Shown in pieces: positions 1-64,000 of a stretch of 64,000 nt of DNA. Both the position numbers and the translations under genes were made by a program. The notes under the pieces were generated by a model that saw only the letters and a program-made list of their open reading frames with translations, made no database searches and was not told the origin of the DNA. Source of the DNA: a virus. The stretch is taken from IMG/VR virus record IMGVR_UViG_3300046167_000870. The stretch is one strand, 5' to 3'. Position 1 is the stretch's first letter. Every line of letters begins with the position of its first letter.

Positions 1-280
1 CAACCCTTTTCTCGCGTATACACGTATATATGGACAGTAACGCGTATGGGATATATTGGTATGTATGCGTACGGTATGCCGGCGGACGAGATATATAATA
101 TAATATTCAGTATGGACATAGGTATTCCCACCGTATGATTTATCACGGTGTAAGGTATAATTATTTATGTTGTAAGTATGTTGTAAGGTATAAGTAGTTC
201 TGTACCCGGTGCTGAATTATCTATTATTATCGTAGCACCTCCCCTAGCATTGGTATGTATTCCTTTATTTCATATATGTA

Positions 281-310
281 AATATACGACCCTTTATTAC
301 GGTAGCCAAA
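281..310 (-). promoter_or_regulatory. Class I phage promoter motif (minus strand TTTGGCTACC-N10-GTCGTATATT)
   Basis: Same bipartite motif with fixed 20-bp offset recurs >10 times; resembles Bacteroidota sigma-A TTTG-N19-21-TAnnTTTG. Confidence 0.65.
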
Positions 311-731
311 TGTTACCGCATGTTTCGTTATGAAATGTCATGAAATTTATTTGGATTTGCAATATCCTCATTGTCACATGCGGAACGTTGTTGTATCCTC
401 CTATGTTCACTGTGAAACGTTGTGAACACCTCAATGTTCGCAAGTATATACTCGTCGAGTCGAAAGTGGTTGGCTTGCGATGTCAAGGGGTTAACACCCA
501 CTTCAATTTATCTCATATAACACACGATCAACTTGTCATACATAAGCATATTTCTATATTTATCACTATTTATTTTTGGATATTGGGACAGACGTATATT
601 TAAAGATCCATACGTGCACATTTTGTTTAATTGTTGTCCATTTACTTGCGTTTTAACACGTTTGCTATCCGCATTTAATCGCGTTCTAGAACCAAGACAA
701 CGTCACTCATACCGAAATAATTCCAGCGCTA

Positions 732-1841
732 CTACAACGAGTTAATTAAATTTAACCATTCGTTTACACGAACATCCCACGTTTGTGTTTTAGCCCATTC
801 ATATGCTTTGTCCGTTTGTTTAACCCACTTACGTGCAAATGTTCTATCCGTCTTATCACGTGTTATCATCTTCCCTATCGTCGCTGGATTATCATTTATT
901 ATCATTCCCCTATCTCCACTAAACAGGTTCTTTAGATTACCTGTTCCATTTGTCATGCATTTTACTTTAGCCATCATCATCTCTAATCCCGTAATGCAAT
1001 ACGTCTCTAAATAATCACTTTGATATATCCAATACTCGGCTCTCAATTGTTCCTCCTTCAATAACCTAGGCGACAACGCTCCTAACCATCTTACTCCATC
1101 TTGGTCAATCAAGCCTTTATCCCAATCGCTAGCATAAGGTGGACAAGCAATATGTAATGTTAATTCTGGGTTATCACGCTTTAATTCACCCCAATTATCT
1201 AAGATATGTTTCAATCCACGATCCGGGCTACTAGACCAAACTATCCTACCTTTAATTCTATTTGCCTTTATATTATTCCAATCATCTAAATCAATTGCAT
1301 TGTCAATAGACTGTATATACGTAGTAGATTTTGGTGTTATGTAGTCGAGAGCTTTGAGTTTGGCCTTCATTATATTTGCATGTAACTCACTTACACACAC
1401 TAGTTTATCTATCCTATCAAACGCATATCTTATATCTCGAGTGTTCATTGGATTTCCTCTATACCAATTATACCAACCATCTTCATTGTGCAACCAAAAT
1501 ATTACTTTATCATATGTTATTTTCTTGCGTTTTAATTCTTTATAGTAATTAATATATTGTCCCGCTATAACAACATCATAATGATTGTAGCCTCTTAATA
1601 CACCTTCGTTTTCATAACTCATAGGTGATTGATGCTTTTTTAATTGCTCAAGTGGAATATAGTGTACTCCATCATTTATACCTTCTTCAACCTCACCACT
1701 AACAACTACATTATGTCCTTGTTTATATAGTGCTTCGGCTAATTTAATATAACAATATTCTGTTCCACCAATGCCTTTGTCCAACCAAACTTGCTTGCTT
1801 AATTTTGGATTATGATAACCTGTATAAATTAGTATCTTCAT
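732..1841 (-). CDS. GT-B (GT4-like) glycosyltransferase
   Basis: GIGGTE N-terminal motif, SSSPDRGL, ETYCITGLEMM (E-x7-E) motif. Confidence 0.85.
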   Translation of the reverse strand: MKILIYTGYHNPKLSKQVWLDKGIGGTEYCYIKLAEALYKQGHNVVVSGEVEEGINDGVHYIPLEQLKKHQSPMSYENEGVLRGYNHYDVVIAGQYINYYKELKRKKITYDKVIFWLHNEDGWYNWYRGNPMNTRDIRYAFDRIDKLVCVSELHANIMKAKLKALDYITPKSTTYIQSIDNAIDLDDWNNIKANRIKGRIVWSSSPDRGLKHILDNWGELKRDNPELTLHIACPPYASDWDKGLIDQDGVRWLGALSPRLLKEEQLRAEYWIYQSDYLETYCITGLEMMMAKVKCMTNGTGNLKNLFSGDRGMIINDNPATIGKMITRDKTDRTFARKWVKQTDKAYEWAKTQTWDVRVNEWLNLINSL

Positions 1842-2432
1842 TTATTCAATTGTGAATTCACCTTTATTTACTGCTATAGGTGTTTGTTGCCATAAATTAA
1901 CTGCTAAAGCATATCTAACACCATTTGTTACCTCTGTTACTCTATGTAATAGATCCCCTGCTTCAAACACAATTAACCTATTAAATTGAGCTGCAATACG
2001 TTCTGGTTCTTTATCTCTACCATTAGTATACACCTCTAAGAAACCACCATCAAATGAATGGTCTTTAGGGTAATATATTGTTCCCATTATTGGTTTTCTA
2101 ATTTCACCTCCATTTACTCCACCTGTTGCTTCCCAATGTGCTTCGTCTTTATCAAAATGCTGAATCAAACTAGTGTTAGGATGACCATCACCATAAACAC
2201 CTGTCCAATATTCTATTCCAACTAAATTTTGAATTGATTCATATCTAGGAAAATCATGTGGTGAATTATATCTCCACATTACTTCTATTATTTGTTTTTT
2301 AAGTGTGTCTGCAGGGCTATTCCACCAACCATCCCACCACATATAGTTTCCGTTTGGTCCAAAGAAATCTTTGTCTGCTTCTACTGCGTTAATTAACTCT
2401 TGGTCTTTAATAAAATCGTCTATTACTATCAT
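1842..2432 (-). CDS. 2OG-Fe(II) oxygenase (prolyl hydroxylase-like)
   Basis: HxD (HFD), GGFL, NRLIVF, H..V..G.RYALAVNLW motifs. Confidence 0.85.
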   Translation of the reverse strand: MIVIDDFIKDQELINAVEADKDFFGPNGNYMWWDGWWNSPADTLKKQIIEVMWRYNSPHDFPRYESIQNLVGIEYWTGVYGDGHPNTSLIQHFDKDEAHWEATGGVNGGEIRKPIMGTIYYPKDHSFDGGFLEVYTNGRDKEPERIAAQFNRLIVFEAGDLLHRVTEVTNGVRYALAVNLWQQTPIAVNKGEFTIE

Positions 2433-2438
2433 ATTTGT

Positions 2439-3908
2439 TTATTTATGGCTTCCGCCTTTAATGAAACTCACTACTACATATCTAGTACCTTTTGTTACTG
2501 GTCTAGCTCCGTGTTTATGAGTTATGTTTCCTGGATGCAAAGTACACATACCTATTTCTTTTGGGTTAGCTAAATATTTGTATTTAGGAAAGTAGGTACC
2601 TCCACCTTCAAATTCACCTGGATTTAAATTTACTAATGTTGTTATGTTACTATAATCATGATGAACACTTAAATGTGCTTGTGCATCATGAGGGTATTTA
2701 ATTATAAATGATTCATCTCTTAAATGATCCCAATCTTTACCATCTAATTGATATCTATCTATAGCATAAGGTCTAACATAATCATTAATTACCTTATTAT
2801 ATATTTTCTCCATTTTAAGCACTTCAAGTAAATTATCTGTTGTAGGATAAAATTCATGTCTATCAGTTGTCCAATCAAATTTTTCACTTAATGCAATCAA
2901 TTGCTTACAAAATAATTCTGTAAATAAAGGGAATAAATAAACATTAGGTGCTGGTTCATCTGAAATTAAATCATACTCACCATTTATTAATAATGGGTTA
3001 ACATATTTTTTAGACCATGCTTGCCAATCCTGTACATCATATAATTCCTCTCCATTAATAGTAGGTTTGTTATTACCCATTTCTTTCATTCGAGTTTCAG
3101 GCATTACTGATTTAAATGATTTAATATCAGTTACTTTTTTCCTTGATTCATCCATTATTTCAGGTGTTAACCATTCTGGTTGTTTATTACCTACTTTTGG
3201 TTTTAATTGAACTTCAGATAATGTTAATGATTCATCTGTTGTAGGTGCTTGATTAATATAATTATGTTTAAAAGCATATTGTTTAAATCCACTACCTCTA
3301 AATACAGACACAGCATCTTCTCTATCACTAGTACCATTTAATGCTGAGTAAAATTCATCTGATGCTATCATATTATTTAGTATAGGTGATTTAATTACCT
3401 CTTCCATACCTTTCCTTGATAAAATATAAGCATGAGTATTATATGAATAATGAGCATTTAATAAATGATCAGTACCACTAACCTCAGTTTCTAATTCAGG
3501 ACATTGAGCATTTCTAGCTAAATAAATCATACTCCAATCAACAGGTAACTCAGCAAACATTTCATCTGTTGGGAATGATTTAGTACCCTCAAAATCTTCC
3601 TCTAATATCATTACATTATTTAACCCTTGATTATAGGCATCTACAACACATTCATAATGAGATAACATACAACCAATTTCACCTGGTGTTATTTCCCTAT
3701 TATAAAAAGCCATATTTGATTCTATTTTCCACCAATTAGCAGGTTTAAAATCAAACATTGATTCTGCTTTACCTTTAACAATATCCCACCCATTAGCAGC
3801 ATTAAGTATAAAGCAATCCGTTGGTCTAATGTTTAAGTCTCTTAACTTTTGCCAAATTAATTCTTCATCTGTGTTAAGATTAATTACATAAATTTTATCA
3901 ATTTTCAT
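2439..3908 (-). CDS. Bifunctional GT25 glycosyltransferase + PLOD-like lysyl hydroxylase domain
   Basis: N-term YVINL, GEIGCMLSH, ILEED, THAYILSRKG (GT25); C-term HHDYS..NLN..FEGGGTYF..HPGNITHKHG..GTRYVVVSFI (procollagen lysyl hydroxylase-type). Confidence 0.85.
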   Translation of the reverse strand: MKIDKIYVINLNTDEELIWQKLRDLNIRPTDCFILNAANGWDIVKGKAESMFDFKPANWWKIESNMAFYNREITPGEIGCMLSHYECVVDAYNQGLNNVMILEEDFEGTKSFPTDEMFAELPVDWSMIYLARNAQCPELETEVSGTDHLLNAHYSYNTHAYILSRKGMEEVIKSPILNNMIASDEFYSALNGTSDREDAVSVFRGSGFKQYAFKHNYINQAPTTDESLTLSEVQLKPKVGNKQPEWLTPEIMDESRKKVTDIKSFKSVMPETRMKEMGNNKPTINGEELYDVQDWQAWSKKYVNPLLINGEYDLISDEPAPNVYLFPLFTELFCKQLIALSEKFDWTTDRHEFYPTTDNLLEVLKMEKIYNKVINDYVRPYAIDRYQLDGKDWDHLRDESFIIKYPHDAQAHLSVHHDYSNITTLVNLNPGEFEGGGTYFPKYKYLANPKEIGMCTLHPGNITHKHGARPVTKGTRYVVVSFIKGGSHK

Positions 3909-3913
3909 ATTTG

Positions 3914-4258
3914 TTATTTTAAGTCGTCTATTGTTATATCAAAATCACCTAAATCACTATTATCATAATACTTATTCCATAGTTTCTGATCGTCAACTAG
4001 GCATGTTTTACATATTCGTTTTCTACTAACTGTTACTAATAATTCATCATATATTAATAATTCAGCTTCAAATTTTTCTGGTATTTGAATTGAGTCCCAA
4101 CTTGCATTCTCACCCCATATTTTGTTTTTATTAATGTTATGTTCATTACAAAAATTTTCAATACGTTTTTCAAACCATTCTAATATTGGAGTGTCAGCAG
4201 CAAATACCTCAGGTAAAGTAGTTGGTTTATGACACCATGCACAAGTTTTCTTAGCCAT
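3914..4258 (-). CDS. Hypothetical protein, two CxxC motifs
   Basis: ORF tightly packed in operon; CAWC...CKTC. Confidence 0.65.
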   Translation of the reverse strand: MAKKTCAWCHKPTTLPEVFAADTPILEWFEKRIENFCNEHNINKNKIWGENASWDSIQIPEKFEAELLIYDELLVTVSRKRICKTCLVDDQKLWNKYYDNSDLGDFDITIDDLK

Positions 4259-4935
4259 TATCCTACTAAATTTTCATTACGTCCTGAAAAGTACCAATAA
4301 TTATTTTTAAATTCATGGTCTTCTCTTAATACCTCTATAAATTGATCACTTGCTCTTAAATTACCACTTACACTAATTCTATTCTGTCCTGAAGCATTTC
4401 TAGGTACAAAATGTAATATGTTAGAAGAAAACATATATAAACATCCTGACTTAATAGGCACTTCATGACAAACTCTACCTCCATTTATTGTAGCTATAAA
4501 ATTAATATCACCAGCATTTTTAGGTTGGTGTGGATAGTAAACCCAAGATAATTGATACCCTTGAGAATAATCTCCACCTCCACCACCTGCATGATCATGA
4601 ACCATTGTATAACCTAAGGGTGCAGTAAAATGACCCCATATTTCCTCTAATGTAAATGTATTTTCACCAAAATTATTATCAGTTATTTTTTTAATTTCAG
4701 TAATAAATTTTTGTTTAGTTGATAATGGTATAGGGCAATCTTCATAAAATGTATGTTGTATATCTACATCTTCAAGTCCACGAAGCGGTCTAGATTTAAT
4801 ATCTAATTCCTCATCTGACATTCTTTTACCCTCATTTAAATAGATATCTGTTATTTGATCTACTAATGCTTTGTTATCAATGTTATCCAGTTTGAACTCT
4901 GCGTAAAATACTCCGTTAATTAGTTGTAAACTCAT
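4258..4935 (-). CDS. Putative 2OG-Fe(II) oxygenase (TIGR02466-like)
   Basis: HDH, LSWVYY, GCLYMFSSNILHFV, RISVSGN. Confidence 0.8.
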   Translation of the reverse strand: MSLQLINGVFYAEFKLDNIDNKALVDQITDIYLNEGKRMSDEELDIKSRPLRGLEDVDIQHTFYEDCPIPLSTKQKFITEIKKITDNNFGENTFTLEEIWGHFTAPLGYTMVHDHAGGGGGDYSQGYQLSWVYYPHQPKNAGDINFIATINGGRVCHEVPIKSGCLYMFSSNILHFVPRNASGQNRISVSGNLRASDQFIEVLREDHEFKNNYWYFSGRNENLVG

Positions 4936-5144
4936 TGTTCTATTATTGCGTCTTCTATTGTTCTACAGATTAATATTCTGTTATTTTGTTTTACTACTCG
5001 ATCCCCACCTAAATACTCAACCCATAATCCTATTAACTTTTGATTCATTTGGTTACTACCATCTGTTACAAAATATTGAGGGTTAAAATCTCTAATTACT
5101 TGTAATAGTACATTATCAATTTTAACTAAGTTATAGTAATTCAT
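4932..5144 (-). CDS. Hypothetical protein
   Basis: Packed ORF; likely start MNYYNL. Confidence 0.6.
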   Translation of the reverse strand: MNYYNLVKIDNVLLQVIRDFNPQYFVTDGSNQMNQKLIGLWVEYLGGDRVVKQNNRILICRTIEDAIIEQ

Positions 5145-5364
5145 TATCTTCAACAATTAACACACCTGTATTATGTGCTGGAATATAATAAGAAAATTTA
5201 TGGATATCAAGTACTTCAGCAATTATTTTATTTTGAAGTTCAGGTGATTTTCCTGTTATAATCTCTATTGAACCATATTTACATAACTGGTTTAATATTA
5301 AATTGTGTTCTACTTTCAATATGGCTTTTTTATGTGTTAAGCCATGTAAATCAATTTTAAGCAT
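5131..5364 (-). CDS. Stand-alone minimal Smr-domain protein
   Basis: IDLHGL...IITGKS...NTG Smr signature. Confidence 0.75.
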   Translation of the reverse strand: MLKIDLHGLTHKKAILKVEHNLILNQLCKYGSIEIITGKSPELQNKIIAEVLDIHKFSYYIPAHNTGVLIVEDNELL

Positions 5365-5450
5365 CTTGTAACTTTTGTTGTAACTTTTGTAATTTTAATT
5401 TATCCTTAACTGATAAAGGATGTTGTAATTTTAATCTAATAATTTCTTTT

Positions 5451-6194
5451 TTAATTTCTTGAGTAGTCATCTTCTATTCTAATTATATCGTCCTCACCAA
5501 AGTAAGAACCGGTTTGTACTTCAATAAATACTACTGGGGTGTCAGTTTCATTCCAAGCTCTATGTCTATCACCTTGAGGAATTCTAACTGATTGCCCTTT
5601 GCCTCTAAATATTTTATTATCTTCTAAAATAATAGTAAGCATACCACTTACAACTGTCCATACTTCACTACGTTTCATATGGTATTGATATGATAATCTT
5701 TCACCTGGGTTAACAGTAATTCGTTTTACTTTTACATCATGTGTACTAAGTAATACTTCATATTTACCCCAAGGTCGTTCATCTACTTCATCTAGACTGT
5801 TAGCTATTAACGCTTTATATTTAGTAGTTGACCAACCATGACTTCGATTTAAATAATGAATTGGTATTTTTAAATCATCACCTGTGAATGGTTTATCAAT
5901 ATAATCATCACCTAAAAATCTAATATCAAATTCACCCATTTTAAGTAAATCATATAATGATTCTTCATATGTGTATCTAATTACATCATCAACGTATCTA
6001 ATACTTAATAATAATTCTTTACGTTCATCTGTTGATAGTATAGGTTTTAACTTATGAGGTCGTTCAATTGAAGGATCAGTATGAAGCAATACAACAAGGC
6101 AATCACATTTACCTTTTGCTTCTTTTAGCATTTCAACATAACCTGGGTGGTATGTATCAAAATTGCCTGCTATAACTCCTTTTATCATAAACAA
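5451..6194 (-). CDS. Cytidylyltransferase (TagD-like) fused to mannose-6-P isomerase-type cupin
   Basis: GNFDTYHPGY, GDDY, WSTT; C-term ERPWGKY..VKRITV.PG.RLSYQYH..RSEVW..EVQTGSYFGEDDIIRIEDDY. Confidence 0.85.
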   Translation of the reverse strand: MFMIKGVIAGNFDTYHPGYVEMLKEAKGKCDCLVVLLHTDPSIERPHKLKPILSTDERKELLLSIRYVDDVIRYTYEESLYDLLKMGEFDIRFLGDDYIDKPFTGDDLKIPIHYLNRSHGWSTTKYKALIANSLDEVDERPWGKYEVLLSTHDVKVKRITVNPGERLSYQYHMKRSEVWTVVSGMLTIILEDNKIFRGKGQSVRIPQGDRHRAWNETDTPVVFIEVQTGSYFGEDDIIRIEDDYSRN

Positions 6195-6315
6195 TTGTTT
6201 TTATACATAAATATATCATCAATTATGTAGTCTATCTTTTTCATTGCCTGCGGTAAGTTAACGTCACTTACGTCTTTTCTTACATCTTTTAATCGCTCAA
6301 TAATTTCTTCTCCGC

Positions 6316-6603
6316 TCATAAGTTACTAAAAAAGTGTATTGTCCAAGCTATTAAACCATTTAATTGTAATATAACTAGGTTCCATTGTCTACGAGTTGTT
6401 ACTTGAACTAATACACAACAAAATCCCATTATAAATAGTACTGGTTCAACTGTCCATTGACCAGCCATTAAAAAACCAGCACCCATATAACCTAACCTAG
6501 TAGCTAATCTTTCTATTGGGTTTAATCTTTTATCTCTAACCATAGCCCTTAATAGTGGTCTATACTTAGCTTTTACTGTTCTGAGGAATGGTTTCTCTTT
6601 CAT
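6316..6603 (-). CDS. Small membrane protein
   Basis: Three hydrophobic segments; likely start MKEKPF. Confidence 0.6.
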   Translation of the reverse strand: MKEKPFLRTVKAKYRPLLRAMVRDKRLNPIERLATRLGYMGAGFLMAGQWTVEPVLFIMGFCCVLVQVTTRRQWNLVILQLNGLIAWTIHFFSNL

Positions 6604-6968
6604 TATACTGTTTTTACTTTCCAAAATACCTGTATGCAAATTAGTGCTAATGCTAATATTAGACTAGTTAGTGTTTTTGTATTAATACCTTCACTAAAAT
6701 AATGATTAACCATTACAGCATAAATTACCATACCAACACCAAAACCAATAAAACGAGCAGGCCATAATAAACCACCCATTCCATTTACAGCATATTTAGT
6801 TCCCCAAATGTAAAAGAATGATAATATAATACCAAAAGCTGCTACTATTATTTCGTTTTTTCTAAACCAATCCGTTTTAAGAAACTGACCATTTAATTGA
6901 TAGAATGTTATAACGTGAGCAATCAAGAACATAAAAACACCTATAAGTAGATCTTTAATTACTATCAT
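6603..6968 (-). CDS. Four-TM membrane protein (SMR/DMT-like size)
   Basis: Four hydrophobic helices in 121 aa. Confidence 0.65.
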   Translation of the reverse strand: MIVIKDLLIGVFMFLIAHVITFYQLNGQFLKTDWFRKNEIIVAAFGIILSFFYIWGTKYAVNGMGGLLWPARFIGFGVGMVIYAVMVNHYFSEGINTKTLTSLILALALICIQVFWKVKTV

Positions 6969-7165
6969 GAGTTATTATATATTTCTTTATCGTGTTCTCC
7001 ATAACCATAATCATACATCACAGTTAAAAATAGAAATCTACATACTATACTGTTCCATGGGGTGTTTTCTTCCCAATCAAAAAAATCGATGCTAAATCCT
7101 AAACAAATACCTTCGTGAGGCCATTTAAAATTTAATTTTACTCCAAACCATTTACTTTCACTCAT
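6965..7165 (-). CDS. Hypothetical protein
   Basis: Packed minus-strand ORF. Confidence 0.55.
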   Translation of the reverse strand: MSESKWFGVKLNFKWPHEGICLGFSIDFFDWEENTPWNSIVCRFLFLTVMYDYGYGEHDKEIYNNS

Positions 7166-7167
7166 AA

Positions 7168-7395
7168 TTATAACATTAATTTATTATTTTCTAAATACAT
7201 CCAAAATCTCTCTAACCATAGCTCAACCCTAACATCTTCAATTAAATCTTTAGCTCCATATCCGTTTTCACGTTTAGCAGCTACATATCCAATTCCCATG
7301 TCACAGTAATCTCTCGCTTTATCTGGCTGATTGATGCTCATCATTTCCTTTGCTTTTGCCAAGCAATGATGCAAAACCTGTTTTTTTACCTTCAT
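7168..7395 (-). CDS. Hypothetical protein
   Basis: Packed minus-strand ORF. Confidence 0.6.
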   Translation of the reverse strand: MKVKKQVLHHCLAKAKEMMSINQPDKARDYCDMGIGYVAAKRENGYGAKDLIEDVRVELWLERFWMYLENNKLML

Positions 7396-7532
7396 TTATT
7401 TAATTATTACAAATAGCAGCAATTACTATTGTTAGTATTAATCCAATTACACTTATAAAAGCAGCTATAGAATTGTTTTTATATTGTCTTTTAGATCTCC
7501 CTTGTCTCTTTTCTAAATCTTCCAAATCCATA

Positions 7533-7889
7533 TTAAGAATAATTACCAGCGTTATACAAATCTCTATCAATCAGATTTTGCTGTGCTTCATTCCAATATT
7601 GTTGTGCTTGTTGAAATTTTTCACTGTCAATATCTCTTGTTTGATTTTGAATACCATCCATTAGACCATTAAAATTAAGGATCTGTTCTAGCATAGTATC
7701 AGGATCTGTGTTTGTGTTATTCTTCAGCCAAGTTTCTAAGTATCTGAAATCTTGTTTGATTTTGCTTTGATTAGCAAATCTAAGGAAGTCATGAGCAAAT
7801 TCATTGTATGTGCCCTTTCTGTTTTGGTACTCAATGTACCTGTTCGCTTGCTTGATAATTATATCAATTTCTTCGTGAATTAAAACCAT
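7533..7889 (-). CDS. Hypothetical protein
   Basis: ORF downstream of class I promoter at 7924-7953. Confidence 0.65.
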   Translation of the reverse strand: MVLIHEEIDIIIKQANRYIEYQNRKGTYNEFAHDFLRFANQSKIKQDFRYLETWLKNNTNTDPDTMLEQILNFNGLMDGIQNQTRDIDSEKFQQAQQYWNEAQQNLIDRDLYNAGNYS

Positions 7890-7923
7890 AGTTTTTTATT
7901 TACTTTATTTGTTTATATACCGT

Positions 7924-7972
7924 AATATACGAAGAAAAAACGCGGTAACCAAATGATTCCGCGTTTTTCTTC
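7924..7972 (-). promoter_or_regulatory. Class I promoter overlapping an inverted repeat / likely terminator of the upstream gene
   Basis: aatatacga + ggtaaccaaa at +20; arms gaagaaaaaacgcgg / ccgcgtttttcttc. Confidence 0.7.
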
Positions 7973-7989
7973 AAATGTGTGCCTGGTTA

Positions 7990-8913
7990 TTATTTGAATC
8001 TGTTGAAATGTTCTTTCAGGTCTTCGTCAATGTAATCGTAATTTACTGATCTAAAGTTTTCAAATTCATCTTCGATTTCACTATTGTCCATCCCTTTAAT
8101 ATCATCAAAATGTGTTTTAACAAAATCAACAACAATATCCATTGGAATATCTTTTAATATTCTGTCTTTAATCATTTTAGCTGCTGCATCCATCAATTTC
8201 TTTTTATCATCTTCTTTGATTTCTTCAGCATAATCTTTTACATCACCATTTTCCTCCATTGGGATACTATTTAATCTATCACCCATAGCTTGGTAACCAT
8301 CTATTTCTTTATGCATTTCATTATTCAAATGGTTGATTACATCTTCAGCATAAAATGGATCTTCTTCAATTAAGTCTTGCCATAAATCCATAAATGTATC
8401 TAAAAATTTTCTTTTTAATGGTATACTAAGCATACCTTCAATACGTTCAGCTACGTCTCTATCGACTCTTGCTTCTTTCATATCACGTGCTGCTTTTTTA
8501 TACTTAGATGCATCACTACCATCAGTGTCAGGTTTTTCATTACCTTTTCTGTCTATATTATATACTTCTTCTAGACTAGGTACTTTGTTTTCTTTATACA
8601 TTGGTTTTGTTGTTTGTGTTATTTGGTCCATTTCGTCTCCACTTTCTTTACTTTGAGCGGCAACTGAGCTATCATATCCTTTACCTTTAGCATCTGGACT
8701 AGCAACTTTATCAATATTATCTACATTGTCTTCATTATCACCATCTTTACTAAGTAGGTCTTCTTTCATACCTTTTTCTTTAGCTAGTAATGCTTGAATA
8801 GCTTTAATTTTATCCCTTTCAGGATGTTTTTCTAAACGATCCTTTTCTTGGGCATTAGCGAATTCTTCATCACTCATACCTTCTAATAAATCTTGTAAAT
8901 TATATTTGCTCAT
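7990..8913 (-). CDS. Acidic protein, candidate internal head protein
   Basis: Very D/E-rich; repeated (L/M/I)-x-E motifs; likely start MSKYNL. Confidence 0.65.
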   Translation of the reverse strand: MSKYNLQDLLEGMSDEEFANAQEKDRLEKHPERDKIKAIQALLAKEKGMKEDLLSKDGDNEDNVDNIDKVASPDAKGKGYDSSVAAQSKESGDEMDQITQTTKPMYKENKVPSLEEVYNIDRKGNEKPDTDGSDASKYKKAARDMKEARVDRDVAERIEGMLSIPLKRKFLDTFMDLWQDLIEEDPFYAEDVINHLNNEMHKEIDGYQAMGDRLNSIPMEENGDVKDYAEEIKEDDKKKLMDAAAKMIKDRILKDIPMDIVVDFVKTHFDDIKGMDNSEIEDEFENFRSVNYDYIDEDLKEHFNRFK

Positions 8914-8914
8914 A

Positions 8915-9211
8915 TTATTTTTTCTTACGACCTTGTCTTTTTTTACCTTTAACAGCTGAACCAACATCTCCCATTTGGTTACCTAATTCTTTAGCTGCTT
9001 CAACAACGTCTTTTAATTCGTTTTTAACGTTTTTAGCTCTACGCTTTACTTCTTTAGCTGCGTCTTTAACATCTTCTACTGCATCTTCAACTTCATCGGG
9101 AATGAAATCTCCATCCCTATCGTTGATTTTACCTTTTTTGTAAAACCCGAAGTAATAAACTGCTGCTCCGATTACTAAAACTACTACTACTAAACCTATA
9201 ATTTTTAACAT
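8915..9211 (-). CDS. Membrane-anchored small protein with DxDGDxxPD Ca-binding-like motif
   Basis: N-terminal TM, DRDGDFIPDEVED, amphipathic helix, basic tail. Confidence 0.65.
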   Translation of the reverse strand: MLKIIGLVVVVLVIGAAVYYFGFYKKGKINDRDGDFIPDEVEDAVEDVKDAAKEVKRRAKNVKNELKDVVEAAKELGNQMGDVGSAVKGKKRQGRKKK

Positions 9212-9254
9212 ATCTACTTTATTTGGTTAATATTTTATTATAAATATATAAAGC

Positions 9255-9638
9255 CTAAGCTAAATTATATTTTTGCTTATACTTATTAATAAATGATTTT
9301 CCAACACCTACTTCTAACCACTCAGCAATAGCAGGTATACCTGGTATCTTTTTAGATCCTAAAACATAATCAATATTTTTATTAATTACTTTCATTTTTG
9401 TTTTAGCATTTGAACGGTTTGATGTTTTAAATACTACAACCACAGGATTATTACCATACATTCGTTGATCGATTTTTGGTTTTGCACTACGACCTGGTTC
9501 AAATTTATTTACTACTTTATAACAGCCATTAGGTGATTTTGATCTATCAAAATACCATGTTTGATCTTCTGTTTCTAATTCCCACTTATCTAATGCTACA
9601 GCAGGTTGTTCGCTTGGTCTACCTCGTCTTTCTACCAT
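9255..9638 (-). CDS. Hypothetical protein with AT-hook-like RRGRP
   Basis: Likely start MVERRGRP. Confidence 0.6.
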   Translation of the reverse strand: MVERRGRPSEQPAVALDKWELETEDQTWYFDRSKSPNGCYKVVNKFEPGRSAKPKIDQRMYGNNPVVVVFKTSNRSNAKTKMKVINKNIDYVLGSKKIPGIPAIAEWLEVGVGKSFINKYKQKYNLA

Positions 9639-9912
9639 TGTATTTACCTCTTTTAGTTTTATATTCATTAATTGGCATGCTTGTTGTGGAATGTGTTCCA
9701 CTATTAGCCTGTTTTTCTGCCATTATTTGTCTAAAAATGGGACTTTCCCATTCACAACCTTTATATTTACGTTTCATATTACCAGGGTCTACATTTATTT
9801 AAAGGCACTTGACATAATGTACCTTTATTTTTAATTAATGGATTTCCATTTTTAGTAAATCCAAATACTACTTTAACAGTATCTTCATATACTTTAATTC
9901 TACTACCTACCT

Positions 9913-10167
9913 TTATTTCAGACATATTTCTATTGTTTTATTTAAGTTAATAACATCTCTAATGTTAGCACACTTTTCATATTCTTCTTCTGCTATAAAA
10001 TATTCAAGTAAATCTTCAGCCAATTCCATTTCTGATTGTTCTGGATCTGGAATGAATATCATATCTTCTACTTCATTACTATCATTAGGTTCAAATTTAA
10101 TATCATTACCCATTAACATATTATAACCTACATTCATTGCTTTATCTACTAATTCGTATCCTTCCAT
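9913..10167 (-). CDS. Protein with UVR-like motif
   Basis: IAEEEYEKCANIRDVI resembles UvrB/C motif. Confidence 0.6.
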   Translation of the reverse strand: MEGYELVDKAMNVGYNMLMGNDIKFEPNDSNEVEDMIFIPDPEQSEMELAEDLLEYFIAEEEYEKCANIRDVINLNKTIEICLK

Positions 10168-10168
10168 A

Positions 10169-10408
10169 TTAAAACGGTAATGGTTCGTTAGACTTATCTT
10201 TAGGTGTAAACGTTGGATCTTCTAATTTACGGTAATCAAAACTACCAAATGGTTGTTCTCCAATTTCAGTTACTCTAACATGATCTGAATGGCGTCTATT
10301 TTCAATTGATAATTTTAAATCATTAGCTCGTTTCTTAGCCATATAATCATTATCAGCATAAACATACATTTCAATTGTTGCTACATATCTATTTTCCTTC
10401 TTGCTCAT
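10169..10408 (-). CDS. Hypothetical protein
   Basis: Packed ORF ending ...PLPF. Confidence 0.6.
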   Translation of the reverse strand: MSKKENRYVATIEMYVYADNDYMAKKRANDLKLSIENRRHSDHVRVTEIGEQPFGSFDYRKLEDPTFTPKDKSNEPLPF

Positions 10409-10826
10409 TTCTTAATTTTTTAATGTGTTTACAATTATTATTACTCATCCAAACCCCAGGGCAACTACAAGTATAATTACCAGTATCAGGATAAAATCGT
10501 GTTTTATACATTTTATCACCTTTTGAACTTGGTGTTTCTACCACTACAGTTTCTGCTTTTTTCTTTATTTTAGGTTTGATCCAATTAATATCTTCTAACC
10601 TAGTTTCAGGCAATACCTCCTGCCAAGATGGAACGATATATGTTTTACCATCTAATCTTACAATTCCAGGTGCAACATGCCCTTCATAATCATATTTGAA
10701 TAATCTATATGATATAAAGGGACCAAATCCACTTGGATTAATACTTAAATTGGATTTTTCCTTCCAAAATCTACGGGTTCTAATATTCCCGTATTTATTT
10801 AAATTTGAAAATTCTACTATGGGCAT
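10389..10826 (-). CDS. SWIM zinc-finger protein
   Basis: YTCSCPG...CKHI. Confidence 0.75.
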   Translation of the reverse strand: MPIVEFSNLNKYGNIRTRRFWKEKSNLSINPSGFGPFISYRLFKYDYEGHVAPGIVRLDGKTYIVPSWQEVLPETRLEDINWIKPKIKKKAETVVVETPSSKGDKMYKTRFYPDTGNYTCSCPGVWMSNNNCKHIKKLRNEQEGK

Positions 10827-10850
10827 AACCTTTATTTTTAATTACCCGTG

Positions 10851-10880
10851 AATATACGACCCCTCTACCGGGTATCCAAA
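10851..10880 (-). promoter_or_regulatory. Class I promoter motif
   Basis: aatatacgac-ccctctaccg-ggtatccaaa, 25 nt upstream of the 10826 start. Confidence 0.75.
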
Positions 10881-11204
10881 TCTTTACGCGGGTGTTTTTG
10901 TTTCCTTGTGTAAGTTTTTTTACTCTTATACACATTAGGTTTCATCGCATCCCAGATCTCCTGTTGAGTCAAGACTACCTGTTTCAATATTGGTTTTTTC
11001 TTTTCCATTCCATTCATCGTTAAAATACATCCAATGCCATTCTGGTTTGATCATGCTTCAAATCTTTCTTTTTTAACTTCTTTACTTTCTTGTAAGTCAA
11101 GTGATAATGCTAAACAAAATTCTTTTAATTTTCCCGCCTCATGTACATACATAAAATCTTCATCAGTCATGTTATTAAATAGTTGTACTGAACTTATTGT
11201 CATA

Positions 11205-11865
11205 TTATTGAAATTTTTCATTATAAAATCCGCTTTTAAATTTACCTATTGGGTGTGATGAATAAACACAAGCATACAACGCTCTAATTTTATTAGAGAT
11301 ATTAGGTGTTGATGTATGAGGTGTATTACCATCAATTATAACTATATCACCAGCATTGGCTAATATAATATCTTTACCACCAGTATCCAAATTTGTTACA
11401 CATAAAGGACCAACATCAAGGTCAGTCATATTAGTAAGTATCTGACAACAATTTATAGTTTTAAATTTACCCTGTTTAGCACCTTCAGGATCAACAACAT
11501 GATCATTATCACAGTGTTCATGAAAGTAAAAATTATCATTAGGTAATTTAACTACTACTTGATCATTGTATAAATAAGGTTCTTCAATCTGTAAAAATGT
11601 TTTGGCAATTTCTTTCATATTGGGGTGAGTATATAATCCCCCATAAGCGAGTATCTAATATAGATGCCATTTCTAAACCTGCCCAAAACACTCCACCACC
11701 TTCAGTTCTGTCCTGACCTTCTTGGTCCTTATATTTTTTCCTTAGTTGTATTGCTAGATGACGGGTTTCAGCTACAATGTTAGGTTCAATAACATTTTTT
11801 AAATGAATGTAACCTTGTTTATTAAAACTATCTACCTTGTCCTCTATAAGCTTTTTTATATCCAT
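11205..11865 (-). CDS. PhyH-family 2OG-Fe(II) dioxygenase, interrupted by one extra base at 11638-11642
   Basis: FNKQGYIHLKNVI N-term; HCD, GDIVIIDGNTPHTSTPN..R C-term; removing one G gives RLWGLYTHPNMKE, 219 aa. Confidence 0.75.
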
Positions 11866-11956
11866 TTTGTCCTCTTGAAGCATTCTTTGAATGCACACCT
11901 GGTCTTTTGGTTTTCTTAGGTTTGGTATAAACGCTTAATTGTAATTTTCTTGCCAT
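11828..11956 (-). CDS. 42-aa basic peptide ending YRGQGR (not in ORF track)
   Basis: MARKLQLSVYTKPKKTKRPGVHSKNASRGQNGYKKAYRGQGR; class II motif 15 nt upstream. Confidence 0.65.
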   Translation of the reverse strand: MARKLQLSVYTKPKKTKRPGVHSKNASRGQNGYKKAYRGQGR

Positions 11957-11982
11957 TGTATTGTTTAGGCATAAATATTACA

Positions 11983-12603
11983 CTAAACATTTAAATTATA
12001 TCCCCCAAACATCTCCATATATGAAGTCATTTTAGTACCAAAACCATCTTTAAATTCATAACCGTTTCTAAAAAATTTACGAACATTACCTTGACCTGCT
12101 AAATGAGCAGCTGCTAATATTCCCGATTCTGTAATTAATACTCCATGTACTACTTTGCCATCATATTTTTTAATGAAACGTCTTAATTTCTTTTTATTAT
12201 GTCTTAATAACTCTTGCATTGCTTGTTCTTGCAATTCAGGGCTATTTAAAAATTCTTCTTGAGTTACTTTAAATCCTAAACCTTTAAGTGTTGATTTACC
12301 AAATTGGTATTTACCCATATAACCAAAACTATTTACAATATCATATCTATTACCTGATTCTCTAAAACCAATAGCATCTAAAAATGCTTGATGTGAGGTT
12401 ACTATTAATTCCATTTCATTTACCGTTACCGGTTCAATTGGTATAGTAACTATACCTTTAGATGGCAATTCAATAATTGGGTTTACTACAGCTCTATATA
12501 CTGATGTAAATGCCATTAATGAAAATAATGCTAATGCAAATAATAAAAATATTGTAATACTATTTAATTTCTTTTTCATATTAAAAGTTTTTAAGAAAAT
12601 CAC
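11983..12603 (-). CDS. Membrane-anchored lysozyme/transglycosylase-like protein
   Basis: N-terminal TM; FRESGNRY, GKYQFG, AAAHLAG lysozyme-fold motifs. Confidence 0.75.
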   Translation of the reverse strand: MIFLKTFNMKKKLNSITIFLLFALALFSLMAFTSVYRAVVNPIIELPSKGIVTIPIEPVTVNEMELIVTSHQAFLDAIGFRESGNRYDIVNSFGYMGKYQFGKSTLKGLGFKVTQEEFLNSPELQEQAMQELLRHNKKKLRRFIKKYDGKVVHGVLITESGILAAAHLAGQGNVRKFFRNGYEFKDGFGTKMTSYMEMFGGYNLNV

Positions 12604-12747
12604 CCTTCATAGTCTTAGACTTTAATTGTTGAGCTTTTTTATCATTTTCAAGCATCTTATCTGCTAATTTTTCTACGTGTTTACTTTTTTGTTTTTCATA
12701 ATCACGAGTAATTTTATGATGCTTTTTATTTATTGATCTGGCTTTTT

Positions 12748-13368
12748 TCATATTCTACTTACATATTGATTTGGGTCATCTGATTCTTCATCATCTAGTC
12801 CTAATTCTTTTAATCGTTGTAAATGATAATCATCTACTTCCCATTCGACCTTTTCAGATGTACCATAATGTTCTTGTTTACTTTCAATTTGTTTAATGTC
12901 TTTGGTATTGAAAATGTCCCCAACTGTTAAAAAATAATGGTTATAACACAGTAATTCAATGTTATCTAAACTATAATTATTGGAATTATTATCTTTGAAG
13001 TGTAACAGTAATGGTACTTTATAATCAAGCACCCTTCGTTCTTTAAATTGACATACAGAACATTCCTCTAATAAATATCCTTGTTCTATAAGAGCATACT
13101 TAAGTTTAGCAGGAGAAAATGAATTTGAATCAATTCTACCTTCAATTATCTCAAGCATATGAGGCATTTTTTTAGGCCCTTTTAAATATTTAGGTATACC
13201 CTTACCAGCTTGATTCTTATGTTGCTCAAATAAGTTATACATTTTAGCGTATTTCTTATAGTGCTGATATGAAACATGCAAGTATCTAGCTGCAGCCATA
13301 TTAGATAATGTTTTACCTTGAGCTGCAACTATTTGCTCTTTACTTAAGAATTTCTTCTTATTTGCCAT
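12748..13368 (-). CDS. HTH + degenerate HNH-like zinc-binding protein
   Basis: SNMAAARYLHVSY (HTH); CSVC...LLLHFKD..N...NIELLCYNH. Confidence 0.65.
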   Translation of the reverse strand: MANKKKFLSKEQIVAAQGKTLSNMAAARYLHVSYQHYKKYAKMYNLFEQHKNQAGKGIPKYLKGPKKMPHMLEIIEGRIDSNSFSPAKLKYALIEQGYLLEECSVCQFKERRVLDYKVPLLLHFKDNNSNNYSLDNIELLCYNHYFLTVGDIFNTKDIKQIESKQEHYGTSEKVEWEVDDYHLQRLKELGLDDEESDDPNQYVSRI

Positions 13369-13684
13369 CTACATCTTTTATTGTAACTGGACCGTATAAG
13401 TTTTTATCATCATCCATATCTTGCATTTCGGCCTTACCACTTTTATCTAGGTTTTTTAACGCCTTTTCATTATGATTATAAGCACGATACTGATCATCAT
13501 TCATAATTACAGTTTCAATCCATGTATGGTCACCTTCTCCCATCATAACAGGTACTCCGTGCTTCATCCCTTCACCTTTACCATTTTCAGAGCATGTAAC
13601 ACAAAAATTATAACCATATTTAGTCAATCTCAATTCGGGCATATCTTCACCGCAACACTTACATTTAATCATTTTTAATTTCAT
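13358..13684 (-). CDS. TraR/DksA-type C4 zinc-finger protein
   Basis: CKCCGEDMPELRL...FCVTC; likely start MKLKMIKC. Confidence 0.55.
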   Translation of the reverse strand: MKLKMIKCKCCGEDMPELRLTKYGYNFCVTCSENGKGEGMKHGVPVMMGEGDHTWIETVIMNDDQYRAYNHNEKALKNLDKSGKAEMQDMDDDKNLYGPVTIKDVDGK

Positions 13685-13734
13685 AGTTGATCTTTTAATA
13701 GTCTGTAACATAAATATATTAATTTAATTTAATT

Positions 13735-14115
13735 TTAAGAAAGCCATAAAGAATTTTTATATGTATCCTTTAGCTTTTTTTCTTCATAATATAAATCTAC
13801 CTTCCATCTATACCCATCTATCATTCTATCCTCAGGTAATTCTTTAAATCTAACTTCAACAGTATCACCAACTTCTAGTTTTTCATCTAAAACTTTCATT
13901 GTTTTATAACTACCATTTCCTGGTTTTAAATATTTACCTGAATTTCTATAAGATGCAAATCTAGATTTATTAGTTGAACTATTACCTTCACCATATATTC
14001 CAACTTTAATTATTCTACCTTTATAAACTAGAATATATAATCCTCTTTTAATAACTTTATCTTTAGGGATAAGTGGAACGTCAATATACCCCTCACTTAT
14101 TTTTTTAATTATCAT
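13735..14115 (-). CDS. GIY-YIG-like nuclease
   Basis: GLYILV...IIKVG..., conserved R and C-terminal E. Confidence 0.55.
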   Translation of the reverse strand: MIIKKISEGYIDVPLIPKDKVIKRGLYILVYKGRIIKVGIYGEGNSSTNKSRFASYRNSGKYLKPGNGSYKTMKVLDEKLEVGDTVEVRFKELPEDRMIDGYRWKVDLYYEEKKLKDTYKNSLWLS

Positions 14116-15380
14116 ACTTCTCTTTTTTCTCCGTGAACGATTTTTACTGTTGGGAATCTTAAACTAATTCCACCTTTATCATTTTTAGTTTCTTCAAAAT
14201 ATTGAACAGTAATTATTTTACCTACAATTGAACCATCCATATACTTTAAACGTTGATCTTGACTCCAACCACTACCAACTTTTACTTTAAATCCTTTATG
14301 TTCAATCCATACTTGAGATAACATTTTAATTGTTTCTGATTTACCATCTCTAACTACTTCATGATCATCAACATCAAAATCAATTACTTTATATTCAGCA
14401 TCGTAGAATTTTTTTACTTTAAGTAAATTTTTAGTACGTTTACCTTCATAACTAACATCTTTACGTACCATAAATCCTTCCCATTTATTATCAGTTGCTA
14501 TTTGACCCCATTTATCAAAGTGTCTACCATCTGTTATTTGGAATTGTTCTGTATAACGTAAAATATCAGTTGTAATATATCTACCTGTTAAGAATCCTCT
14601 TAATGCTCCTAATCTTTGACTTAAGATAGGACCACCTTTTTGAGCATCAAAATTCGGTTTATGAATCATATCAAATATCATATAAGCTGGATTTTCAATT
14701 TGATGGTCTTTACGTCTTAATTGTTTCATTATACCTTGAAAATCTTCATCTCCATTCTCATCAATTAAACAAATTTCACCATCAAATACAGTATTAATAA
14801 TACCTGTTGATTCAATTGCTTCTTTTACTTTATTTAATGTAGTTAATTCTTTACCCATTCTAGAATAAAGTGTACATTCACCTTCATAATTAACAACAGC
14901 TAAACACCTAACACCATCTAATTTTCTACTAGCATACCAGTCATCATTTACCCAATCACAATTATCATCATATTCTTTAGCTAATGCTACTGAAAATGTT
15001 GGTATTAAACCAGGTACTGCTTTATTAATAACTTTTGCTCCAGCTCTAATACCTAAATCTTTATCTATAATTTTATAAATAATTGGATCATATTTGTTGG
15101 CAGCAAAACTATTTAAACAACGTACAGCATCATGTCCTGTTATTTCTCTATTAGTTAATTTATCTAATAATTCATATAAAGCATAATCATTTGTTCCATT
15201 AATTAAATCACTTCTTTTTTTACAAGTTTTACTTGTAACATGATATTGTTTAAATGGATTATAAGTATACTCTAATAATCTATGAACATCACTACTTGCA
15301 TCCTTAATTATTTTAACCTTTTCTGTGCTGCTACTTGTAGCTCGCATTGCACTTATAAACTCAGTATATTCTAACATCAT
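14112..15380 (-). CDS. ATP-dependent DNA ligase
   Basis: RKLDGVR, FDGEI, EGFMVRK, LLKVKK, VGSG, SLRFP. Confidence 0.95.
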   Translation of the reverse strand: MMLEYTEFISAMRATSSSTEKVKIIKDASSDVHRLLEYTYNPFKQYHVTSKTCKKRSDLINGTNDYALYELLDKLTNREITGHDAVRCLNSFAANKYDPIIYKIIDKDLGIRAGAKVINKAVPGLIPTFSVALAKEYDDNCDWVNDDWYASRKLDGVRCLAVVNYEGECTLYSRMGKELTTLNKVKEAIESTGIINTVFDGEICLIDENGDEDFQGIMKQLRRKDHQIENPAYMIFDMIHKPNFDAQKGGPILSQRLGALRGFLTGRYITTDILRYTEQFQITDGRHFDKWGQIATDNKWEGFMVRKDVSYEGKRTKNLLKVKKFYDAEYKVIDFDVDDHEVVRDGKSETIKMLSQVWIEHKGFKVKVGSGWSQDQRLKYMDGSIVGKIITVQYFEETKNDKGGISLRFPTVKIVHGEKREV

Positions 15381-15419
15381 AATACTTTTTAATTTTTAAT
15401 AATTTATTTTTCATATTAT

Positions 15420-15617
15420 TTATTTAACAATTTCTACTTCAGTCCATGCTGCTAAATGTACTACTTCATTATTACTATTAGTACAATAACTATACATTCC
15501 ATCTACATGACTAAAATTTAACACTTCTTGCTCTTCGATAATTGGAGCAGCGGGAGGTACTTTAATATCCCCCACTACTCTAATTTTACTATTTCTAGGT
15601 ACATCGTATAACTTCAT
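15420..15617 (-). CDS. Hypothetical protein
   Basis: Packed ORF. Confidence 0.6.
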   Translation of the reverse strand: MKLYDVPRNSKIRVVGDIKVPPAAPIIEEQEVLNFSHVDGMYSYCTNSNNEVVHLAAWTEVEIVK

Positions 15618-15618
15618 A

Positions 15619-16362
15619 TTATTTAGCTTTTTGGTTATTAAATCTTTCCATTAATGCTTCAGTACTTTCACTTACAGCATCATATTTTTTATGAAATCTT
15701 ACTTTTTCTAATTCACCACTATAACCTAAAGTAAAACTAACTTCACTACCTGATTGAAATTTAACTTTAACTATTGGAAATGAAGTATAAGATCTTCTGT
15801 AATAATCAGAACCTCTAGTAACTACAGCTTTAGGATATTGCTTTTGAAATTTAGCAATTACATTTTTTATTGCTACATCTTCAGCATTCATTCTATTTAA
15901 TTTACTATTCTGTAAACTATTATGCTCATTATATTTAACTAATAATGAACTTGGCTTATAATATCTATACTGTGAAGTAACACTAGTACACATTAATTTA
16001 TTACCCTCTCTACTAACAGTAGAATTATAAATTTTTATTTTACCTTCATGAACAGTATTTACTTTTAAATAAACACTACCACAAGCATTTAAATAAGTAA
16101 CTTCATATTCATAATTAGTATTATTATATGAATAACCGAAATCTTTTTCAGTAGTAACTTCATGAATTTCAAAATTACTATCATAATCTTTACCTTGAAC
16201 AAAACCTGCTTCATCCAACATTAACATAATTCTATTAACATTTTCTTGACTCTCAGCAGCATTTTTAGCTTGATACTTTATCCAATTTTGAACTTCTTTT
16301 TCTTGTTCTTGAGTTAATACTACTCCATGAAATAAATCTAATTGATTGTTTGAATTTGACAT
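15619..16362 (-). CDS. Hypothetical protein
   Basis: 247-aa ORF downstream of class I promoter. Confidence 0.7.
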   Translation of the reverse strand: MSNSNNQLDLFHGVVLTQEQEKEVQNWIKYQAKNAAESQENVNRIMLMLDEAGFVQGKDYDSNFEIHEVTTEKDFGYSYNNTNYEYEVTYLNACGSVYLKVNTVHEGKIKIYNSTVSREGNKLMCTSVTSQYRYYKPSSLLVKYNEHNSLQNSKLNRMNAEDVAIKNVIAKFQKQYPKAVVTRGSDYYRRSYTSFPIVKVKFQSGSEVSFTLGYSGELEKVRFHKKYDAVSESTEALMERFNNQKAK

Positions 16363-16400
16363 AACCTTTATTTTTAATTATTATTCTTATTTACTCTGTA

Positions 16401-16430
16401 AATATACGACCCCTCTCCCGGGTATCCAAA
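16401..16430 (-). promoter_or_regulatory. Class I promoter motif
   Basis: aatatacgac-ccctctcccg-ggtatccaaa; 29/30 identical to the 10851 copy. Confidence 0.75.
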
Positions 16431-16611
16431 TTTTACCGCGGGAATCTTTATTCGCTTGCATAATGCCATTCCCAATCTTGGTCGGCTGAGCATTCGATTT
16501 TATCGTATTCTTGATTGTATTCTTCGATAGTTACCCATTTATCAATTTCACTATCATATATCATCCCATCTATTTCTTTAGCCATATATTATTTTTTTTA
16601 AATTCCTGGTG

Positions 16612-16641
16612 AATATACGACCTCTATCTTGGGTATCCTAC
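16612..16641 (-). promoter_or_regulatory. Class I promoter motif
   Basis: aatatacga...ggtatcc at +20. Confidence 0.7.
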
Positions 16642-17465
16642 TAAATTATGGCTCTTCCTTTCATTTTTTCCCAATCACGATTTTTTCTAACTTGTTCGTT
16701 TTTGGTATTAGTAGAAATTAACATAATGGGATGAATGGTAAGTTTACCAGCTACTTTAATTAATGCTTTAACATCTTTAGGGAAACAATGTCCTCCATAT
16801 CCAAAATCACCATCTGGACCTGGTACATTCCAATGTGATTTACCTAAACGTTCATCATAACAAGCATATTCTATTACTTTATCATAATCAACATCTAATC
16901 CTTCACATATTTCATACATTTCATTTGCAAATGATACTTTAGTTGCCAGGAAGCTATTAGTAACATATTTAACCATTTCAGCATATGTTGAATCAGTTTT
17001 AACTATAGTTGCTTTAGGGAATACTTTAGAATATAGTGTTTTTAATTTAGTAGTACCTTTTCTAGGTCCACCTAATATAATTCTAGTTTGGTTATTAAAA
17101 TCTTCTACTGCATTTGCTTCAGTTAGAAACTCAGGATTAAATACAATACTTAAACTAGGAAATTTTTTATTCCATTCTGCTACTGTACCTGGAGGTACTG
17201 TTGATTTAATTACTACTATTTTAGCTTTACCAAATTCAAAACATCGTTTAACTGCTGCTTCAACTATGTCTATATGGCAGCTACCATCTTGATTCATTGG
17301 GGTTGGTAAACAAATAAATACTATTTCACTATCTAAAGTTGCTTGTTCATTACTATTACAATGAATACTACCTTTTATATCATATGTTTTTACATTATAA
17401 TAATGTTTAAATTTTTGATAAATTGCATTACCAACAAAACCTTGACCAATTATTCCTATTTCCAT
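16641..17465 (-). CDS. UDP-glucose/GDP-mannose 6-dehydrogenase family (short form without C-terminal domain)
   Basis: GIIGQGFVG, CLPTP, KSTVPPG, NPEFL, GYGGHCFPKD. Confidence 0.9.
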   Translation of the reverse strand: MEIGIIGQGFVGNAIYQKFKHYYNVKTYDIKGSIHCNSNEQATLDSEIVFICLPTPMNQDGSCHIDIVEAAVKRCFEFGKAKIVVIKSTVPPGTVAEWNKKFPSLSIVFNPEFLTEANAVEDFNNQTRIILGGPRKGTTKLKTLYSKVFPKATIVKTDSTYAEMVKYVTNSFLATKVSFANEMYEICEGLDVDYDKVIEYACYDERLGKSHWNVPGPDGDFGYGGHCFPKDVKALIKVAGKLTIHPIMLISTNTKNEQVRKNRDWEKMKGRAII

Positions 17466-17466
17466 A

Positions 17467-18462
17467 TTACTTCCAAAAACTATAAATTCCTTTATCTAAC
17501 TCATAACTCGGCCATACAAATCTATCTCTCATAGGTTGTTGTTTAGCCCATTCCCACATTTCAGTTAAACCTGCTTTTAGGGATGTTTTATGTTCAAACC
17601 CTAATATATCAATTGATTTCTGATATGTTGGTATTGAATGTTTAACTTCATGTCTTGCTTCTTTAAATACTGTTTCACCATCACCAATTACTGTTTGTAA
17701 TATTTGATTAGCATGTAATATTGAATGTTCAGCTATACCTCCTAAGTTAATTATTTCTTTACTTGCTTCAGGTTTAATAGCTGCATTCCAAAGTGGTTCT
17801 AATGAATCATCTATATAACTAAATGCTCTTGTTTGTTTTCCATCTCCAAATATAGTCATTGGTTGACCATTTAAATGTTGGAACATCCAAATACCAAGTA
17901 CATTTCTGTATTTATCCCAAATATTTTGTTTAATACCATAAACGTTATGAGGTCTAATTATACAATAATCTAACCCATGTTGTTCAGATGCAATTTGAAT
18001 ATCCATTTCACAAGCATATTTTGCAACTCCATAGGGATCAATTGGTGCTTGTTGTTGTTTTTCATCAAAAATGCCTCCATAACCATGACCATACACAGCT
18101 AATGTAGACGTAAATACCAACCGTTTAACATCGTATTTTATACAGTTATTAACTATGCGGGCTGTAGCTTTTAAGTTATTATCATAATTGTATCCACGTA
18201 TAAAAGGCGATAATCCTTCAGCAGCATACGCTGCAAAATGAAATACATAATCTGGTTTATGTACTTCAAAACAATTTTCAATTGGATGATTTACAAGATC
18301 CATTTGCCAAAAATCTACTTTTGGGTTAATGTTTTCTTCAAAACCACCACTTAGATCATCTAAACCTACTACTTTATATTCTGGTTTGTTTTCAATTATC
18401 CAATCAGCTAATCTACTACCTAGTAAACCTGCTACACCTGTAATTAATACTGTTTTATTCAT
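17467..18462 (-). CDS. NAD-dependent nucleotide-sugar epimerase/dehydratase
   Basis: TGVAGLLG, YGVAK (YxxxK), RPHNVYG, GDGKQTRAF. Confidence 0.9.
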   Translation of the reverse strand: MNKTVLITGVAGLLGSRLADWIIENKPEYKVVGLDDLSGGFEENINPKVDFWQMDLVNHPIENCFEVHKPDYVFHFAAYAAEGLSPFIRGYNYDNNLKATARIVNNCIKYDVKRLVFTSTLAVYGHGYGGIFDEKQQQAPIDPYGVAKYACEMDIQIASEQHGLDYCIIRPHNVYGIKQNIWDKYRNVLGIWMFQHLNGQPMTIFGDGKQTRAFSYIDDSLEPLWNAAIKPEASKEIINLGGIAEHSILHANQILQTVIGDGETVFKEARHEVKHSIPTYQKSIDILGFEHKTSLKAGLTEMWEWAKQQPMRDRFVWPSYELDKGIYSFWK

Positions 18463-19252
18463 ATTTTATTCCTTTTATAATTTGGCCATTTTTAGGGTTA
18501 TGGGAGAGATTATCAAAAATTGATGCTCGTATCCCCCATTTATACATAAATAGATCCGCTGCTGGTTGCTCGCTAGCTTTAAATTTAACACCCTCTTTTC
18601 CATTTTTTGTAGCTGTACTACCAAAATGGTATAAATGTGCTTCGTGTGTTCTAATAAAACCAAGACCATTTAAATCTAACTTTAAAAAGAAATCCCAATC
18701 ACAAATAAATGGTGACTGATACATTACATCAAATCCACCTACTATCATATAATCTTTTTTATACATAGCAAAAGGAAATATACCACCATTTAATGTTAAT
18801 CCTTCTTGTTTAATTGACTTTTCATATTCAATAAAACTTGGATAATCAAATTCTTTTGGATTACGACCAAAATCTTTAACTACAAAATTAAATATACCTG
18901 GTCCTGTTGGTTCAATTTGATTTAAAGTTAATACCTTATTTTTAACTAGCGTTTTTTCGATTACAGTATCCCATCCACTACAGAACACATTATCATCATT
19001 TACTATAAATATTTTTTCATTACTAGCATTTATTACACCTAAATTAAGTGCTTGCTGCATGCCCTGATTATGACCTAAATCAAGTACTGATATGTAATCT
19101 TTATATGTTTCTAATACTTGCTTGCTTTCTTCATAAAATCCATCTACAGCAACTATGATTTCATTTTTATTATCTTGTTGGTCTATAGCTGATTGTAGAC
19201 AAATGTCTAAATATTCAGGATTTCTATAAGTTGGTATTATTACACTAATCAT
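18455..19252 (-). CDS. GT2 glycosyltransferase
   Basis: ISVIIPTY, NDD, GGFD, DWDF; likely start MISVII. Confidence 0.85.
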   Translation of the reverse strand: MISVIIPTYRNPEYLDICLQSAIDQQDNKNEIIVAVDGFYEESKQVLETYKDYISVLDLGHNQGMQQALNLGVINASNEKIFIVNDDNVFCSGWDTVIEKTLVKNKVLTLNQIEPTGPGIFNFVVKDFGRNPKEFDYPSFIEYEKSIKQEGLTLNGGIFPFAMYKKDYMIVGGFDVMYQSPFICDWDFFLKLDLNGLGFIRTHEAHLYHFGSTATKNGKEGVKFKASEQPAADLFMYKWGIRASIFDNLSHNPKNGQIIKGIKYE

Positions 19253-19956
19253 ATTTTGTTCCAAATTGCTGTTTTTTTCCAATTATTTAATGGTGATAAC
19301 CAAGCTGTCTCTCCGTGTGTAGCATAACCTGGTATCGGAGTTACTAATAATTTATTTGCATATCTCAATTCTAAAAACATTTTAAAATCTTCTGGGTGTG
19401 CACCTGAAGTATGGTGTCTAAGTATACTTTCATTTTCCCTTAATGTGCTAACTTGAGCTGCAAATGTCATTGTTGTACTGTTTGTTATTTTCCAATGTGT
19501 AGATTCAGTTAAGTATACTCTAGTATCCTCAGCTCCTCCTTCACAATATGGATTTCCACCTTCATTTGGACTTAAATATTTGTCTGGATGATCATATAAT
19601 GAAACAAATTGAGCTCCTAATGATAACCCTTCTTCAATAATAACTCTAGAATCTGGTTTGTGTAAATAATCATTTTCTAAAAAATAAACAGTATCACTAT
19701 CTGACATTTTAAGTGCTTCATCTAAAGCAATATTAAATGTAGCAGCACCATTACCTTTATTAACATATAAAATATGATCTTTAGATTTATATTTTTCAAT
19801 CATATCACTAGTTTCCTTAGAAACATTATCTGCTATAATAGACCATTCACAATCATCAAATACTTTAACTGCATTTGCTAAACAATTTTCATTATTAATA
19901 TAATCAGGTTTTACTTTACTATAACCTGCATCTGATATTCTATAAATTATTCTCAT
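19249..19956 (-). CDS. GT-A fold glycosyltransferase
   Basis: YFLENDYLH DxD-like motif; lies within glycan cluster. Confidence 0.7.
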   Translation of the reverse strand: MRIIYRISDAGYSKVKPDYINNENCLANAVKVFDDCEWSIIADNVSKETSDMIEKYKSKDHILYVNKGNGAATFNIALDEALKMSDSDTVYFLENDYLHKPDSRVIIEEGLSLGAQFVSLYDHPDKYLSPNEGGNPYCEGGAEDTRVYLTESTHWKITNSTTMTFAAQVSTLRENESILRHHTSGAHPEDFKMFLELRYANKLLVTPIPGYATHGETAWLSPLNNWKKTAIWNKI

Positions 19957-20576
19957 AAAGTATCGTAATAGCTGTTTTGTTTTTCTTGTCGTTTAATTGT
20001 TTTTGGATGATATAAAGCAAGTTCAGGCATAGCTGGTAGTAAAGCATATGTTTTATGACCAGTTAATACTTCATGTACTTTATTTTTCCATTTAATTTCA
20101 GGTTTATTTTTCCAAATACGCCATTGATAATCAGGCCAATTAACTCTATCTTCTTCATCTACATTCCACCTCCATTTATTAATATGTTCTTGAGTTAATC
20201 CAGATACAGTATTTACTCTAGGTACTAGAAACACTTCATTTTCTGGATTGCTATTGATTATATTTGGTAGATGTTCTATTAATAAATCATTTGGTAATTC
20301 ATCAGCATCTATTTGGAAAATATAATCCCCAGTACATAATTCTGTTAATTGGTTTTTCCAATCAGCAAAATGGTGTTTAAATACTTTAGAATGATAGGTA
20401 CAACATGGATCCCCTTTTAATTCAGAAATACGAGCCCATACTTCATCAGTACCATTTTTTTTATCAAATAAAACAACTACTTCGTCTTCTTTACGTTTTG
20501 CTTTTATAAGAAAATTTAATAAACGAGTTATCTCATCTATCTCATTACAAACTGTTATTGCATAACTTATTTTCAT
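19953..20576 (-). CDS. GT2 glycosyltransferase
   Basis: ISYAITVCNE, IDADE, WPDYQ.R, VHE; likely start MKISYA. Confidence 0.85.
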   Translation of the reverse strand: MKISYAITVCNEIDEITRLLNFLIKAKRKEDEVVVLFDKKNGTDEVWARISELKGDPCCTYHSKVFKHHFADWKNQLTELCTGDYIFQIDADELPNDLLIEHLPNIINSNPENEVFLVPRVNTVSGLTQEHINKWRWNVDEEDRVNWPDYQWRIWKNKPEIKWKNKVHEVLTGHKTYALLPAMPELALYHPKTIKRQEKQNSYYDTL

Positions 20577-20577
20577 A

Positions 20578-21036
20578 TTATTCTGGTAATGCTCCAATAT
20601 ACGATAAGGCATCCATGTAGTCACGTTCTTTAAAATGCTTTAATGAAGACATATCTGGTTTATACTCTGTTTTTGAACCATCTTTATTTACAACTGGTTC
20701 ATCTAATTTTACTGCTTTAACTGCTGCCCAAGCCCAATCTCCATCTTCATGTGATTTACCATCAGCATAAACCATACCTAATTCTGGTACATTAACTGTG
20801 TTTGGTAGCCATGTAAGTCCTGTTTTAGTATCTGTCCAAGCTAAGTCTTTATAAATTTCAGGCAATACAGCCCATTGTTCTTTATAAAACTGCTGATCAG
20901 GTGTCATTAAACTATTAGACCAAAAACCACAAGATATACTATAATAATTAGTAATTTCAGGTGTTACTTCGATTCTATAACATAAATCACCTCCTGATTT
21001 GGGACAATCAATTATTTCATCAAATTGTTCTTTCAT
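20578..21036 (-). CDS. Hypothetical protein
   Basis: Packed ORF in glycan cluster. Confidence 0.65.
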   Translation of the reverse strand: MKEQFDEIIDCPKSGGDLCYRIEVTPEITNYYSISCGFWSNSLMTPDQQFYKEQWAVLPEIYKDLAWTDTKTGLTWLPNTVNVPELGMVYADGKSHEDGDWAWAAVKAVKLDEPVVNKDGSKTEYKPDMSSLKHFKERDYMDALSYIGALPE

Positions 21037-22331
21037 TATACTTTATTTAATGTTGGAGTTGTTAGTGATGGAGTATCCATACTAGGTAAATTTAATTTTA
21101 ATTCATTAGCAAATTCAGGTAAGTTATCTTCTAATAGCTTATCAACTAATTCTTTCATTTTAGTAAAACTAAATTCTGTTTTAATATAATGTCCTTGTTG
21201 TTTAGCTGGTCCAACATATTTTTTATAGTTAGTAAATACATTTTTTAATGCATCTTTAGCTTGTTTAGGATTAACTTGGAACCAATCATATTCTTTTTTC
21301 AACCATTGGTTTGCGGCTGAGGCATGTACTTTTTCTAATTGACCTCCTAATACAATTGCTAATCCAGGTTCAACAAAATCCATATGACCAGACCATCCTG
21401 ATACTATTAGTGGTTTCTTTGATAAACAAAATTCTTGTAATGGTCGTCCAAATCCTTCACCTTTAGTAAAACTAACCATAGCTTTTACTTTAGGGTGATT
21501 ATATAACTCATTCATTTGTTGATCAGTAAGACCACCATTTAATACATAAACATTAGGTAAATCATCATTTACATATTGTCTTTTAATCTTAGATATTTTA
21601 TTAAGTATAGCTTCTCTACTCATATAACTATTTCTACCAGTAGATGCTTTTAATATTAAAGCTGGTCTTGATTTTTTATTTTTAAATGTTTGGAAGAAAT
21701 AATCAATCATTAATCCTACATTTTTTCTATCATGACCCATATCACCTTGCATCCAATGTCCTACAAATAGATAACAAAACGATTCTTTAATAGCGCTTAA
21801 ATCAAAGTCAACTTTAGGTAAATACTTATAAACATCTTCATTATACCCTTCAAATACTACTTCAATTGGTTTAGTTAATTTTAAAACATGACCTGTAGTT
21901 CTACCTTGTTGGTCTCTTTGTTCAAATCCAACTTCAGTAAATACTTTTTTACTGTGTTTTGATGAAACGAAATTCATATCCATTCGGTTTAAACCTTCAA
22001 TCCAGGTATGATCACAACCTGTACTTTCAATTCCAGCTGTACATCCAATATTATATTTTCCTACTGGTTGGAATTCACTTGGAATAGTAATCTGCATCCA
22101 AATATCTGGTTTTTGTCCTTGAGCTACACCTTGCACTCTAAGTTCATTTAGATATTCCCATTCTTTATGATCTGTAGTAAAGCCAAATGGTGTATTACCC
22201 CATCTTTGACTTAATAATTTAACATCATATTTATCTAAATCGATAATTGACTTGACAATATCTCTTGCTCTAGCCCCATAACCACTGTATGTGTCAAATG
22301 GGCAACTTATATAAAAACTTGGTTTTTTCAT
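21036..22331 (-). CDS. GT4-like glycosyltransferase
   Basis: SGYG, RKN, GEGFGRPLQE, WSGHMDF. Confidence 0.85.
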   Translation of the reverse strand: MKKPSFYISCPFDTYSGYGARARDIVKSIIDLDKYDVKLLSQRWGNTPFGFTTDHKEWEYLNELRVQGVAQGQKPDIWMQITIPSEFQPVGKYNIGCTAGIESTGCDHTWIEGLNRMDMNFVSSKHSKKVFTEVGFEQRDQQGRTTGHVLKLTKPIEVVFEGYNEDVYKYLPKVDFDLSAIKESFCYLFVGHWMQGDMGHDRKNVGLMIDYFFQTFKNKKSRPALILKASTGRNSYMSREAILNKISKIKRQYVNDDLPNVYVLNGGLTDQQMNELYNHPKVKAMVSFTKGEGFGRPLQEFCLSKKPLIVSGWSGHMDFVEPGLAIVLGGQLEKVHASAANQWLKKEYDWFQVNPKQAKDALKNVFTNYKKYVGPAKQQGHYIKTEFSFTKMKELVDKLLEDNLPEFANELKLNLPSMDTPSLTTPTLNKV

Positions 22332-23782
22332 TAATAAATAATTTTATGATTTAACACTTTACCTTTGTACTCAATTGCATTTACAATTTCGTATTCTTCT
22401 CTTGGTTCCCAAACTTTAAATAGTTCAGTAAAAGCTTCTAATACCCTTTCGGCTTGTCTTTCAGCTGTAAATCCAGCTTCATCACTTATAGCCCATTCTC
22501 TACCTTTTAATCCTTTAGCTTTACGTTCTTCTTTACTTAAATTATATACTTCCATATATCTTTCAGCTGCATCTTCCCACTTACATCTATCATCAAAAAT
22601 GTATGGTGTTGGAGGTGAACCTTGAATTGATCTACTTGTTGGGTAAACTGGAAATGCCCATTCACCATGTTCTTTATATGTGCCTCTGTGGTTGGATGGT
22701 ACTTCAGGTGATGGATCAAACCATTTACCTTTATCATCAACAAATCTCATTTGATCTTGCATTCCACCTGTTACATTAGCTATAATTGGTGTACCCGCTA
22801 ACATAGCTTCTGTAAGGGTTAATCCCCAACCTTCATTTGATGTTAATAATACTTGAGCATCTGCTATATTATACAAGTAATTTAAATGTTTTCTATCTAA
22901 CTTATTAATTGAAAATATACATGCTTTAGGATATTTTTCATCAAATAGATATTCTCTTACTGCTTCTAAATCAGTACCATGATCTGTTACTACTTCTGTG
23001 TGTAGTATCATTCTACATTTATCCGCTTTTTCTTTTGGTAATTGATCTAAAAAATGTCTAAACGCTAACATTGTATCTGGAATTTGTTTACGTCTAATAT
23101 TTCTTGAATTAAAGAATAATGTATAATCAACATCATCACCTTTAAAAACAGAATTTCTAAAGATTTTCATATCCTTATAGTCATCATGATCTTTAGTAAT
23201 AGGGAAATAATGGTTGTGATTTAAACCATGAGGTACATATTTAAACACCCTTTTACTATTATCACAATCAGCTAATACTAGCTCATTAATATTTTTAGTT
23301 TGTTTTGAAATACCCATTAATAAATCACATGATTCGTAATATGCTTGATTATATCTTGGTGCTGGATAGTCATCCCAAATATTAATATAAGCTATAGGAC
23401 ATTTTTTTCTAATATCATCTTCAGAATTAAAAATGTGAGTAAAATATCTTGGGTCTGTAAATAACAATAGGGCATCTGGTTTTTCAATTTCTAAAACCTG
23501 TCTAATTTCATCTTCTTTACCATAACCATTTACACAGTATATTTTAACTTGAGCATCATCAATCCCAATTTCCTTTCCTGTTGCTTGTCCTAAATCTAAT
23601 ACCTTACCTTTATCTGGATGGTTAATAGCTCCACCTATATTTACCCAGTTAAAATGGTGACAGGTATGTGATACTATTTCTTTTGCAACTGTTGCAACAC
23701 CAGAGTGTACTCTAATGTCATCACATACTAAAACGATTTTTTTCCTCTTATCAGGAGGAAGGTGTTTAAAACTTTTATTCAT
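22331..23782 (-). CDS. GT4-like glycosyltransferase
   Basis: RNIRRK, EGWGLTLTEAMLAGTPII. Confidence 0.9.
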   Translation of the reverse strand: MNKSFKHLPPDKRKKIVLVCDDIRVHSGVATVAKEIVSHTCHHFNWVNIGGAINHPDKGKVLDLGQATGKEIGIDDAQVKIYCVNGYGKEDEIRQVLEIEKPDALLLFTDPRYFTHIFNSEDDIRKKCPIAYINIWDDYPAPRYNQAYYESCDLLMGISKQTKNINELVLADCDNSKRVFKYVPHGLNHNHYFPITKDHDDYKDMKIFRNSVFKGDDVDYTLFFNSRNIRRKQIPDTMLAFRHFLDQLPKEKADKCRMILHTEVVTDHGTDLEAVREYLFDEKYPKACIFSINKLDRKHLNYLYNIADAQVLLTSNEGWGLTLTEAMLAGTPIIANVTGGMQDQMRFVDDKGKWFDPSPEVPSNHRGTYKEHGEWAFPVYPTSRSIQGSPPTPYIFDDRCKWEDAAERYMEVYNLSKEERKAKGLKGREWAISDEAGFTAERQAERVLEAFTELFKVWEPREEYEIVNAIEYKGKVLNHKIIY

Positions 23783-23795
23783 TTGTTATCTATTT

Positions 23796-23984
23796 TTAGA
23801 GTTCAATATTTGTTTGATTAGTAATTTGTTTTCTAAAATCTTCATCTGTAAGATACAAAAACAAGCTACGGTCTGCAAGTTTTTGGAACGAGAATTTTCG
23901 CCTCACACATTCTACTTTAAAATCGTTAAACAGATCACTTTGTACTTTAACACTGGTTAGTGTCATTTTTGCTTTTTGTGCCAT
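23796..23984 (-). CDS. Ribbon-helix-helix-like small DNA-binding protein
   Basis: TLTSVKV beta strand followed by two helices. Confidence 0.55.
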   Translation of the reverse strand: MAQKAKMTLTSVKVQSDLFNDFKVECVRRKFSFQKLADRSLFLYLTDEDFRKQITNQTNIEL

Positions 23985-24040
23985 AATTTTTATTTTTAAT
24001 AACGTTATATTTGTCTATACATATATGAATATTCCTCAAA

Positions 24041-25015
24041 TTACGCAAAGTCTAGACCTGCTCCACATAATTCTTGTTCTTCTTTAAATGGACAGAAATT
24101 ACAAGTCCATTTTGATGGTGTTTTAGGATAAATTTTTTCCTTAATATCACCATTAGAGTTAAAACATTCATTTACAAAATCATTTACTGCCTTTTTTGCC
24201 CTACCTAATTTAATTTTTCCACTAGGAGGAGTGAATTGTTGTACTCTATAAGCTTGATAGGGTGACATAATATTTTCGTCATCCATATCTAATACTTTTC
24301 TTTTTAATATAAAGAATTCAATATCAATTTTATCTAAAGGTATTCCATACTGTTCAGAAAAAAATTGTTTATATAATAATAATTGATACTGTTTGTCTTC
24401 ATCTTTTTTAGCGTAATCGTTCCAACCTTTAGTACTGGTTTTAATATCGATTATTTTAAATGTTTCTGTGTTTTCATTGTATGTGACAACATCTAAATAC
24501 CCCATGTATAATACGTTATTATACATTTTATTTGGCGCAACTATAATTGGTAATTCACAACCAACTAAATATGTTCCTTTTTTACTGAAATATCTAGCAC
24601 GTTTTTTCTTAAACCATTCTATTATGGCAATCCCATCTTCAAAAAACTCCCTCATTTCAGTTGCTTCTGAAAAGTGGGAGTCATTATTCTTTTTATATTG
24701 TGCTTGGTATTCGCTTATAAATCTACCTCTAAAATCCTCAGTAATATCAATGTCTCTATCTGCTGCTGCAAATGATTTATCATAAGCATAATCTAGATAA
24801 TATTGCATTGATTCATGTATTGCTGTTCCAAATACAGTGTGAATTGATGAAGTAAACTTTTTAATCTTATCTTTATATTGTAATTTCCATCTATGAGGAC
24901 ATCCCCTAAAGATCGACATTTGAGAATAAGATATATTCTTCTGAAATGCGAAGTTAATTGGTGATGGAGGATTATTTCTAATCTCCCTTACAATATGCGG
25001 AACCTTTTTAGCCAA
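24041..25015 (-). CDS. PD-(D/E)XK Cas4/RecB-like nuclease
   Basis: SYSQ..CP, GTAIH, GYLD, IDIKT, QLLLY, CNFCPF...C. Confidence 0.85.
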   Translation of the reverse strand: MAKKVPHIVREIRNNPPSPINFAFQKNISYSQMSIFRGCPHRWKLQYKDKIKKFTSSIHTVFGTAIHESMQYYLDYAYDKSFAAADRDIDITEDFRGRFISEYQAQYKKNNDSHFSEATEMREFFEDGIAIIEWFKKKRARYFSKKGTYLVGCELPIIVAPNKMYNNVLYMGYLDVVTYNENTETFKIIDIKTSTKGWNDYAKKDEDKQYQLLLYKQFFSEQYGIPLDKIDIEFFILKRKVLDMDDENIMSPYQAYRVQQFTPPSGKIKLGRAKKAVNDFVNECFNSNGDIKEKIYPKTPSKWTCNFCPFKEEQELCGAGLDFA

Positions 25016-25016
25016 A

Positions 25017-25526
25017 CTATTTTTTCCATTTATCGCGACCTACTAAAAGACCGATTATTCCATAATTGGCAATGTCAATAAATGTGTCTTCCATACCTTC
25101 ACCTTTAACAAATGATCTACCATTAATTAATAGGTTTTTAAGACGTGAAATTTTATCTGTAAGTCTAATACATAATCCAGTAAGTGAAAATGTTTTATCC
25201 TCTTTATTATTAAGGATATCTCCACCTAATGCTATATTATTTAAACCATAATCCATATGTTTGCGAGCAAACATTTCATACATTTCTTCTTGAATTTGTT
25301 TAAATTCTTTAGATAATTCAGGATATTCTTCTTCAAAAATAGTAATTGTTTGATTTATTTCATCTTCAATAAATCCTTTTATTTTTTTATTTTTTCCGTA
25401 TTTTGAATTCATAATTTCTCTATCGCTCATAGCTTTTGATTGTTGAACAGCATTAGCAGCAAAATGGCCTCCGCTGTTGATTCTTTCTTCTAAAGTCTCC
25501 ATGTATTTTTTAACTGAATCACCCAT
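25017..25526 (-). CDS. DUF1599 (nucleotide-modification-associated, MazG-like fold) protein
   Basis: KHMDYG...RLTDKISRL...EDTFIDIANYGII. Confidence 0.75.
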   Translation of the reverse strand: MGDSVKKYMETLEERINSGGHFAANAVQQSKAMSDREIMNSKYGKNKKIKGFIEDEINQTITIFEEEYPELSKEFKQIQEEMYEMFARKHMDYGLNNIALGGDILNNKEDKTFSLTGLCIRLTDKISRLKNLLINGRSFVKGEGMEDTFIDIANYGIIGLLVGRDKWKK

Positions 25527-25743
25527 GTAGAAGTCCCTTAGAATTATAATACTTATCTAAGGCTTCTAGTCTATCATCTGCGTCGACTAATTTAACAAGT
25601 GCTTCTTCAGCATTCTTATAAAAGTCTTCAGTTGAATGGTCTCCAATACCAGCTGCTTTATCACCTAATAGTTCAAGTGACAAAAGTGCTTTGGCTTTAT
25701 CTGCTTCTGCAGACGTACGTAACATTTCTACTAATTTGCTCAT
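25519..25743 (-). CDS. Hypothetical phage protein
   Basis: AGIGDHS motif; packed ORF. Confidence 0.65.
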   Translation of the reverse strand: MSKLVEMLRTSAEADKAKALLSLELLGDKAAGIGDHSTEDFYKNAEEALVKLVDADDRLEALDKYYNSKGLLHG

Positions 25744-26153
25744 TTTATTAATTTAGTTATTTCTTTTTTTTCAAATCCTAATGTCTCCAATATACGACGG
25801 ATTTGTTTGGTATCCAACAGAGTCATATATTCTTTTACTTCATTTTTAGAACATTCCCAATAACGACTTAAATGTTCAAGTAATTCAGGGTTTGATTTTT
25901 TAACCGATGATTTAACATACTTGTTCCATTTATTATTTTTGGGAATATATTCTCTATAAATTGAATATATTTCTTTCTTATTCTGAGGCATTATTTTTTG
26001 TGCCTCATTTACTAATTCTAAATAGTCAGGATTCATAGATAAAAACCTATGAACCATATAGCTGTTCCAGACATCCCAATCTTTATCAGAAAAGGAGTCT
26101 GGTTCAGATTTGATTGAATTAATTTGTTTAAGCCAATCAAATACATTTTTCAT
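25740..26153 (-). CDS. Clamp loader small subunit (T4 gp62-like)
   Basis: YMVHRFLSM, YWECSKNEVKEY; near gp44-like gene. Confidence 0.7.
   Translation of the reverse strand: MKNVFDWLKQINSIKSEPDSFSDKDWDVWNSYMVHRFLSMNPDYLELVNEAQKIMPQNKKEIYSIYREYIPKNNKWNKYVKSSVKKSNPELLEHLSRYWECSKNEVKEYMTLLDTKQIRRILETLGFEKKEITKLIK
25789..25818 (-). promoter_or_regulatory. Intragenic class I promoter motif
   Basis: aatatacgac-ggatttgttt-ggtatccaac inside the gp62-like CDS, 46 nt upstream of the next start. Confidence 0.65.
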
Positions 26154-26392
26154 TATACTATTTCATCTTTAAGTTCATCTCTTAATTCTAGTGGTAACCC
26201 TTCACCTAATATTTTATTAGTTGTTGGATCATAGAAAATAGGAATAGGCATAATTGCATCGTTGTCTGTTCCTGCTACGAATTTAGAAATTTTTCTTAAA
26301 ATAACTCCTGATTTAAAGATACTTCCACCTTCAGAATTCTTCATCCCTTCAGTTGATTTCAAATCAATGTTTGGTTGTTTTGGTGCTTCCAT
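26153..26392 (-). CDS. Hypothetical protein
   Basis: Packed ORF between clamp loader subunits. Confidence 0.65.
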   Translation of the reverse strand: MEAPKQPNIDLKSTEGMKNSEGGSIFKSGVILRKISKFVAGTDNDAIMPIPIFYDPTTNKILGEGLPLELRDELKDEIV

Positions 26393-26395
26393 TTT

Positions 26396-27307
26396 TTACT
26401 TATTATTTATTAAATTATTAATTAAACTCATTATATTTATCTCTTTATCAATTCTAAAATTAGCTTTGTATTGATGCTCATTAATTAGAAAAGCCGCTGT
26501 ACCTGACTTACCAGGAAGATATTCGTCAGCATTATCATATAAAAACCTAAATGCTTCTTCATAATCATCAACATTTGAGTCAGCGATTATTTGTCTAATA
26601 GTGTTAAATTTAGGTTTATCTTTTTTTAACTCAACTAAAATAGCAGACAAATAACTAGTACTGACAAGTAAAGAATCATCCAATGTTAGTTTGTTCTTAA
26701 TATTACTTGTCTGGATAGTGTTAAGCATTTTCCTCAAGTCCGGATAGAACTTATTTACAATTTTACCAATGGCAGTTGGTTCATAACTTATGCTTTCCTT
26801 ATCACAAATACTAGCTAAATGTACTGCAACCTCCTTCCTTGTAGGAGGTAATACTTTAATTGTTTGACACCTTGATTGTAAAGGATCAATTACACGTTCA
26901 ATATAGTTACAAGTCATAATGAATCTTGTAGTACGTGAAAATGTTTCTATGATGTTTCTGAGTGACGCTTGCGCTTGAATCGTGAGAAAATCCGCCTCGT
27001 CCAAGATAACAACCTTGAGGGGCTTAAATGAAGCAACCGATGCGAAACCAGAGACTTTATCCCTAATAGTTTCGATCCCACGCTCGTCAGAAGCGTTAAT
27101 ATAAATGTAATCACAGTCTAGATTTTTAGTTATTAATTTGGCTAACGTTGTTTTACCTGTACCAGCAGGACCATAAAATAAATAGTTTTGAATATCATTT
27201 TGTTCTAGTTGTCTTGCAATTGATGTTTTTAATTTATCATTGCCAACATAATTATCTAATGTTATTGGTCTGTACTTCTCGTTAAGTAAACTATTAGTAT
27301 TCTCCAT
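26396..27307 (-). CDS. Clamp loader AAA+ subunit (RFC small/T4 gp44-like)
   Basis: EKYRP, GPAGTGKT, INASDERG, LDEAD, LQSRC. Confidence 0.95.
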   Translation of the reverse strand: MENTNSLLNEKYRPITLDNYVGNDKLKTSIARQLEQNDIQNYLFYGPAGTGKTTLAKLITKNLDCDYIYINASDERGIETIRDKVSGFASVASFKPLKVVILDEADFLTIQAQASLRNIIETFSRTTRFIMTCNYIERVIDPLQSRCQTIKVLPPTRKEVAVHLASICDKESISYEPTAIGKIVNKFYPDLRKMLNTIQTSNIKNKLTLDDSLLVSTSYLSAILVELKKDKPKFNTIRQIIADSNVDDYEEAFRFLYDNADEYLPGKSGTAAFLINEHQYKANFRIDKEINIMSLINNLINNK

Positions 27308-27575
27308 ATATTGAATAACGTTGTTCTTTTACAGGTTCAATTTCCTTCTCAGTAGTTAATATAGCATATAATTCACTTTTTAATGGTGCTAATCTATATT
27401 CACCTCTAAATCCGGTTTTAGTCATATACGCTTCAAGCGTATCAGTTAATGATTTGTGTACAGGACCATCTGGTGCATTAGCAATTAATTGCCATTTATC
27501 ACCAGGTGGTACTCTACGAGCAATTAGAGTTGCGTTCTCTATTACTTTTACTTTGGGTTGTGTGTTCTGTTTCAT
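27294..27575 (-). CDS. Hypothetical protein
   Basis: Packed ORF with upstream promoter-like motifs. Confidence 0.6.
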   Translation of the reverse strand: MKQNTQPKVKVIENATLIARRVPPGDKWQLIANAPDGPVHKSLTDTLEAYMTKTGFRGEYRLAPLKSELYAILTTEKEIEPVKEQRYSIYGEY

Positions 27576-27618
27576 GTCTATAATATAATTAATTTATTAT
27601 AAATATCCTAATTATTTA

Positions 27619-29271
<1,653 letters not shown>

Positions 29272-29631
29272 TTATAATTCAGTTAAGTTTGATTTATCTT
29301 CATCTGTTACTTCAGTTTCAGCTAAAATACCTTCAACTGTTTGTTGAACTTTAGCTAGTACTTGATTTTCAGGTCCAACATAATATTCTTCACCATCAAA
29401 TGGTAATTTTGTAAAACCTTGAGTTGGTAATACTACCAAATCTCCTACTTTTAATTGCATTGGGATTAAATTGCCATTTAAGGTATATCTACCAAATCCA
29501 ACAGCAACTACTTCCCCAAATTCATTTTTTTCTTTACCCATATCAGGAACAATGATATTCCCATATAGTGTTTCTTCGTTTTCTACTGGTTTAACGATAA
29601 CCGCATCGAATAATGCTTCAAGCTTTTTCAT
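29272..29631 (-). CDS. groS: Co-chaperonin GroES
   Basis: LFDAVIVKP, GEVVAVG.G, LKVGD.V; adjacent to groL. Confidence 0.9.
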   Translation of the reverse strand: MKKLEALFDAVIVKPVENEETLYGNIIVPDMGKEKNEFGEVVAVGFGRYTLNGNLIPMQLKVGDLVVLPTQGFTKLPFDGEEYYVGPENQVLAKVQQTVEGILAETEVTDEDKSNLTEL

Positions 29632-29929
29632 TTAAATAATTTTTAATGTTAGTTTCAATTTTAGTATAATAATCTAAAAAGTCACTTAATGTTTTAAAGT
29701 GTTCTTTTGTATGTAACTGCTCTTTAGTAATTCTTTCTAATGCAGTCCCAAAATCAGCATGGAATGTTAGTGCTTTAGTATAAGTTTTACTCTTACCTGT
29801 TGATCTAAAATGATCAGCATTTGAGGTAATTCTTTTATTCACTGTGTAGCAGTGTTCATCTTTAGTGATGAAAAAAGGTTCCATACTTGGATCTTCAATA
29901 AGTGTTAAGGAATTTGGTTTTCTTGCCAT
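29618..29929 (-). CDS. Hypothetical protein
   Basis: Packed ORF. Confidence 0.6.
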   Translation of the reverse strand: MARKPNSLTLIEDPSMEPFFITKDEHCYTVNKRITSNADHFRSTGKSKTYTKALTFHADFGTALERITKEQLHTKEHFKTLSDFLDYYTKIETNIKNYLNEKA

Positions 29930-30001
29930 ATAACTATTATTTTGTTTAGACCGGAATATACGAAAAAAACACTGCTAGGACACGTTTTTTTGCAATAACT
30001 T

Positions 30002-30424
30002 TTATTTAATTTTAATTGATTTTGGTTTAGCTTCTTCAGCTAATGGTATAAAAATTTCTAATAGACCATTTGTTAAAACTGCATCAGTTTGTCCTAAATC
30101 AAATTTAGGGGCAATTTTGTATCTTAAATCAAATGATTTTTTAGACAAACCATTATGAATAGTTCCTTCATGGAATTTTTCATCTTCTGGTTTCTTATAA
30201 CTGATTTTTAATATATCTCCTTCGATATCAAGGACAACGTCTTTTTTAGTTAGTCCTGTACAGGCAACTTCAAAATAAAGCCCTTTATCGTCAAAGAAAA
30301 TATTAAGTGGGTGTGGTTGTTTTGTATCTGAAGCTGGTTGAAATGTGCTATCAGATTTAAAGTGGTTTCTAAAAAGAATGTCGAAAGGACTTAAATGCCT
30401 TTCCAATAATTGTAATGTACTCAT
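30002..30424 (-). CDS. Small heat-shock protein (Hsp20/IbpA-like)
   Basis: alpha-crystallin motifs; AVLTNGLLEIFIP, C-terminal KPKSIKIK. Confidence 0.9.
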   Translation of the reverse strand: MSTLQLLERHLSPFDILFRNHFKSDSTFQPASDTKQPHPLNIFFDDKGLYFEVACTGLTKKDVVLDIEGDILKISYKKPEDEKFHEGTIHNGLSKKSFDLRYKIAPKFDLGQTDAVLTNGLLEIFIPLAEEAKPKSIKIK

Positions 30425-30535
30425 ATCATTTAGTTTTGTGAGGCCGAAGCTCTCGGTTAATTTAATTTTAAAACATAACTCGTGCCCTAGCTACGTGTTA
30501 TTTTGTTATACATATATAATAATAAAGAAAAGTCG

Positions 30536-30850
30536 CTAATCCAAGCTATTTTTTAACTCCTCTTCATCTTCTTTACTCATAAATGCCGACCATTTTCCTT
30601 CAGGGCAGCTAGCCGACATTGATCTTACTTTCAAATTTAATATACAACCACAATTGGCACAACAAGGTGCTGTACCTGGAACGGCACAGCTATGTCCTAT
30701 TGTATCAAATTGAGAACATTTCTCACAAATGTGGCCTCTAATTTTGGCTATTTCTTCAACATCATCTCTAGTAAACACTCGGTTTTTTATCCCTTCAAGT
30801 ATTGAAGGCATATTACCAAATGCTGCTATTAATTTGTTGAATCGTCCCAC
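30536..30850 (-). CDS. Cys-rich small protein
   Basis: CEKC..C..CCANCGC..CPEGKW. Confidence 0.65.
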   Translation of the reverse strand: MGRFNKLIAAFGNMPSILEGIKNRVFTRDDVEEIAKIRGHICEKCSQFDTIGHSCAVPGTAPCCANCGCILNLKVRSMSASCPEGKWSAFMSKEDEEELKNSLD

Positions 30851-31050
30851 TATACCATTTCTTCTAAAATACCAATTACTTCACTTAAAACTAAAATAAT
30901 AGTTGCTGTAATTAGGTTAAATGGTATAAAGCAATAGCCTAATATTCTAACTCCTGATTTAATAAAACTAATAATTTGGTGTTTTTGTTGATCAGGCATT
31001 TTTGCCAGATTTTTTCTTTCTTTTTCAATTGCGTTAAAGTCTTTATTCAT
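30850..31050 (-). CDS. Small membrane protein
   Basis: Hydrophobic C-terminal half. Confidence 0.6.
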   Translation of the reverse strand: MNKDFNAIEKERKNLAKMPDQQKHQIISFIKSGVRILGYCFIPFNLITATIILVLSEVIGILEEMV

Positions 31051-31765
31051 TTCTTGCTATATAATAGACGCTTTCTATGTCGTCTGAGTTAAACGTTAAT
31101 TTTATCATTCCTTTATTTGATAATTTTAAATTACCTTTACTCATATCTTTATTTGAGTTAAGTATTGATTTGAAAATATCTGAATCAAATGGGATGGATA
31201 AATTATCTTCTTTAATATCACCATTTAATTGATATGTTATTTTATTTGAAAATCCGGTGTTATCACCAAATACAAATTCACATATATTATTACCGTCAAA
31301 ATCTTGTGTTGTTGTAATTAACATATTATTGACATCAGATAATGCGTTTTTTGCTTTAATTAAATGGTCAACATCTTCCATTTGTAAGTCAATATCAATT
31401 TCCCATGTTTCAGGATCTTCATACCATGTTGTTTTGCCTAAAATTAAAATATCAGCTAATGAATATGTTAAATCAAAATTTAAATCTGCGATATGCATTT
31501 TAGTATACACTGATTTAATTTTTTCTAATGATAAAGATAATTCACCACTAGTAATAGATAACAGTTTTGATAATTTATCAGTATCAAATATACCTAATTC
31601 ACTATCTTCGATATCAAAATCATTTAGATGTACCTTACATACTCTACCTTTTTCACCAGCATATATTGTAAGTGCTTTATCTTTAATTCTCCATTTAACC
31701 TGATTATTTAATCCATTTAAATAATACTTTGCTATAACACTTTGTAAAACATTTTTACTTATCAT
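31043..31765 (-). CDS. Sliding clamp (T4 gp45/PCNA-like)
   Basis: 240 aa, GIFD..KLLS, C-terminal GMIKLTF..SVYYIAR; context with polB and clamp loader. Confidence 0.75.
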   Translation of the reverse strand: MISKNVLQSVIAKYYLNGLNNQVKWRIKDKALTIYAGEKGRVCKVHLNDFDIEDSELGIFDTDKLSKLLSITSGELSLSLEKIKSVYTKMHIADLNFDLTYSLADILILGKTTWYEDPETWEIDIDLQMEDVDHLIKAKNALSDVNNMLITTTQDFDGNNICEFVFGDNTGFSNKITYQLNGDIKEDNLSIPFDSDIFKSILNSNKDMSKGNLKLSNKGMIKLTFNSDDIESVYYIARNE

Positions 31766-32664
31766 ATAATAATATTTTTATTTCTAATTTTATCACTTGG
31801 ACTAACACCATTTTCACATCTACCACACATATCAAATGTAGATAAAGGTGCAGGCATTATATCATCATATTCGTCAACGAATAAATTACCTAATATTTTT
31901 TCTAAACTATAATCCATACAACATAATGAAACATCTCCGTTAGGCAAAACAACATTATGATAAAGGTGTTCAATACAACCACAAGTACTAGGTCCTTTTT
32001 TAGGTGCATGGTTAACTCTATCTTTAATTTTATCTAATGCTGGTTTAATAGTTGCTTCACCTACTAAATTACCTGCTCTATCCCAAAAATTAGGTATAAC
32101 AGGATTAGGCCATAATTCTTTTACACAGTCATGAGGTTCACCCATACTCATTACATAAAATGCTTGAATATCATTTTCATATTCTTTAAATTTTTCAAAT
32201 ACTTTATATAACCTATCACTTAAGGGATGTTCAGCTATTCGTTCAGCATCTGGGATATGTAAACAAAATCCACCATTTGGTCCTTTAGTCCAAGGTATAT
32301 CTTTAACTGCTTCAACATCATCTAATGTCATTCCTACTCCTGTTGAAAATGCAGATAAAGGGTGTCCTTTGTAGTTAGCATACTGCATCATTTTAGTACA
32401 TTCTTTATTTAACCAAGGTTCAGTAAACCCAGAAAATGTAACTCTTACTTCTTTAGGTAATTTATCTACAATTTGAATAAATCTAGCTAGTGATAAGGTT
32501 TTAGGTTGACCCTTGTGAGCATGATAAATTTTCTCTAAAGTTCTTTGAGGGCAAAAGGCACAATTTACAACACAACCCTTAGGCGAAATAGAAGTTGTAA
32601 ATTCCATAGTAGGCCATTTTGTTGTTTTCCAGTAATCTCTCTTCTTAAATTCCATATTATTCAA
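31762..32664 (-). CDS. Radical SAM protein with SPASM/twitch domain
   Basis: CVVNCAFC (CxxxCxxC), FSGFTEP, VLPNGDVSLCCMD, CGRC. Confidence 0.85.
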   Translation of the reverse strand: MNNMEFKKRDYWKTTKWPTMEFTTSISPKGCVVNCAFCPQRTLEKIYHAHKGQPKTLSLARFIQIVDKLPKEVRVTFSGFTEPWLNKECTKMMQYANYKGHPLSAFSTGVGMTLDDVEAVKDIPWTKGPNGGFCLHIPDAERIAEHPLSDRLYKVFEKFKEYENDIQAFYVMSMGEPHDCVKELWPNPVIPNFWDRAGNLVGEATIKPALDKIKDRVNHAPKKGPSTCGCIEHLYHNVVLPNGDVSLCCMDYSLEKILGNLFVDEYDDIMPAPLSTFDMCGRCENGVSPSDKIRNKNIII

Positions 32665-32679
32665 TATACGTAAGTTTTT

Positions 32680-33615
32680 TTAAATTTCAAAGGAAGATAA
32701 TGCATTTATATGAGGGTTTAAATCTAAACTCCATTCTAAATCGTTAAAAAATCCTTCTAATTTGTTTAATAAAATTGATTCAAATACTTTTTGTCTGTCA
32801 GCATAAATATCAAGGAAATCTTGAATTTTTGATGGCATGTCATAATCAAAGAATGCTAATGCTTCTATTTTATATGGGTTATCTTTTAAATAAATCCATT
32901 TTACTTTATCGGCTTGAGTAATTAAGTTATGTTTTCTATCTAAACTCCATAATCTTAATAAATCATTATATCGAATTGCTGCTCTAACTGGTGCTGGAGC
33001 TCCTTTTAATATTTCAGTAAACATTTCACCTGCTCTTGCTTTAGTACCAGAGTACTTATCTAACTTTTTTACTGATGTTGGGTTGCCTAGTTTTGTTAGT
33101 GGAATATCACCTCCTAATATCTGTTTTTTAAATACTTTAATTTGTTCTAATACACTATCTTTCTGTTCACCCTTTAATACTTGTTGTAAAATATCATTGA
33201 AGAAATCTCCTAATATAGGTGGGAAATTTGCTTTCATAAATTCTAAACCTTTAATATCTAAAGATTCTTTTTCAATACCTTCTTGCTTAGTAATCCATTG
33301 AGCATAACGTCTAGTAGCTCTAAAATAGGCTGAACGAATAACACATTCTGTTTTCATTTCTAACCTATGTTCAGTTACATTAAATGCTTCACGAGCTAAT
33401 CTATCATAATCATCATTTATAATATCTTGATATTTAAGTGCTACTTTTTCTAAAATATCATCTTTTTTCTTATCATCAAAAGATTCAAAATCAGGATACA
33501 AATATTTTAGTATAGGTTCAGCATTAAAATAATTTGAATCAGTGTCTACATAAGCACAATAATTAACATCATCCTTATCACAAATCCACCAAGGAGTATC
33601 TTCTATATGTTTCAT
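32680..33615 (-). CDS. Family B DNA polymerase, C-terminal part (motif C and thumb)
   Basis: YVDTDS, RRYA, KGLEF. Confidence 0.9.
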   Translation of the reverse strand: MKHIEDTPWWICDKDDVNYCAYVDTDSNYFNAEPILKYLYPDFESFDDKKKDDILEKVALKYQDIINDDYDRLAREAFNVTEHRLEMKTECVIRSAYFRATRRYAQWITKQEGIEKESLDIKGLEFMKANFPPILGDFFNDILQQVLKGEQKDSVLEQIKVFKKQILGGDIPLTKLGNPTSVKKLDKYSGTKARAGEMFTEILKGAPAPVRAAIRYNDLLRLWSLDRKHNLITQADKVKWIYLKDNPYKIEALAFFDYDMPSKIQDFLDIYADRQKVFESILLNKLEGFFNDLEWSLDLNPHINALSSFEI

Positions 33616-33980
33616 CTATATTCTTTTATATCTTTAAAATTTGAACCTGAAATGATATTAATATCATTTTTTAATTGATTTCTAACTTCATTATATTCAA
33701 ATATCATTAATGATGCTTTCCTAAATTCTTTATCTGTAATACTTTTATCTCTAACTCTGTTTTCCAGATCCCATAACATACGATTTACTTTTGACAACTC
33801 CAAAAATAATACCTTAATTTCTTTACCATTTTTAGTAAATAAATCTACAACACCTGGATTTAGACTTGCAAATTCTAATTCTACATTAGCTAAATTCTCA
33901 GGATCCACCATATTCAATTTTTTAATTTCTAAAATTGAAATTCTATCTAGTAATTCACCATTTGATACTTCTATTTTCAT
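33612..33980 (-). CDS. Hypothetical phage protein (DUF6165-like)
   Basis: SNGELLDRISILEIK..LWDLE..NEVR..K..IN. Confidence 0.7.
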   Translation of the reverse strand: MKIEVSNGELLDRISILEIKKLNMVDPENLANVELEFASLNPGVVDLFTKNGKEIKVLFLELSKVNRMLWDLENRVRDKSITDKEFRKASLMIFEYNEVRNQLKNDINIISGSNFKDIKEYR

Positions 33981-33981
33981 T

Positions 33982-34248
33982 TTAAAATGTGCGTTCCCCA
34001 GGTAATTTGGGTACTGTTTGTGGTTTTTCTCCTTTTGAGTTAATATCTTCTCTTTCTTTTAAATCAATCTTATAAGTAACACCTTTTATTTTAAATCTAA
34101 ATACTCCTTGTTTTAAACATTTTCGGAACATTTTTTCTTGATTTTCAGACCAGGTTTCACTTACTTTAATTAGCTCATCCTTTGTAATTAGTTCATTGTC
34201 TGCATAAACTGTCATGTTGTTTCTTATAGATTGTTTTTTTAATGTCAT
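33982..34248 (-). CDS. Hypothetical protein
   Basis: Overlaps the polB N-part stop (ATGA coupling). Confidence 0.65.
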   Translation of the reverse strand: MTLKKQSIRNNMTVYADNELITKDELIKVSETWSENQEKMFRKCLKQGVFRFKIKGVTYKIDLKEREDINSKGEKPQTVPKLPGERTF

Positions 34249-35946
34249 ATTTGTAGTTTGATTTTGTTTTTAATTACTTTATTCATATGCCTATTGGCAC
34301 ATAAAGCACTTTCTTGAATAATTCTTTGACCTGATAATGTAATAGCTTCTGATAATATTACGTTACCATATCTAAAACTACCTAATGCTGTTGCTCCATA
34401 TAAACTATTAAGCAAAATTTTCATTGTGTATTGCATTAAATGATTATATTCACCTGCTTCTGTATCTCCAGCTTTATAAGCTTTTTTCATACGTCCTTTA
34501 TAAATAACACGCTCTTCAAACCATTTCTTAAGAATAGTAGATAATACTGATTCTCTATCTGTTTCAAAAAATACACCATTAGCTGAAATAGCTAAATTAT
34601 TTTCTTCAATCATTTGAATTAGTTTCTTAACAGGAACATAAGCTTGTCTTCGGTGTTTGTTTTCTACTAATAATTCTTCTTCAGGATCACGTTCTTTTAA
34701 ATCGTTAAGTGCCAATCTATTATTACGGTCATCTGAATCTATGATGCGACCCTTGAGTGTTTCTTTACCTATGTTAATTGACATTATTATAGATGGATAC
34801 AGTGATGTTAAATCTTCATCAAACATATACTTGTATAGTCCTGCTTTGGGGCAAAAAAGGTAACCACCAGCATAATTCTTTTTATGAATTGGATGTTCAT
34901 CTCTTCTTGGTGGTATAATATTTTTACTTAATAAGTAAGCTGAAATCGCTCCATCTTGTGATACTGTATTAGCATATACTTCACTATAATTGTGCTTACC
35001 TTTATGTGATAGGTTTTTAGTTAAAGCAATATATTGTAATTTTTCATCTAATTTTTGAAGTATTTCAACATCAACAAAGTTATATTGAATAAATTTATGG
35101 ATATCAGTTTCAAATAATTGATCTAAATTACCTTCATATTCAACCTTACCCATACCAACATACTTTTCTCCAATAGCATCTAATTTCCAGCTTGGTTCAT
35201 CTTTCCAGCTATATTTTTTATGTAAACGAATATAATCAAGTGATTCAACTCCTACAATTTCTACAAATTGATTACGCTTATACCAATATTGATTACCCTT
35301 TTTACAATTTACTACTCCAATAGGTGATAAATGTTTAGCAAAATCCTCTCCAATAGTATTACACATTCTATAATACAAATAAGGAATATCAAAATAATCT
35401 GAATTATAACCAATTAAAATATCTGGATCGATATCTCTGATATGCTCAATAAATTTACCTAATAATTCATTTTCTGTTCTACAAGGTATAATTTCTTTGT
35501 TTTTTGCTTTAGTATGTTTAAGTTGGTTTTTCTTATCAAGAATTAAAATGTGCCAAGTATTAGGTGTTTTATCCCACCAAGCAATAGAGGTAATAGGCAT
35601 CGGGGCACTTTCAATATAATCTTCGGTCAAAGCGACCCCCGATTTCACACTCAATATCAAAAAATACTTCTCTATGACCAGTAGAAGGAGTATCATCAGT
35701 ACCATATCTTTCGATAAGGAACTTTTGATATGGTTTCATATCATGAAAATGTATATTTGAAGTATTTTTATCCCACTTATATGTTTTGCTTAGTTTTTCT
35801 CCATTAATTCCAGTAAATTCACCATCTGGATCTTCAACATAAGCTGGGTTCCACCATTCTATTTCATCGTAACCTGCTTCATCCCAAAGGTGGATTTTGA
35901 ATTTGTTTTTCCCTAAACTTTTTGCAAAACATTTTTTATAACTCAT
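34245..35946 (-). CDS. Family B DNA polymerase, N-terminal part (3'-5' exonuclease, motifs A and B), one extra base near 35634
   Basis: FDIECE, GYNSDYFD, YNFVDV, DLTSLYPSII, KILLNSLYG; removing one base joins both ORFs into 566 aa. Confidence 0.9.
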
Positions 35947-36112
35947 TTGGTCTTATCTGTGATAATATTTCCATTAATTCTTCAACTTCAAATTTACATA
36001 ACTGCCCCTCACATAAATCTTGACAACACTTGTCGGTATTAAGATAAATAAATTCTAGTGATTTATCAACCTGTTCCCATTGTTCTTTAGATAATTGTTT
36101 CGGGGTCGGCAT
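35936..36112 (-). CDS. Small hypothetical protein (58 aa, not in ORF track)
   Basis: MPTPKQLSKEQW...; fills the gap and overlaps both neighbours. Confidence 0.45.
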   Translation of the reverse strand: MPTPKQLSKEQWEQVDKSLEFIYLNTDKCCQDLCEGQLCKFEVEELMEILSQIRPNEL

Positions 36113-36662
36113 TGGGTAAACATTTTTCTATTTCATCCTGAGTAAAAAACTTACTCAAATCTGGTCTATAATAATTAATTGATTTCATTACTTTCTTATC
36201 CCTTGATCTATAGACAATGTACCGTCCTTCCTCAAGTTTCTCAAAATGGCAGGCCTCACCTTGTTCCTTACTTCTTTGGCTGACGGTGAGTATGGCCTCT
36301 TCTTCAGTTTTACAAGCTTTTGACATATTACTTCCTTGTACCTCGAGATATGCTGGCCATACCTTATCCTTAAGACCATGTAACATAGCACCGTTCCCAA
36401 GGGAAACATAAGTAATGTCGCACAAAGCGTCCAAAACTTCCACAATGTCTCCTCGTTCGCAAGCCTCTCTATATTCTTCGAGTTCTTCAAGTATAAAGTC
36501 GTAAACAAATTTCCATTCTTTTTTTTCTGGTATAGTTGGTTCATAATTATTTGGTTTGCCAAATGTGGCATTAAATGTTTCTACTTCAGAAACAAAGGGT
36601 ACTTCATTAACCCATACAGGTAGCTCTTCATCTTTAAATTTTAATTTTAGCTGCTTGCTCAT
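36087..36662 (-). CDS. MazG-like/PRA-PH nucleoside triphosphate pyrophosphohydrolase
   Basis: EELEEY, DALCDITYV, EVQGSNMSK, KVMKS. Confidence 0.85.
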   Translation of the reverse strand: MSKQLKLKFKDEELPVWVNEVPFVSEVETFNATFGKPNNYEPTIPEKKEWKFVYDFILEELEEYREACERGDIVEVLDALCDITYVSLGNGAMLHGLKDKVWPAYLEVQGSNMSKACKTEEEAILTVSQRSKEQGEACHFEKLEEGRYIVYRSRDKKVMKSINYYRPDLSKFFTQDEIEKCLPNADPETII

Positions 36663-37259
36663 AACTTTTTATTTTTTATTTTATTTTGGAATTTCATAAA
36701 TGATCCTTCTTTGTCATTTGACATACCTGCAACAAGATGAATTCCTTCTCTTTTATCAAGATCCGAAATAGCAGCATCTTGCATTTCAGCAAATTCTAAC
36801 CATTCATCACTTTTATAATATTCCTCTAATGCATCTCTTTCTTTTTTAGCATCATTAGCTAAATAATCTTGAATTGGAAGTGAATCTTTAGTTTCCCAAG
36901 GGTAAATAACCCATTCATCTCTTTCATGTAATTCAGCCCACAAATTAGGTTGAAAACAAGATGTATGTGGTTTATAATGTAATACTGCTGTATAAACTCC
37001 AGGACCTTTTTCTAATGTAACTCCAGAATCACATATATCATCAACTACTAATGTATTCTTTCCTACTGCACCTACATAAGGTAAACCTAGTTTATGTGAT
37101 ATTAATACTGCTGGAATTAATCCACCTCTGGGAATACCATGAACTGAATCTATATTAATTTGGTCGTGTCCTAATTTTGTCACATAAGTTGTTAACAAGA
37201 CCATTTACATCATCCCAACTTAAGTACATTTTGTTTTCTTCTTCGTTTACTAATGCCAT
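36659..37259 (-). CDS. Purine-type phosphoribosyltransferase, one extra base at 37170-37171
   Basis: YLSWDDV N-term (other frame), GIPRGGL, LVVDDICDSGVTL, WVIYPWE; repaired length 199 aa. Confidence 0.85.
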
Positions 37260-37262
37260 ATT

Positions 37263-37955
37263 TTATATATTATGTCCTCCGTTATTAATCTTCAGACTAT
37301 CAAAAAATTCTTTTCTTGCTAAATTATCATTTTCTCTAAATACACCTGATGCTTTAGTAGTAACCATTGCTGCTCCTTGATGTTTAACTCCTCTACAGCT
37401 AACACAATTATGTGTTCCAACTATAGTAACAATTACACCTTTATTACCTTCAGTAATTTTACATACTGCATTATGGATAGCTGATGTTAATTGTTCTTGT
37501 ATTGCTCCTCTACGACCAAATAATTCAACAATTCTATTTAATTTAGATAAACCAATTACTCTACCTTCATCACCTGCTATATAACCAATATGAACTACAC
37601 CTCCAATTGTTTGGTGGTGGTGTGAACACATTGAGGTAAGAGGAATATTTCTTTCAATAATGATTCCATCATATCCATCCGAAGGAAAGGATGTTATAGG
37701 TGACATTTCAGTATATCTACCTGCCCATAAATCATTAACATAGGCTTTAGCTACTCGCATAGGAGTATCTGCTGAATTTGGATCTTGTCTCCAATCACAT
37801 TTTAATTCATCTAAAAACAAACCAAATTTATGGGCTGCTTTTACTATCATGTCTTTTTTTTCTGCATCGCTAAAAGGAAATCCTGGTGCTACACCATTTG
37901 CATAACCTTCTTGTACAACTTCTAATTCTTGGTGAATTTTTCTTCTATTGCTCAT
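37263..37955 (-). CDS. folE: GTP cyclohydrolase I
   Basis: TPMRVAKAY, SMCSHH, GLSKLNR, IQEQLT, H.CVSCRGV. Confidence 0.95.
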   Translation of the reverse strand: MSNRRKIHQELEVVQEGYANGVAPGFPFSDAEKKDMIVKAAHKFGLFLDELKCDWRQDPNSADTPMRVAKAYVNDLWAGRYTEMSPITSFPSDGYDGIIIERNIPLTSMCSHHHQTIGGVVHIGYIAGDEGRVIGLSKLNRIVELFGRRGAIQEQLTSAIHNAVCKITEGNKGVIVTIVGTHNCVSCRGVKHQGAAMVTTKASGVFRENDNLARKEFFDSLKINNGGHNI

Positions 37956-38050
37956 TTATATAACTTTCTAATTTATCTATTAATACTAATACTTCGTCTG
38001 GTTCCATAGTAATGGCACAACAGACATTTACATTTTCTTTTATATCATCT

Positions 38051-38080
38051 AATATACGAAGGGCTTCTTGCTTATCCACT
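38051..38080 (-). promoter_or_regulatory. Class I promoter motif upstream of folE
   Basis: aatatacga...tatcc at the conserved offset. Confidence 0.6.
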
Positions 38081-38897
38081 ATACTTCTCGCTTATCTTCA
38101 AACGCAATAATATGTGGTCTCCAAGTCATTCTATAACCATTATCCCTTACCCAATCAAATAATACTGGATATGATTTAAATAAAGCTTCCCTTGAATCAC
38201 CAGCAGGCATAAACCAAACTTTTTCTGATTTAACCTCTAATTGAGCTAAACAATCCATAATTTCAGCTAATGCATCTTGATCTTTACCATCCCATACTGG
38301 TTTAATATGATAATCAGAGTGATAAGCTATTGATTGTTTAATTGCATCATAATTAAGTCTTAACTTATTATGTTGTTTTACCATTTTTTCATCTGTAACT
38401 TTTCCTTGAGGAGTAAGAGTACCAACAACGGGGACGCTATTACTAAACTTAGGAGAAATTGACAGGAGATTAATAGGATAATCAGTAGGAAGGAAATGTG
38501 ATCCTTCAGTTTCAATAGTAATGAATATATCGTTTTCATGTGCGAAGTGTGTTAATTCATTTACTAAAGCAGCATGCATAGTAGGTGAACCTCCAGTCAA
38601 CATCATTTCCTTTATATGAGGGTTTTTCTCATACATGGCAATAATATCTTTAAAGTTAAAATGACCTTTTTCTGGGTGGATACTTGTATACCAACTATCA
38701 CACCATCCACCTTCGCCAAAATAGCATCTGTGGGTGCATCCTGTTGTTCTAATAACTACTGTTGGGTATCCTGCTCTTGAGCCTTCTGATTGTACTGCAG
38801 TGTAAATTTCTACAATAGGGAGGTTTTTATCGTAATCCTCAATACGTTTCAATTGTTTGTGCATATTGTTAATTTTTTTAAGTGGTTTTTCATTCAC
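38079..38897 (-). CDS. queE: 7-carboxy-7-deazaguanine synthase
   Basis: QSEG..G.P.V.IR..GC...C(x7)CDS, LTGGSP, IETEG, SISPK. Confidence 0.9.
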   Translation of the reverse strand: MNEKPLKKINNMHKQLKRIEDYDKNLPIVEIYTAVQSEGSRAGYPTVVIRTTGCTHRCYFGEGGWCDSWYTSIHPEKGHFNFKDIIAMYEKNPHIKEMMLTGGSPTMHAALVNELTHFAHENDIFITIETEGSHFLPTDYPINLLSISPKFSNSVPVVGTLTPQGKVTDEKMVKQHNKLRLNYDAIKQSIAYHSDYHIKPVWDGKDQDALAEIMDCLAQLEVKSEKVWFMPAGDSREALFKSYPVLFDWVRDNGYRMTWRPHIIAFEDKREV

Positions 38898-38906
38898 TAT
38901 TATAAC

Positions 38907-39371
38907 TTATTCGCTGTAATAAGCAGCGTTTTTACCGTGTTCTGCAAACTTAACTTTAATAACTCTTACTCTGTTATCAGTTTCAGTTTTAACAAAATCA
39001 TTTAATTTGTGATAAATATATTCAGCAAATTTCTCTGCGCCAGTAGCTGGAATTACTCTTACTTGTGCTACACCTGCTTTGTCCATTTGTTGAAATGCTT
39101 TTAATTCAGGATCATCTTCTGCTATAATCATAGTATGATCAAACATATAATCCATCCATGCTTTAGGAGATTTACCATCAATTAGAGTTTTAGCTCTTTT
39201 CATTCCACCAAAATCCCAAACCCAATTCCTTTCATCTAATTCACCTTCAAAATATACTTTAAAGGAAATACCATAACCATGTACAAATCTACAGTGTGTT
39301 GTTGTTGCTTTCCATTGACGAAACACTGTACTAAAACCGTCAAATACTTTACTTGATTGAAATTTACCCAT
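38907..39371 (-). CDS. queD: 6-carboxy-5,6,7,8-tetrahydropterin synthase
   Basis: CRFVHGY, VWDFG, FDH, GAEKFA. Confidence 0.9.
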   Translation of the reverse strand: MGKFQSSKVFDGFSTVFRQWKATTTHCRFVHGYGISFKVYFEGELDERNWVWDFGGMKRAKTLIDGKSPKAWMDYMFDHTMIIAEDDPELKAFQQMDKAGVAQVRVIPATGAEKFAEYIYHKLNDFVKTETDNRVRVIKVKFAEHGKNAAYYSE

Positions 39372-39612
39372 TATACCAATTTAATATGTCTTCCCTTGAC
39401 TGATTACCAACTGTTCTCTTTATCTCATTATTACTATCATCTACTTTAATTAAAGTTGGGACTGATCTAACAGAATAATGAGCTGCTTTTTCCATATCAT
39501 TGTCAATATTTACTTTATGAATAGGAATTTCTAAACTTAACTTGTCCATTACTGGACCTAGTGCTTTACAAGGTCCACACCAAGGAGCTGTAAAATAAAT
39601 AATTTTTGCCAT
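39364..39612 (-). CDS. Thioredoxin
   Basis: WCGPC active site, SVPT. Confidence 0.9.
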   Translation of the reverse strand: MAKIIYFTAPWCGPCKALGPVMDKLSLEIPIHKVNIDNDMEKAAHYSVRSVPTLIKVDDSNNEIKRTVGNQSREDILNWYNG

Positions 39613-39662
39613 GTTTTCTAATTTATTATTATACTAAATATACGAAACTTATTTCTAATTTC

Positions 39663-39854
39663 CTAATTACTTCCATTTTCTTTATAATCTATAAAAAATC
39701 CAATTGCTACTATTAAATTCATTCCTATGGATGCCCCAATTTCTACTAAATCGTGAAAATTATGGATAGATAAATGGATATGTCCTACAACCCAAAAAGG
39801 AATTGCTAAATTTTGACTAATCCAAATTATAAGAAATTTTAAAAAACTTTTCAT
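39663..39854 (-). CDS. Small membrane protein (63 aa)
   Basis: Start MKSFLK after tRNA-Gln; two hydrophobic segments. Confidence 0.55.
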   Translation of the reverse strand: MKSFLKFLIIWISQNLAIPFWVVGHIHLSIHNFHDLVEIGASIGMNLIVAIGFFIDYKENGSN

Positions 39855-39867
39855 ATTATAACTTTTG

Positions 39868-39940
39868 TTGTCCCTACAGGGGTCGAACCTATACTCTTCT
39901 GGACCAAAACCAGACGTGTTGCCAATTACACCAAGGGACA
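39868..39940 (-). tRNA. tRNA-Gln(UUG)
   Basis: TGTCCCT/AGGGACA acceptor stem, TCTGG-TTTTGGT-CCAGA anticodon arm, GTTCGA T-loop; no encoded CCA. Confidence 0.93.
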
Positions 39941-39943
39941 CTG

Positions 39944-40017
39944 TGGAGAATATCGGAGTCGAACCGATGACCTCCTGCGTGCAAGGCAGGCGCTCTAGCC
40001 AGCTGAGCTAATTCCCC
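39944..40017 (-). tRNA. tRNA-Ala(UGC)
   Basis: GGGGAAT/ATTCTCC with G3:U70, CCTGC-CTTGCAC-GCAGG anticodon arm, GTTCGA; no encoded CCA. Confidence 0.95.
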
Positions 40018-40023
40018 TACCCT

Positions 40024-40164
40024 TTAGACGTTTCTCCATCTACGTCTATCAGACCATTGTACTTTTTTGGTCTGACCTAACATAGCTAATCTACTTACTT
40101 TCTGATTGAAAGCATTTCTGTCTTGATTTAACTGTGTGTTACCGTTTTGTTGTTCGTTGTTCAT
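40024..40164 (-). CDS. 46-aa peptide upstream of tRNA-Ala (not in ORF track)
   Basis: MNNEQQNGNTQLNQ...WSDRRRWRNV; fills the queC-tRNA gap. Confidence 0.45.
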   Translation of the reverse strand: MNNEQQNGNTQLNQDRNAFNQKVSRLAMLGQTKKVQWSDRRRWRNV

Positions 40165-40199
40165 TACTAGATTGTTAAATTATAATTACATATATGTTA

Positions 40200-41045
40200 C
40201 TATACGTATTCAGCAAGCACTTTTTCGACATGAGATTTTGCTACTTCATAATCAACTACTCCAGTTTCATCTGCATAACCAACAGGATCAGGTCTTCCTA
40301 ATTTAATAAATGCTTCAATACGTTCAACACTAGAAGCTGATTTATAATCACTGTACCATTCGTATGCATTAGTTTCAGGTCTACTATAAACTTTAAGTGG
40401 TTTATAAGAAGTGTTAGTTCTAGAATAAACTTCATCAAAATCAATACCTAAAATTTCACATAACTTTTCTCCATCCTGTAGGATACCAAATTTATCAGTA
40501 TCTAAATAAGGTGTAAAGTAACCTACTCTATCTGCATCCCAATTTCCAATTCTAAAAGCTGCATCATCTGCATCTCTAAATTCTTGTCTACAATCAGGGT
40601 AAACTGCATGATCACCAGCATGGATACCTAAAGCAATATCACAAACATCTTCTGTTCTATTTGCTACAGATAATGCTACTGCTTGAGTAATTGAAGCAAA
40701 CATTTTGTTTCTATTAGGAACAACTGTTTCTTTCATATTATCTTGTTCATAATGTCCTTCTGGTACATCATCTCCTCCTTGAACTAAAGCTGAATCTAGT
40801 AAATCTACTAATCCATCTAGTTTAATTTGACGATAATTAACTGTACAACCATTAAAACAATTTTCATCTACTGGGCAGATTTTATTGATATAATCAACTA
40901 ATTGTTGAGCTCTTTCTAGCTCTACTCTATGCTTTTGACCATAGTCAAAAGATATAGCTGTTACAGAATCATACTTTTCGATAGCTCTTAACAATAGGGT
41001 GCTGCTATCCATTCCACCACTTAAACTAACTACACAATGTGCCAT
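40200..41045 (-). CDS. queC: 7-cyano-7-deazaguanine synthase
   Basis: SGGMDS, FDYGQKH..E, VVPNRN, YPDCR. Confidence 0.93.
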   Translation of the reverse strand: MAHCVVSLSGGMDSSTLLLRAIEKYDSVTAISFDYGQKHRVELERAQQLVDYINKICPVDENCFNGCTVNYRQIKLDGLVDLLDSALVQGGDDVPEGHYEQDNMKETVVPNRNKMFASITQAVALSVANRTEDVCDIALGIHAGDHAVYPDCRQEFRDADDAAFRIGNWDADRVGYFTPYLDTDKFGILQDGEKLCEILGIDFDEVYSRTNTSYKPLKVYSRPETNAYEWYSDYKSASSVERIEAFIKLGRPDPVGYADETGVVDYEVAKSHVEKVLAEYV

Positions 41046-41048
41046 AAT

Positions 41049-41234
41049 TTATTTATTTAATTTTTGCCAGGTATTTTGCGTATAGGCTAACGCTTGTTTA
41101 AATTTACATTTTATATATAATCGAACATACGAAAATATAGTGGATATTCCTACCCCTCCTAAAAGAAGTGTCCAAATATTTGGATGAAAGTGCTCTCCAC
41201 AAAGCCCTAATGCGTGTTTTATTACTTCTGCCAT
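41049..41234 (-). CDS. Small membrane protein
   Basis: HALGLCGEHFHP followed by a TM segment. Confidence 0.55.
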   Translation of the reverse strand: MAEVIKHALGLCGEHFHPNIWTLLLGGVGISTIFSYVRLYIKCKFKQALAYTQNTWQKLNK

Positions 41235-41235
41235 A

Positions 41236-41433
41236 TTAGTCGTTTTCTTTAAATTCTACGTCACCGTAATCATCAATCGGTTTATCTCTTACCAGGTCCC
41301 AATCTGCATCATCTATAATTTCTTGTTGAAGGTCTTCATCACCTGTTTTCCATTTTGCTAGTTCTTCTTCTGTTAAGATATATTCTTCCCATCTGAAGTT
41401 GCAATAATTTACTGTTCTTGTTAATTTAGCCAT
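41236..41433 (-). CDS. Hypothetical acidic protein
   Basis: Packed ORF. Confidence 0.55.
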   Translation of the reverse strand: MAKLTRTVNYCNFRWEEYILTEEELAKWKTGDEDLQQEIIDDADWDLVRDKPIDDYGDVEFKEND

Positions 41434-42229
41434 AATGTTTAATTTTCTCTATATTATTTATTTCTCTAAAAACTGTTGTATTATGAATTATATTTAAATA
41501 ATCAACATCTTTAAAGTCAATATCAAAATAATCATTCATATTTGCTTTTGGTTTATTATTTAAACCGTGCTCTTTATATAAAGTATCTTCTAACCCTGCC
41601 ATTACTGGGTTTGAAGTGTCTATTGTTTCTATTCTAGGATCATTATCATACCAACCAAATTCTTGTGGTATTGCACATCCTAATAAATGAAACTTAATAT
41701 CCTTTAATTGATCTAATTTAAGTAAACCCTGTACAAATCGTACTCTACCTAATGCTTTTCCCATATCTACATTACTGTGTGGAAAGAAATCATTATACCA
41801 AGTAGCACCATATGATACACATAATTTTTTATATCCTAACCCATGTAATAGGTTGGCACATAAATATGCTTGGTTTTTATTTTCTCCCTGAATTACTGCA
41901 GTTATTTTTGTATTTTTATGATATTTAAATTGTCTCCAATATTTAGCTTGAGCTGCTGTTTGAGCACAATTCATCCAAACATCTGGGACTATAAATTCAT
42001 TTGGTTGTAATTCTGTTACCCAGTGACGCAATCTATCATAATCATATGCTTCACCTAATTCATGAAGTGAATTATCCATTATAACATACCTACCTTTATC
42101 TCTAGCATCAATAAAATATTGAAGATATTCTTCATCTTGATCTAGTAGATGAGGTAAACAATAATCATAATCATTAAATTCTATTGAGGATGTTAATAAA
42201 CATCGAGGTACTTCATGGCTTACTTTCAT
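41426..42229 (-). CDS. TGT-fold protein, probable DpdA-type 7-deazaguanine transglycosylase
   Basis: MDNS, PD, VIQG, HLLG, IDTS in the order of TGT catalytic motifs; next to queC. Confidence 0.7.
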   Translation of the reverse strand: MKVSHEVPRCLLTSSIEFNDYDYCLPHLLDQDEEYLQYFIDARDKGRYVIMDNSLHELGEAYDYDRLRHWVTELQPNEFIVPDVWMNCAQTAAQAKYWRQFKYHKNTKITAVIQGENKNQAYLCANLLHGLGYKKLCVSYGATWYNDFFPHSNVDMGKALGRVRFVQGLLKLDQLKDIKFHLLGCAIPQEFGWYDNDPRIETIDTSNPVMAGLEDTLYKEHGLNNKPKANMNDYFDIDFKDVDYLNIIHNTTVFREINNIEKIKHYG

Positions 42230-42738
42230 ATACTTAATTTTTTAGGTCGTCCTCTACGCTTTAATGGATAAGGCATGTGAACTATTTTATACTTTTCTTC
42301 AATAATATAATAAAGATCTATCAGGGTACCACTACATTTTAACATTTCTTCTTCAACTTGTTCTCTATTGCATTTGAAATATTTGGTAAATTCAACTGTT
42401 AGGGAACGTAATCTTTCATTTTCATCTTTTTCAAAATCCTCAATCAAACGTTTTCTTCGAGCTCTGATAACTGATGTTTTTTCCAAATATTTTTGGTAGT
42501 CAATACCACATTCTTCTAAAATATCATTCAATTGATATTCAACTTGATATTGTTGTGCTTTATAACATGAATAGTCAAAATCACCATTCAATATTCTATC
42601 ACGAAGTGGTTTGCGATTATCAAGCGGTTTATTCTTTGGTTGATAACTTCTCCACCATCTAAATTGATTGTAATTTATTTTTTGATATTTAGAGAGTTCT
42701 TTCTCTACCTGTTTCCTAGTTAATGGTATCTTAAACAT
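42226..42738 (-). CDS. Hypothetical protein, C-terminal RRGRPKK
   Basis: Packed ORF. Confidence 0.65.
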   Translation of the reverse strand: MFKIPLTRKQVEKELSKYQKINYNQFRWWRSYQPKNKPLDNRKPLRDRILNGDFDYSCYKAQQYQVEYQLNDILEECGIDYQKYLEKTSVIRARRKRLIEDFEKDENERLRSLTVEFTKYFKCNREQVEEEMLKCSGTLIDLYYIIEEKYKIVHMPYPLKRRGRPKKLSI

Positions 42739-42894
42739 ATATTAATAAAAAATCCACATTGAAACATAAAACAAGAAACTTACAGTTCCAATAAATAACA
42801 TACTCATTATAAACTCAACTGGATCGTCTTTAATTGACTGGATGAATTGCTTGAATTCTAACATAACTTTTATTTATTTTATTATTATACCCTA

Positions 42895-42924
42895 AATATA
42901 CGATGACTTCCTCGGGTATCCTAG
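42895..42924 (-). promoter_or_regulatory. Class I promoter motif
   Basis: aatatacga...ggtatcctag at +20. Confidence 0.7.
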
Positions 42925-42939
42925 TTTTTTTGTGGAAGT

Positions 42940-44151
42940 CTAATAAGTTTTTGTTTCATCATCTTCTAAATCAGAAACTATACCTTTTAATTTTTTTACT
43001 TCTTGTAAGGCTTTATCTACCCTATTTGAACTTTTAGTTATTCCACTACTAAGAATTGATTCTTCTAACTCAGCTATTCTTTTTTTTGCCTCTCCTATCT
43101 CTGAATCATCAACAATTCCATCTTTATTTAGATCTAATTCATCAAAATAATGTTCTCCATCATTACCATTTTGACCAATAATATCCATTCTTTTTTCCTC
43201 ATCATCACCATAGTTTTTGATATTGACTTTATCATCCCAATGTTTACCATGGTCTTTAATATACTGTTTTCTTTCTTCTTCAAGAGTTAAAGGTTTAACT
43301 TCAACATCTTCTCCATATAGGTTTTCTCTATATTTTCTTTTAGGGTATGCTTTATCAAAAGCAAAGTTAGCAGCCACAACTAATGAAATAGCTAAAGGAT
43401 CAAATACAAAAATTATAATAAGTAATAGTACATTTATGATTTTATCCATAGGAGTACCCGTCAAACCCGATAAATACTGCAGTGGTCCTAGTTCTCCAGC
43501 AACCTCGTTGTTACTTTCTAGTTCCAGCACTTGTAACTGGAATTTCTGAAGTGAATCAGCTGCTATTTCTCTCTTTCCTTGCGCCAACTTACGATTCTCC
43601 TCCTCAATATTAATACGATTCTGCGCCATTCTAAGCTCAGTTGTAGAGATTGTTGTTCTAACGCCCCCAGATACCGTGGTGTCTCGTACTTGGATGGACG
43701 AAGCTTTTGCATTAGATAAAGTACTAATATTACTAGATATTCTTTTAATTTCTTCATCGTATCTATTTACATCTGCTTGATAAAATTCTACTTTTTGTTG
43801 TATAAAACCCTTTTGATTTTCTGCTATAGTTAATTTACTATAAGTATCCTGATAAGCTGCACTTAAAAAACCATAAATACCCATACTAGTAATTAATACT
43901 AATACTATAGTTGCTATTGATAAATAAGTTCTTAATGCTTTATTAATTGAGTCCCAATATTGGTATAATAAAGATGCTGTTACTAATTTAGCAAATTCTA
44001 ATGAACCTGCCATTATAATAACTTGAAATTGGGCTCCAGCAAATAATTTGCTTAATCCATAAACTGAGTAGAATGCTGCCGATGCACTTACTGACAAAGC
44101 AGAAAATGCAATTAGGAACGGAAACATTCCCTTTTTAATTTCTTTAAACAT
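42940..44151 (-). CDS. Multi-TM coiled-coil membrane protein with EF-hand-like motif
   Basis: 3 N-terminal TMs, coiled coil, IFVFDPLAI TM, DLNKDGIVDDSE. Confidence 0.75.
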   Translation of the reverse strand: MFKEIKKGMFPFLIAFSALSVSASAAFYSVYGLSKLFAGAQFQVIIMAGSLEFAKLVTASLLYQYWDSINKALRTYLSIATIVLVLITSMGIYGFLSAAYQDTYSKLTIAENQKGFIQQKVEFYQADVNRYDEEIKRISSNISTLSNAKASSIQVRDTTVSGGVRTTISTTELRMAQNRINIEEENRKLAQGKREIAADSLQKFQLQVLELESNNEVAGELGPLQYLSGLTGTPMDKIINVLLLIIIFVFDPLAISLVVAANFAFDKAYPKRKYRENLYGEDVEVKPLTLEEERKQYIKDHGKHWDDKVNIKNYGDDEEKRMDIIGQNGNDGEHYFDELDLNKDGIVDDSEIGEAKKRIAELEESILSSGITKSSNRVDKALQEVKKLKGIVSDLEDDETKTY

Positions 44152-44162
44152 AATTTTAGTTT

Positions 44163-44636
44163 TTACACTGTATCGTGGTCAATATACGTCACTTCTACGT
44201 CATCTCCACGCTCTATTGCTTCTGCTATTGCTGGGTATACTCTTTTATAAGCATCAACTGATGATCCTATAAACCCATTTGGTCTTTTAGTAATATTTTG
44301 ATATTGAGTATCTCCTAACAATAAACATCCAGCTGTGTGTTCATCTGTATTTCCAGTATGCCAAAGGATATATTTAAAATTAGGTACATCTTGTACATGA
44401 ATCATTCCTTTATGCATAGCACCATACTTTCCAGCATATCTACCATGAAAACCACCTACTTTTCTTAACTTTAATTTATAAGTACCTGCTGGTATTCTTG
44501 TTTCAGCCATTATTTTATCTTCTCTGTGTTCATCTTCTAGTGTATAACAAAGAAATTTAATTTCATCTGTTACATCCATTAATAGTCCATTTGTGCTGTC
44601 TTTCTGTGAACTAAATCTAATTACTTCTAATTTCAT
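44163..44636 (-). CDS. DUF5675-like putative cell-wall enzyme
   Basis: CYTLED, IPAGTY, ILWHTGN...TAGCLLLG. Confidence 0.7.
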   Translation of the reverse strand: MKLEVIRFSSQKDSTNGLLMDVTDEIKFLCYTLEDEHREDKIMAETRIPAGTYKLKLRKVGGFHGRYAGKYGAMHKGMIHVQDVPNFKYILWHTGNTDEHTAGCLLLGDTQYQNITKRPNGFIGSSVDAYKRVYPAIAEAIERGDDVEVTYIDHDTV

Positions 44637-44639
44637 AAT

Positions 44640-44822
44640 TTATAGTTTTACTACGCTAAAAATAGCGTACGTTATTAACATAAATAGTACACCACCCATT
44701 ACATCTTCATGATGTTTTTGTTCTGTTTTTGGCGTACAACATTTGTCAGCTGGAACTTTACTAGTCCCACACCCACTTAGTAATATTAAACTTAACGCCG
44801 CTGTTATCATTTTCTTTCTCAT
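44640..44822 (-). CDS. Small lipoprotein with C-terminal TM
   Basis: Lipobox LSGC; likely start MRKKM; hydrophobic C-terminus. Confidence 0.6.
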   Translation of the reverse strand: MRKKMITAALSLILLSGCGTSKVPADKCCTPKTEQKHHEDVMGGVLFMLITYAIFSVVKL

Positions 44823-44833
44823 AGTTATAGTTT

Positions 44834-44868
44834 TAAATAAAAATTCCCGCACCTTGCGGTACGGGAAT
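44834..44868 (-). terminator. Intrinsic terminator
   Basis: Minus strand ATTCCCGTACC-GCAA-GGTGCGGGAAT followed by TTTTATTT. Confidence 0.85.
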
Positions 44869-44885
44869 AAATATTAAACACCTCC

Positions 44886-45140
44886 TTATTTTTTAACTAT
44901 GTGATACAATACAAAAGCACCTACTAAACCTAGTAGACCTTCTGCGTTAAGTCCGCCTAAAATTGCCATGATATTATCTACCACGGATATATTAGGCCAA
45001 AAGGGGATTCCTGCTCCACTGAATAGTACTTCTAGTACTACCCCTAAAGCAATTAAAGACACACCTATGTGAGTCAGTTTGTCAGCCCAAGAGCCGACCT
45101 TGTTTAGAATTTCCATAAAATTGGGTTTTAAGTTAAACAA
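44886..45140 (-). CDS. Small 2-TM membrane protein
   Basis: Hydrophobic helices; holin-like size. Confidence 0.65.
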   Translation of the reverse strand: MFNLKPNFMEILNKVGSWADKLTHIGVSLIALGVVLEVLFSGAGIPFWPNISVVDNIMAILGGLNAEGLLGLVGAFVLYHIVKK

Positions 45141-45153
45141 ATGTAACTAGCAA

Positions 45154-45393
45154 CTAATTGTCTTCGTCTTTTTTCTTTCCGAAGATTTTGCCTACCTCAG
45201 CGATTCCGAATGAACCGAGTGTTATGATTACAAAGGAGTTGTATATGTAATCTTGAATCTGTAATTCCTTGCCGTAAACACCTGTTACAATGTCTACTAC
45301 TGCAAAGATAACCATTACCATGAAGGACATAAAGCCCACCACGTTTTTTTCATTAATGTTGTTGTCGTCTTTAAACAAATCTTTAAATGCCAT
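45154..45393 (-). CDS. Small 2-TM membrane protein (holin-like)
   Basis: Two TMs with charged termini. Confidence 0.65.
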   Translation of the reverse strand: MAFKDLFKDDNNINEKNVVGFMSFMVMVIFAVVDIVTGVYGKELQIQDYIYNSFVIITLGSFGIAEVGKIFGKKKDEDN

Positions 45394-45455
45394 ACTTCTA
45401 GTTTTTAAAAATTAGTAAAACTATTAGCGGAACCTTATTGTTGTGATTATAAATA

Positions 45456-45881
45456 TTAGAATCTGTTAGAATTTTTAGCTTCTTCAATAGCTTCTTCAAC
45501 ATCTTCTTTGGTGGATGGGAATAGTAGATCTAATCCTGCTTTAAATTTGGATTGTATTCCATCTTGAGTTATAATAAACATGGTAGGAGCCATTCTAACT
45601 CTATATTTTTTCTTTGCTAGTGGAGCTTTAGAAATATCTACTCTATAATATTCTATGTCTGGTCTACTTGCTAGCTCTTGCCAGTGTTCGTAACAATTTA
45701 TTTCATTAAATTTGGCCCAATATTCTACTACTACAATTTTGCTATCATCATCACCAAATGCTGAATTGCCATTTACAATTTCTTCGTAATTTGAATCATC
45801 TAACCAATATTTTTCAGGAACTTCCTGTTGTGCTAAAAGCATTAAAGGAAAAATATAAAATAATATTAAAAGTTTTTTCAT
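45456..45881 (-). CDS. Secreted thioredoxin-fold protein lacking CxxC
   Basis: Signal peptide; VVVEYWAKFN at the active-site position; YRVRMAPT. Confidence 0.7.
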   Translation of the reverse strand: MKKLLILFYIFPLMLLAQQEVPEKYWLDDSNYEEIVNGNSAFGDDDSKIVVVEYWAKFNEINCYEHWQELASRPDIEYYRVDISKAPLAKKKYRVRMAPTMFIITQDGIQSKFKAGLDLLFPSTKEDVEEAIEEAKNSNRF

Positions 45882-45883
45882 GT

Positions 45884-46168
45884 TTATCTTTGTTTAGATA
45901 ACTCATAAAGACGCTCTTCTAGCTTTTCCATTTTCTCCAGTATCATTTCAACGTCTTCTTGGGTATCCATTATGGTTTGGCGAATCAACTCATCCTTTAA
46001 GTCATATTCGACCCTTTCAATAACTGGTTCTGGTTGTGTTGCAGCGTATGCTATATCTGCTTTTAATGTAAAATACATACCTGCTAGGGAAACAGTGAAT
46101 GCCACTATCATCCCAATAGTTTTTAAATCTAGAGTTACTTTAGTATCTTCTCCTATTTGCTTTGCCAT
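45884..46168 (-). CDS. TM + coiled-coil protein
   Basis: Single TM followed by heptad pattern. Confidence 0.7.
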   Translation of the reverse strand: MAKQIGEDTKVTLDLKTIGMIVAFTVSLAGMYFTLKADIAYAATQPEPVIERVEYDLKDELIRQTIMDTQEDVEMILEKMEKLEERLYELSKQR

Positions 46169-47364
46169 TATTTAAATGTATAATTTAATCCGAAGGTTGT
46201 TTGATATAATTTGCTATCCCACATTTTTGAATATTCTCCTTCTATGAATATCCCTAAGTTTTTACCAATTTTAGTTCCTAAATTAACACCAAAAGAATAA
46301 TCATGCCATTGCTCACCTTTTAAATTATTATTGTGACCTCCAAGTCCCCAACTATTTCTGTGTAAGTAACTAAAATCTTCATTTCCTCTAATATACCTGT
46401 GGTATGGTAAAATATAATTAGCATATCCGTGTAGCCAAAAATCTTTTTTGTAGTGGTAAAAATCTACACCTACTATTGGGGCTAAATCTAACCATGGGTC
46501 TAATAAATCCCAAGCTTCACCGTTAAACCTATTCATTAACATAGGCATTACAGTTTCTCTAAAATCTAAATCTGAGTGTGCTACTTGGTTTCCATCTTCA
46601 TCTACCCAACACCAGTCTTGCATTGTTGTTTCTTCTCCTGTAATTGGGTCTGTGCTTGTTTGTGTATAGAAAATATCATTATAACCATAATTTCTTCCTA
46701 ATTCATACCATTGATTTACTGCGTTCCCATTCTCATCAATTTCATTTAACCATATTTCGACTGGGTTATAACCGTAAGCTCTTTCATGTCCTCTTAATAT
46801 TGCTCCAGCTGAAAAGCTAAACTTTTTTCCTATTGGTAATCTACCTCTTACTTCGGCTGAATTATATTTAAGATTAATTTTACCTACTTCTCTAGCTTGA
46901 AGTTTTACAATATGATATTTACCTGTGTGTTTTAAAAAGTAATTATAATTTGTAAAATTTTCTCCTCTCCATCTTTCTTTTTCATAATGGAATTGGTATT
47001 CTAATCCTTGTACTGCTGATGTTGGGGCAGAAAATACTAATTGTTCTTCTGTACCATCATAAAAATTCTTTGGTTTTCTCTCGTAATCAAATCTAGCTAA
47101 TTTTCTTATTCCAAATCCATATCTGTAATCAAATGGATATTTTGGAGTATTATCAACCACATCAGGAATTGAATATAAACTCCCATCTGGATTTGTTCTT
47201 AAAAAGTAAGTTGGCTCTGCAGCCTCTATTGAATTTGAAATATCACCCGCTCCATAAACAGTACCATATTTCAAGAAATCTTTATAAACTTCTTTTAAAA
47301 TTTGGGCTTGTGAAACTGTTGGTGAAAATAAAATAAACGAAACAATTAATACTAATATCCTCAT
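46168..47364 (-). CDS. Putative outer-membrane beta-barrel protein
   Basis: Sec signal (SQA-Q), amphipathic aromatic strands, C-terminal FGLNYTFK beta-signal. Confidence 0.7.
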   Translation of the reverse strand: MRILVLIVSFILFSPTVSQAQILKEVYKDFLKYGTVYGAGDISNSIEAAEPTYFLRTNPDGSLYSIPDVVDNTPKYPFDYRYGFGIRKLARFDYERKPKNFYDGTEEQLVFSAPTSAVQGLEYQFHYEKERWRGENFTNYNYFLKHTGKYHIVKLQAREVGKINLKYNSAEVRGRLPIGKKFSFSAGAILRGHERAYGYNPVEIWLNEIDENGNAVNQWYELGRNYGYNDIFYTQTSTDPITGEETTMQDWCWVDEDGNQVAHSDLDFRETVMPMLMNRFNGEAWDLLDPWLDLAPIVGVDFYHYKKDFWLHGYANYILPYHRYIRGNEDFSYLHRNSWGLGGHNNNLKGEQWHDYSFGVNLGTKIGKNLGIFIEGEYSKMWDSKLYQTTFGLNYTFK

Positions 47365-47424
47365 ATTATTATCGTTTTATGTTTGCCGATAAATATATGA
47401 AAATTTATGAATATTCGAAGAAAT

Positions 47425-47865
47425 TTAAAATTTTATTCGATCAATTGCCTTTTTTACTGCAGAAGAGAATGTTGTTTTATTAAATGGTAATTTTTCATTA
47501 CTTAAATCAATAAAAGTTGATTCTACTGTGGATTTAGCTTTACCAGTTACTTCAATTTCTTTACCATCTATGTAAACTAGCATTTTAACAATTGTTTTTT
47601 TTGCGGCTTTACTCCAGACTCCAAATTCAATACTTGTTGTAGGTGCTTCTATAGATTTTACTATTACCCTTACAGGTTTTCCATCCATACATAATTCATA
47701 TTTGTCTGAGATTACATCTTCCATTATTTGTTTTATACCAAATATTATACGGTTTTTGCTAATTTCTTTCATTTCAATCTGTGTACTTACTATAGTTACA
47801 GTATAACATTCTTGTGATAATGCAAATACAGGTAAGCACATTAATAGTATAATTATTTTTTTCAT
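47425..47865 (-). CDS. Secreted protein, distant paralog of the CsgG-like protein
   Basis: Signal peptide; FGIKQI..., PFNKTTFSSAVKKAI similar to KFNKSTIGIATKKAL. Confidence 0.6.
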   Translation of the reverse strand: MKKIIILLMCLPVFALSQECYTVTIVSTQIEMKEISKNRIIFGIKQIMEDVISDKYELCMDGKPVRVIVKSIEAPTTSIEFGVWSKAAKKTIVKMLVYIDGKEIEVTGKAKSTVESTFIDLSNEKLPFNKTTFSSAVKKAIDRIKF

Positions 47866-47866
47866 A

Positions 47867-49063
47867 TTAAAATCTTATTTTACCACCAGTTAATATCTGG
47901 AAATTTAATGCATTTCCTTGTGAATGCCAAACTCCAGTAAAACTGATATTATATTTAAATGTTTTTGTTATTTTTATATCCCATGAACTAAAAGGTACTA
48001 TTAGCATACCTGGATCCCACCATTTACCTTCATAGTATTGTGTAAATGGAGAATAAACGCCTAATAATAAAGCTGATGTTGTTATTTTATCACTTATTCT
48101 AAAATTTCTATGTAATCCAGCAACGGCTGATATGTTTTGTAGTTCTCGTTTACCTAATTTACCTATTGTAAGATTGATACCAGCCATACCAGTATACTTT
48201 TTTTTATAAAATTTAAAGGATTCTAAAACTGTAGTTGTATTTAAATGGTTGTACTTCCAATCTGTCATTGTAGTATTTGCTCCTACTAAATTAAATGTTC
48301 TATTTGGATTAATCCATGATTTATAAAGTGTTAAACTAAAATCATTAGTAACAGATGTATATGTAAATAAAGCTCCTTTAATTCTAGTTTGTTCTGTATT
48401 AGCATGAGTTATTGAGCTAACTACTTTTATTTGACGTCCATTTGAATTATCTTGGTTATCAATAACTACAATATCACCTGATGCAATTAATGAACCTGCA
48501 TTTTTATTAGCTTCTGCACTTCCTCCATCTGCTGCATTTGAGAGAGAATTAGCTAGTGAAACAGCAACCGCACCTTCAGCTTCTTCTTCTTCATTACCTG
48601 ATCCTTCATCTTCATCTTCTTCATTACCTGATCCTTCATCTTCATCTTCACCTGCTGAATTATCTATTGCTTCTGCTACTGGGGCTGCTGCTGCTGAAGT
48701 TGCTTGAGGTAACATATCTCCTCCTAGTATAGACATTATACTTGTAACAACTGTAATTGTATTTTGTACTGCTACGGAATTGGTAGTATTTAATAGTACT
48801 TGAGTTACACTTTCACAAGGACTTGATGAATTAGCTTGAGTAACTAAATCTAACCAAGAATCAAAAGCTCCATTTGTAAAATCATCTTGTGAAAATGTTT
48901 GGACATTTCCAAAATAATTTAAGGCAACAGCATTACTACCTCCTATTTGAATTGTTTGTTGAGTTAAAGTACAAGGATCTGTAAATGTATAAGACCACTG
49001 GCCATAACTTACCAATGGTAAGAAAAATAAAATTAATAGTATTTTATTCTTTAAATATCCCAC
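47867..49063 (-). CDS. Secreted protein with acidic linker and C-terminal beta-barrel
   Basis: Signal peptide (SYG-Q), GEDEDEGSGNE repeats, ends GGKIRF. Confidence 0.7.
   Translation of the reverse strand: MGYLKNKILLILFFLPLVSYGQWSYTFTDPCTLTQQTIQIGGSNAVALNYFGNVQTFSQDDFTNGAFDSWLDLVTQANSSSPCESVTQVLLNTTNSVAVQNTITVVTSIMSILGGDMLPQATSAAAAPVAEAIDNSAGEDEDEGSGNEEDEDEGSGNEEEEAEGAVAVSLANSLSNAADGGSAEANKNAGSLIASGDIVVIDNQDNSNGRQIKVVSSITHANTEQTRIKGALFTYTSVTNDFSLTLYKSWINPNRTFNLVGANTTMTDWKYNHLNTTTVLESFKFYKKKYTGMAGINLTIGKLGKRELQNISAVAGLHRNFRISDKITTSALLLGVYSPFTQYYEGKWWDPGMLIVPFSSWDIKITKTFKYNISFTGVWHSQGNALNFQILTGGKIRF
48585..48649. repeat. 30-bp tandem repeat (~2.2 copies), in frame
   Basis: tcttcttcattacctgatccttcatcttca x2, encoding EDEDEGSGNE. 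Confidence 0.9.
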
Positions 49064-49748
49064 GTTTTATCATCCTTTTTACGATACGGGCAGTTCCAGA
49101 TTCTAAAGCTTTTTTAGTGGCAATTCCAATAGTAGATTTATTAAATTTAACTTCATTGTCTTCTCCAATTTGAGATCGTTTAATTGTAACCGCTTCACCA
49201 CTACCACTTCCTGTAAAAATAGTTCCAGTTTCAGCATTAACAAATCTAACTTGCATACCAATAATTGTTTTTAATACAGTTTTAACTCCATTAACTGTAA
49301 CTTCTTCTTCTTCTGATACTGAGTAGTCATAGATTTCTACATATACAAAATATTCTGCTAATACAACATTACCTACAACTTTAATATCATTTGATGATAT
49401 ACCTTTTGCAGCTGCCTTATGTTGTTTAACCATTCTTTGTTTAATATCTTCTTTATCTTCTGTAAATAGGAATCTATCAGTCCATTCTAGATAAGATAAA
49501 GTAATATTACTAACACCTAATCCTACTCTGTTTTCTCTTAATTCAGGATAAAATTCATATAATTCTGGTGTAAAGCCAATATTTAAGACTTGAATTGGTA
49601 ATTGGTAATCTAACATATAATCAGATACTTCATCTATATCTGCATCTTGTTCAAATTTACCTTTATAATTTTCTGTTTCAGTTTTACCTAATTGAGCATT
49701 AGCTGTAAAACTTAAGAGTAACGATATTATTAAAAAAATTCTTACCAT
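49044..49748 (-). CDS. CsgG/HfaB-family protein
   Basis: Signal peptide; L..TDRF.F.E, AEYFVYVEIYDY, MQVRFVNAETG.I. Confidence 0.7.
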   Translation of the reverse strand: MVRIFLIISLLLSFTANAQLGKTETENYKGKFEQDADIDEVSDYMLDYQLPIQVLNIGFTPELYEFYPELRENRVGLGVSNITLSYLEWTDRFLFTEDKEDIKQRMVKQHKAAAKGISSNDIKVVGNVVLAEYFVYVEIYDYSVSEEEEVTVNGVKTVLKTIIGMQVRFVNAETGTIFTGSGSGEAVTIKRSQIGEDNEVKFNKSTIGIATKKALESGTARIVKRMIKRGIFKE

Positions 49749-49999
49749 GATATTTCTTCTTCTTTTTCTTCTTTCTTAGGAGGTATTACTATTGTTTTAG
49801 AAATTACAATAGTATCTTTAGAAGCCGCTGGTGGGTTAATTCTTTGTTCCATTATAGGTTGTTCTACAACATCTTCTTTAGGTTCAAATATTGATTGCAT
49901 ATTAGCTATTAATAATCCAAAGGCTGCTGTTATAACTAATCCTATACCTGTTACTACTTGGTTTTTGATTTCCGAAAAAAATCCTTTATTTTCACTCAT
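49742..49999 (-). CDS. Single-TM protein
   Basis: N-terminal TM; DTIVISKTIV stalk. Confidence 0.65.
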   Translation of the reverse strand: MSENKGFFSEIKNQVVTGIGLVITAAFGLLIANMQSIFEPKEDVVEQPIMEQRINPPAASKDTIVISKTIVIPPKKEEKEEEISW

Positions 50000-50730
50000 T
50001 TTTTAATTATTTTAAATGTTTTAACAAATCTACCATTACTTACTTGTAATAAATAAATTGCAGATGCTAAGTCTGATAAATCCATTTGGAATGAAACGTA
50101 ACCACTAAAAAATTCCCTTGTAGTTGATTTCATTAATGTTCCGTTATACGTAATTACTCTTATTGTATAAGAACCATTATCCGGTACTGTTAATTCAAAT
50201 GTTAATGGACCTTTTACTGGGACAGGATATACTATACCATAAATGCCATCTGCTGGTTGTGTATCAAATGGAAGAGACATTTTATTAACATATCCATCTG
50301 TGTTATCAACATCAATATCCCACCCTAAATCTGTACCTGCTGTTTTTCTTCCTATGGTAATTGGTATTTCAGTCCAATTTTGATCAATAACTTTAAATCT
50401 TACTGTAAATAACTCAGTTGTATTACTTATAGTAAAGTTACCAAAAGAGGCATCATAACCTCCCCATCTTACTGTTTCACCTTCCCAATCCTGTGTATAT
50501 GTTAACCATTCTTGTGCCTTAGCTGTTACAGTAATTTCCTCAAATTCTAAATATTGAGAATCAAATTCTAAAGCAAATTCTAAACTTCCAACTGTTTCTC
50601 CTGATGTTTCAATTTCTACAGGTAAATTAATATATTCACTAACAGGAACCTCAATCTCAGGTACGTTAAATACGACCTGAGAATGAGCTACTGTTGTTAT
50701 GGTTAGTAAAAATATTAATAGTTGTTTCAT
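49996..50730 (-). CDS. Cohesin-like domain + T9SS (Por) C-terminal sorting domain
   Basis: Signal peptide; LPVEI..VGSLEFALEFDSQYLEF; IVYPVP...DLSDLASAIYLLQV...KTFKIIKK. Confidence 0.8.
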   Translation of the reverse strand: MKQLLIFLLTITTVAHSQVVFNVPEIEVPVSEYINLPVEIETSGETVGSLEFALEFDSQYLEFEEITVTAKAQEWLTYTQDWEGETVRWGGYDASFGNFTISNTTELFTVRFKVIDQNWTEIPITIGRKTAGTDLGWDIDVDNTDGYVNKMSLPFDTQPADGIYGIVYPVPVKGPLTFELTVPDNGSYTIRVITYNGTLMKSTTREFFSGYVSFQMDLSDLASAIYLLQVSNGRFVKTFKIIKK

Positions 50731-50733
50731 TTA

Positions 50734-51816
50734 TTAATTTAACCCTGTTCCATTTGCATCACCTAATACTAATATGTAGAAATTACCTGTTGTAGTTCCA
50801 TTTATATTTGGTGATAAGAATTCTGCTAGACCTGGTATTGAGCTAGACTGATCTGAAGTTGCATTATTAATAGTATTGTACTGTGCTTCAGTGAAGAACA
50901 ATACATCTGGATTATTAGCGTAACTTGTACCATTAGTTGCTAATCTAGCAAACAGTAAATAAGAATCTGATACTGTAACTCCATTTGCTTGATTTGGATT
51001 TGCAGTATAAAATTGTATACCTGATGTTGCTTGTGCTCCTGCTGCTATTTGAGCAATCATATTAGCATCAGCTGTTGATAATGCTGTACTTGCATTTAAC
51101 CCACTTGCAATTTTAAGTCTAATTTGCCAGAAAGCTTGGTCTAGATTTGCTGAGAATGTTGCTTTTCCATCTGCTCCAGTTGTTACTGTAGATACATTTG
51201 TCCAAGAACTACCATCTGAAGATTTTTGTAAAATTACAGGGATCGATTGAGCTGGATTAGAAGGACTATTTAGAATAGTTGCTACATAATCAAATGCTGG
51301 TTCTGTAAAGTTACCACCATTATCAGAAGTACCTAAGGTAGCATCAGTACCATCAGCTTTTGCATAATAAGCAGTTAAGTTATTAGTAAAATCAATGTCA
51401 GCAACTGCACCATTAGTATAACTAGATTTAAATGGTAATGAAACATCAAACATATTACCTGCAGTAATGTCAAAAGTAGTAGTGGCACCAGTATAAGCCC
51501 ATACAACTTTTACTATACCATTTGCTATACTTGTAGATAAATAAGCATCAGTACCTGAGGTGTTGTTATAAGTTACAGTTGGAGGATCAAATACACTTGT
51601 ATCATAGTTAAAAGAAAATTGAATACCTTTTACTTTGGTACCTGAAGTATTGTCATAATAAAGATCAACTACAGTTGGATTTGAAGAATTAGTAGATTCT
51701 AAAGCATAACTCGAATCAAGAATCACATAAGGCTTACTAGCATCAGGTGATGTTGTTTGTGCATTAATTGTAGTTGTTAGCATTAACCCTGCTAACAAGA
51801 AGAGTAGTTTTTTCAT
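50734..51816 (-). CDS. Secreted cohesin-like + Ig-like + dockerin-like protein
   Basis: Signal peptide; VKGIQFSFNYD; TTGADGKATF; STADA.MI / ANPNQANGVTVSDSYLL; LGDANG. Confidence 0.7.
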   Translation of the reverse strand: MKKLLFLLAGLMLTTTINAQTTSPDASKPYVILDSSYALESTNSSNPTVVDLYYDNTSGTKVKGIQFSFNYDTSVFDPPTVTYNNTSGTDAYLSTSIANGIVKVVWAYTGATTTFDITAGNMFDVSLPFKSSYTNGAVADIDFTNNLTAYYAKADGTDATLGTSDNGGNFTEPAFDYVATILNSPSNPAQSIPVILQKSSDGSSWTNVSTVTTGADGKATFSANLDQAFWQIRLKIASGLNASTALSTADANMIAQIAAGAQATSGIQFYTANPNQANGVTVSDSYLLFARLATNGTSYANNPDVLFFTEAQYNTINNATSDQSSSIPGLAEFLSPNINGTTTGNFYILVLGDANGTGLN

Positions 51817-51851
51817 CGTAGTGTATGTTTTTTTATTATAAATATGTAGGG

Positions 51852-53033
51852 CTAGTTCTTATGTCCAGCTCTTATTACATAGAATATAGTAGAGTCTCCA
51901 TTATTTCTATCAAATAGACTATAACTCCCATATCCAAAACTTTCAGATTTGTCATCAGTATCTGTATCTAAAGGATCCCAATAAAATGGAGTTTGCTGAT
52001 AATGAAAAACTTTTGTAGAAGGAGTAGTATTAGCATATTGTGTAAATATACCATTCATATAAGCTAACATAGAATATAAATCTGCAACACTAAATTTCCC
52101 GTCATTATTAACATCCATTCTCCAATAATCTTTAGAATTATAAACCCCACTAATTAATTTAGTAGTAAAGTAACTGACATCATTTAGGGTAGGTATTGAT
52201 AATGCAGGCTGTACTACATCAATAGTGTAGTCATAGCTATTATAATCTAAAGTAGTGTTAAAGGAGTAATAACCATTTGAGTCTGTGGTTGTAGTAGCTT
52301 GAGTTGTATATGAGAAACCAACTTGATTTTTGTTTTGGGTTTTCAGCTGTACTGTAACTCCAGATAAGGCTTCTTCTTCTGCTCCATAAACATATCCAGT
52401 ATGAGTTATAGGGTCAATAGGTTCAGTAGTAGACCATTCTGCAAATGGATGACCGGGACTGAGTTGATTATAGCTACTACCATTCGGTATTTTATATTGG
52501 AAATTTGCAGCACCTATACCACCAAAATTTTGAATTCTATATTCAAACTCATACCATGTATTTTTATCTAGGGTTGCCGTACCATAAGCCCATACATTCC
52601 AACCATAATGTTTAGTAACTATATCATTAGTCTTACCAATACCTTTAATCATAAACTCATGTGAGTCATCAGTAAATGTTCTAAATGAATATACGCCTGA
52701 TTTATTAGGTTTAAACCAACCAGAATAGATAATTGCATACTCTTTGAGTACTCCCATCTTGGTGGGATTCCATAGTTGATAAGGGGTATGATTACCACCT
52801 CTTGGGCCTTGATAACTTGTTATATCTACAGGTCCTTCTGTATAGAGTGTAGTACCACCATCAGCAAGATTAACCATGTTATCAAATTCTGTATGGCTGT
52901 TAGCATTACCTGTATAATACTGACCTGAGTTACTACCACCATAATGAGTCTTAAGTGACCTTATGTTTACTGTAGTTTGTGCATTTATAAATCCACTAAT
53001 TAAAATAAAAAAACAAAGTATTCTGGTTTTCAT
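51852..53033 (-). CDS. Secreted PA14-like + Ig-like + dockerin-like protein
   Basis: Signal peptide; YSGWFKP..SG.YSFRTFTDD (PA14); TTTDSNGYYSF; DVNNDGKFSVADL. Confidence 0.75.
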   Translation of the reverse strand: MKTRILCFFILISGFINAQTTVNIRSLKTHYGGSNSGQYYTGNANSHTEFDNMVNLADGGTTLYTEGPVDITSYQGPRGGNHTPYQLWNPTKMGVLKEYAIIYSGWFKPNKSGVYSFRTFTDDSHEFMIKGIGKTNDIVTKHYGWNVWAYGTATLDKNTWYEFEYRIQNFGGIGAANFQYKIPNGSSYNQLSPGHPFAEWSTTEPIDPITHTGYVYGAEEEALSGVTVQLKTQNKNQVGFSYTTQATTTTDSNGYYSFNTTLDYNSYDYTIDVVQPALSIPTLNDVSYFTTKLISGVYNSKDYWRMDVNNDGKFSVADLYSMLAYMNGIFTQYANTTPSTKVFHYQQTPFYWDPLDTDTDDKSESFGYGSYSLFDRNNGDSTIFYVIRAGHKN

Positions 53034-53038
53034 GTTAT

Positions 53039-54751
53039 TTATCCATCACAGCTGATGCAATCTGCCATTCTAGATCCTAAATCACCTTTGATTACTGAAT
53101 CAGTTCGTAGGTAATATAAAGTTTTTACACCTAATTTCCAAGCTTCCATATGAACCTGATTAATCCATTTAGGAGAATCATTAGGGTCAAATGATAAGTT
53201 TAAAGATTGAGTTTGATCTATATATTTTTGTCTTTCAGCTGCTTGTTTTACTAATTCTAATTGATTTGTTTCTGAGAAGGTTAAAAATACTTCTTTTTCT
53301 TCTGCAGATAGTATATTATCTGGTAAACCTAATACTGATCCACCTTCTTGTAGCATTTGATCCCACCATTTAGTTTTATTTTGTCCTTTTTCTTCAAGTA
53401 ATGCTTCTAATACTTTATTTTTTCTAATAAAAGTACCTTTAGCACCATTAAAAGTATAAACATTAGCAGGTAGGGGTTCAATTCCTGCACTAATACCACC
53501 ACAAATAACAGAATTTGATACTGTTGGGGCTACTGCTAATAAGTGAGTATTTCTCATACCAGTTCCTCTACACCATAATGGTTCTCCATATTCAGCTGCT
53601 AAATTCATAGATGCTGATTCTGCTTTACTTCTAATTTTATTAAAAATATTTCTAGTATGAACTGTAGATGCTACAGAATTAAATGGTAATCCTTTTTGTT
53701 GAAGGAAAGTATGCCATCCCATTACACCTAAACCTAAAGCTCTACCTTTAGCTGCATGTTTATGAGTTCGTTTTAAACTTTCTTTACCATTTGATTTATC
53801 AATAAATTCTTGCATTACACCATCTAAAAACCAAATTGCAGTCTCAATACAATCTGTGTCTTTATATTCTTCCCACTTAGCTAAATTAAGAGAAGATAAA
53901 CAACAAATAAATGAGTGTTCTTCATCTGTAAATAATGTAATTTCAGAACAAATGTTAGTCATAGAAACATCTAAATTATGCATTCTATAAGCTATAGGGT
54001 TATTTTTATTTACATTATCCTTGTACATAATGTAAGGTTCACCTGTTTCCATTCTTGATTTTAAAACAGTAGCCCATCTATTCATTGCTTCTGGGTCTCT
54101 TGCTTCTAATTTCCTCATAAATGAATCTCCTACAACAACACATTGATGTAAGTTTAAACATTGTCTATTTGGATCACCCTTCGGTCTACGAATTTGCATA
54201 AATTCTTCAATATCACCATGTTCAATATCTAAATTAACTGATGCTGCTCCTCTTCTTACATTTCCTTGATTAGTTGCAATAATTGATGAATCATAAATTT
54301 TAGCCCAAGGTACTACACCTTCACTCTTACCATTACCTGAAATATATTCTCCACGTTGTCTAATACGAGATAACGAAATACCTACACCTCCGCCGGATGC
54401 TGTTAATTTCATTAGTTCTGCGTTAGTTAAACCGATTCCACGTATTGAATCTGGCGTATCAATACCAAAACATGATATTGGTAAACCTCTATCAGTTCCC
54501 ATATTTGATATAACAGGAGATGCTAATCCAATCCAACCATTCCAAATATATTTAAAGAATTTATTTGCTAATTCTGGTTTTTTTAGTCTAGCTGCTGAAG
54601 CATTTGCTACTCTTTTATATGCTGTTCTTACAGTTTCTCCAGGTAGTAAATAACCTTTTGAAATTGTTGCTAAAGAAATTTCATCCATCCATATTGGGTA
54701 TTGCTTTCCAGCTTCCCAATTACTATAATCTACTTGTAAGTTATTATCCAT
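53039..54751 (-). CDS. nrdA: Class I ribonucleotide reductase alpha subunit
   Basis: PISCF, TNICSEI, APT.SNS, TLYY.R, C-terminal CISC; likely start MDNNLQ. Confidence 0.95.
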   Translation of the reverse strand: MDNNLQVDYSNWEAGKQYPIWMDEISLATISKGYLLPGETVRTAYKRVANASAARLKKPELANKFFKYIWNGWIGLASPVISNMGTDRGLPISCFGIDTPDSIRGIGLTNAELMKLTASGGGVGISLSRIRQRGEYISGNGKSEGVVPWAKIYDSSIIATNQGNVRRGAASVNLDIEHGDIEEFMQIRRPKGDPNRQCLNLHQCVVVGDSFMRKLEARDPEAMNRWATVLKSRMETGEPYIMYKDNVNKNNPIAYRMHNLDVSMTNICSEITLFTDEEHSFICCLSSLNLAKWEEYKDTDCIETAIWFLDGVMQEFIDKSNGKESLKRTHKHAAKGRALGLGVMGWHTFLQQKGLPFNSVASTVHTRNIFNKIRSKAESASMNLAAEYGEPLWCRGTGMRNTHLLAVAPTVSNSVICGGISAGIEPLPANVYTFNGAKGTFIRKNKVLEALLEEKGQNKTKWWDQMLQEGGSVLGLPDNILSAEEKEVFLTFSETNQLELVKQAAERQKYIDQTQSLNLSFDPNDSPKWINQVHMEAWKLGVKTLYYLRTDSVIKGDLGSRMADCISCDG

Positions 54752-54752
54752 A

Positions 54753-55739
54753 TTAAAATATTGATGCGGCATCCCAATTTTGAACACCTTTACTATAATT
54801 TGTTACTCTATTTGCAAAGAAATCTGTATGTTGTTTTCCACCTGATAAATTATCAAACCAACTCATTCTTTGTACTGCTTCTTTATCTATTCCGTTTACA
54901 ATTGGTCCATATCCTAAATCACTCATTTTAGTATTTACTCTATGTTTAATAAATGAAATTAAATCATATTTAGGACAACCTTGTAAATCTCCCATTTCAT
55001 ACACTTTATCAATAAAATCTAATTCTAGTTTTAAAGATAACTTAGCTGCTTCTTCAATATCAGCTTGTAATTCTGGTGTATTAAATTCTGGGTGTTCTTG
55101 CATTAGTGTTCTAAATAACCAACATCCTGCTTCAGAATGTAATGATTCATCTCTAATACTCCACTCTACAATCTGTCCTACTCCTTTAAGTTTATTATCT
55201 AATTTAAAAGAAAGTAATACTGCAAAAGAAGAAAATAAATTTACACCTTCTGTAAATGCAGAAAAGATTGCTAATGATTTAGCTCTTTCATGCCAGTTAG
55301 GAGTACCATCATGAGAATCTCTTACTTGCATTAATGTTTCTATTTTATTCATTGTTGCTTCATCTTCTAAAAATTCAGCAAAATTATCTAATCCTAATTC
55401 CTCATTTAATAAAGAATAGGCTTCTGCATGAATAGTTTCAAAAGCACCAAATGTAACAGCCATTTTAATTACTTCTGGTTTTCTAAACCATTTAGTAACT
55501 AATGTTGACCAATAATCATTTACTACAGTTTCAGTTTGAGCAAATCCTTTTAATATAGTTCCTATAATATTCTTTTCAGAATCAGTAAGATTCTGTTTCC
55601 AATCATTAACATCAGACATCATAGGTACTTCTGTATGTAACCAATGTGCTTGTTGTTGTTTTAACCAATAATCCGATGCCTCCTGATATTCAAAGGGTTT
55701 GTAAACGATACGTTCTTGTAATAATGATGTTTTTGCCAT
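54753..55739 (-). CDS. nrdB: Class I ribonucleotide reductase beta subunit
   Basis: ETIHAEAY, EGVNLFSSF, RDESLH, DFF..RVTNY. Confidence 0.95.
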   Translation of the reverse strand: MAKTSLLQERIVYKPFEYQEASDYWLKQQQAHWLHTEVPMMSDVNDWKQNLTDSEKNIIGTILKGFAQTETVVNDYWSTLVTKWFRKPEVIKMAVTFGAFETIHAEAYSLLNEELGLDNFAEFLEDEATMNKIETLMQVRDSHDGTPNWHERAKSLAIFSAFTEGVNLFSSFAVLLSFKLDNKLKGVGQIVEWSIRDESLHSEAGCWLFRTLMQEHPEFNTPELQADIEEAAKLSLKLELDFIDKVYEMGDLQGCPKYDLISFIKHRVNTKMSDLGYGPIVNGIDKEAVQRMSWFDNLSGGKQHTDFFANRVTNYSKGVQNWDAASIF

Positions 55740-55759
55740 TTTAAAATTGTTTTAATTGT

Positions 55760-57145
55760 TTATTTACTTAGTTCAAAGAAACCTGGGTCATATAACTCAC
55801 GAAGTTTCTGTTTGTCAAATTTGTCTGTGTCAGTATCAAACTTATTTGACTTAGTAGCAGGAGTGAAATTTTCTTGTTCGTCTAGATCCGTATTATAGTT
55901 ATGTACTTCAAAGTGGCCTGTAGAAGTATCTGCTTTAACAGCAAATGTTAGACCATCAGTTCCATATCTGTTTTTCATAATGTGAAATCTACCAGTTCCT
56001 TTTACTTTATCTTCTTTTTTCCTTGAAAGAGACATACAAAAGTCAGTGATCATCAGCTTATCATAAGATCCAGCTGCTTTATCTCCTTCTATAATGTCAT
56101 CATTCGAACCAGCTCTATTTACTTGAGATACTGACCAAATAGGTATGTTCAATTCTCGAGCTAGGCCTTTTGTGCTGCCATAAATATCATCAATTTCGTC
56201 CTTACGCTCCCTATTTTTACGTCCTGATGAAAGGAGGTCAACATAATCAATAATTACTAAATCAGCTTTAACTCCCATACTTTCTACTTTCTTAATATGT
56301 GATTCAACTGTTGACATAGTCGCACGACCTGTGGGGAATTCTTTAATTATTAACCTACCTGGTAATTGAGGTATGATCTCTTCTGCCTTAGGCCTAAGTA
56401 GATGAGTTTTATTAACTGGTATATTAGTGAAAAAGGCGTCATATCTTTTTCCAACATAATCTTCACCTAACTCTAAAGTATAGTGAATTACATTAAATCC
56501 TAATCTAACAGCTTCACCTCCAATAGCTACTAATGACCAAGATTTACCACCTCCTGGATTACCAAATATGAGACCAAAATCTCCATTTCCCAATCCACCT
56601 TGTAGTAAATTATTGATCTTTTCCCAAGGTGTAGGTATAGTTGTCCTCGAATTTTCTCTATACCTTTCTTCAATATCTTTAACATATTCATGTCCTACGT
56701 TTTTATCTTGTCCCGCTCTTAAAGCTCCATCAACAATATATCTAATACCATCAAAGTCGCCTGCTTTCAATAAGTCCACAGACGACATTAAGGCCTTCTT
56801 CAATTGTTGGTTTCTACAAAAATTAGTAAATTCTTCTTGTACATACTTTAAATCTTCATCAGATGATACATAAGCCTGTTTTAATTGTTCTTTAATTGAT
56901 ACTTGTAGAACATCATTATCAACTTTTTTTAACTCTACTTTTAAAACATCTAATGAAGGTGTTGTATGGTATTTATCGTAATATTTTAATATTTCTTTTA
57001 CAGCCCACTTATGTGCACTATTTTCAAAAAATTCTTCACTGATAATATCATGGATATTAACTAATAATTCTTTATGGGTAAGCAATGCTGATATTGCTTT
57101 GATTTGGAAATCAGGACCATATTGATTCAGTGTTTGTAATGTCAT
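55760..57145 (-). CDS. Replicative helicase (DnaB/T4 gp41-like)
   Basis: GNPGGGKS, TLEL, IIDYVDLL, SQVNR, KNRYG. Confidence 0.92.
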   Translation of the reverse strand: MTLQTLNQYGPDFQIKAISALLTHKELLVNIHDIISEEFFENSAHKWAVKEILKYYDKYHTTPSLDVLKVELKKVDNDVLQVSIKEQLKQAYVSSDEDLKYVQEEFTNFCRNQQLKKALMSSVDLLKAGDFDGIRYIVDGALRAGQDKNVGHEYVKDIEERYRENSRTTIPTPWEKINNLLQGGLGNGDFGLIFGNPGGGKSWSLVAIGGEAVRLGFNVIHYTLELGEDYVGKRYDAFFTNIPVNKTHLLRPKAEEIIPQLPGRLIIKEFPTGRATMSTVESHIKKVESMGVKADLVIIDYVDLLSSGRKNRERKDEIDDIYGSTKGLARELNIPIWSVSQVNRAGSNDDIIEGDKAAGSYDKLMITDFCMSLSRKKEDKVKGTGRFHIMKNRYGTDGLTFAVKADTSTGHFEVHNYNTDLDEQENFTPATKSNKFDTDTDKFDKQKLRELYDPGFFELSK

Positions 57146-57162
57146 AACCTATATTATAGTTT

Positions 57163-58203
57163 TTATTGTTTATAAATGGGGAATTGTGAAAAAATATCTT
57201 TTAACCATGTATCTAGATTTCTAATCATTCCCCCTAATTTGTCTTCATTATAAAATGAAACAAACATTTCAGCATTAAATTCAGGTAATTCCTCAACTAT
57301 TAGATCATCAATATGTTCCTTTCCTTTATCATCAATCATTGGAATACTTAAATCCATAACTTTATAATTAGTTTCAATCCGTTTTTGATCTTGGATTATG
57401 CGTGAATATACGACATGATCCTTAAATTTCCTAGCACAAATGTCAAAAATGTCATCTAATGTTAAGTCATGTGTTTTTAATTCAGGAAACTTTTTAAATA
57501 TACCTTTAGCACCTAATCCTTTTATACCTGGAATATTATCTGATTTATCCCCTAATAATACTTTATGTAATAAAAAATTCGATGGTAATAAACCTACTTT
57601 TTCTTCTACAACTTTTGGAGTATAATATTCTTTCTCCATTGGTCTATATACAATAATTTTATCAGTAACTAATTGTAAGAAATCTTTATCTGAAGATACT
57701 ATAAAACAAGTTGAATTATGTTTTTCTACTAGTTTTTCAGCTAACACGGCTATAATATCATCAGCTTCTACTTTATCCAATATAGTGGTTTTAACAGGTA
57801 ATAGCTTTAAATACTGGATTATACGCACTATTTGGTCAATTTTTGAGTCATGTTCTTCCTCTAAATTGTCAAATGCTTCCCAATTAGTAATTCGTTGTAA
57901 ATTTCTTGTACTTTTGTATTCGGAGAGCAGGTTCTTACGATTTACTGTTGAACCTGCTCCGTCGAATACTACATAAACAGATGTTGGATTTGTTTGTCTA
58001 ATCATGGCGCCTAAAGAACGAAAGAACCCTCCTAACCCTCCAATATGAACCCCATCAGGATTTACCATATTCATCATTGCAAAGTTTCTAAAAAATAGAT
58101 TTAATCCATCTAAAATTAATACTTTATCATGTCTTTTTGGAGTAGTTTCTTCCCCTTGCTCCTGAACTTCGTCCAGCAACTTAAATAAATCTTTATGCTT
58201 CAT
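57163..58203 (-). CDS. 5'-3' exonuclease / RNase H (T4 rnh-like)
   Basis: LILDG.N, VVFDG, EADDII, SSDKD, GDKSDNIPGIKG.G. Confidence 0.92.
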   Translation of the reverse strand: MKHKDLFKLLDEVQEQGEETTPKRHDKVLILDGLNLFFRNFAMMNMVNPDGVHIGGLGGFFRSLGAMIRQTNPTSVYVVFDGAGSTVNRKNLLSEYKSTRNLQRITNWEAFDNLEEEHDSKIDQIVRIIQYLKLLPVKTTILDKVEADDIIAVLAEKLVEKHNSTCFIVSSDKDFLQLVTDKIIVYRPMEKEYYTPKVVEEKVGLLPSNFLLHKVLLGDKSDNIPGIKGLGAKGIFKKFPELKTHDLTLDDIFDICARKFKDHVVYSRIIQDQKRIETNYKVMDLSIPMIDDKGKEHIDDLIVEELPEFNAEMFVSFYNEDKLGGMIRNLDTWLKDIFSQFPIYKQ

Positions 58204-58212
58204 GTTTTCTTT

Positions 58213-59286
58213 TTAAATGTCCTGAGAATCAAATAATACTGGTGTATGATCTTCTTCGTCTTCTTGGATTGTGAATGTTCCTCCTCCTAAGATTTTAGAC
58301 CATTCATCAGCATGTTCTTTTTTATATGCATTTTTATCCTTGTCAGTATCAGTAATAAAACCGTGGTTTGTCATAACAATTTTACCTCTTGATTGCATAC
58401 CATTAACGTGGTTTTTATCAATTTGTAAATTTGTTCTTTTACCCCATTCTACTTGCTTACCACCTTTAATTGCTTTAATTTTAGATGTTCCTGCATTTGA
58501 TACATTACCAAAAGTAGCTACGAAAGTTGCATCATACCACATTGCCATTCCACCTTTGTTCATCATTTTAGGTTGACCCATAGGTGATTCTGCTTTAGCA
58601 GTCCATACTTTATTAATAGCACAAAGTGTATTAGTATATGGTGATGATTCTTTACGTGACATTACAATACTTTGATTAACTGTGTTACCAAATTGTGTTG
58701 ACATTGCTCCTGCATTCCATTCATTGTTGTTTTTCAGTTTTTCAACTGACATTGCACAAGGAATAGATCCAATTGAATCCCAGAAGAACGCTAAATCATA
58801 AGGTAAATTACCTTTTTTCTGTTCATTCTGTAGATCCATAATAAATGCTGCTACGTCTTCAATTGTATGTAATGTTTCTCTATCAACATAAATGAAATTA
58901 CCTTCATAATCTACAACATTATCTTCCTCATCTTTGATTAGTTTTACTTCTAATCCCATTTGAGCGGCATGTTCCCAATTCCATTTCATCTCAGTAATTA
59001 TAAAAACAGGTAATACACCCATTTTTTGTGCTGATACTGCTGCTTCAAGTAGAGCAGTTGTTTTACCTGTATCAGAATGTCCTCTAAGTAATGAAATATG
59101 TCCCATTGGAATACCTGGTACTCCAGATATTTCCTGAAATGCAGGAGATAGTGGTATCCATTGTTGTTCCTTAAATTTGACGTTTTTATCTAAACCTTTA
59201 GTGGCTTTAAATTTATTTAAATCAAATTTTGTCTTAATCTCGGCAGACACTGCTGCCGAGAGAGACTTTGATACTTTTCTTGCCAT
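58213..59286 (-). CDS. RecA/UvsX recombinase
   Basis: GHSDTGKTT Walker A, WDSIGS, NKGG. Confidence 0.85.
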   Translation of the reverse strand: MARKVSKSLSAAVSAEIKTKFDLNKFKATKGLDKNVKFKEQQWIPLSPAFQEISGVPGIPMGHISLLRGHSDTGKTTALLEAAVSAQKMGVLPVFIITEMKWNWEHAAQMGLEVKLIKDEEDNVVDYEGNFIYVDRETLHTIEDVAAFIMDLQNEQKKGNLPYDLAFFWDSIGSIPCAMSVEKLKNNNEWNAGAMSTQFGNTVNQSIVMSRKESSPYTNTLCAINKVWTAKAESPMGQPKMMNKGGMAMWYDATFVATFGNVSNAGTSKIKAIKGGKQVEWGKRTNLQIDKNHVNGMQSRGKIVMTNHGFITDTDKDKNAYKKEHADEWSKILGGGTFTIQEDEEDHTPVLFDSQDI

Positions 59287-59288
59287 AT

Positions 59289-60128
59289 TTAGAAAGGAAG
59301 ATCATCTGGTTCGTTACTCTTTTTATCATCAAATAATGTATCAAAAGCATCTGCTTTATTTTTCTTAACATTATCTTTTGTAGTATCTAAACTAAAATTA
59401 GACTTAGCTGGTGTTTCAACTGCAGCAGGTGTAACATCACCATCTGTATCATCATTAGTTTCTGGCGCTAACCACTTTTCTAATGCTGACTTCATTTCAT
59501 CAAAAGTAAATTGTTTGAATTCTTTTGTTGGGTTTGGTTGATCTGAAATCCACTTATCAACTAATTCAGCATCATCACTTAATGGAGTTTCTTTTAATCT
59601 AACTCTCACTGATGATTTATTATACTGAGTACCTGTTGATTCTGGTCCTACTGTTTCAATTGTAAGATCTCTACCTGAAACGATATCAGTGTAATCTCCA
59701 ATTTCATCATCTACAGCTAGTGAAAGTAATTCTTCATATATTAGCTTTCCGAATTGCCATAGTCGAACTCCTTTGTCCTCCTCTCCTCTAACAATAACCG
59801 GAGCAAAAATTCTAGTTTTTGCATCTAACTTTTTAGCAAGTAGATAATTTTCTTTGCTATATTCTTCTCTAAGTTTACTAGCGAATAAAGCAATCGGGTC
59901 TTTTTCACCCCAAGTTTCAGGTGATAACATCACCTTGTTTGTAATACCATAATAGAATTTTAATTCTGTAAATGGGTTATTAGAATTAAATGCACTAGGC
60001 ACAATTCTAATTTGTTGTTTTCCTACTGTAGGTCTCCAAAATGTAAGAGAATAATCTCTTTTGGCACCACCAGCAGGTGTTTTTTGTTGGAGCGTATCCA
60101 ACTTCTGTTTAAGCATTGATAAATCCAT
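59289..60128 (-). CDS. Single-stranded DNA-binding protein (gp32-like)
   Basis: FWRP..G...IRIVP, LWQFGK, GRDL, acidic C-terminus DDLPF. Confidence 0.8.
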   Translation of the reverse strand: MDLSMLKQKLDTLQQKTPAGGAKRDYSLTFWRPTVGKQQIRIVPSAFNSNNPFTELKFYYGITNKVMLSPETWGEKDPIALFASKLREEYSKENYLLAKKLDAKTRIFAPVIVRGEEDKGVRLWQFGKLIYEELLSLAVDDEIGDYTDIVSGRDLTIETVGPESTGTQYNKSSVRVRLKETPLSDDAELVDKWISDQPNPTKEFKQFTFDEMKSALEKWLAPETNDDTDGDVTPAAVETPAKSNFSLDTTKDNVKKNKADAFDTLFDDKKSNEPDDLPF

Positions 60129-60173
60129 AATTTAATAACTTTTTTTAATTATAACTGTTTTAAATGTAACACC

Positions 60174-60203
60174 AATATACGAAGCCAAATTTGGGGAGCC
60201 AAA
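60174..60203 (-). promoter_or_regulatory. Class I promoter motif
   Basis: aatatacga...gggagccaaa upstream of ssb. Confidence 0.65.
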
Positions 60204-60671
60204 CTATACTTCGATTATTTTGTGTATTTTTGTATTTAATTGATTCAATTCATTGTGTTGGGTAAGTAAAACACAATTTCTATAATGTTGCCAATCTACT
60301 TTAAATTTAGTATCAACAACACCATTATTAAGCTTTTTAATTAATTCATTTAAAGCATTAATAGTGTATAAGGTATTAGACTCCTTTTTTCTATGTACTA
60401 GAATAGTATTATCTGGAATAGAGTGAACATTACCCTGGTCTACGTTGTATGTAACAACATATTCATCACTTCCGACAATCTCTAAAACAAACATCTTATT
60501 ATAAATAATTACGTATTGGGATGTTATATTCTGGATTAGATCATCTAAGTGCTCTAGCGTGGTAAATGTACAAAACAGCTTGTTATTCAAATCTCCTATA
60601 TTATTTAATGATGTTTCAACATCATAATTCATCTTATACGTATTTAAGGGTCTATTTAAAGTCGTAATCAT
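60204..60671 (-). CDS. Hypothetical phage protein
   Basis: NKLFCTF, HRKKESNTLYTINALN. Confidence 0.7.
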   Translation of the reverse strand: MITTLNRPLNTYKMNYDVETSLNNIGDLNNKLFCTFTTLEHLDDLIQNITSQYVIIYNKMFVLEIVGSDEYVVTYNVDQGNVHSIPDNTILVHRKKESNTLYTINALNELIKKLNNGVVDTKFKVDWQHYRNCVLLTQHNELNQLNTKIHKIIEV

Positions 60672-61921
60672 AACCTTCTTTTGTTTTTATGTTAAATTTA
60701 TATTTTTTGAAAACATTCTTTATGTCTCCTATTAATTCTTTTTCTTCTTTATCCCAATCAAACAAAAACGAATCATAAGTATATAATACCAGTTTTGTTT
60801 TTTTACCTCTTAATAAACGAAGTACGTCCCATAGTATACGAACGTTCATTGACGTCTCCAAGTTTTGTAACAAATAATTAAACAGCTTTTTGCGGATTCA
60901 TGTTTTCCAACGTATCCTTTTTATAAACAAATTTTGAAACCGGGCACGTTATCTCTCCGTCGCTTTGAAATTTATACCAGAGTTCTTTTACGTATATATC
61001 AATTTTCTTAAAAAATTCGATATGTTTATATTGATCAAATACTCCTCCGTATAATTGCTTAAATGTCAGTTCCTTTGATTTACCGTAACTTACTCCATAG
61101 AGTTGTTGTAAATGACTGTGAATATCCACAGTGGCAAAATTATAATCGATGAGACGACAAGACAAACTAGGATGATAAGCGCTAATATCAATTTCGTACA
61201 AAATATCATTGCTTGGTACAAACGATTTTCTACATCCATTTTCCTTATTAAGTGCTGCATAGTTTACTCCTTTAAATTTGTTTGATGGTCTCGTTGTTGT
61301 AGTTTTAAGGTTGTATTGAGTGTAAACTTTGGGTCTACTCTCATCATAAAAGTGTTTTTTGAATTGTTCGGGATGTATTTGTATTCCCATCCTTTCGATG
61401 GCGTTGAACACCACGGATACTCTATGGTTAAAAAATTCGTCATAGTCTGTTTTTTTATGGTTAATATTATCTTTTAAATCATTGTATATTTGCTCACACA
61501 TTTCATAGTGTTTAACAACTGGAATAAAAGTATTAATACTTGGGTTATCTTTATGTTTATAATTTAATACCTCATGTGCTTTTGTATATGGTCGTATATA
61601 CGTAGTAGGAGGCACATTTATGTCGTAAAGAGCTTTGTTTGGAAAATAATGTAACATCTCCTTTTTATCGCGACAATACAAAATATCAAACTTATTTATC
61701 AATTCGTCTATACGCGTATTTAACGCATTCAATGTTTCACTATGTGAAACGCATAACATATAGCCTTTACTTGCATTAATCGGTCTAATATACACTAAAC
61801 TAATGCTATTTAATGTGGGGTGTACGTGGTCACTATAAGGGATTACCTCAATAAATGCTTGTTTGTAACCACTATTAATTAAAAATTTTATTTGATCTTC
61901 TTCTTCTACTAACCAGTACAT
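60652..61921 (-). CDS. Minimal family A DNA polymerase-like protein, one extra A at 60887-60891
   Basis: TTT.RPSN, N.AAL, DISAYHP (motif A), KELTFKQLYG (B), NYLLQ, YDSFLFD (C); repaired length 422 aa. Confidence 0.8.
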
Positions 61922-61941
61922 ATAACCATATTCAGGACATG

Positions 61942-61971
61942 AATATACGAATTATTTTGCTAGTAACCACT
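61942..61971 (-). promoter_or_regulatory. Class I promoter motif
   Basis: aatatacga...agtaacca, 21 nt upstream of the polA-like start. Confidence 0.65.
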
Positions 61972-62643
61972 TATTCTTGGAGAAGCGGTTGATTGTTTTC
62001 TTGATGGAGTTTCTTCAATATGAAATTTAGTAAATCGATTATTAAAATAACTTACAAACCCCATTATTTTATTTTGGGTTTCATATAATTTTACAATATT
62101 TTTATTTGTATTATAAACATCTTCTAATTTACCCTCTAAAACCCAATTAATAGTAATTGGAGTATATAATTGCCATTGTACTTTACCACTTTTATCCTTA
62201 TATAGTTGTTGTTGTTTTCCTTTTACTTCTATATATTGTACTTCATTATTTTTCTTTAAAAAGTATCTTTGGTACTCTCCTAATTCATAATCACTTTCTG
62301 TTGGTATACAAATTTCTTGTACTGGTTTGATAGGGGCATTATTTGTAGTATTATAATTTCTTCCTGTAGCACCGTAGTAAGGATAATCTATATTATAAAA
62401 AGATGATATTCTACCACTTTCAGGTTTTCGGTCTAAATTTTCTAAATATAATGGACTTTCATTATTAACCCCATTTTTAGGTTCAAGTTGTCTACTACCA
62501 TTTGCTTGGGGCGTAGCTCCACTATAATATTCTCCTTTTGAATTTATGTAATAAAATCCTTTATAGTCAGCCCCATTAATAGAAAGTTCACTTCCATTAG
62601 TGTATAGATTGGTTTTGACTTGGGATGAAGGATAATATGGCAT
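61960..62643 (-). CDS. Hypothetical (probably virion-associated) protein
   Basis: Follows hub-like gene; PTESDY..G.YQRYFLKK. Confidence 0.65.
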   Translation of the reverse strand: MPYYPSSQVKTNLYTNGSELSINGADYKGFYYINSKGEYYSGATPQANGSRQLEPKNGVNNESPLYLENLDRKPESGRISSFYNIDYPYYGATGRNYNTTNNAPIKPVQEICIPTESDYELGEYQRYFLKKNNEVQYIEVKGKQQQLYKDKSGKVQWQLYTPITINWVLEGKLEDVYNTNKNIVKLYETQNKIMGFVSYFNNRFTKFHIEETPSRKQSTASPRISGY

Positions 62644-62645
62644 AA

Positions 62646-64000
62646 TTATGGTAATTTAGTTATTTTTCCTGCTCTAAACTGTGCTTGAGCATCTAATATT
62701 TCTGCATTTACTCTTGGATCCGATCCTTTTATAACTCTTTCAGGTCTTGGTAACGATAAATGGAAGTGAGCACCTGATGCTACTGCTGTTGGTTCTCCAT
62801 ATTCATCTAAATAATACCAATTTTTAGGACCTACAATGAAACTATTTAATACTTTTTTAACTAATTCTAAATTAGTAGCTGTTGGGTTATTAATGGTAAA
62901 ATCAATAGCGTTACCTATCTCATGTCTACTTGTATAGTTTTTAACTTTATTATGGTGATATAAATCATTACCTGCTGTTATTGTAATTCTTATATTTGGA
63001 GCTTCTGTTCTCATAGCTTGTAAAACAGCAATTGTCATATCAGCACCTGCAGATGAAATATCTCCTCCACTAGTTAATTCTCCTTTTAAATTACCATCTG
63101 CATCTATACCTACTGTATATCCTCCTCCACCATCTTGGCCTGATAGTTTTTCTTCTATCTGTGGTATTGGTTTTATATATTCTCTAACTCTATCAGCATT
63201 TGGTGTTGGTCCTAAATATTCTGGTTTTCCATTTCCTCCACCTGTAACATAAGTTTCTGCTGCTTCTGATAATTCTGAGAAATTAAATTTACCTGAAACG
63301 AATGTTCTTGGGATAGTGACAGTATCAATAGATGTTGACCATGAATTTTCTGATATTTCATGGTTTACCTTTGAAACTAAAAATTTATAAGTTTTAGGAT
63401 ATTGATTAGGTAAAAACCCTTGTTCAACATTAATTTGATTATATATTTTAACACCTGATAATCCTTCAAATGTTAAACTCATATCTATAGGAATAAAACC
63501 TATCATTCCTGATGGTGCTCCAGTTTTTTGATAAAGTGTATTATTAATAGTTGTAACATAAGCATTAAATGCAGCTTTTCCTTCTTTTATAATAGCGTCG
63601 TTATATAAAAAGTAAGCGTATTTATTTTTAGCCGTATAACCTATTTTATCTTTACTTGCGACTGCACCAGCAGAATCATTAGTTCCTGCTGCAAAATCAC
63701 CCCCTAATAGTCTTGTTAAATAAAAAATATAATTATTTGAAAATTTAGCTGCCAATTCTTCATGGCTCATTTGCCCTGTAATTTTCTTCATCTTCTCAGC
63801 ATGTAAATAATCTGCTACTTTATTAACATACTCTTCCCAGTTTAACCCACCATTAGTGTCTTCACCTACAAAGGGGTAAACTGAGTTAACTAAAGCTATT
63901 CTATATCCTTTATTTTCAACCCCACAAGCTTTAAAAGTTTTGTTTTGAGAATAATTATCATCTCTTCTCTCTGATAAATCAGGATTAGTTATATTTGCTA
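62646..64000 (-). CDS. C-terminal part of a large tail/baseplate hub-like protein with M15-type Zn peptidase domain (open to window edge)
   Basis: Frame open to 64000; LTFEGLSG..FLVSKVNHEI...WST (hub-like); SRH..GNAIDF...HFH. Confidence 0.65.
   Translation of the reverse strand, partial: ANITNPDLSERRDDNYSQNKTFKACGVENKGYRIALVNSVYPFVGEDTNGGLNWEEYVNKVADYLHAEKMKKITGQMSHEELAAKFSNNYIFYLTRLLGGDFAAGTNDSAGAVASKDKIGYTAKNKYAYFLYNDAIIKEGKAAFNAYVTTINNTLYQKTGAPSGMIGFIPIDMSLTFEGLSGVKIYNQINVEQGFLPNQYPKTYKFLVSKVNHEISENSWSTSIDTVTIPRTFVSGKFNFSELSEAAETYVTGGGNGKPEYLGPTPNADRVREYIKPIPQIEEKLSGQDGGGGYTVGIDADGNLKGELTSGGDISSAGADMTIAVLQAMRTEAPNIRITITAGNDLYHHNKVKNYTSRHEIGNAIDFTINNPTATNLELVKKVLNSFIVGPKNWYYLDEYGEPTAVASGAHFHLSLPRPERVIKGSDPRVNAEILDAQAQFRAGKITKLP

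Follow-up and report, generated by a model that had tools for sequence, protein, structure and literature searches.

A predicted DpdA3-type 7-deazaguanine DNA-hypermodification module with a conserved purine phosphoribosyltransferase in a large uncultured marine phage

Introduction

Phages that encode the transglycosylase DpdA3 replace 100% of the G in their DNA with 7-deazaguanines: in Flavobacterium phage immuto all G is replaced by fdPreQ1, and in Campylobacter phage CP220 (Firehammervirus) replacement by dADG is likewise complete at 100% (PMC10516641). DpdA3 is not known to act on DNA, and the authors' tests in E. coli failed (PMC10516641). A phosphoribosyltransferase (PRTase) in a related chemical setting is known from tubercidin and toyocamycin biosynthesis, where the purine-PRTase homologues TubE and ToyH are encoded with homologues of FolE, QueD and QueE in Streptomyces secondary-metabolite clusters without DpdA or TGT, and TubE shows that such a homologue can be specific for 7-carboxy-7-deazaguanine (PMC6112128). 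Cellulophaga phage phiST, whose modified base is dDG, has a set consisting of FolE, QueD, QueE, DpdL, DpdA3 and the MazG/dUTPase-like CGPG_00068. Base replacement before replication is reportedly exemplified by the dCTPase, dCMP hydroxymethylase and dNMP kinase of T4, and by PurZ, DatZ and MazZ of cyanophage S-2L.

Results

The window, a stretch of 64,000 nucleotides from IMG/VR virus record IMGVR_UViG_3300046167_000870, comes from a large uncultured phage of marine origin, whose host is probably a member of the Bacteroidota, and contains its predicted 7-deazaguanine DNA-hypermodification module, of the DpdA3 type. An earlier note, written from the DNA letters, had listed a gene order from a TGT-like gene to polB, and every gene listed was found, in that order, on the minus strand: DpdA3, two small ORFs, QueC, tRNA-Ala, tRNA-Gln, thioredoxin, QueD, QueE, FolE, PRTase, MazG-like enzyme and PolB. 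Our analysis dealt with gene identities, folds, conserved motifs, synteny and phyletic patterns. The features are as follows.

53039..55739, minus strand, NrdA and NrdB, class I ribonucleotide reductase, context only (Pfam; NrdA 53039-54787, Ribonuc_red_lgC E 1.1e-99; NrdB 54753-55739, Ribonuc_red_sm E 3.9e-62)
42226..42738, minus strand, orf170, basic, with an AT-hook-like C-terminus (translation)
41426..42229, minus strand, DpdA3-type 7-deazaguanine transglycosylase, 267 aa (identity, AF2 model, Foldseek, motifs)
41049..41433, minus strand, two small ORFs of 65 and 61 aa between DpdA3 and QueC
40200..41045, minus strand, QueC, 7-cyano-7-deazaguanine synthase family (Pfam QueC E 1.5e-36, 126 bits; PHROG QueC-like)
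39943-40017, minus strand, tRNA-Ala(TGC) (ARAGORN)
39867-39940, minus strand, tRNA-Gln(TTG) (ARAGORN)
39364..39612, minus strand, thioredoxin (Pfam Thioredoxin E 7.6e-17)
38907..39371, minus strand, QueD, 6-carboxytetrahydropterin synthase family (Pfam PTPS E 2.4e-14; PHROG QueD-like E 2.3e-40)
38079..38897, minus strand, QueE, radical SAM 7-carboxy-7-deazaguanine synthase (PHROG QueE-like E 2.6e-53)
37263..37955, minus strand, FolE, GTP cyclohydrolase I (Pfam GTP_cyclohydroI E 5.6e-41, 140 bits)
36659..37259, minus strand, loop-less Gpt/XGPRT-like purine PRTase, 199 aa after base removal (Pfam Pribosyltran)
36087..36662, minus strand, MazG/PRA-PH-like all-alpha NTP pyrophosphohydrolase (Pfam PRA-PH E 3.2e-10; PHROG nucleotide pyrophosphohydrolase E 6.4e-28)
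34245..35946, minus strand, PolB N-terminal part, 566 aa after base removal (Pfam DNA_pol_B, DNA_pol_B_exo1)
32680..33615, minus strand, PolB C-terminal part (Pfam divDNApol positions 397-540)

The NrdA and NrdB genes lie 11-13 kb upstream. QueE scores under the cut-offs of the NCBIfam QueE models, and its DNA is 78.5% identical to that of immuto QueE. Of the two small ORFs, orf61 is conserved, with counterparts in 25 of 80 related loci, as against 13 of 80 for orf65.

Two extra bases in the window record falsify its reading. The base at 37170 shifts the frame of the PRTase gene and falsely truncates it; once the base is removed, the gene starts at 37259 and its product is identical to an intact relative (P0001) at 197 of 199 positions. 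The base at 35635 falsely truncates PolB, whose true ORF was checked by read-through; in relatives the counterpart of this N-terminal part is a single ORF of 569-598 aa. The contigs of four public runs, one of them probably from the source sample, have neither base, and both are therefore record errors, not signs of pseudogenes. The polymerase itself is split: 34245-35946 holds the exonuclease and only the start of the palm, two small ORFs (33612-33980, DUF4254/DUF6165, and 33982-34248) lie between the parts, and a C-terminal part is found downstream of the N-terminal part in 59 of 80 loci.

The TGT-like gene encodes a DpdA3, 34% identical to that of immuto and 24% to that of phiST; among cultured phages, CP220 gp056 is nearest, at 37.5%. 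Its AF2 model (pLDDT 92) has a TGT fold, with TGT (E 5.5e-7) and the bacterial DpdA 7ui4 as best Foldseek matches, and the DNS, HLLG and DTSNP motifs are invariant. The protein is acidic (pI ~5.3-6.1), and the Zn-site cysteines are missing, as are the Zn domain and the C-terminal domain that TGT and bacterial DpdA have. Its neighbour orf170 has no match in Pfam or PHROG, is basic (pI ~9), carries the AT-hook-like motif KRRGRPKK at its C-terminus, and has a stop codon that overlaps with the start of DpdA3. Of 21 related loci inspected, 13 have an ORF immediately upstream of DpdA3 whose C-terminus carries a conserved RGRP motif, and a counterpart of orf170 adjoins DpdA3 in 67 of 79. To judge from these sequence features, orf170 is a candidate DNA-binding partner of DpdA3, which suggests DNA as the DpdA3 substrate. 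DpdA3 is retained in all the near-complete relatives covered, whether by profile search (G001, complete, 31 kb from the PRTase) or by the presence of both genes within the fetched locus (G006, G013, G014, G015); in G003 the two are 20 kb apart.

The PRTase matches 1vdm (P. horikoshii PH0095), S. solfataricus HGXPRT and E. coli XGPRT (Gpt) in profile and fold, and its nearest solved relatives are purine/6-oxopurine PRTases. With these cellular enzymes it has in common the PRPP motif and the Lys and Trp that bind the purine; unlike them it is missing ~30 residues of the flexible-loop hairpin and, in the window subclade, has a variable C-terminal extension of ~65 aa. In type I PRTases this flexible loop is catalytic, and its absence may make the window enzyme a weak or altered catalyst. 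The RGGL, DD..D.G.T and PW motifs and the Lys and Trp do not vary, nor do any of the guanine-binding residues of XGPRT or its residues for PRPP, ribose, O6/N7 contact and base stacking, and the N7-contacting Asp and other guanine-binding residues are unchanged across the preQ0 clade, immuto (fdPreQ1) and phiST (dDG). A sister clade fills the same slot with an ordinary Hpt-type HGPRT (E 4.6e-29 to 3acb), and two independent recruitments of guanine PRTases indicate the ancestral activity. The PRTase is thus most likely a 6-oxopurine (guanine) phosphoribosyltransferase.

The association of this enzyme with the 7-deazaguanine genes is very strongly conserved. In the window, 3 nt separate FolE from the PRTase gene, whose stop codon in turn overlaps with the start of the MazG-like gene, and PolB follows ~140 nt downstream. 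A purine PRTase stands beside FolE in every one of 101 related viral loci that contain both FolE and MazG, the loop-less Gpt-like type in 91 and the Hpt-type HGPRT in 10, with no locus having both or neither. The PRTase adjoins FolE in 73 of 80 loci and the MazG-like gene in 78 of 80, and two proteins (P0123, P0124) are PRTase-FolE fusions. FolE-PRTase adjacency recurs in an unrelated Brevundimonas siphovirus with a DpdA3-like gene, and in tblastn searches of cultured phages the loop-less PRTase was found almost only where DpdA3-like or que genes are present. The co-occurrence proposed as a check in the earlier note, and the tie that it drew between PRTase, MazG-like enzyme and 7-deazaguanine genes, are borne out by the 101 loci and the fusions.

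The MazG-like enzyme is the most conserved product of the cluster (74-88% identity; 74% to immuto gp63), with invariant EExxE and D..D motifs and a conserved C-terminal domain. In this clade its gene goes together with those for FolE, PRTase and PolB and not with those for DpdA3 and QueC. More distant homologues occur in phages without nearby deazaguanine genes (for example Tenacibaculum phage PTm1 and jumbo phages). G001, immuto and phiST yielded neither a trimeric nor a dimeric dUTPase, and the relatives G006 and G012-G015 no trimeric one.

A search for QueF found none in the window, where the earlier note had seen none either, nor in a complete 168-kb relative, and neither the window nor G001 yielded a kinase for modified nucleotides. 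A pathway stopping at QueC fits the same note's forecast of the modified base, and dPreQ0 or dADG is the predicted end product in the window phage.

Immuto, which like the window phage falls among phages of Bacteroidota hosts, shares DpdA3, QueD, QueE, FolE, QueC and a loop-less PRTase (53% identical). It differs in having QueF, DpdN, a Tmk homologue, PolA in place of a split PolB, fdPreQ1 as end product, and the order PRTase-FolE...MazG-DpdA3 instead of FolE-PRTase-MazG. CP220 has neither a PRTase nor a MazG-like enzyme of this family, encodes a trimeric dUTPase, and has DpdA3 between an HD+kinase fusion and a P-loop kinase. Like the window, phiST has a PRTase of the Gpt-like kind and, near its polymerase, an all-alpha NTP-PPase; its PRTase, however, keeps the flexible loop and is encoded next to NrdA and a dNMP-kinase-like gene, with DpdA3 and the que genes ~17-21 kb away, QueC is absent, and its MazG-like protein is not detectably of the window's family. 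T4 and S-2L also place an all-alpha NTP pyrophosphohydrolase beside a modified-base pathway and a phage polymerase, but the window keeps a post-replicative-type DpdA3, and its canonical-dNTP remover is only putative.

Discussion

What might explain the presence of a purine PRTase and a MazG-like enzyme in a DpdA3-type module? The reading towards which we lean, and also the simplest, has the PRTase recycle the guanine that DpdA3 expels, the exchange take place on DNA, and the MazG-like enzyme serve the polymerase. FolE, QueD, QueE and QueC would convert GTP into preQ0 or the amide precursor ADG, and DpdA3, a minimal TGT-fold transglycosylase, would swap guanine in DNA for one of these, perhaps brought there by orf170. 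The PRTase would turn the expelled guanine into GMP, and host kinases would raise the GMP to GTP, on which the neighbouring FolE acts, closing a guanine cycle. The MazG-like enzyme would act as an NTP pyrophosphohydrolase and may clean up dUTP or trim dGTP. That the DNA of the window phage is modified we infer from its genes, as we do the enzyme substrates and the direction of flux. Salvage of excised guanine had been mentioned in the earlier note as an alternative, and it is the better-supported reading: PRTase families alternate, guanine-binding residues are invariant and DpdA3 is kept. Full base replacement is otherwise typical of pre-replicative pathways, which counts against guanine recycling. 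So do the conservation of the MazG-like enzyme, higher than expected for a mere house-cleaner, the specificity of TubE, the missing PRTase loop, the acidic, bare DpdA3, the failed E. coli tests, and the ADG nucleoside reported in the cytoplasm of CP220-infected cells (PMC10516641).

A pre-replicative route is possible but doubtful. In a version built on the headline of the earlier note, the PRTase would join preQ0, ADG or CDG to PRPP, the product would be phosphorylated, reduced by NrdAB and incorporated by PolB, the MazG-like enzyme would destroy dGTP, and DpdA3 would mop up residual G. TubE, a CDG-specific PRTase within a FolE/QueD/QueE pathway, is a chemical precedent for the PRTase step, set beside the window enzyme by description (PMC6112128). 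The tight packing of FolE, PRTase and MazG-like genes close to PolB, NrdAB within the window, complete replacement in DpdA3 phages (PMC10516641) and a modified-dGTP route earlier proposed for the Campylobacter phages speak in the same direction, and the absent loop might leave space for a C7 substituent. We nevertheless consider this version unlikely, as two ordinary 6-oxopurine PRTase families are mutually exclusive in one slot, the N7-contacting Asp and its companions are invariant whatever the final base, and the near-complete relatives covered keep DpdA3. CP220 reaches 100% dADG without a PRTase; a route through the PRTase thus cannot account for full replacement in general. Furthermore, the window and G001 yielded no guanylate, thymidylate or dNMP kinase, and a ribonucleotide intermediate would put the analogue into RNA too. 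Of the earlier interpretation, the functional link and the dPreQ0/dADG prediction stand, while the headline nucleotide-level mechanism is disfavoured. The gene set itself is already known as the DpdA3 type, and the extra PRTase is most likely not the sign of a new nucleotide-level route.

Exchange on free deoxynucleotides, with the MazG-like enzyme converting dGTP to dGMP, DpdA3 swapping the base on the mononucleotide, kinases restoring a triphosphate for PolB and the PRTase recycling guanine, also seems improbable. It would account for replacement being 100%, for the failure of the DNA assays in E. coli and for the ADG nucleoside in the cytoplasm, and its logic reportedly has precedents in T4 dCTPase and S-2L MazZ. 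DpdA3 is an acidic TIM barrel and no more, lacking the parts with which TGT/DpdA bind nucleic acids, and in several lineages it lies near an NTP hydrolase and/or a P-loop kinase: MazG-like and Tmk genes in immuto, the HD+kinase fusion and a kinase in CP220, and the MazG/dUTPase-like gene in phiST. However, the CP220 fusion may just as well serve in RNA repair, translation of the AT-hook protein is coupled to that of DpdA3, the window and G001 yielded no dNMP kinase, and in this clade the MazG-like gene keeps company with the polymerase rather than with DpdA3. To our knowledge, no TGT-family enzyme acts on mononucleotides. The PRTase and MazG-like enzyme could also be generic nucleotide-metabolism genes of the replication region with no specific deazaguanine link, as salvage genes often gather in phage replication modules and MazG-like homologues like that of PTm1 occur apart from deazaguanine genes. 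This is very unlikely given the invariable presence of a PRTase in the FolE-MazG loci, its fusion to FolE, its recurrence beside FolE in independent lineages and the near restriction of the loop-less type, among cultured phages, to those with DpdA3-like or que genes.

The deazaguanine module and its phosphoribosyltransferase

To our knowledge, the DpdA3 phages are the only viruses in which every guanine is replaced by a 7-deazaguanine, and their route to 100% replacement is still unproven. What, then, might a phosphoribosyltransferase (PRTase) contribute to such a module? As a recycler of guanine it would explain how the phage meets the cost of the modification pathway; if it makes deazaguanine nucleotides instead, the accepted post-replicative model falls. 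In the Campylobacter phage CP220 (dADG), the Cellulophaga phage phiST (dDG) and the Flavobacterium phage immuto (fdPreQ1), all three of the DpdA3 phages tested by Cui, Hutinet et al. (PMC10516641), G is wholly replaced; a post-replicative mechanism was proposed, and DpdA3 activity could not be demonstrated in E. coli. That paper mentions no phosphoribosyltransferase, and no mention of the PRTase of DpdA3 modules was found in the searchable literature. The module includes a real, conserved accessory enzyme that lies beyond the explanation offered there.

The gene order read in the earlier note matches exactly the minus-strand order that we annotated by ORF, tRNA and profile searches:

34245-42229, minus strand: 7-deazaguanine cluster; from 42229 to 34245, a 267-aa TGT-like protein, two small ORFs, QueC, tRNA-Ala, tRNA-Gln, thioredoxin, QueD, QueE, FolE, PRTase, a MazG/PRA-PH-like pyrophosphohydrolase and a family B polymerase (PolB)
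41426-42229, minus strand: the TGT-like protein, here DpdA3
36659-37259, minus strand: PRTase
36087-36662, minus strand: MazG-like pyrophosphohydrolase
42226-42738: orf170, a basic protein of 170 aa with a conserved C-terminal AT-hook-like motif (KRRGRPKK), overlapping the DpdA3 start codon
32680-33615: C-terminal part of the split polymerase, beyond two small ORFs

All four enzyme families of the preQ0 pathway (FolE/QueD/QueE/QueC) are present, with Pfam matches for FolE (140 bits), QueC (126 bits) and PTPS (54 bits) and a PHROG match for the QueE-like protein (E 2.6e-53). Their scores fall below the NCBIfam equivalog cut-offs, which indicates divergent phage versions of these enzymes. NrdA and NrdB are encoded 11-13 kb upstream of the cluster. 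The earlier note had seen no queF, and none is found in the 64-kb window or in the complete related genome G001; because the window also has no DpdN or Tmk homologue, dPreQ0 or dADG is a fair prediction of the end product from gene content.

A type IX secretion sorting domain in one window protein and the hosts of the nearest cultured relatives, Flavobacterium and Cellulophaga, point to a member of the Bacteroidota as host. The window's group is abundant in the marine setting, and 14 public runs, belonging to 6 studies of marine and viral metagenomes, contain near-identical DNA. A DpdA3-profile scan of IMG/VR placed relatives of this enzyme in at least 560 viral contigs, and the family comprises 1580 representative clusters at E<=1e-10.

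The PRTase and polymerase genes are intact in nature

The ORF beginning at 37204 is a truncated PRTase; the start codon at 37259 gives the N-terminus common to all relatives, and the frame slips near 37170. The polymerase frame is broken likewise near 35635, and the relatives have a single ORF of 569-598 aa. Contigs of four public runs, the probable source sample among them, have one base fewer at both 37170 and 35635, two of these contigs being otherwise identical to the window and a third differing by a single base; the extra base at 35635 sits within a run of five C. Once the extra bases are removed, the polymerase ORF has 566 aa and the PRTase 199 aa, identical at 197/199 positions to P0001, an intact relative. 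Since the frames are then whole and the four runs lack the extra bases, both genes are intact in nature, and their reading as pseudogenes or programmed frameshifts was ruled out.

Unlike the frameshift, the polymerase split is genuine, and its layout is common to the relatives. One ORF between the two halves (within 32680-35946) encodes a DUF4254/DUF6165 protein, and among relatives the halves lie about 1.7 to 5.6 kb apart, a variation that suggests mobile insertions. The gene immediately downstream of the C-terminal part (31762-32664) encodes a radical SAM/SPASM protein.

A guanine-type PRTase is an obligatory part of the module in the window's group

An IMG/VR scan with the PRTase returned 202 relatives. 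Of the 80 fetched loci, 78 have the MazG-like gene after the PRTase, 73 have FolE before it and 67 have PolB downstream, and most of the non-adjacent cases are loci ended by a contig edge. The immuto cluster encodes a PRTase 53% identical and a MazG-like protein 74% identical to those of the window, an unrelated Brevundimonas siphovirus has QueE, a DpdA3-like gene, DNA polymerase, NrdBA, dNMP kinase, FolE and PRTase in order, and PRTase-FolE fusion proteins exist (P0123 and P0124). The conserved adjacency, the immuto and Brevundimonas arrangements and the FolE fusions together argue that the PRTase belongs to the pathway, and they bear out the co-occurrence with que genes in relatives that the earlier note had proposed as a check.

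In the Brevundimonas phage vB_BpoS-MaInes (ON529866.1; locus L087), a siphovirus of an alphaproteobacterium, positions 1-9900 encode QueE, QueC and FolE together with a dNMP kinase, a PRTase of the xanthine type that retains the loop, and a hypothetical protein resembling DpdA3 (hhalign 91%). MaInes seems to be a deazaguanine phage of the DpdA3-like kind that has not been described before and whose host lies outside those known.

The window PRTase has a PRPP-binding motif and the PRTase fold (Pfam PF00156; 1vdm by profile, E 1.2e-18, and by Foldseek, E 9.8e-10), and by profile and fold it groups with the purine/6-oxopurine PRTases P. horikoshii 1vdm, S. solfataricus HGXPRT and E. coli XGPRT. 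Aligned with E. coli Gpt, the PPi loop, the acidic pair, the Asp next to N7, the phosphate loop, the Lys and the stacking Trp are invariant. K96, W116 and D77 (P0001 numbering), which align with the corresponding Gpt residues, are presumably the purine-binding lysine, the stacking tryptophan and the N7-proximal aspartate, with roles as in the XGPRT structures. The flexible catalytic loop of ~30 residues between the second strand and the PRPP motif is absent in the window clade and immuto, whereas phiST, MaInes and E. coli Gpt keep it. The C-terminus in the window subclade (36659-36860) is an extra helical tail of ~65 aa, poorly modelled, with a conserved NDKEGSFMKFQNK-like motif at its end. 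This tail, which many relatives (128-135 aa long) do not have, may serve as an interaction peptide.

In a sister clade, a profile of the loop-less PRTase and tblastn detected no such enzyme. Its slot beside FolE is filled by an Hpt-type hypoxanthine-guanine PRTase (HGPRT), found first by a Pfam search, that matches solved HGPRTs over its full length (E 4.6e-29), which rules out that a PRTase is dispensable in this clade (e.g. in the 163.6-kb genome G006). Among all fetched loci that combine FolE with the MazG-like gene, which include a few contigs fetched twice, 91 have the loop-less PRTase, 10 have the Hpt-type enzyme, none has both and none has neither. Two unrelated guanine-type PRTase families have been recruited into one position; this is most simply explained if selection acted on their ancestral activity, guanine + PRPP to GMP. 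Within the window's group, a guanine-type PRTase is an obligatory part of the module.

DpdA3 and the MazG-like enzyme

The TGT-like protein is a DpdA3 by homology, with 37.5% identity to CP220 gp056, 24% to the phiST protein and 34% (E 7e-54) to the immuto protein annotated as DpdA, which is named DpdA3 in PMC10516641. It has no Pfam match, and its profile HMM found nothing significant among PDB sequences, so that the link to TGT comes from fold comparison only: the AF2 model (pLDDT 92.4) has a TGT-type TIM barrel, which Foldseek matched with probability 1.0 to TGT (2pot, E 5.5e-7) and to the bacterial DNA preQ0 insertase DpdA (7ui4, E 4.5e-6). D52 (in DNS) and D204 (in IDTSNP) are invariant, as is an HLLG motif. 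A weak, low-probability profile alignment (hhalign) pairs IDTSNP with FDCVMP and HLLGC with YLMGVG of E. coli Tgt; the catalytic aspartates of TGT we take to be the nucleophile, in FDCV, and the one in DSGG. The DpdA3 chain stops at the end of the barrel, where it contains no cysteines, so that the TGT zinc site is absent.

DpdA3 was found in every near-complete relative that was searched with its profile or that has both genes in the fetched locus, and in G001 it lies 31 kb from the PRTase. Relatives that seemed to have the PRTase and MazG without DpdA3 were discounted, as the gene absent from the flank lay 20-31 kb away and the other such records are fragments. An orf170-type protein accompanies DpdA3 in most related loci and is translationally coupled to it. 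It may be a DNA-binding partner of DpdA3, and this coupling weakly favours DNA as the substrate. Some metagenomic proteins fuse DpdA3 to a DpdN-type formyltransferase, and in others GIY-YIG/NUMOD homing-endonuclease genes lie beside DpdA3 or read through into it (P0152, P0220, P0132; locus L085, 8380-8952); these partners were no help in choosing between DNA and nucleotide as substrate.

The MazG-like gene is the most conserved of the cluster. Profile matches (PRA-PH, 40.7 bits against a cut-off of 21.3 bits; atlas clusters also PRA-PH) and acidic metal-binding motifs, which are intact, place its product in the MazG/all-alpha NTP pyrophosphohydrolase superfamily; EELEE and LDALCD are invariant, and there is a conserved extra C-terminal domain. 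The family profile had no significant match among PDB sequences, and a search for longer fusion forms gave one uninformative match only. More distant homologues occur without deazaguanine genes nearby. No trimeric dUTPase was found in six related genomes (G001, G006 and G012-G015), immuto or phiST, which makes a dUTP-cleaning role possible; CP220 does encode one. Hydrolysis of dGTP is possible as well.

Guanine salvage or replacement before replication

In the mechanism that we favour, the enzymes from FolE to QueC would convert GTP to preQ0 or ADG, DpdA3 would swap guanine for this base, and the PRTase would return the expelled guanine to GMP and then GTP, feeding the adjacent FolE. Each modified base would cost one GTP beyond the dGTP of replication, and by our estimate a genome copy holds ~50,000 G (31% GC, ~165 kb), a cost large enough to account for the strict retention of the PRTase. 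Salvage of excised guanine had been the second choice of the earlier note; we prefer it on the grounds that guanine-type PRTases alternate in the slot (91 + 10 loci) and that DpdA3 is retained.

Replacement of guanine before replication, either through a deazaguanine nucleotide made by the loop-less PRTase or through exchange by DpdA3 on free dGMP from the MazG-like enzyme, is on the whole unlikely, with a chance that is still appreciable. Several observations speak for this idea as a whole. A purine-PRTase homologue, TubE, can be specific for 7-carboxy-7-deazaguanine (CDG) and is a chemical precedent for CDG phosphoribosylation (PMC6112128), the loop deletion in the PRTase lacks an explanation, in immuto, CP220 and phiST the neighbours of DpdA3 include NTP hydrolases or kinases, and complete replacement is typical of nucleotide-level pathways. 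DpdA3 itself is acidic and of minimal size, and its action on DNA is unproven. Nevertheless, base exchange on free nucleotides, with such a DpdA3 acting on dGMP supplied by the MazG-like enzyme, seems improbable taken singly. Just as improbable is the route first put forward in the earlier note, in which the PRTase builds the preQ0 nucleotide before replication: two guanine-type PRTase families share the slot, DpdA3 is kept, and CP220 has no PRTase at all though all its G is replaced.

Pre-replicative systems of the T4/S-2L type also differ from the present module in having a dedicated modified-(d)NMP kinase. No homologue of the kinases of immuto or CP220 is encoded in the window, and G001 gave no match to the DNMK, Tmk or Gmk families. 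Searches of relatives for kinases of dNMPs, thymidylate or guanylate were negative or marginal, as were those for dimeric dUTPase; host kinases could serve instead. Moreover, T4/S-2L-type systems do without a post-replicative inserting enzyme, whereas DpdA3 is present in the window and the near-complete relatives examined. Guanine salvage alongside DpdA3 is therefore the reading that we retain.

Other features of the window

G-containing palindromes are under-represented in the window as a whole (CATG O/E 0.61, z -7.2; GATC 0.71; TGCA 0.78), ACATGT being observed 0 times against 12 expected, and AT-only 4-mers occur near their expected frequency. Such avoidance is odd if the phage shields every G, and inheritance or another cause may lie behind it. 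The phage also encodes the chaperones GroEL and Hsp20 and a cohesin-domain protein whose C-terminus carries a sorting signal for type IX secretion (27619-29268, 30002-30424 and 49996-50730). A block of ~23 kb (732-23782 and 25017-25526) contains glycosyltransferases (GT2, GT4, GT25 and GT1), three 2OG-Fe(II) oxygenases, sugar-nucleotide enzymes (a UDP-glucose dehydrogenase, an epimerase/dehydratase and a cytidylyltransferase-like/mannose-6-phosphate-isomerase-domain protein) and a DUF1599 'nucleotide modification associated domain 1' protein that adjoins a PD-(D/E)XK nuclease. The glycosyltransferase and oxygenase block may represent either a second system for modifying DNA or genes for surface glycans.
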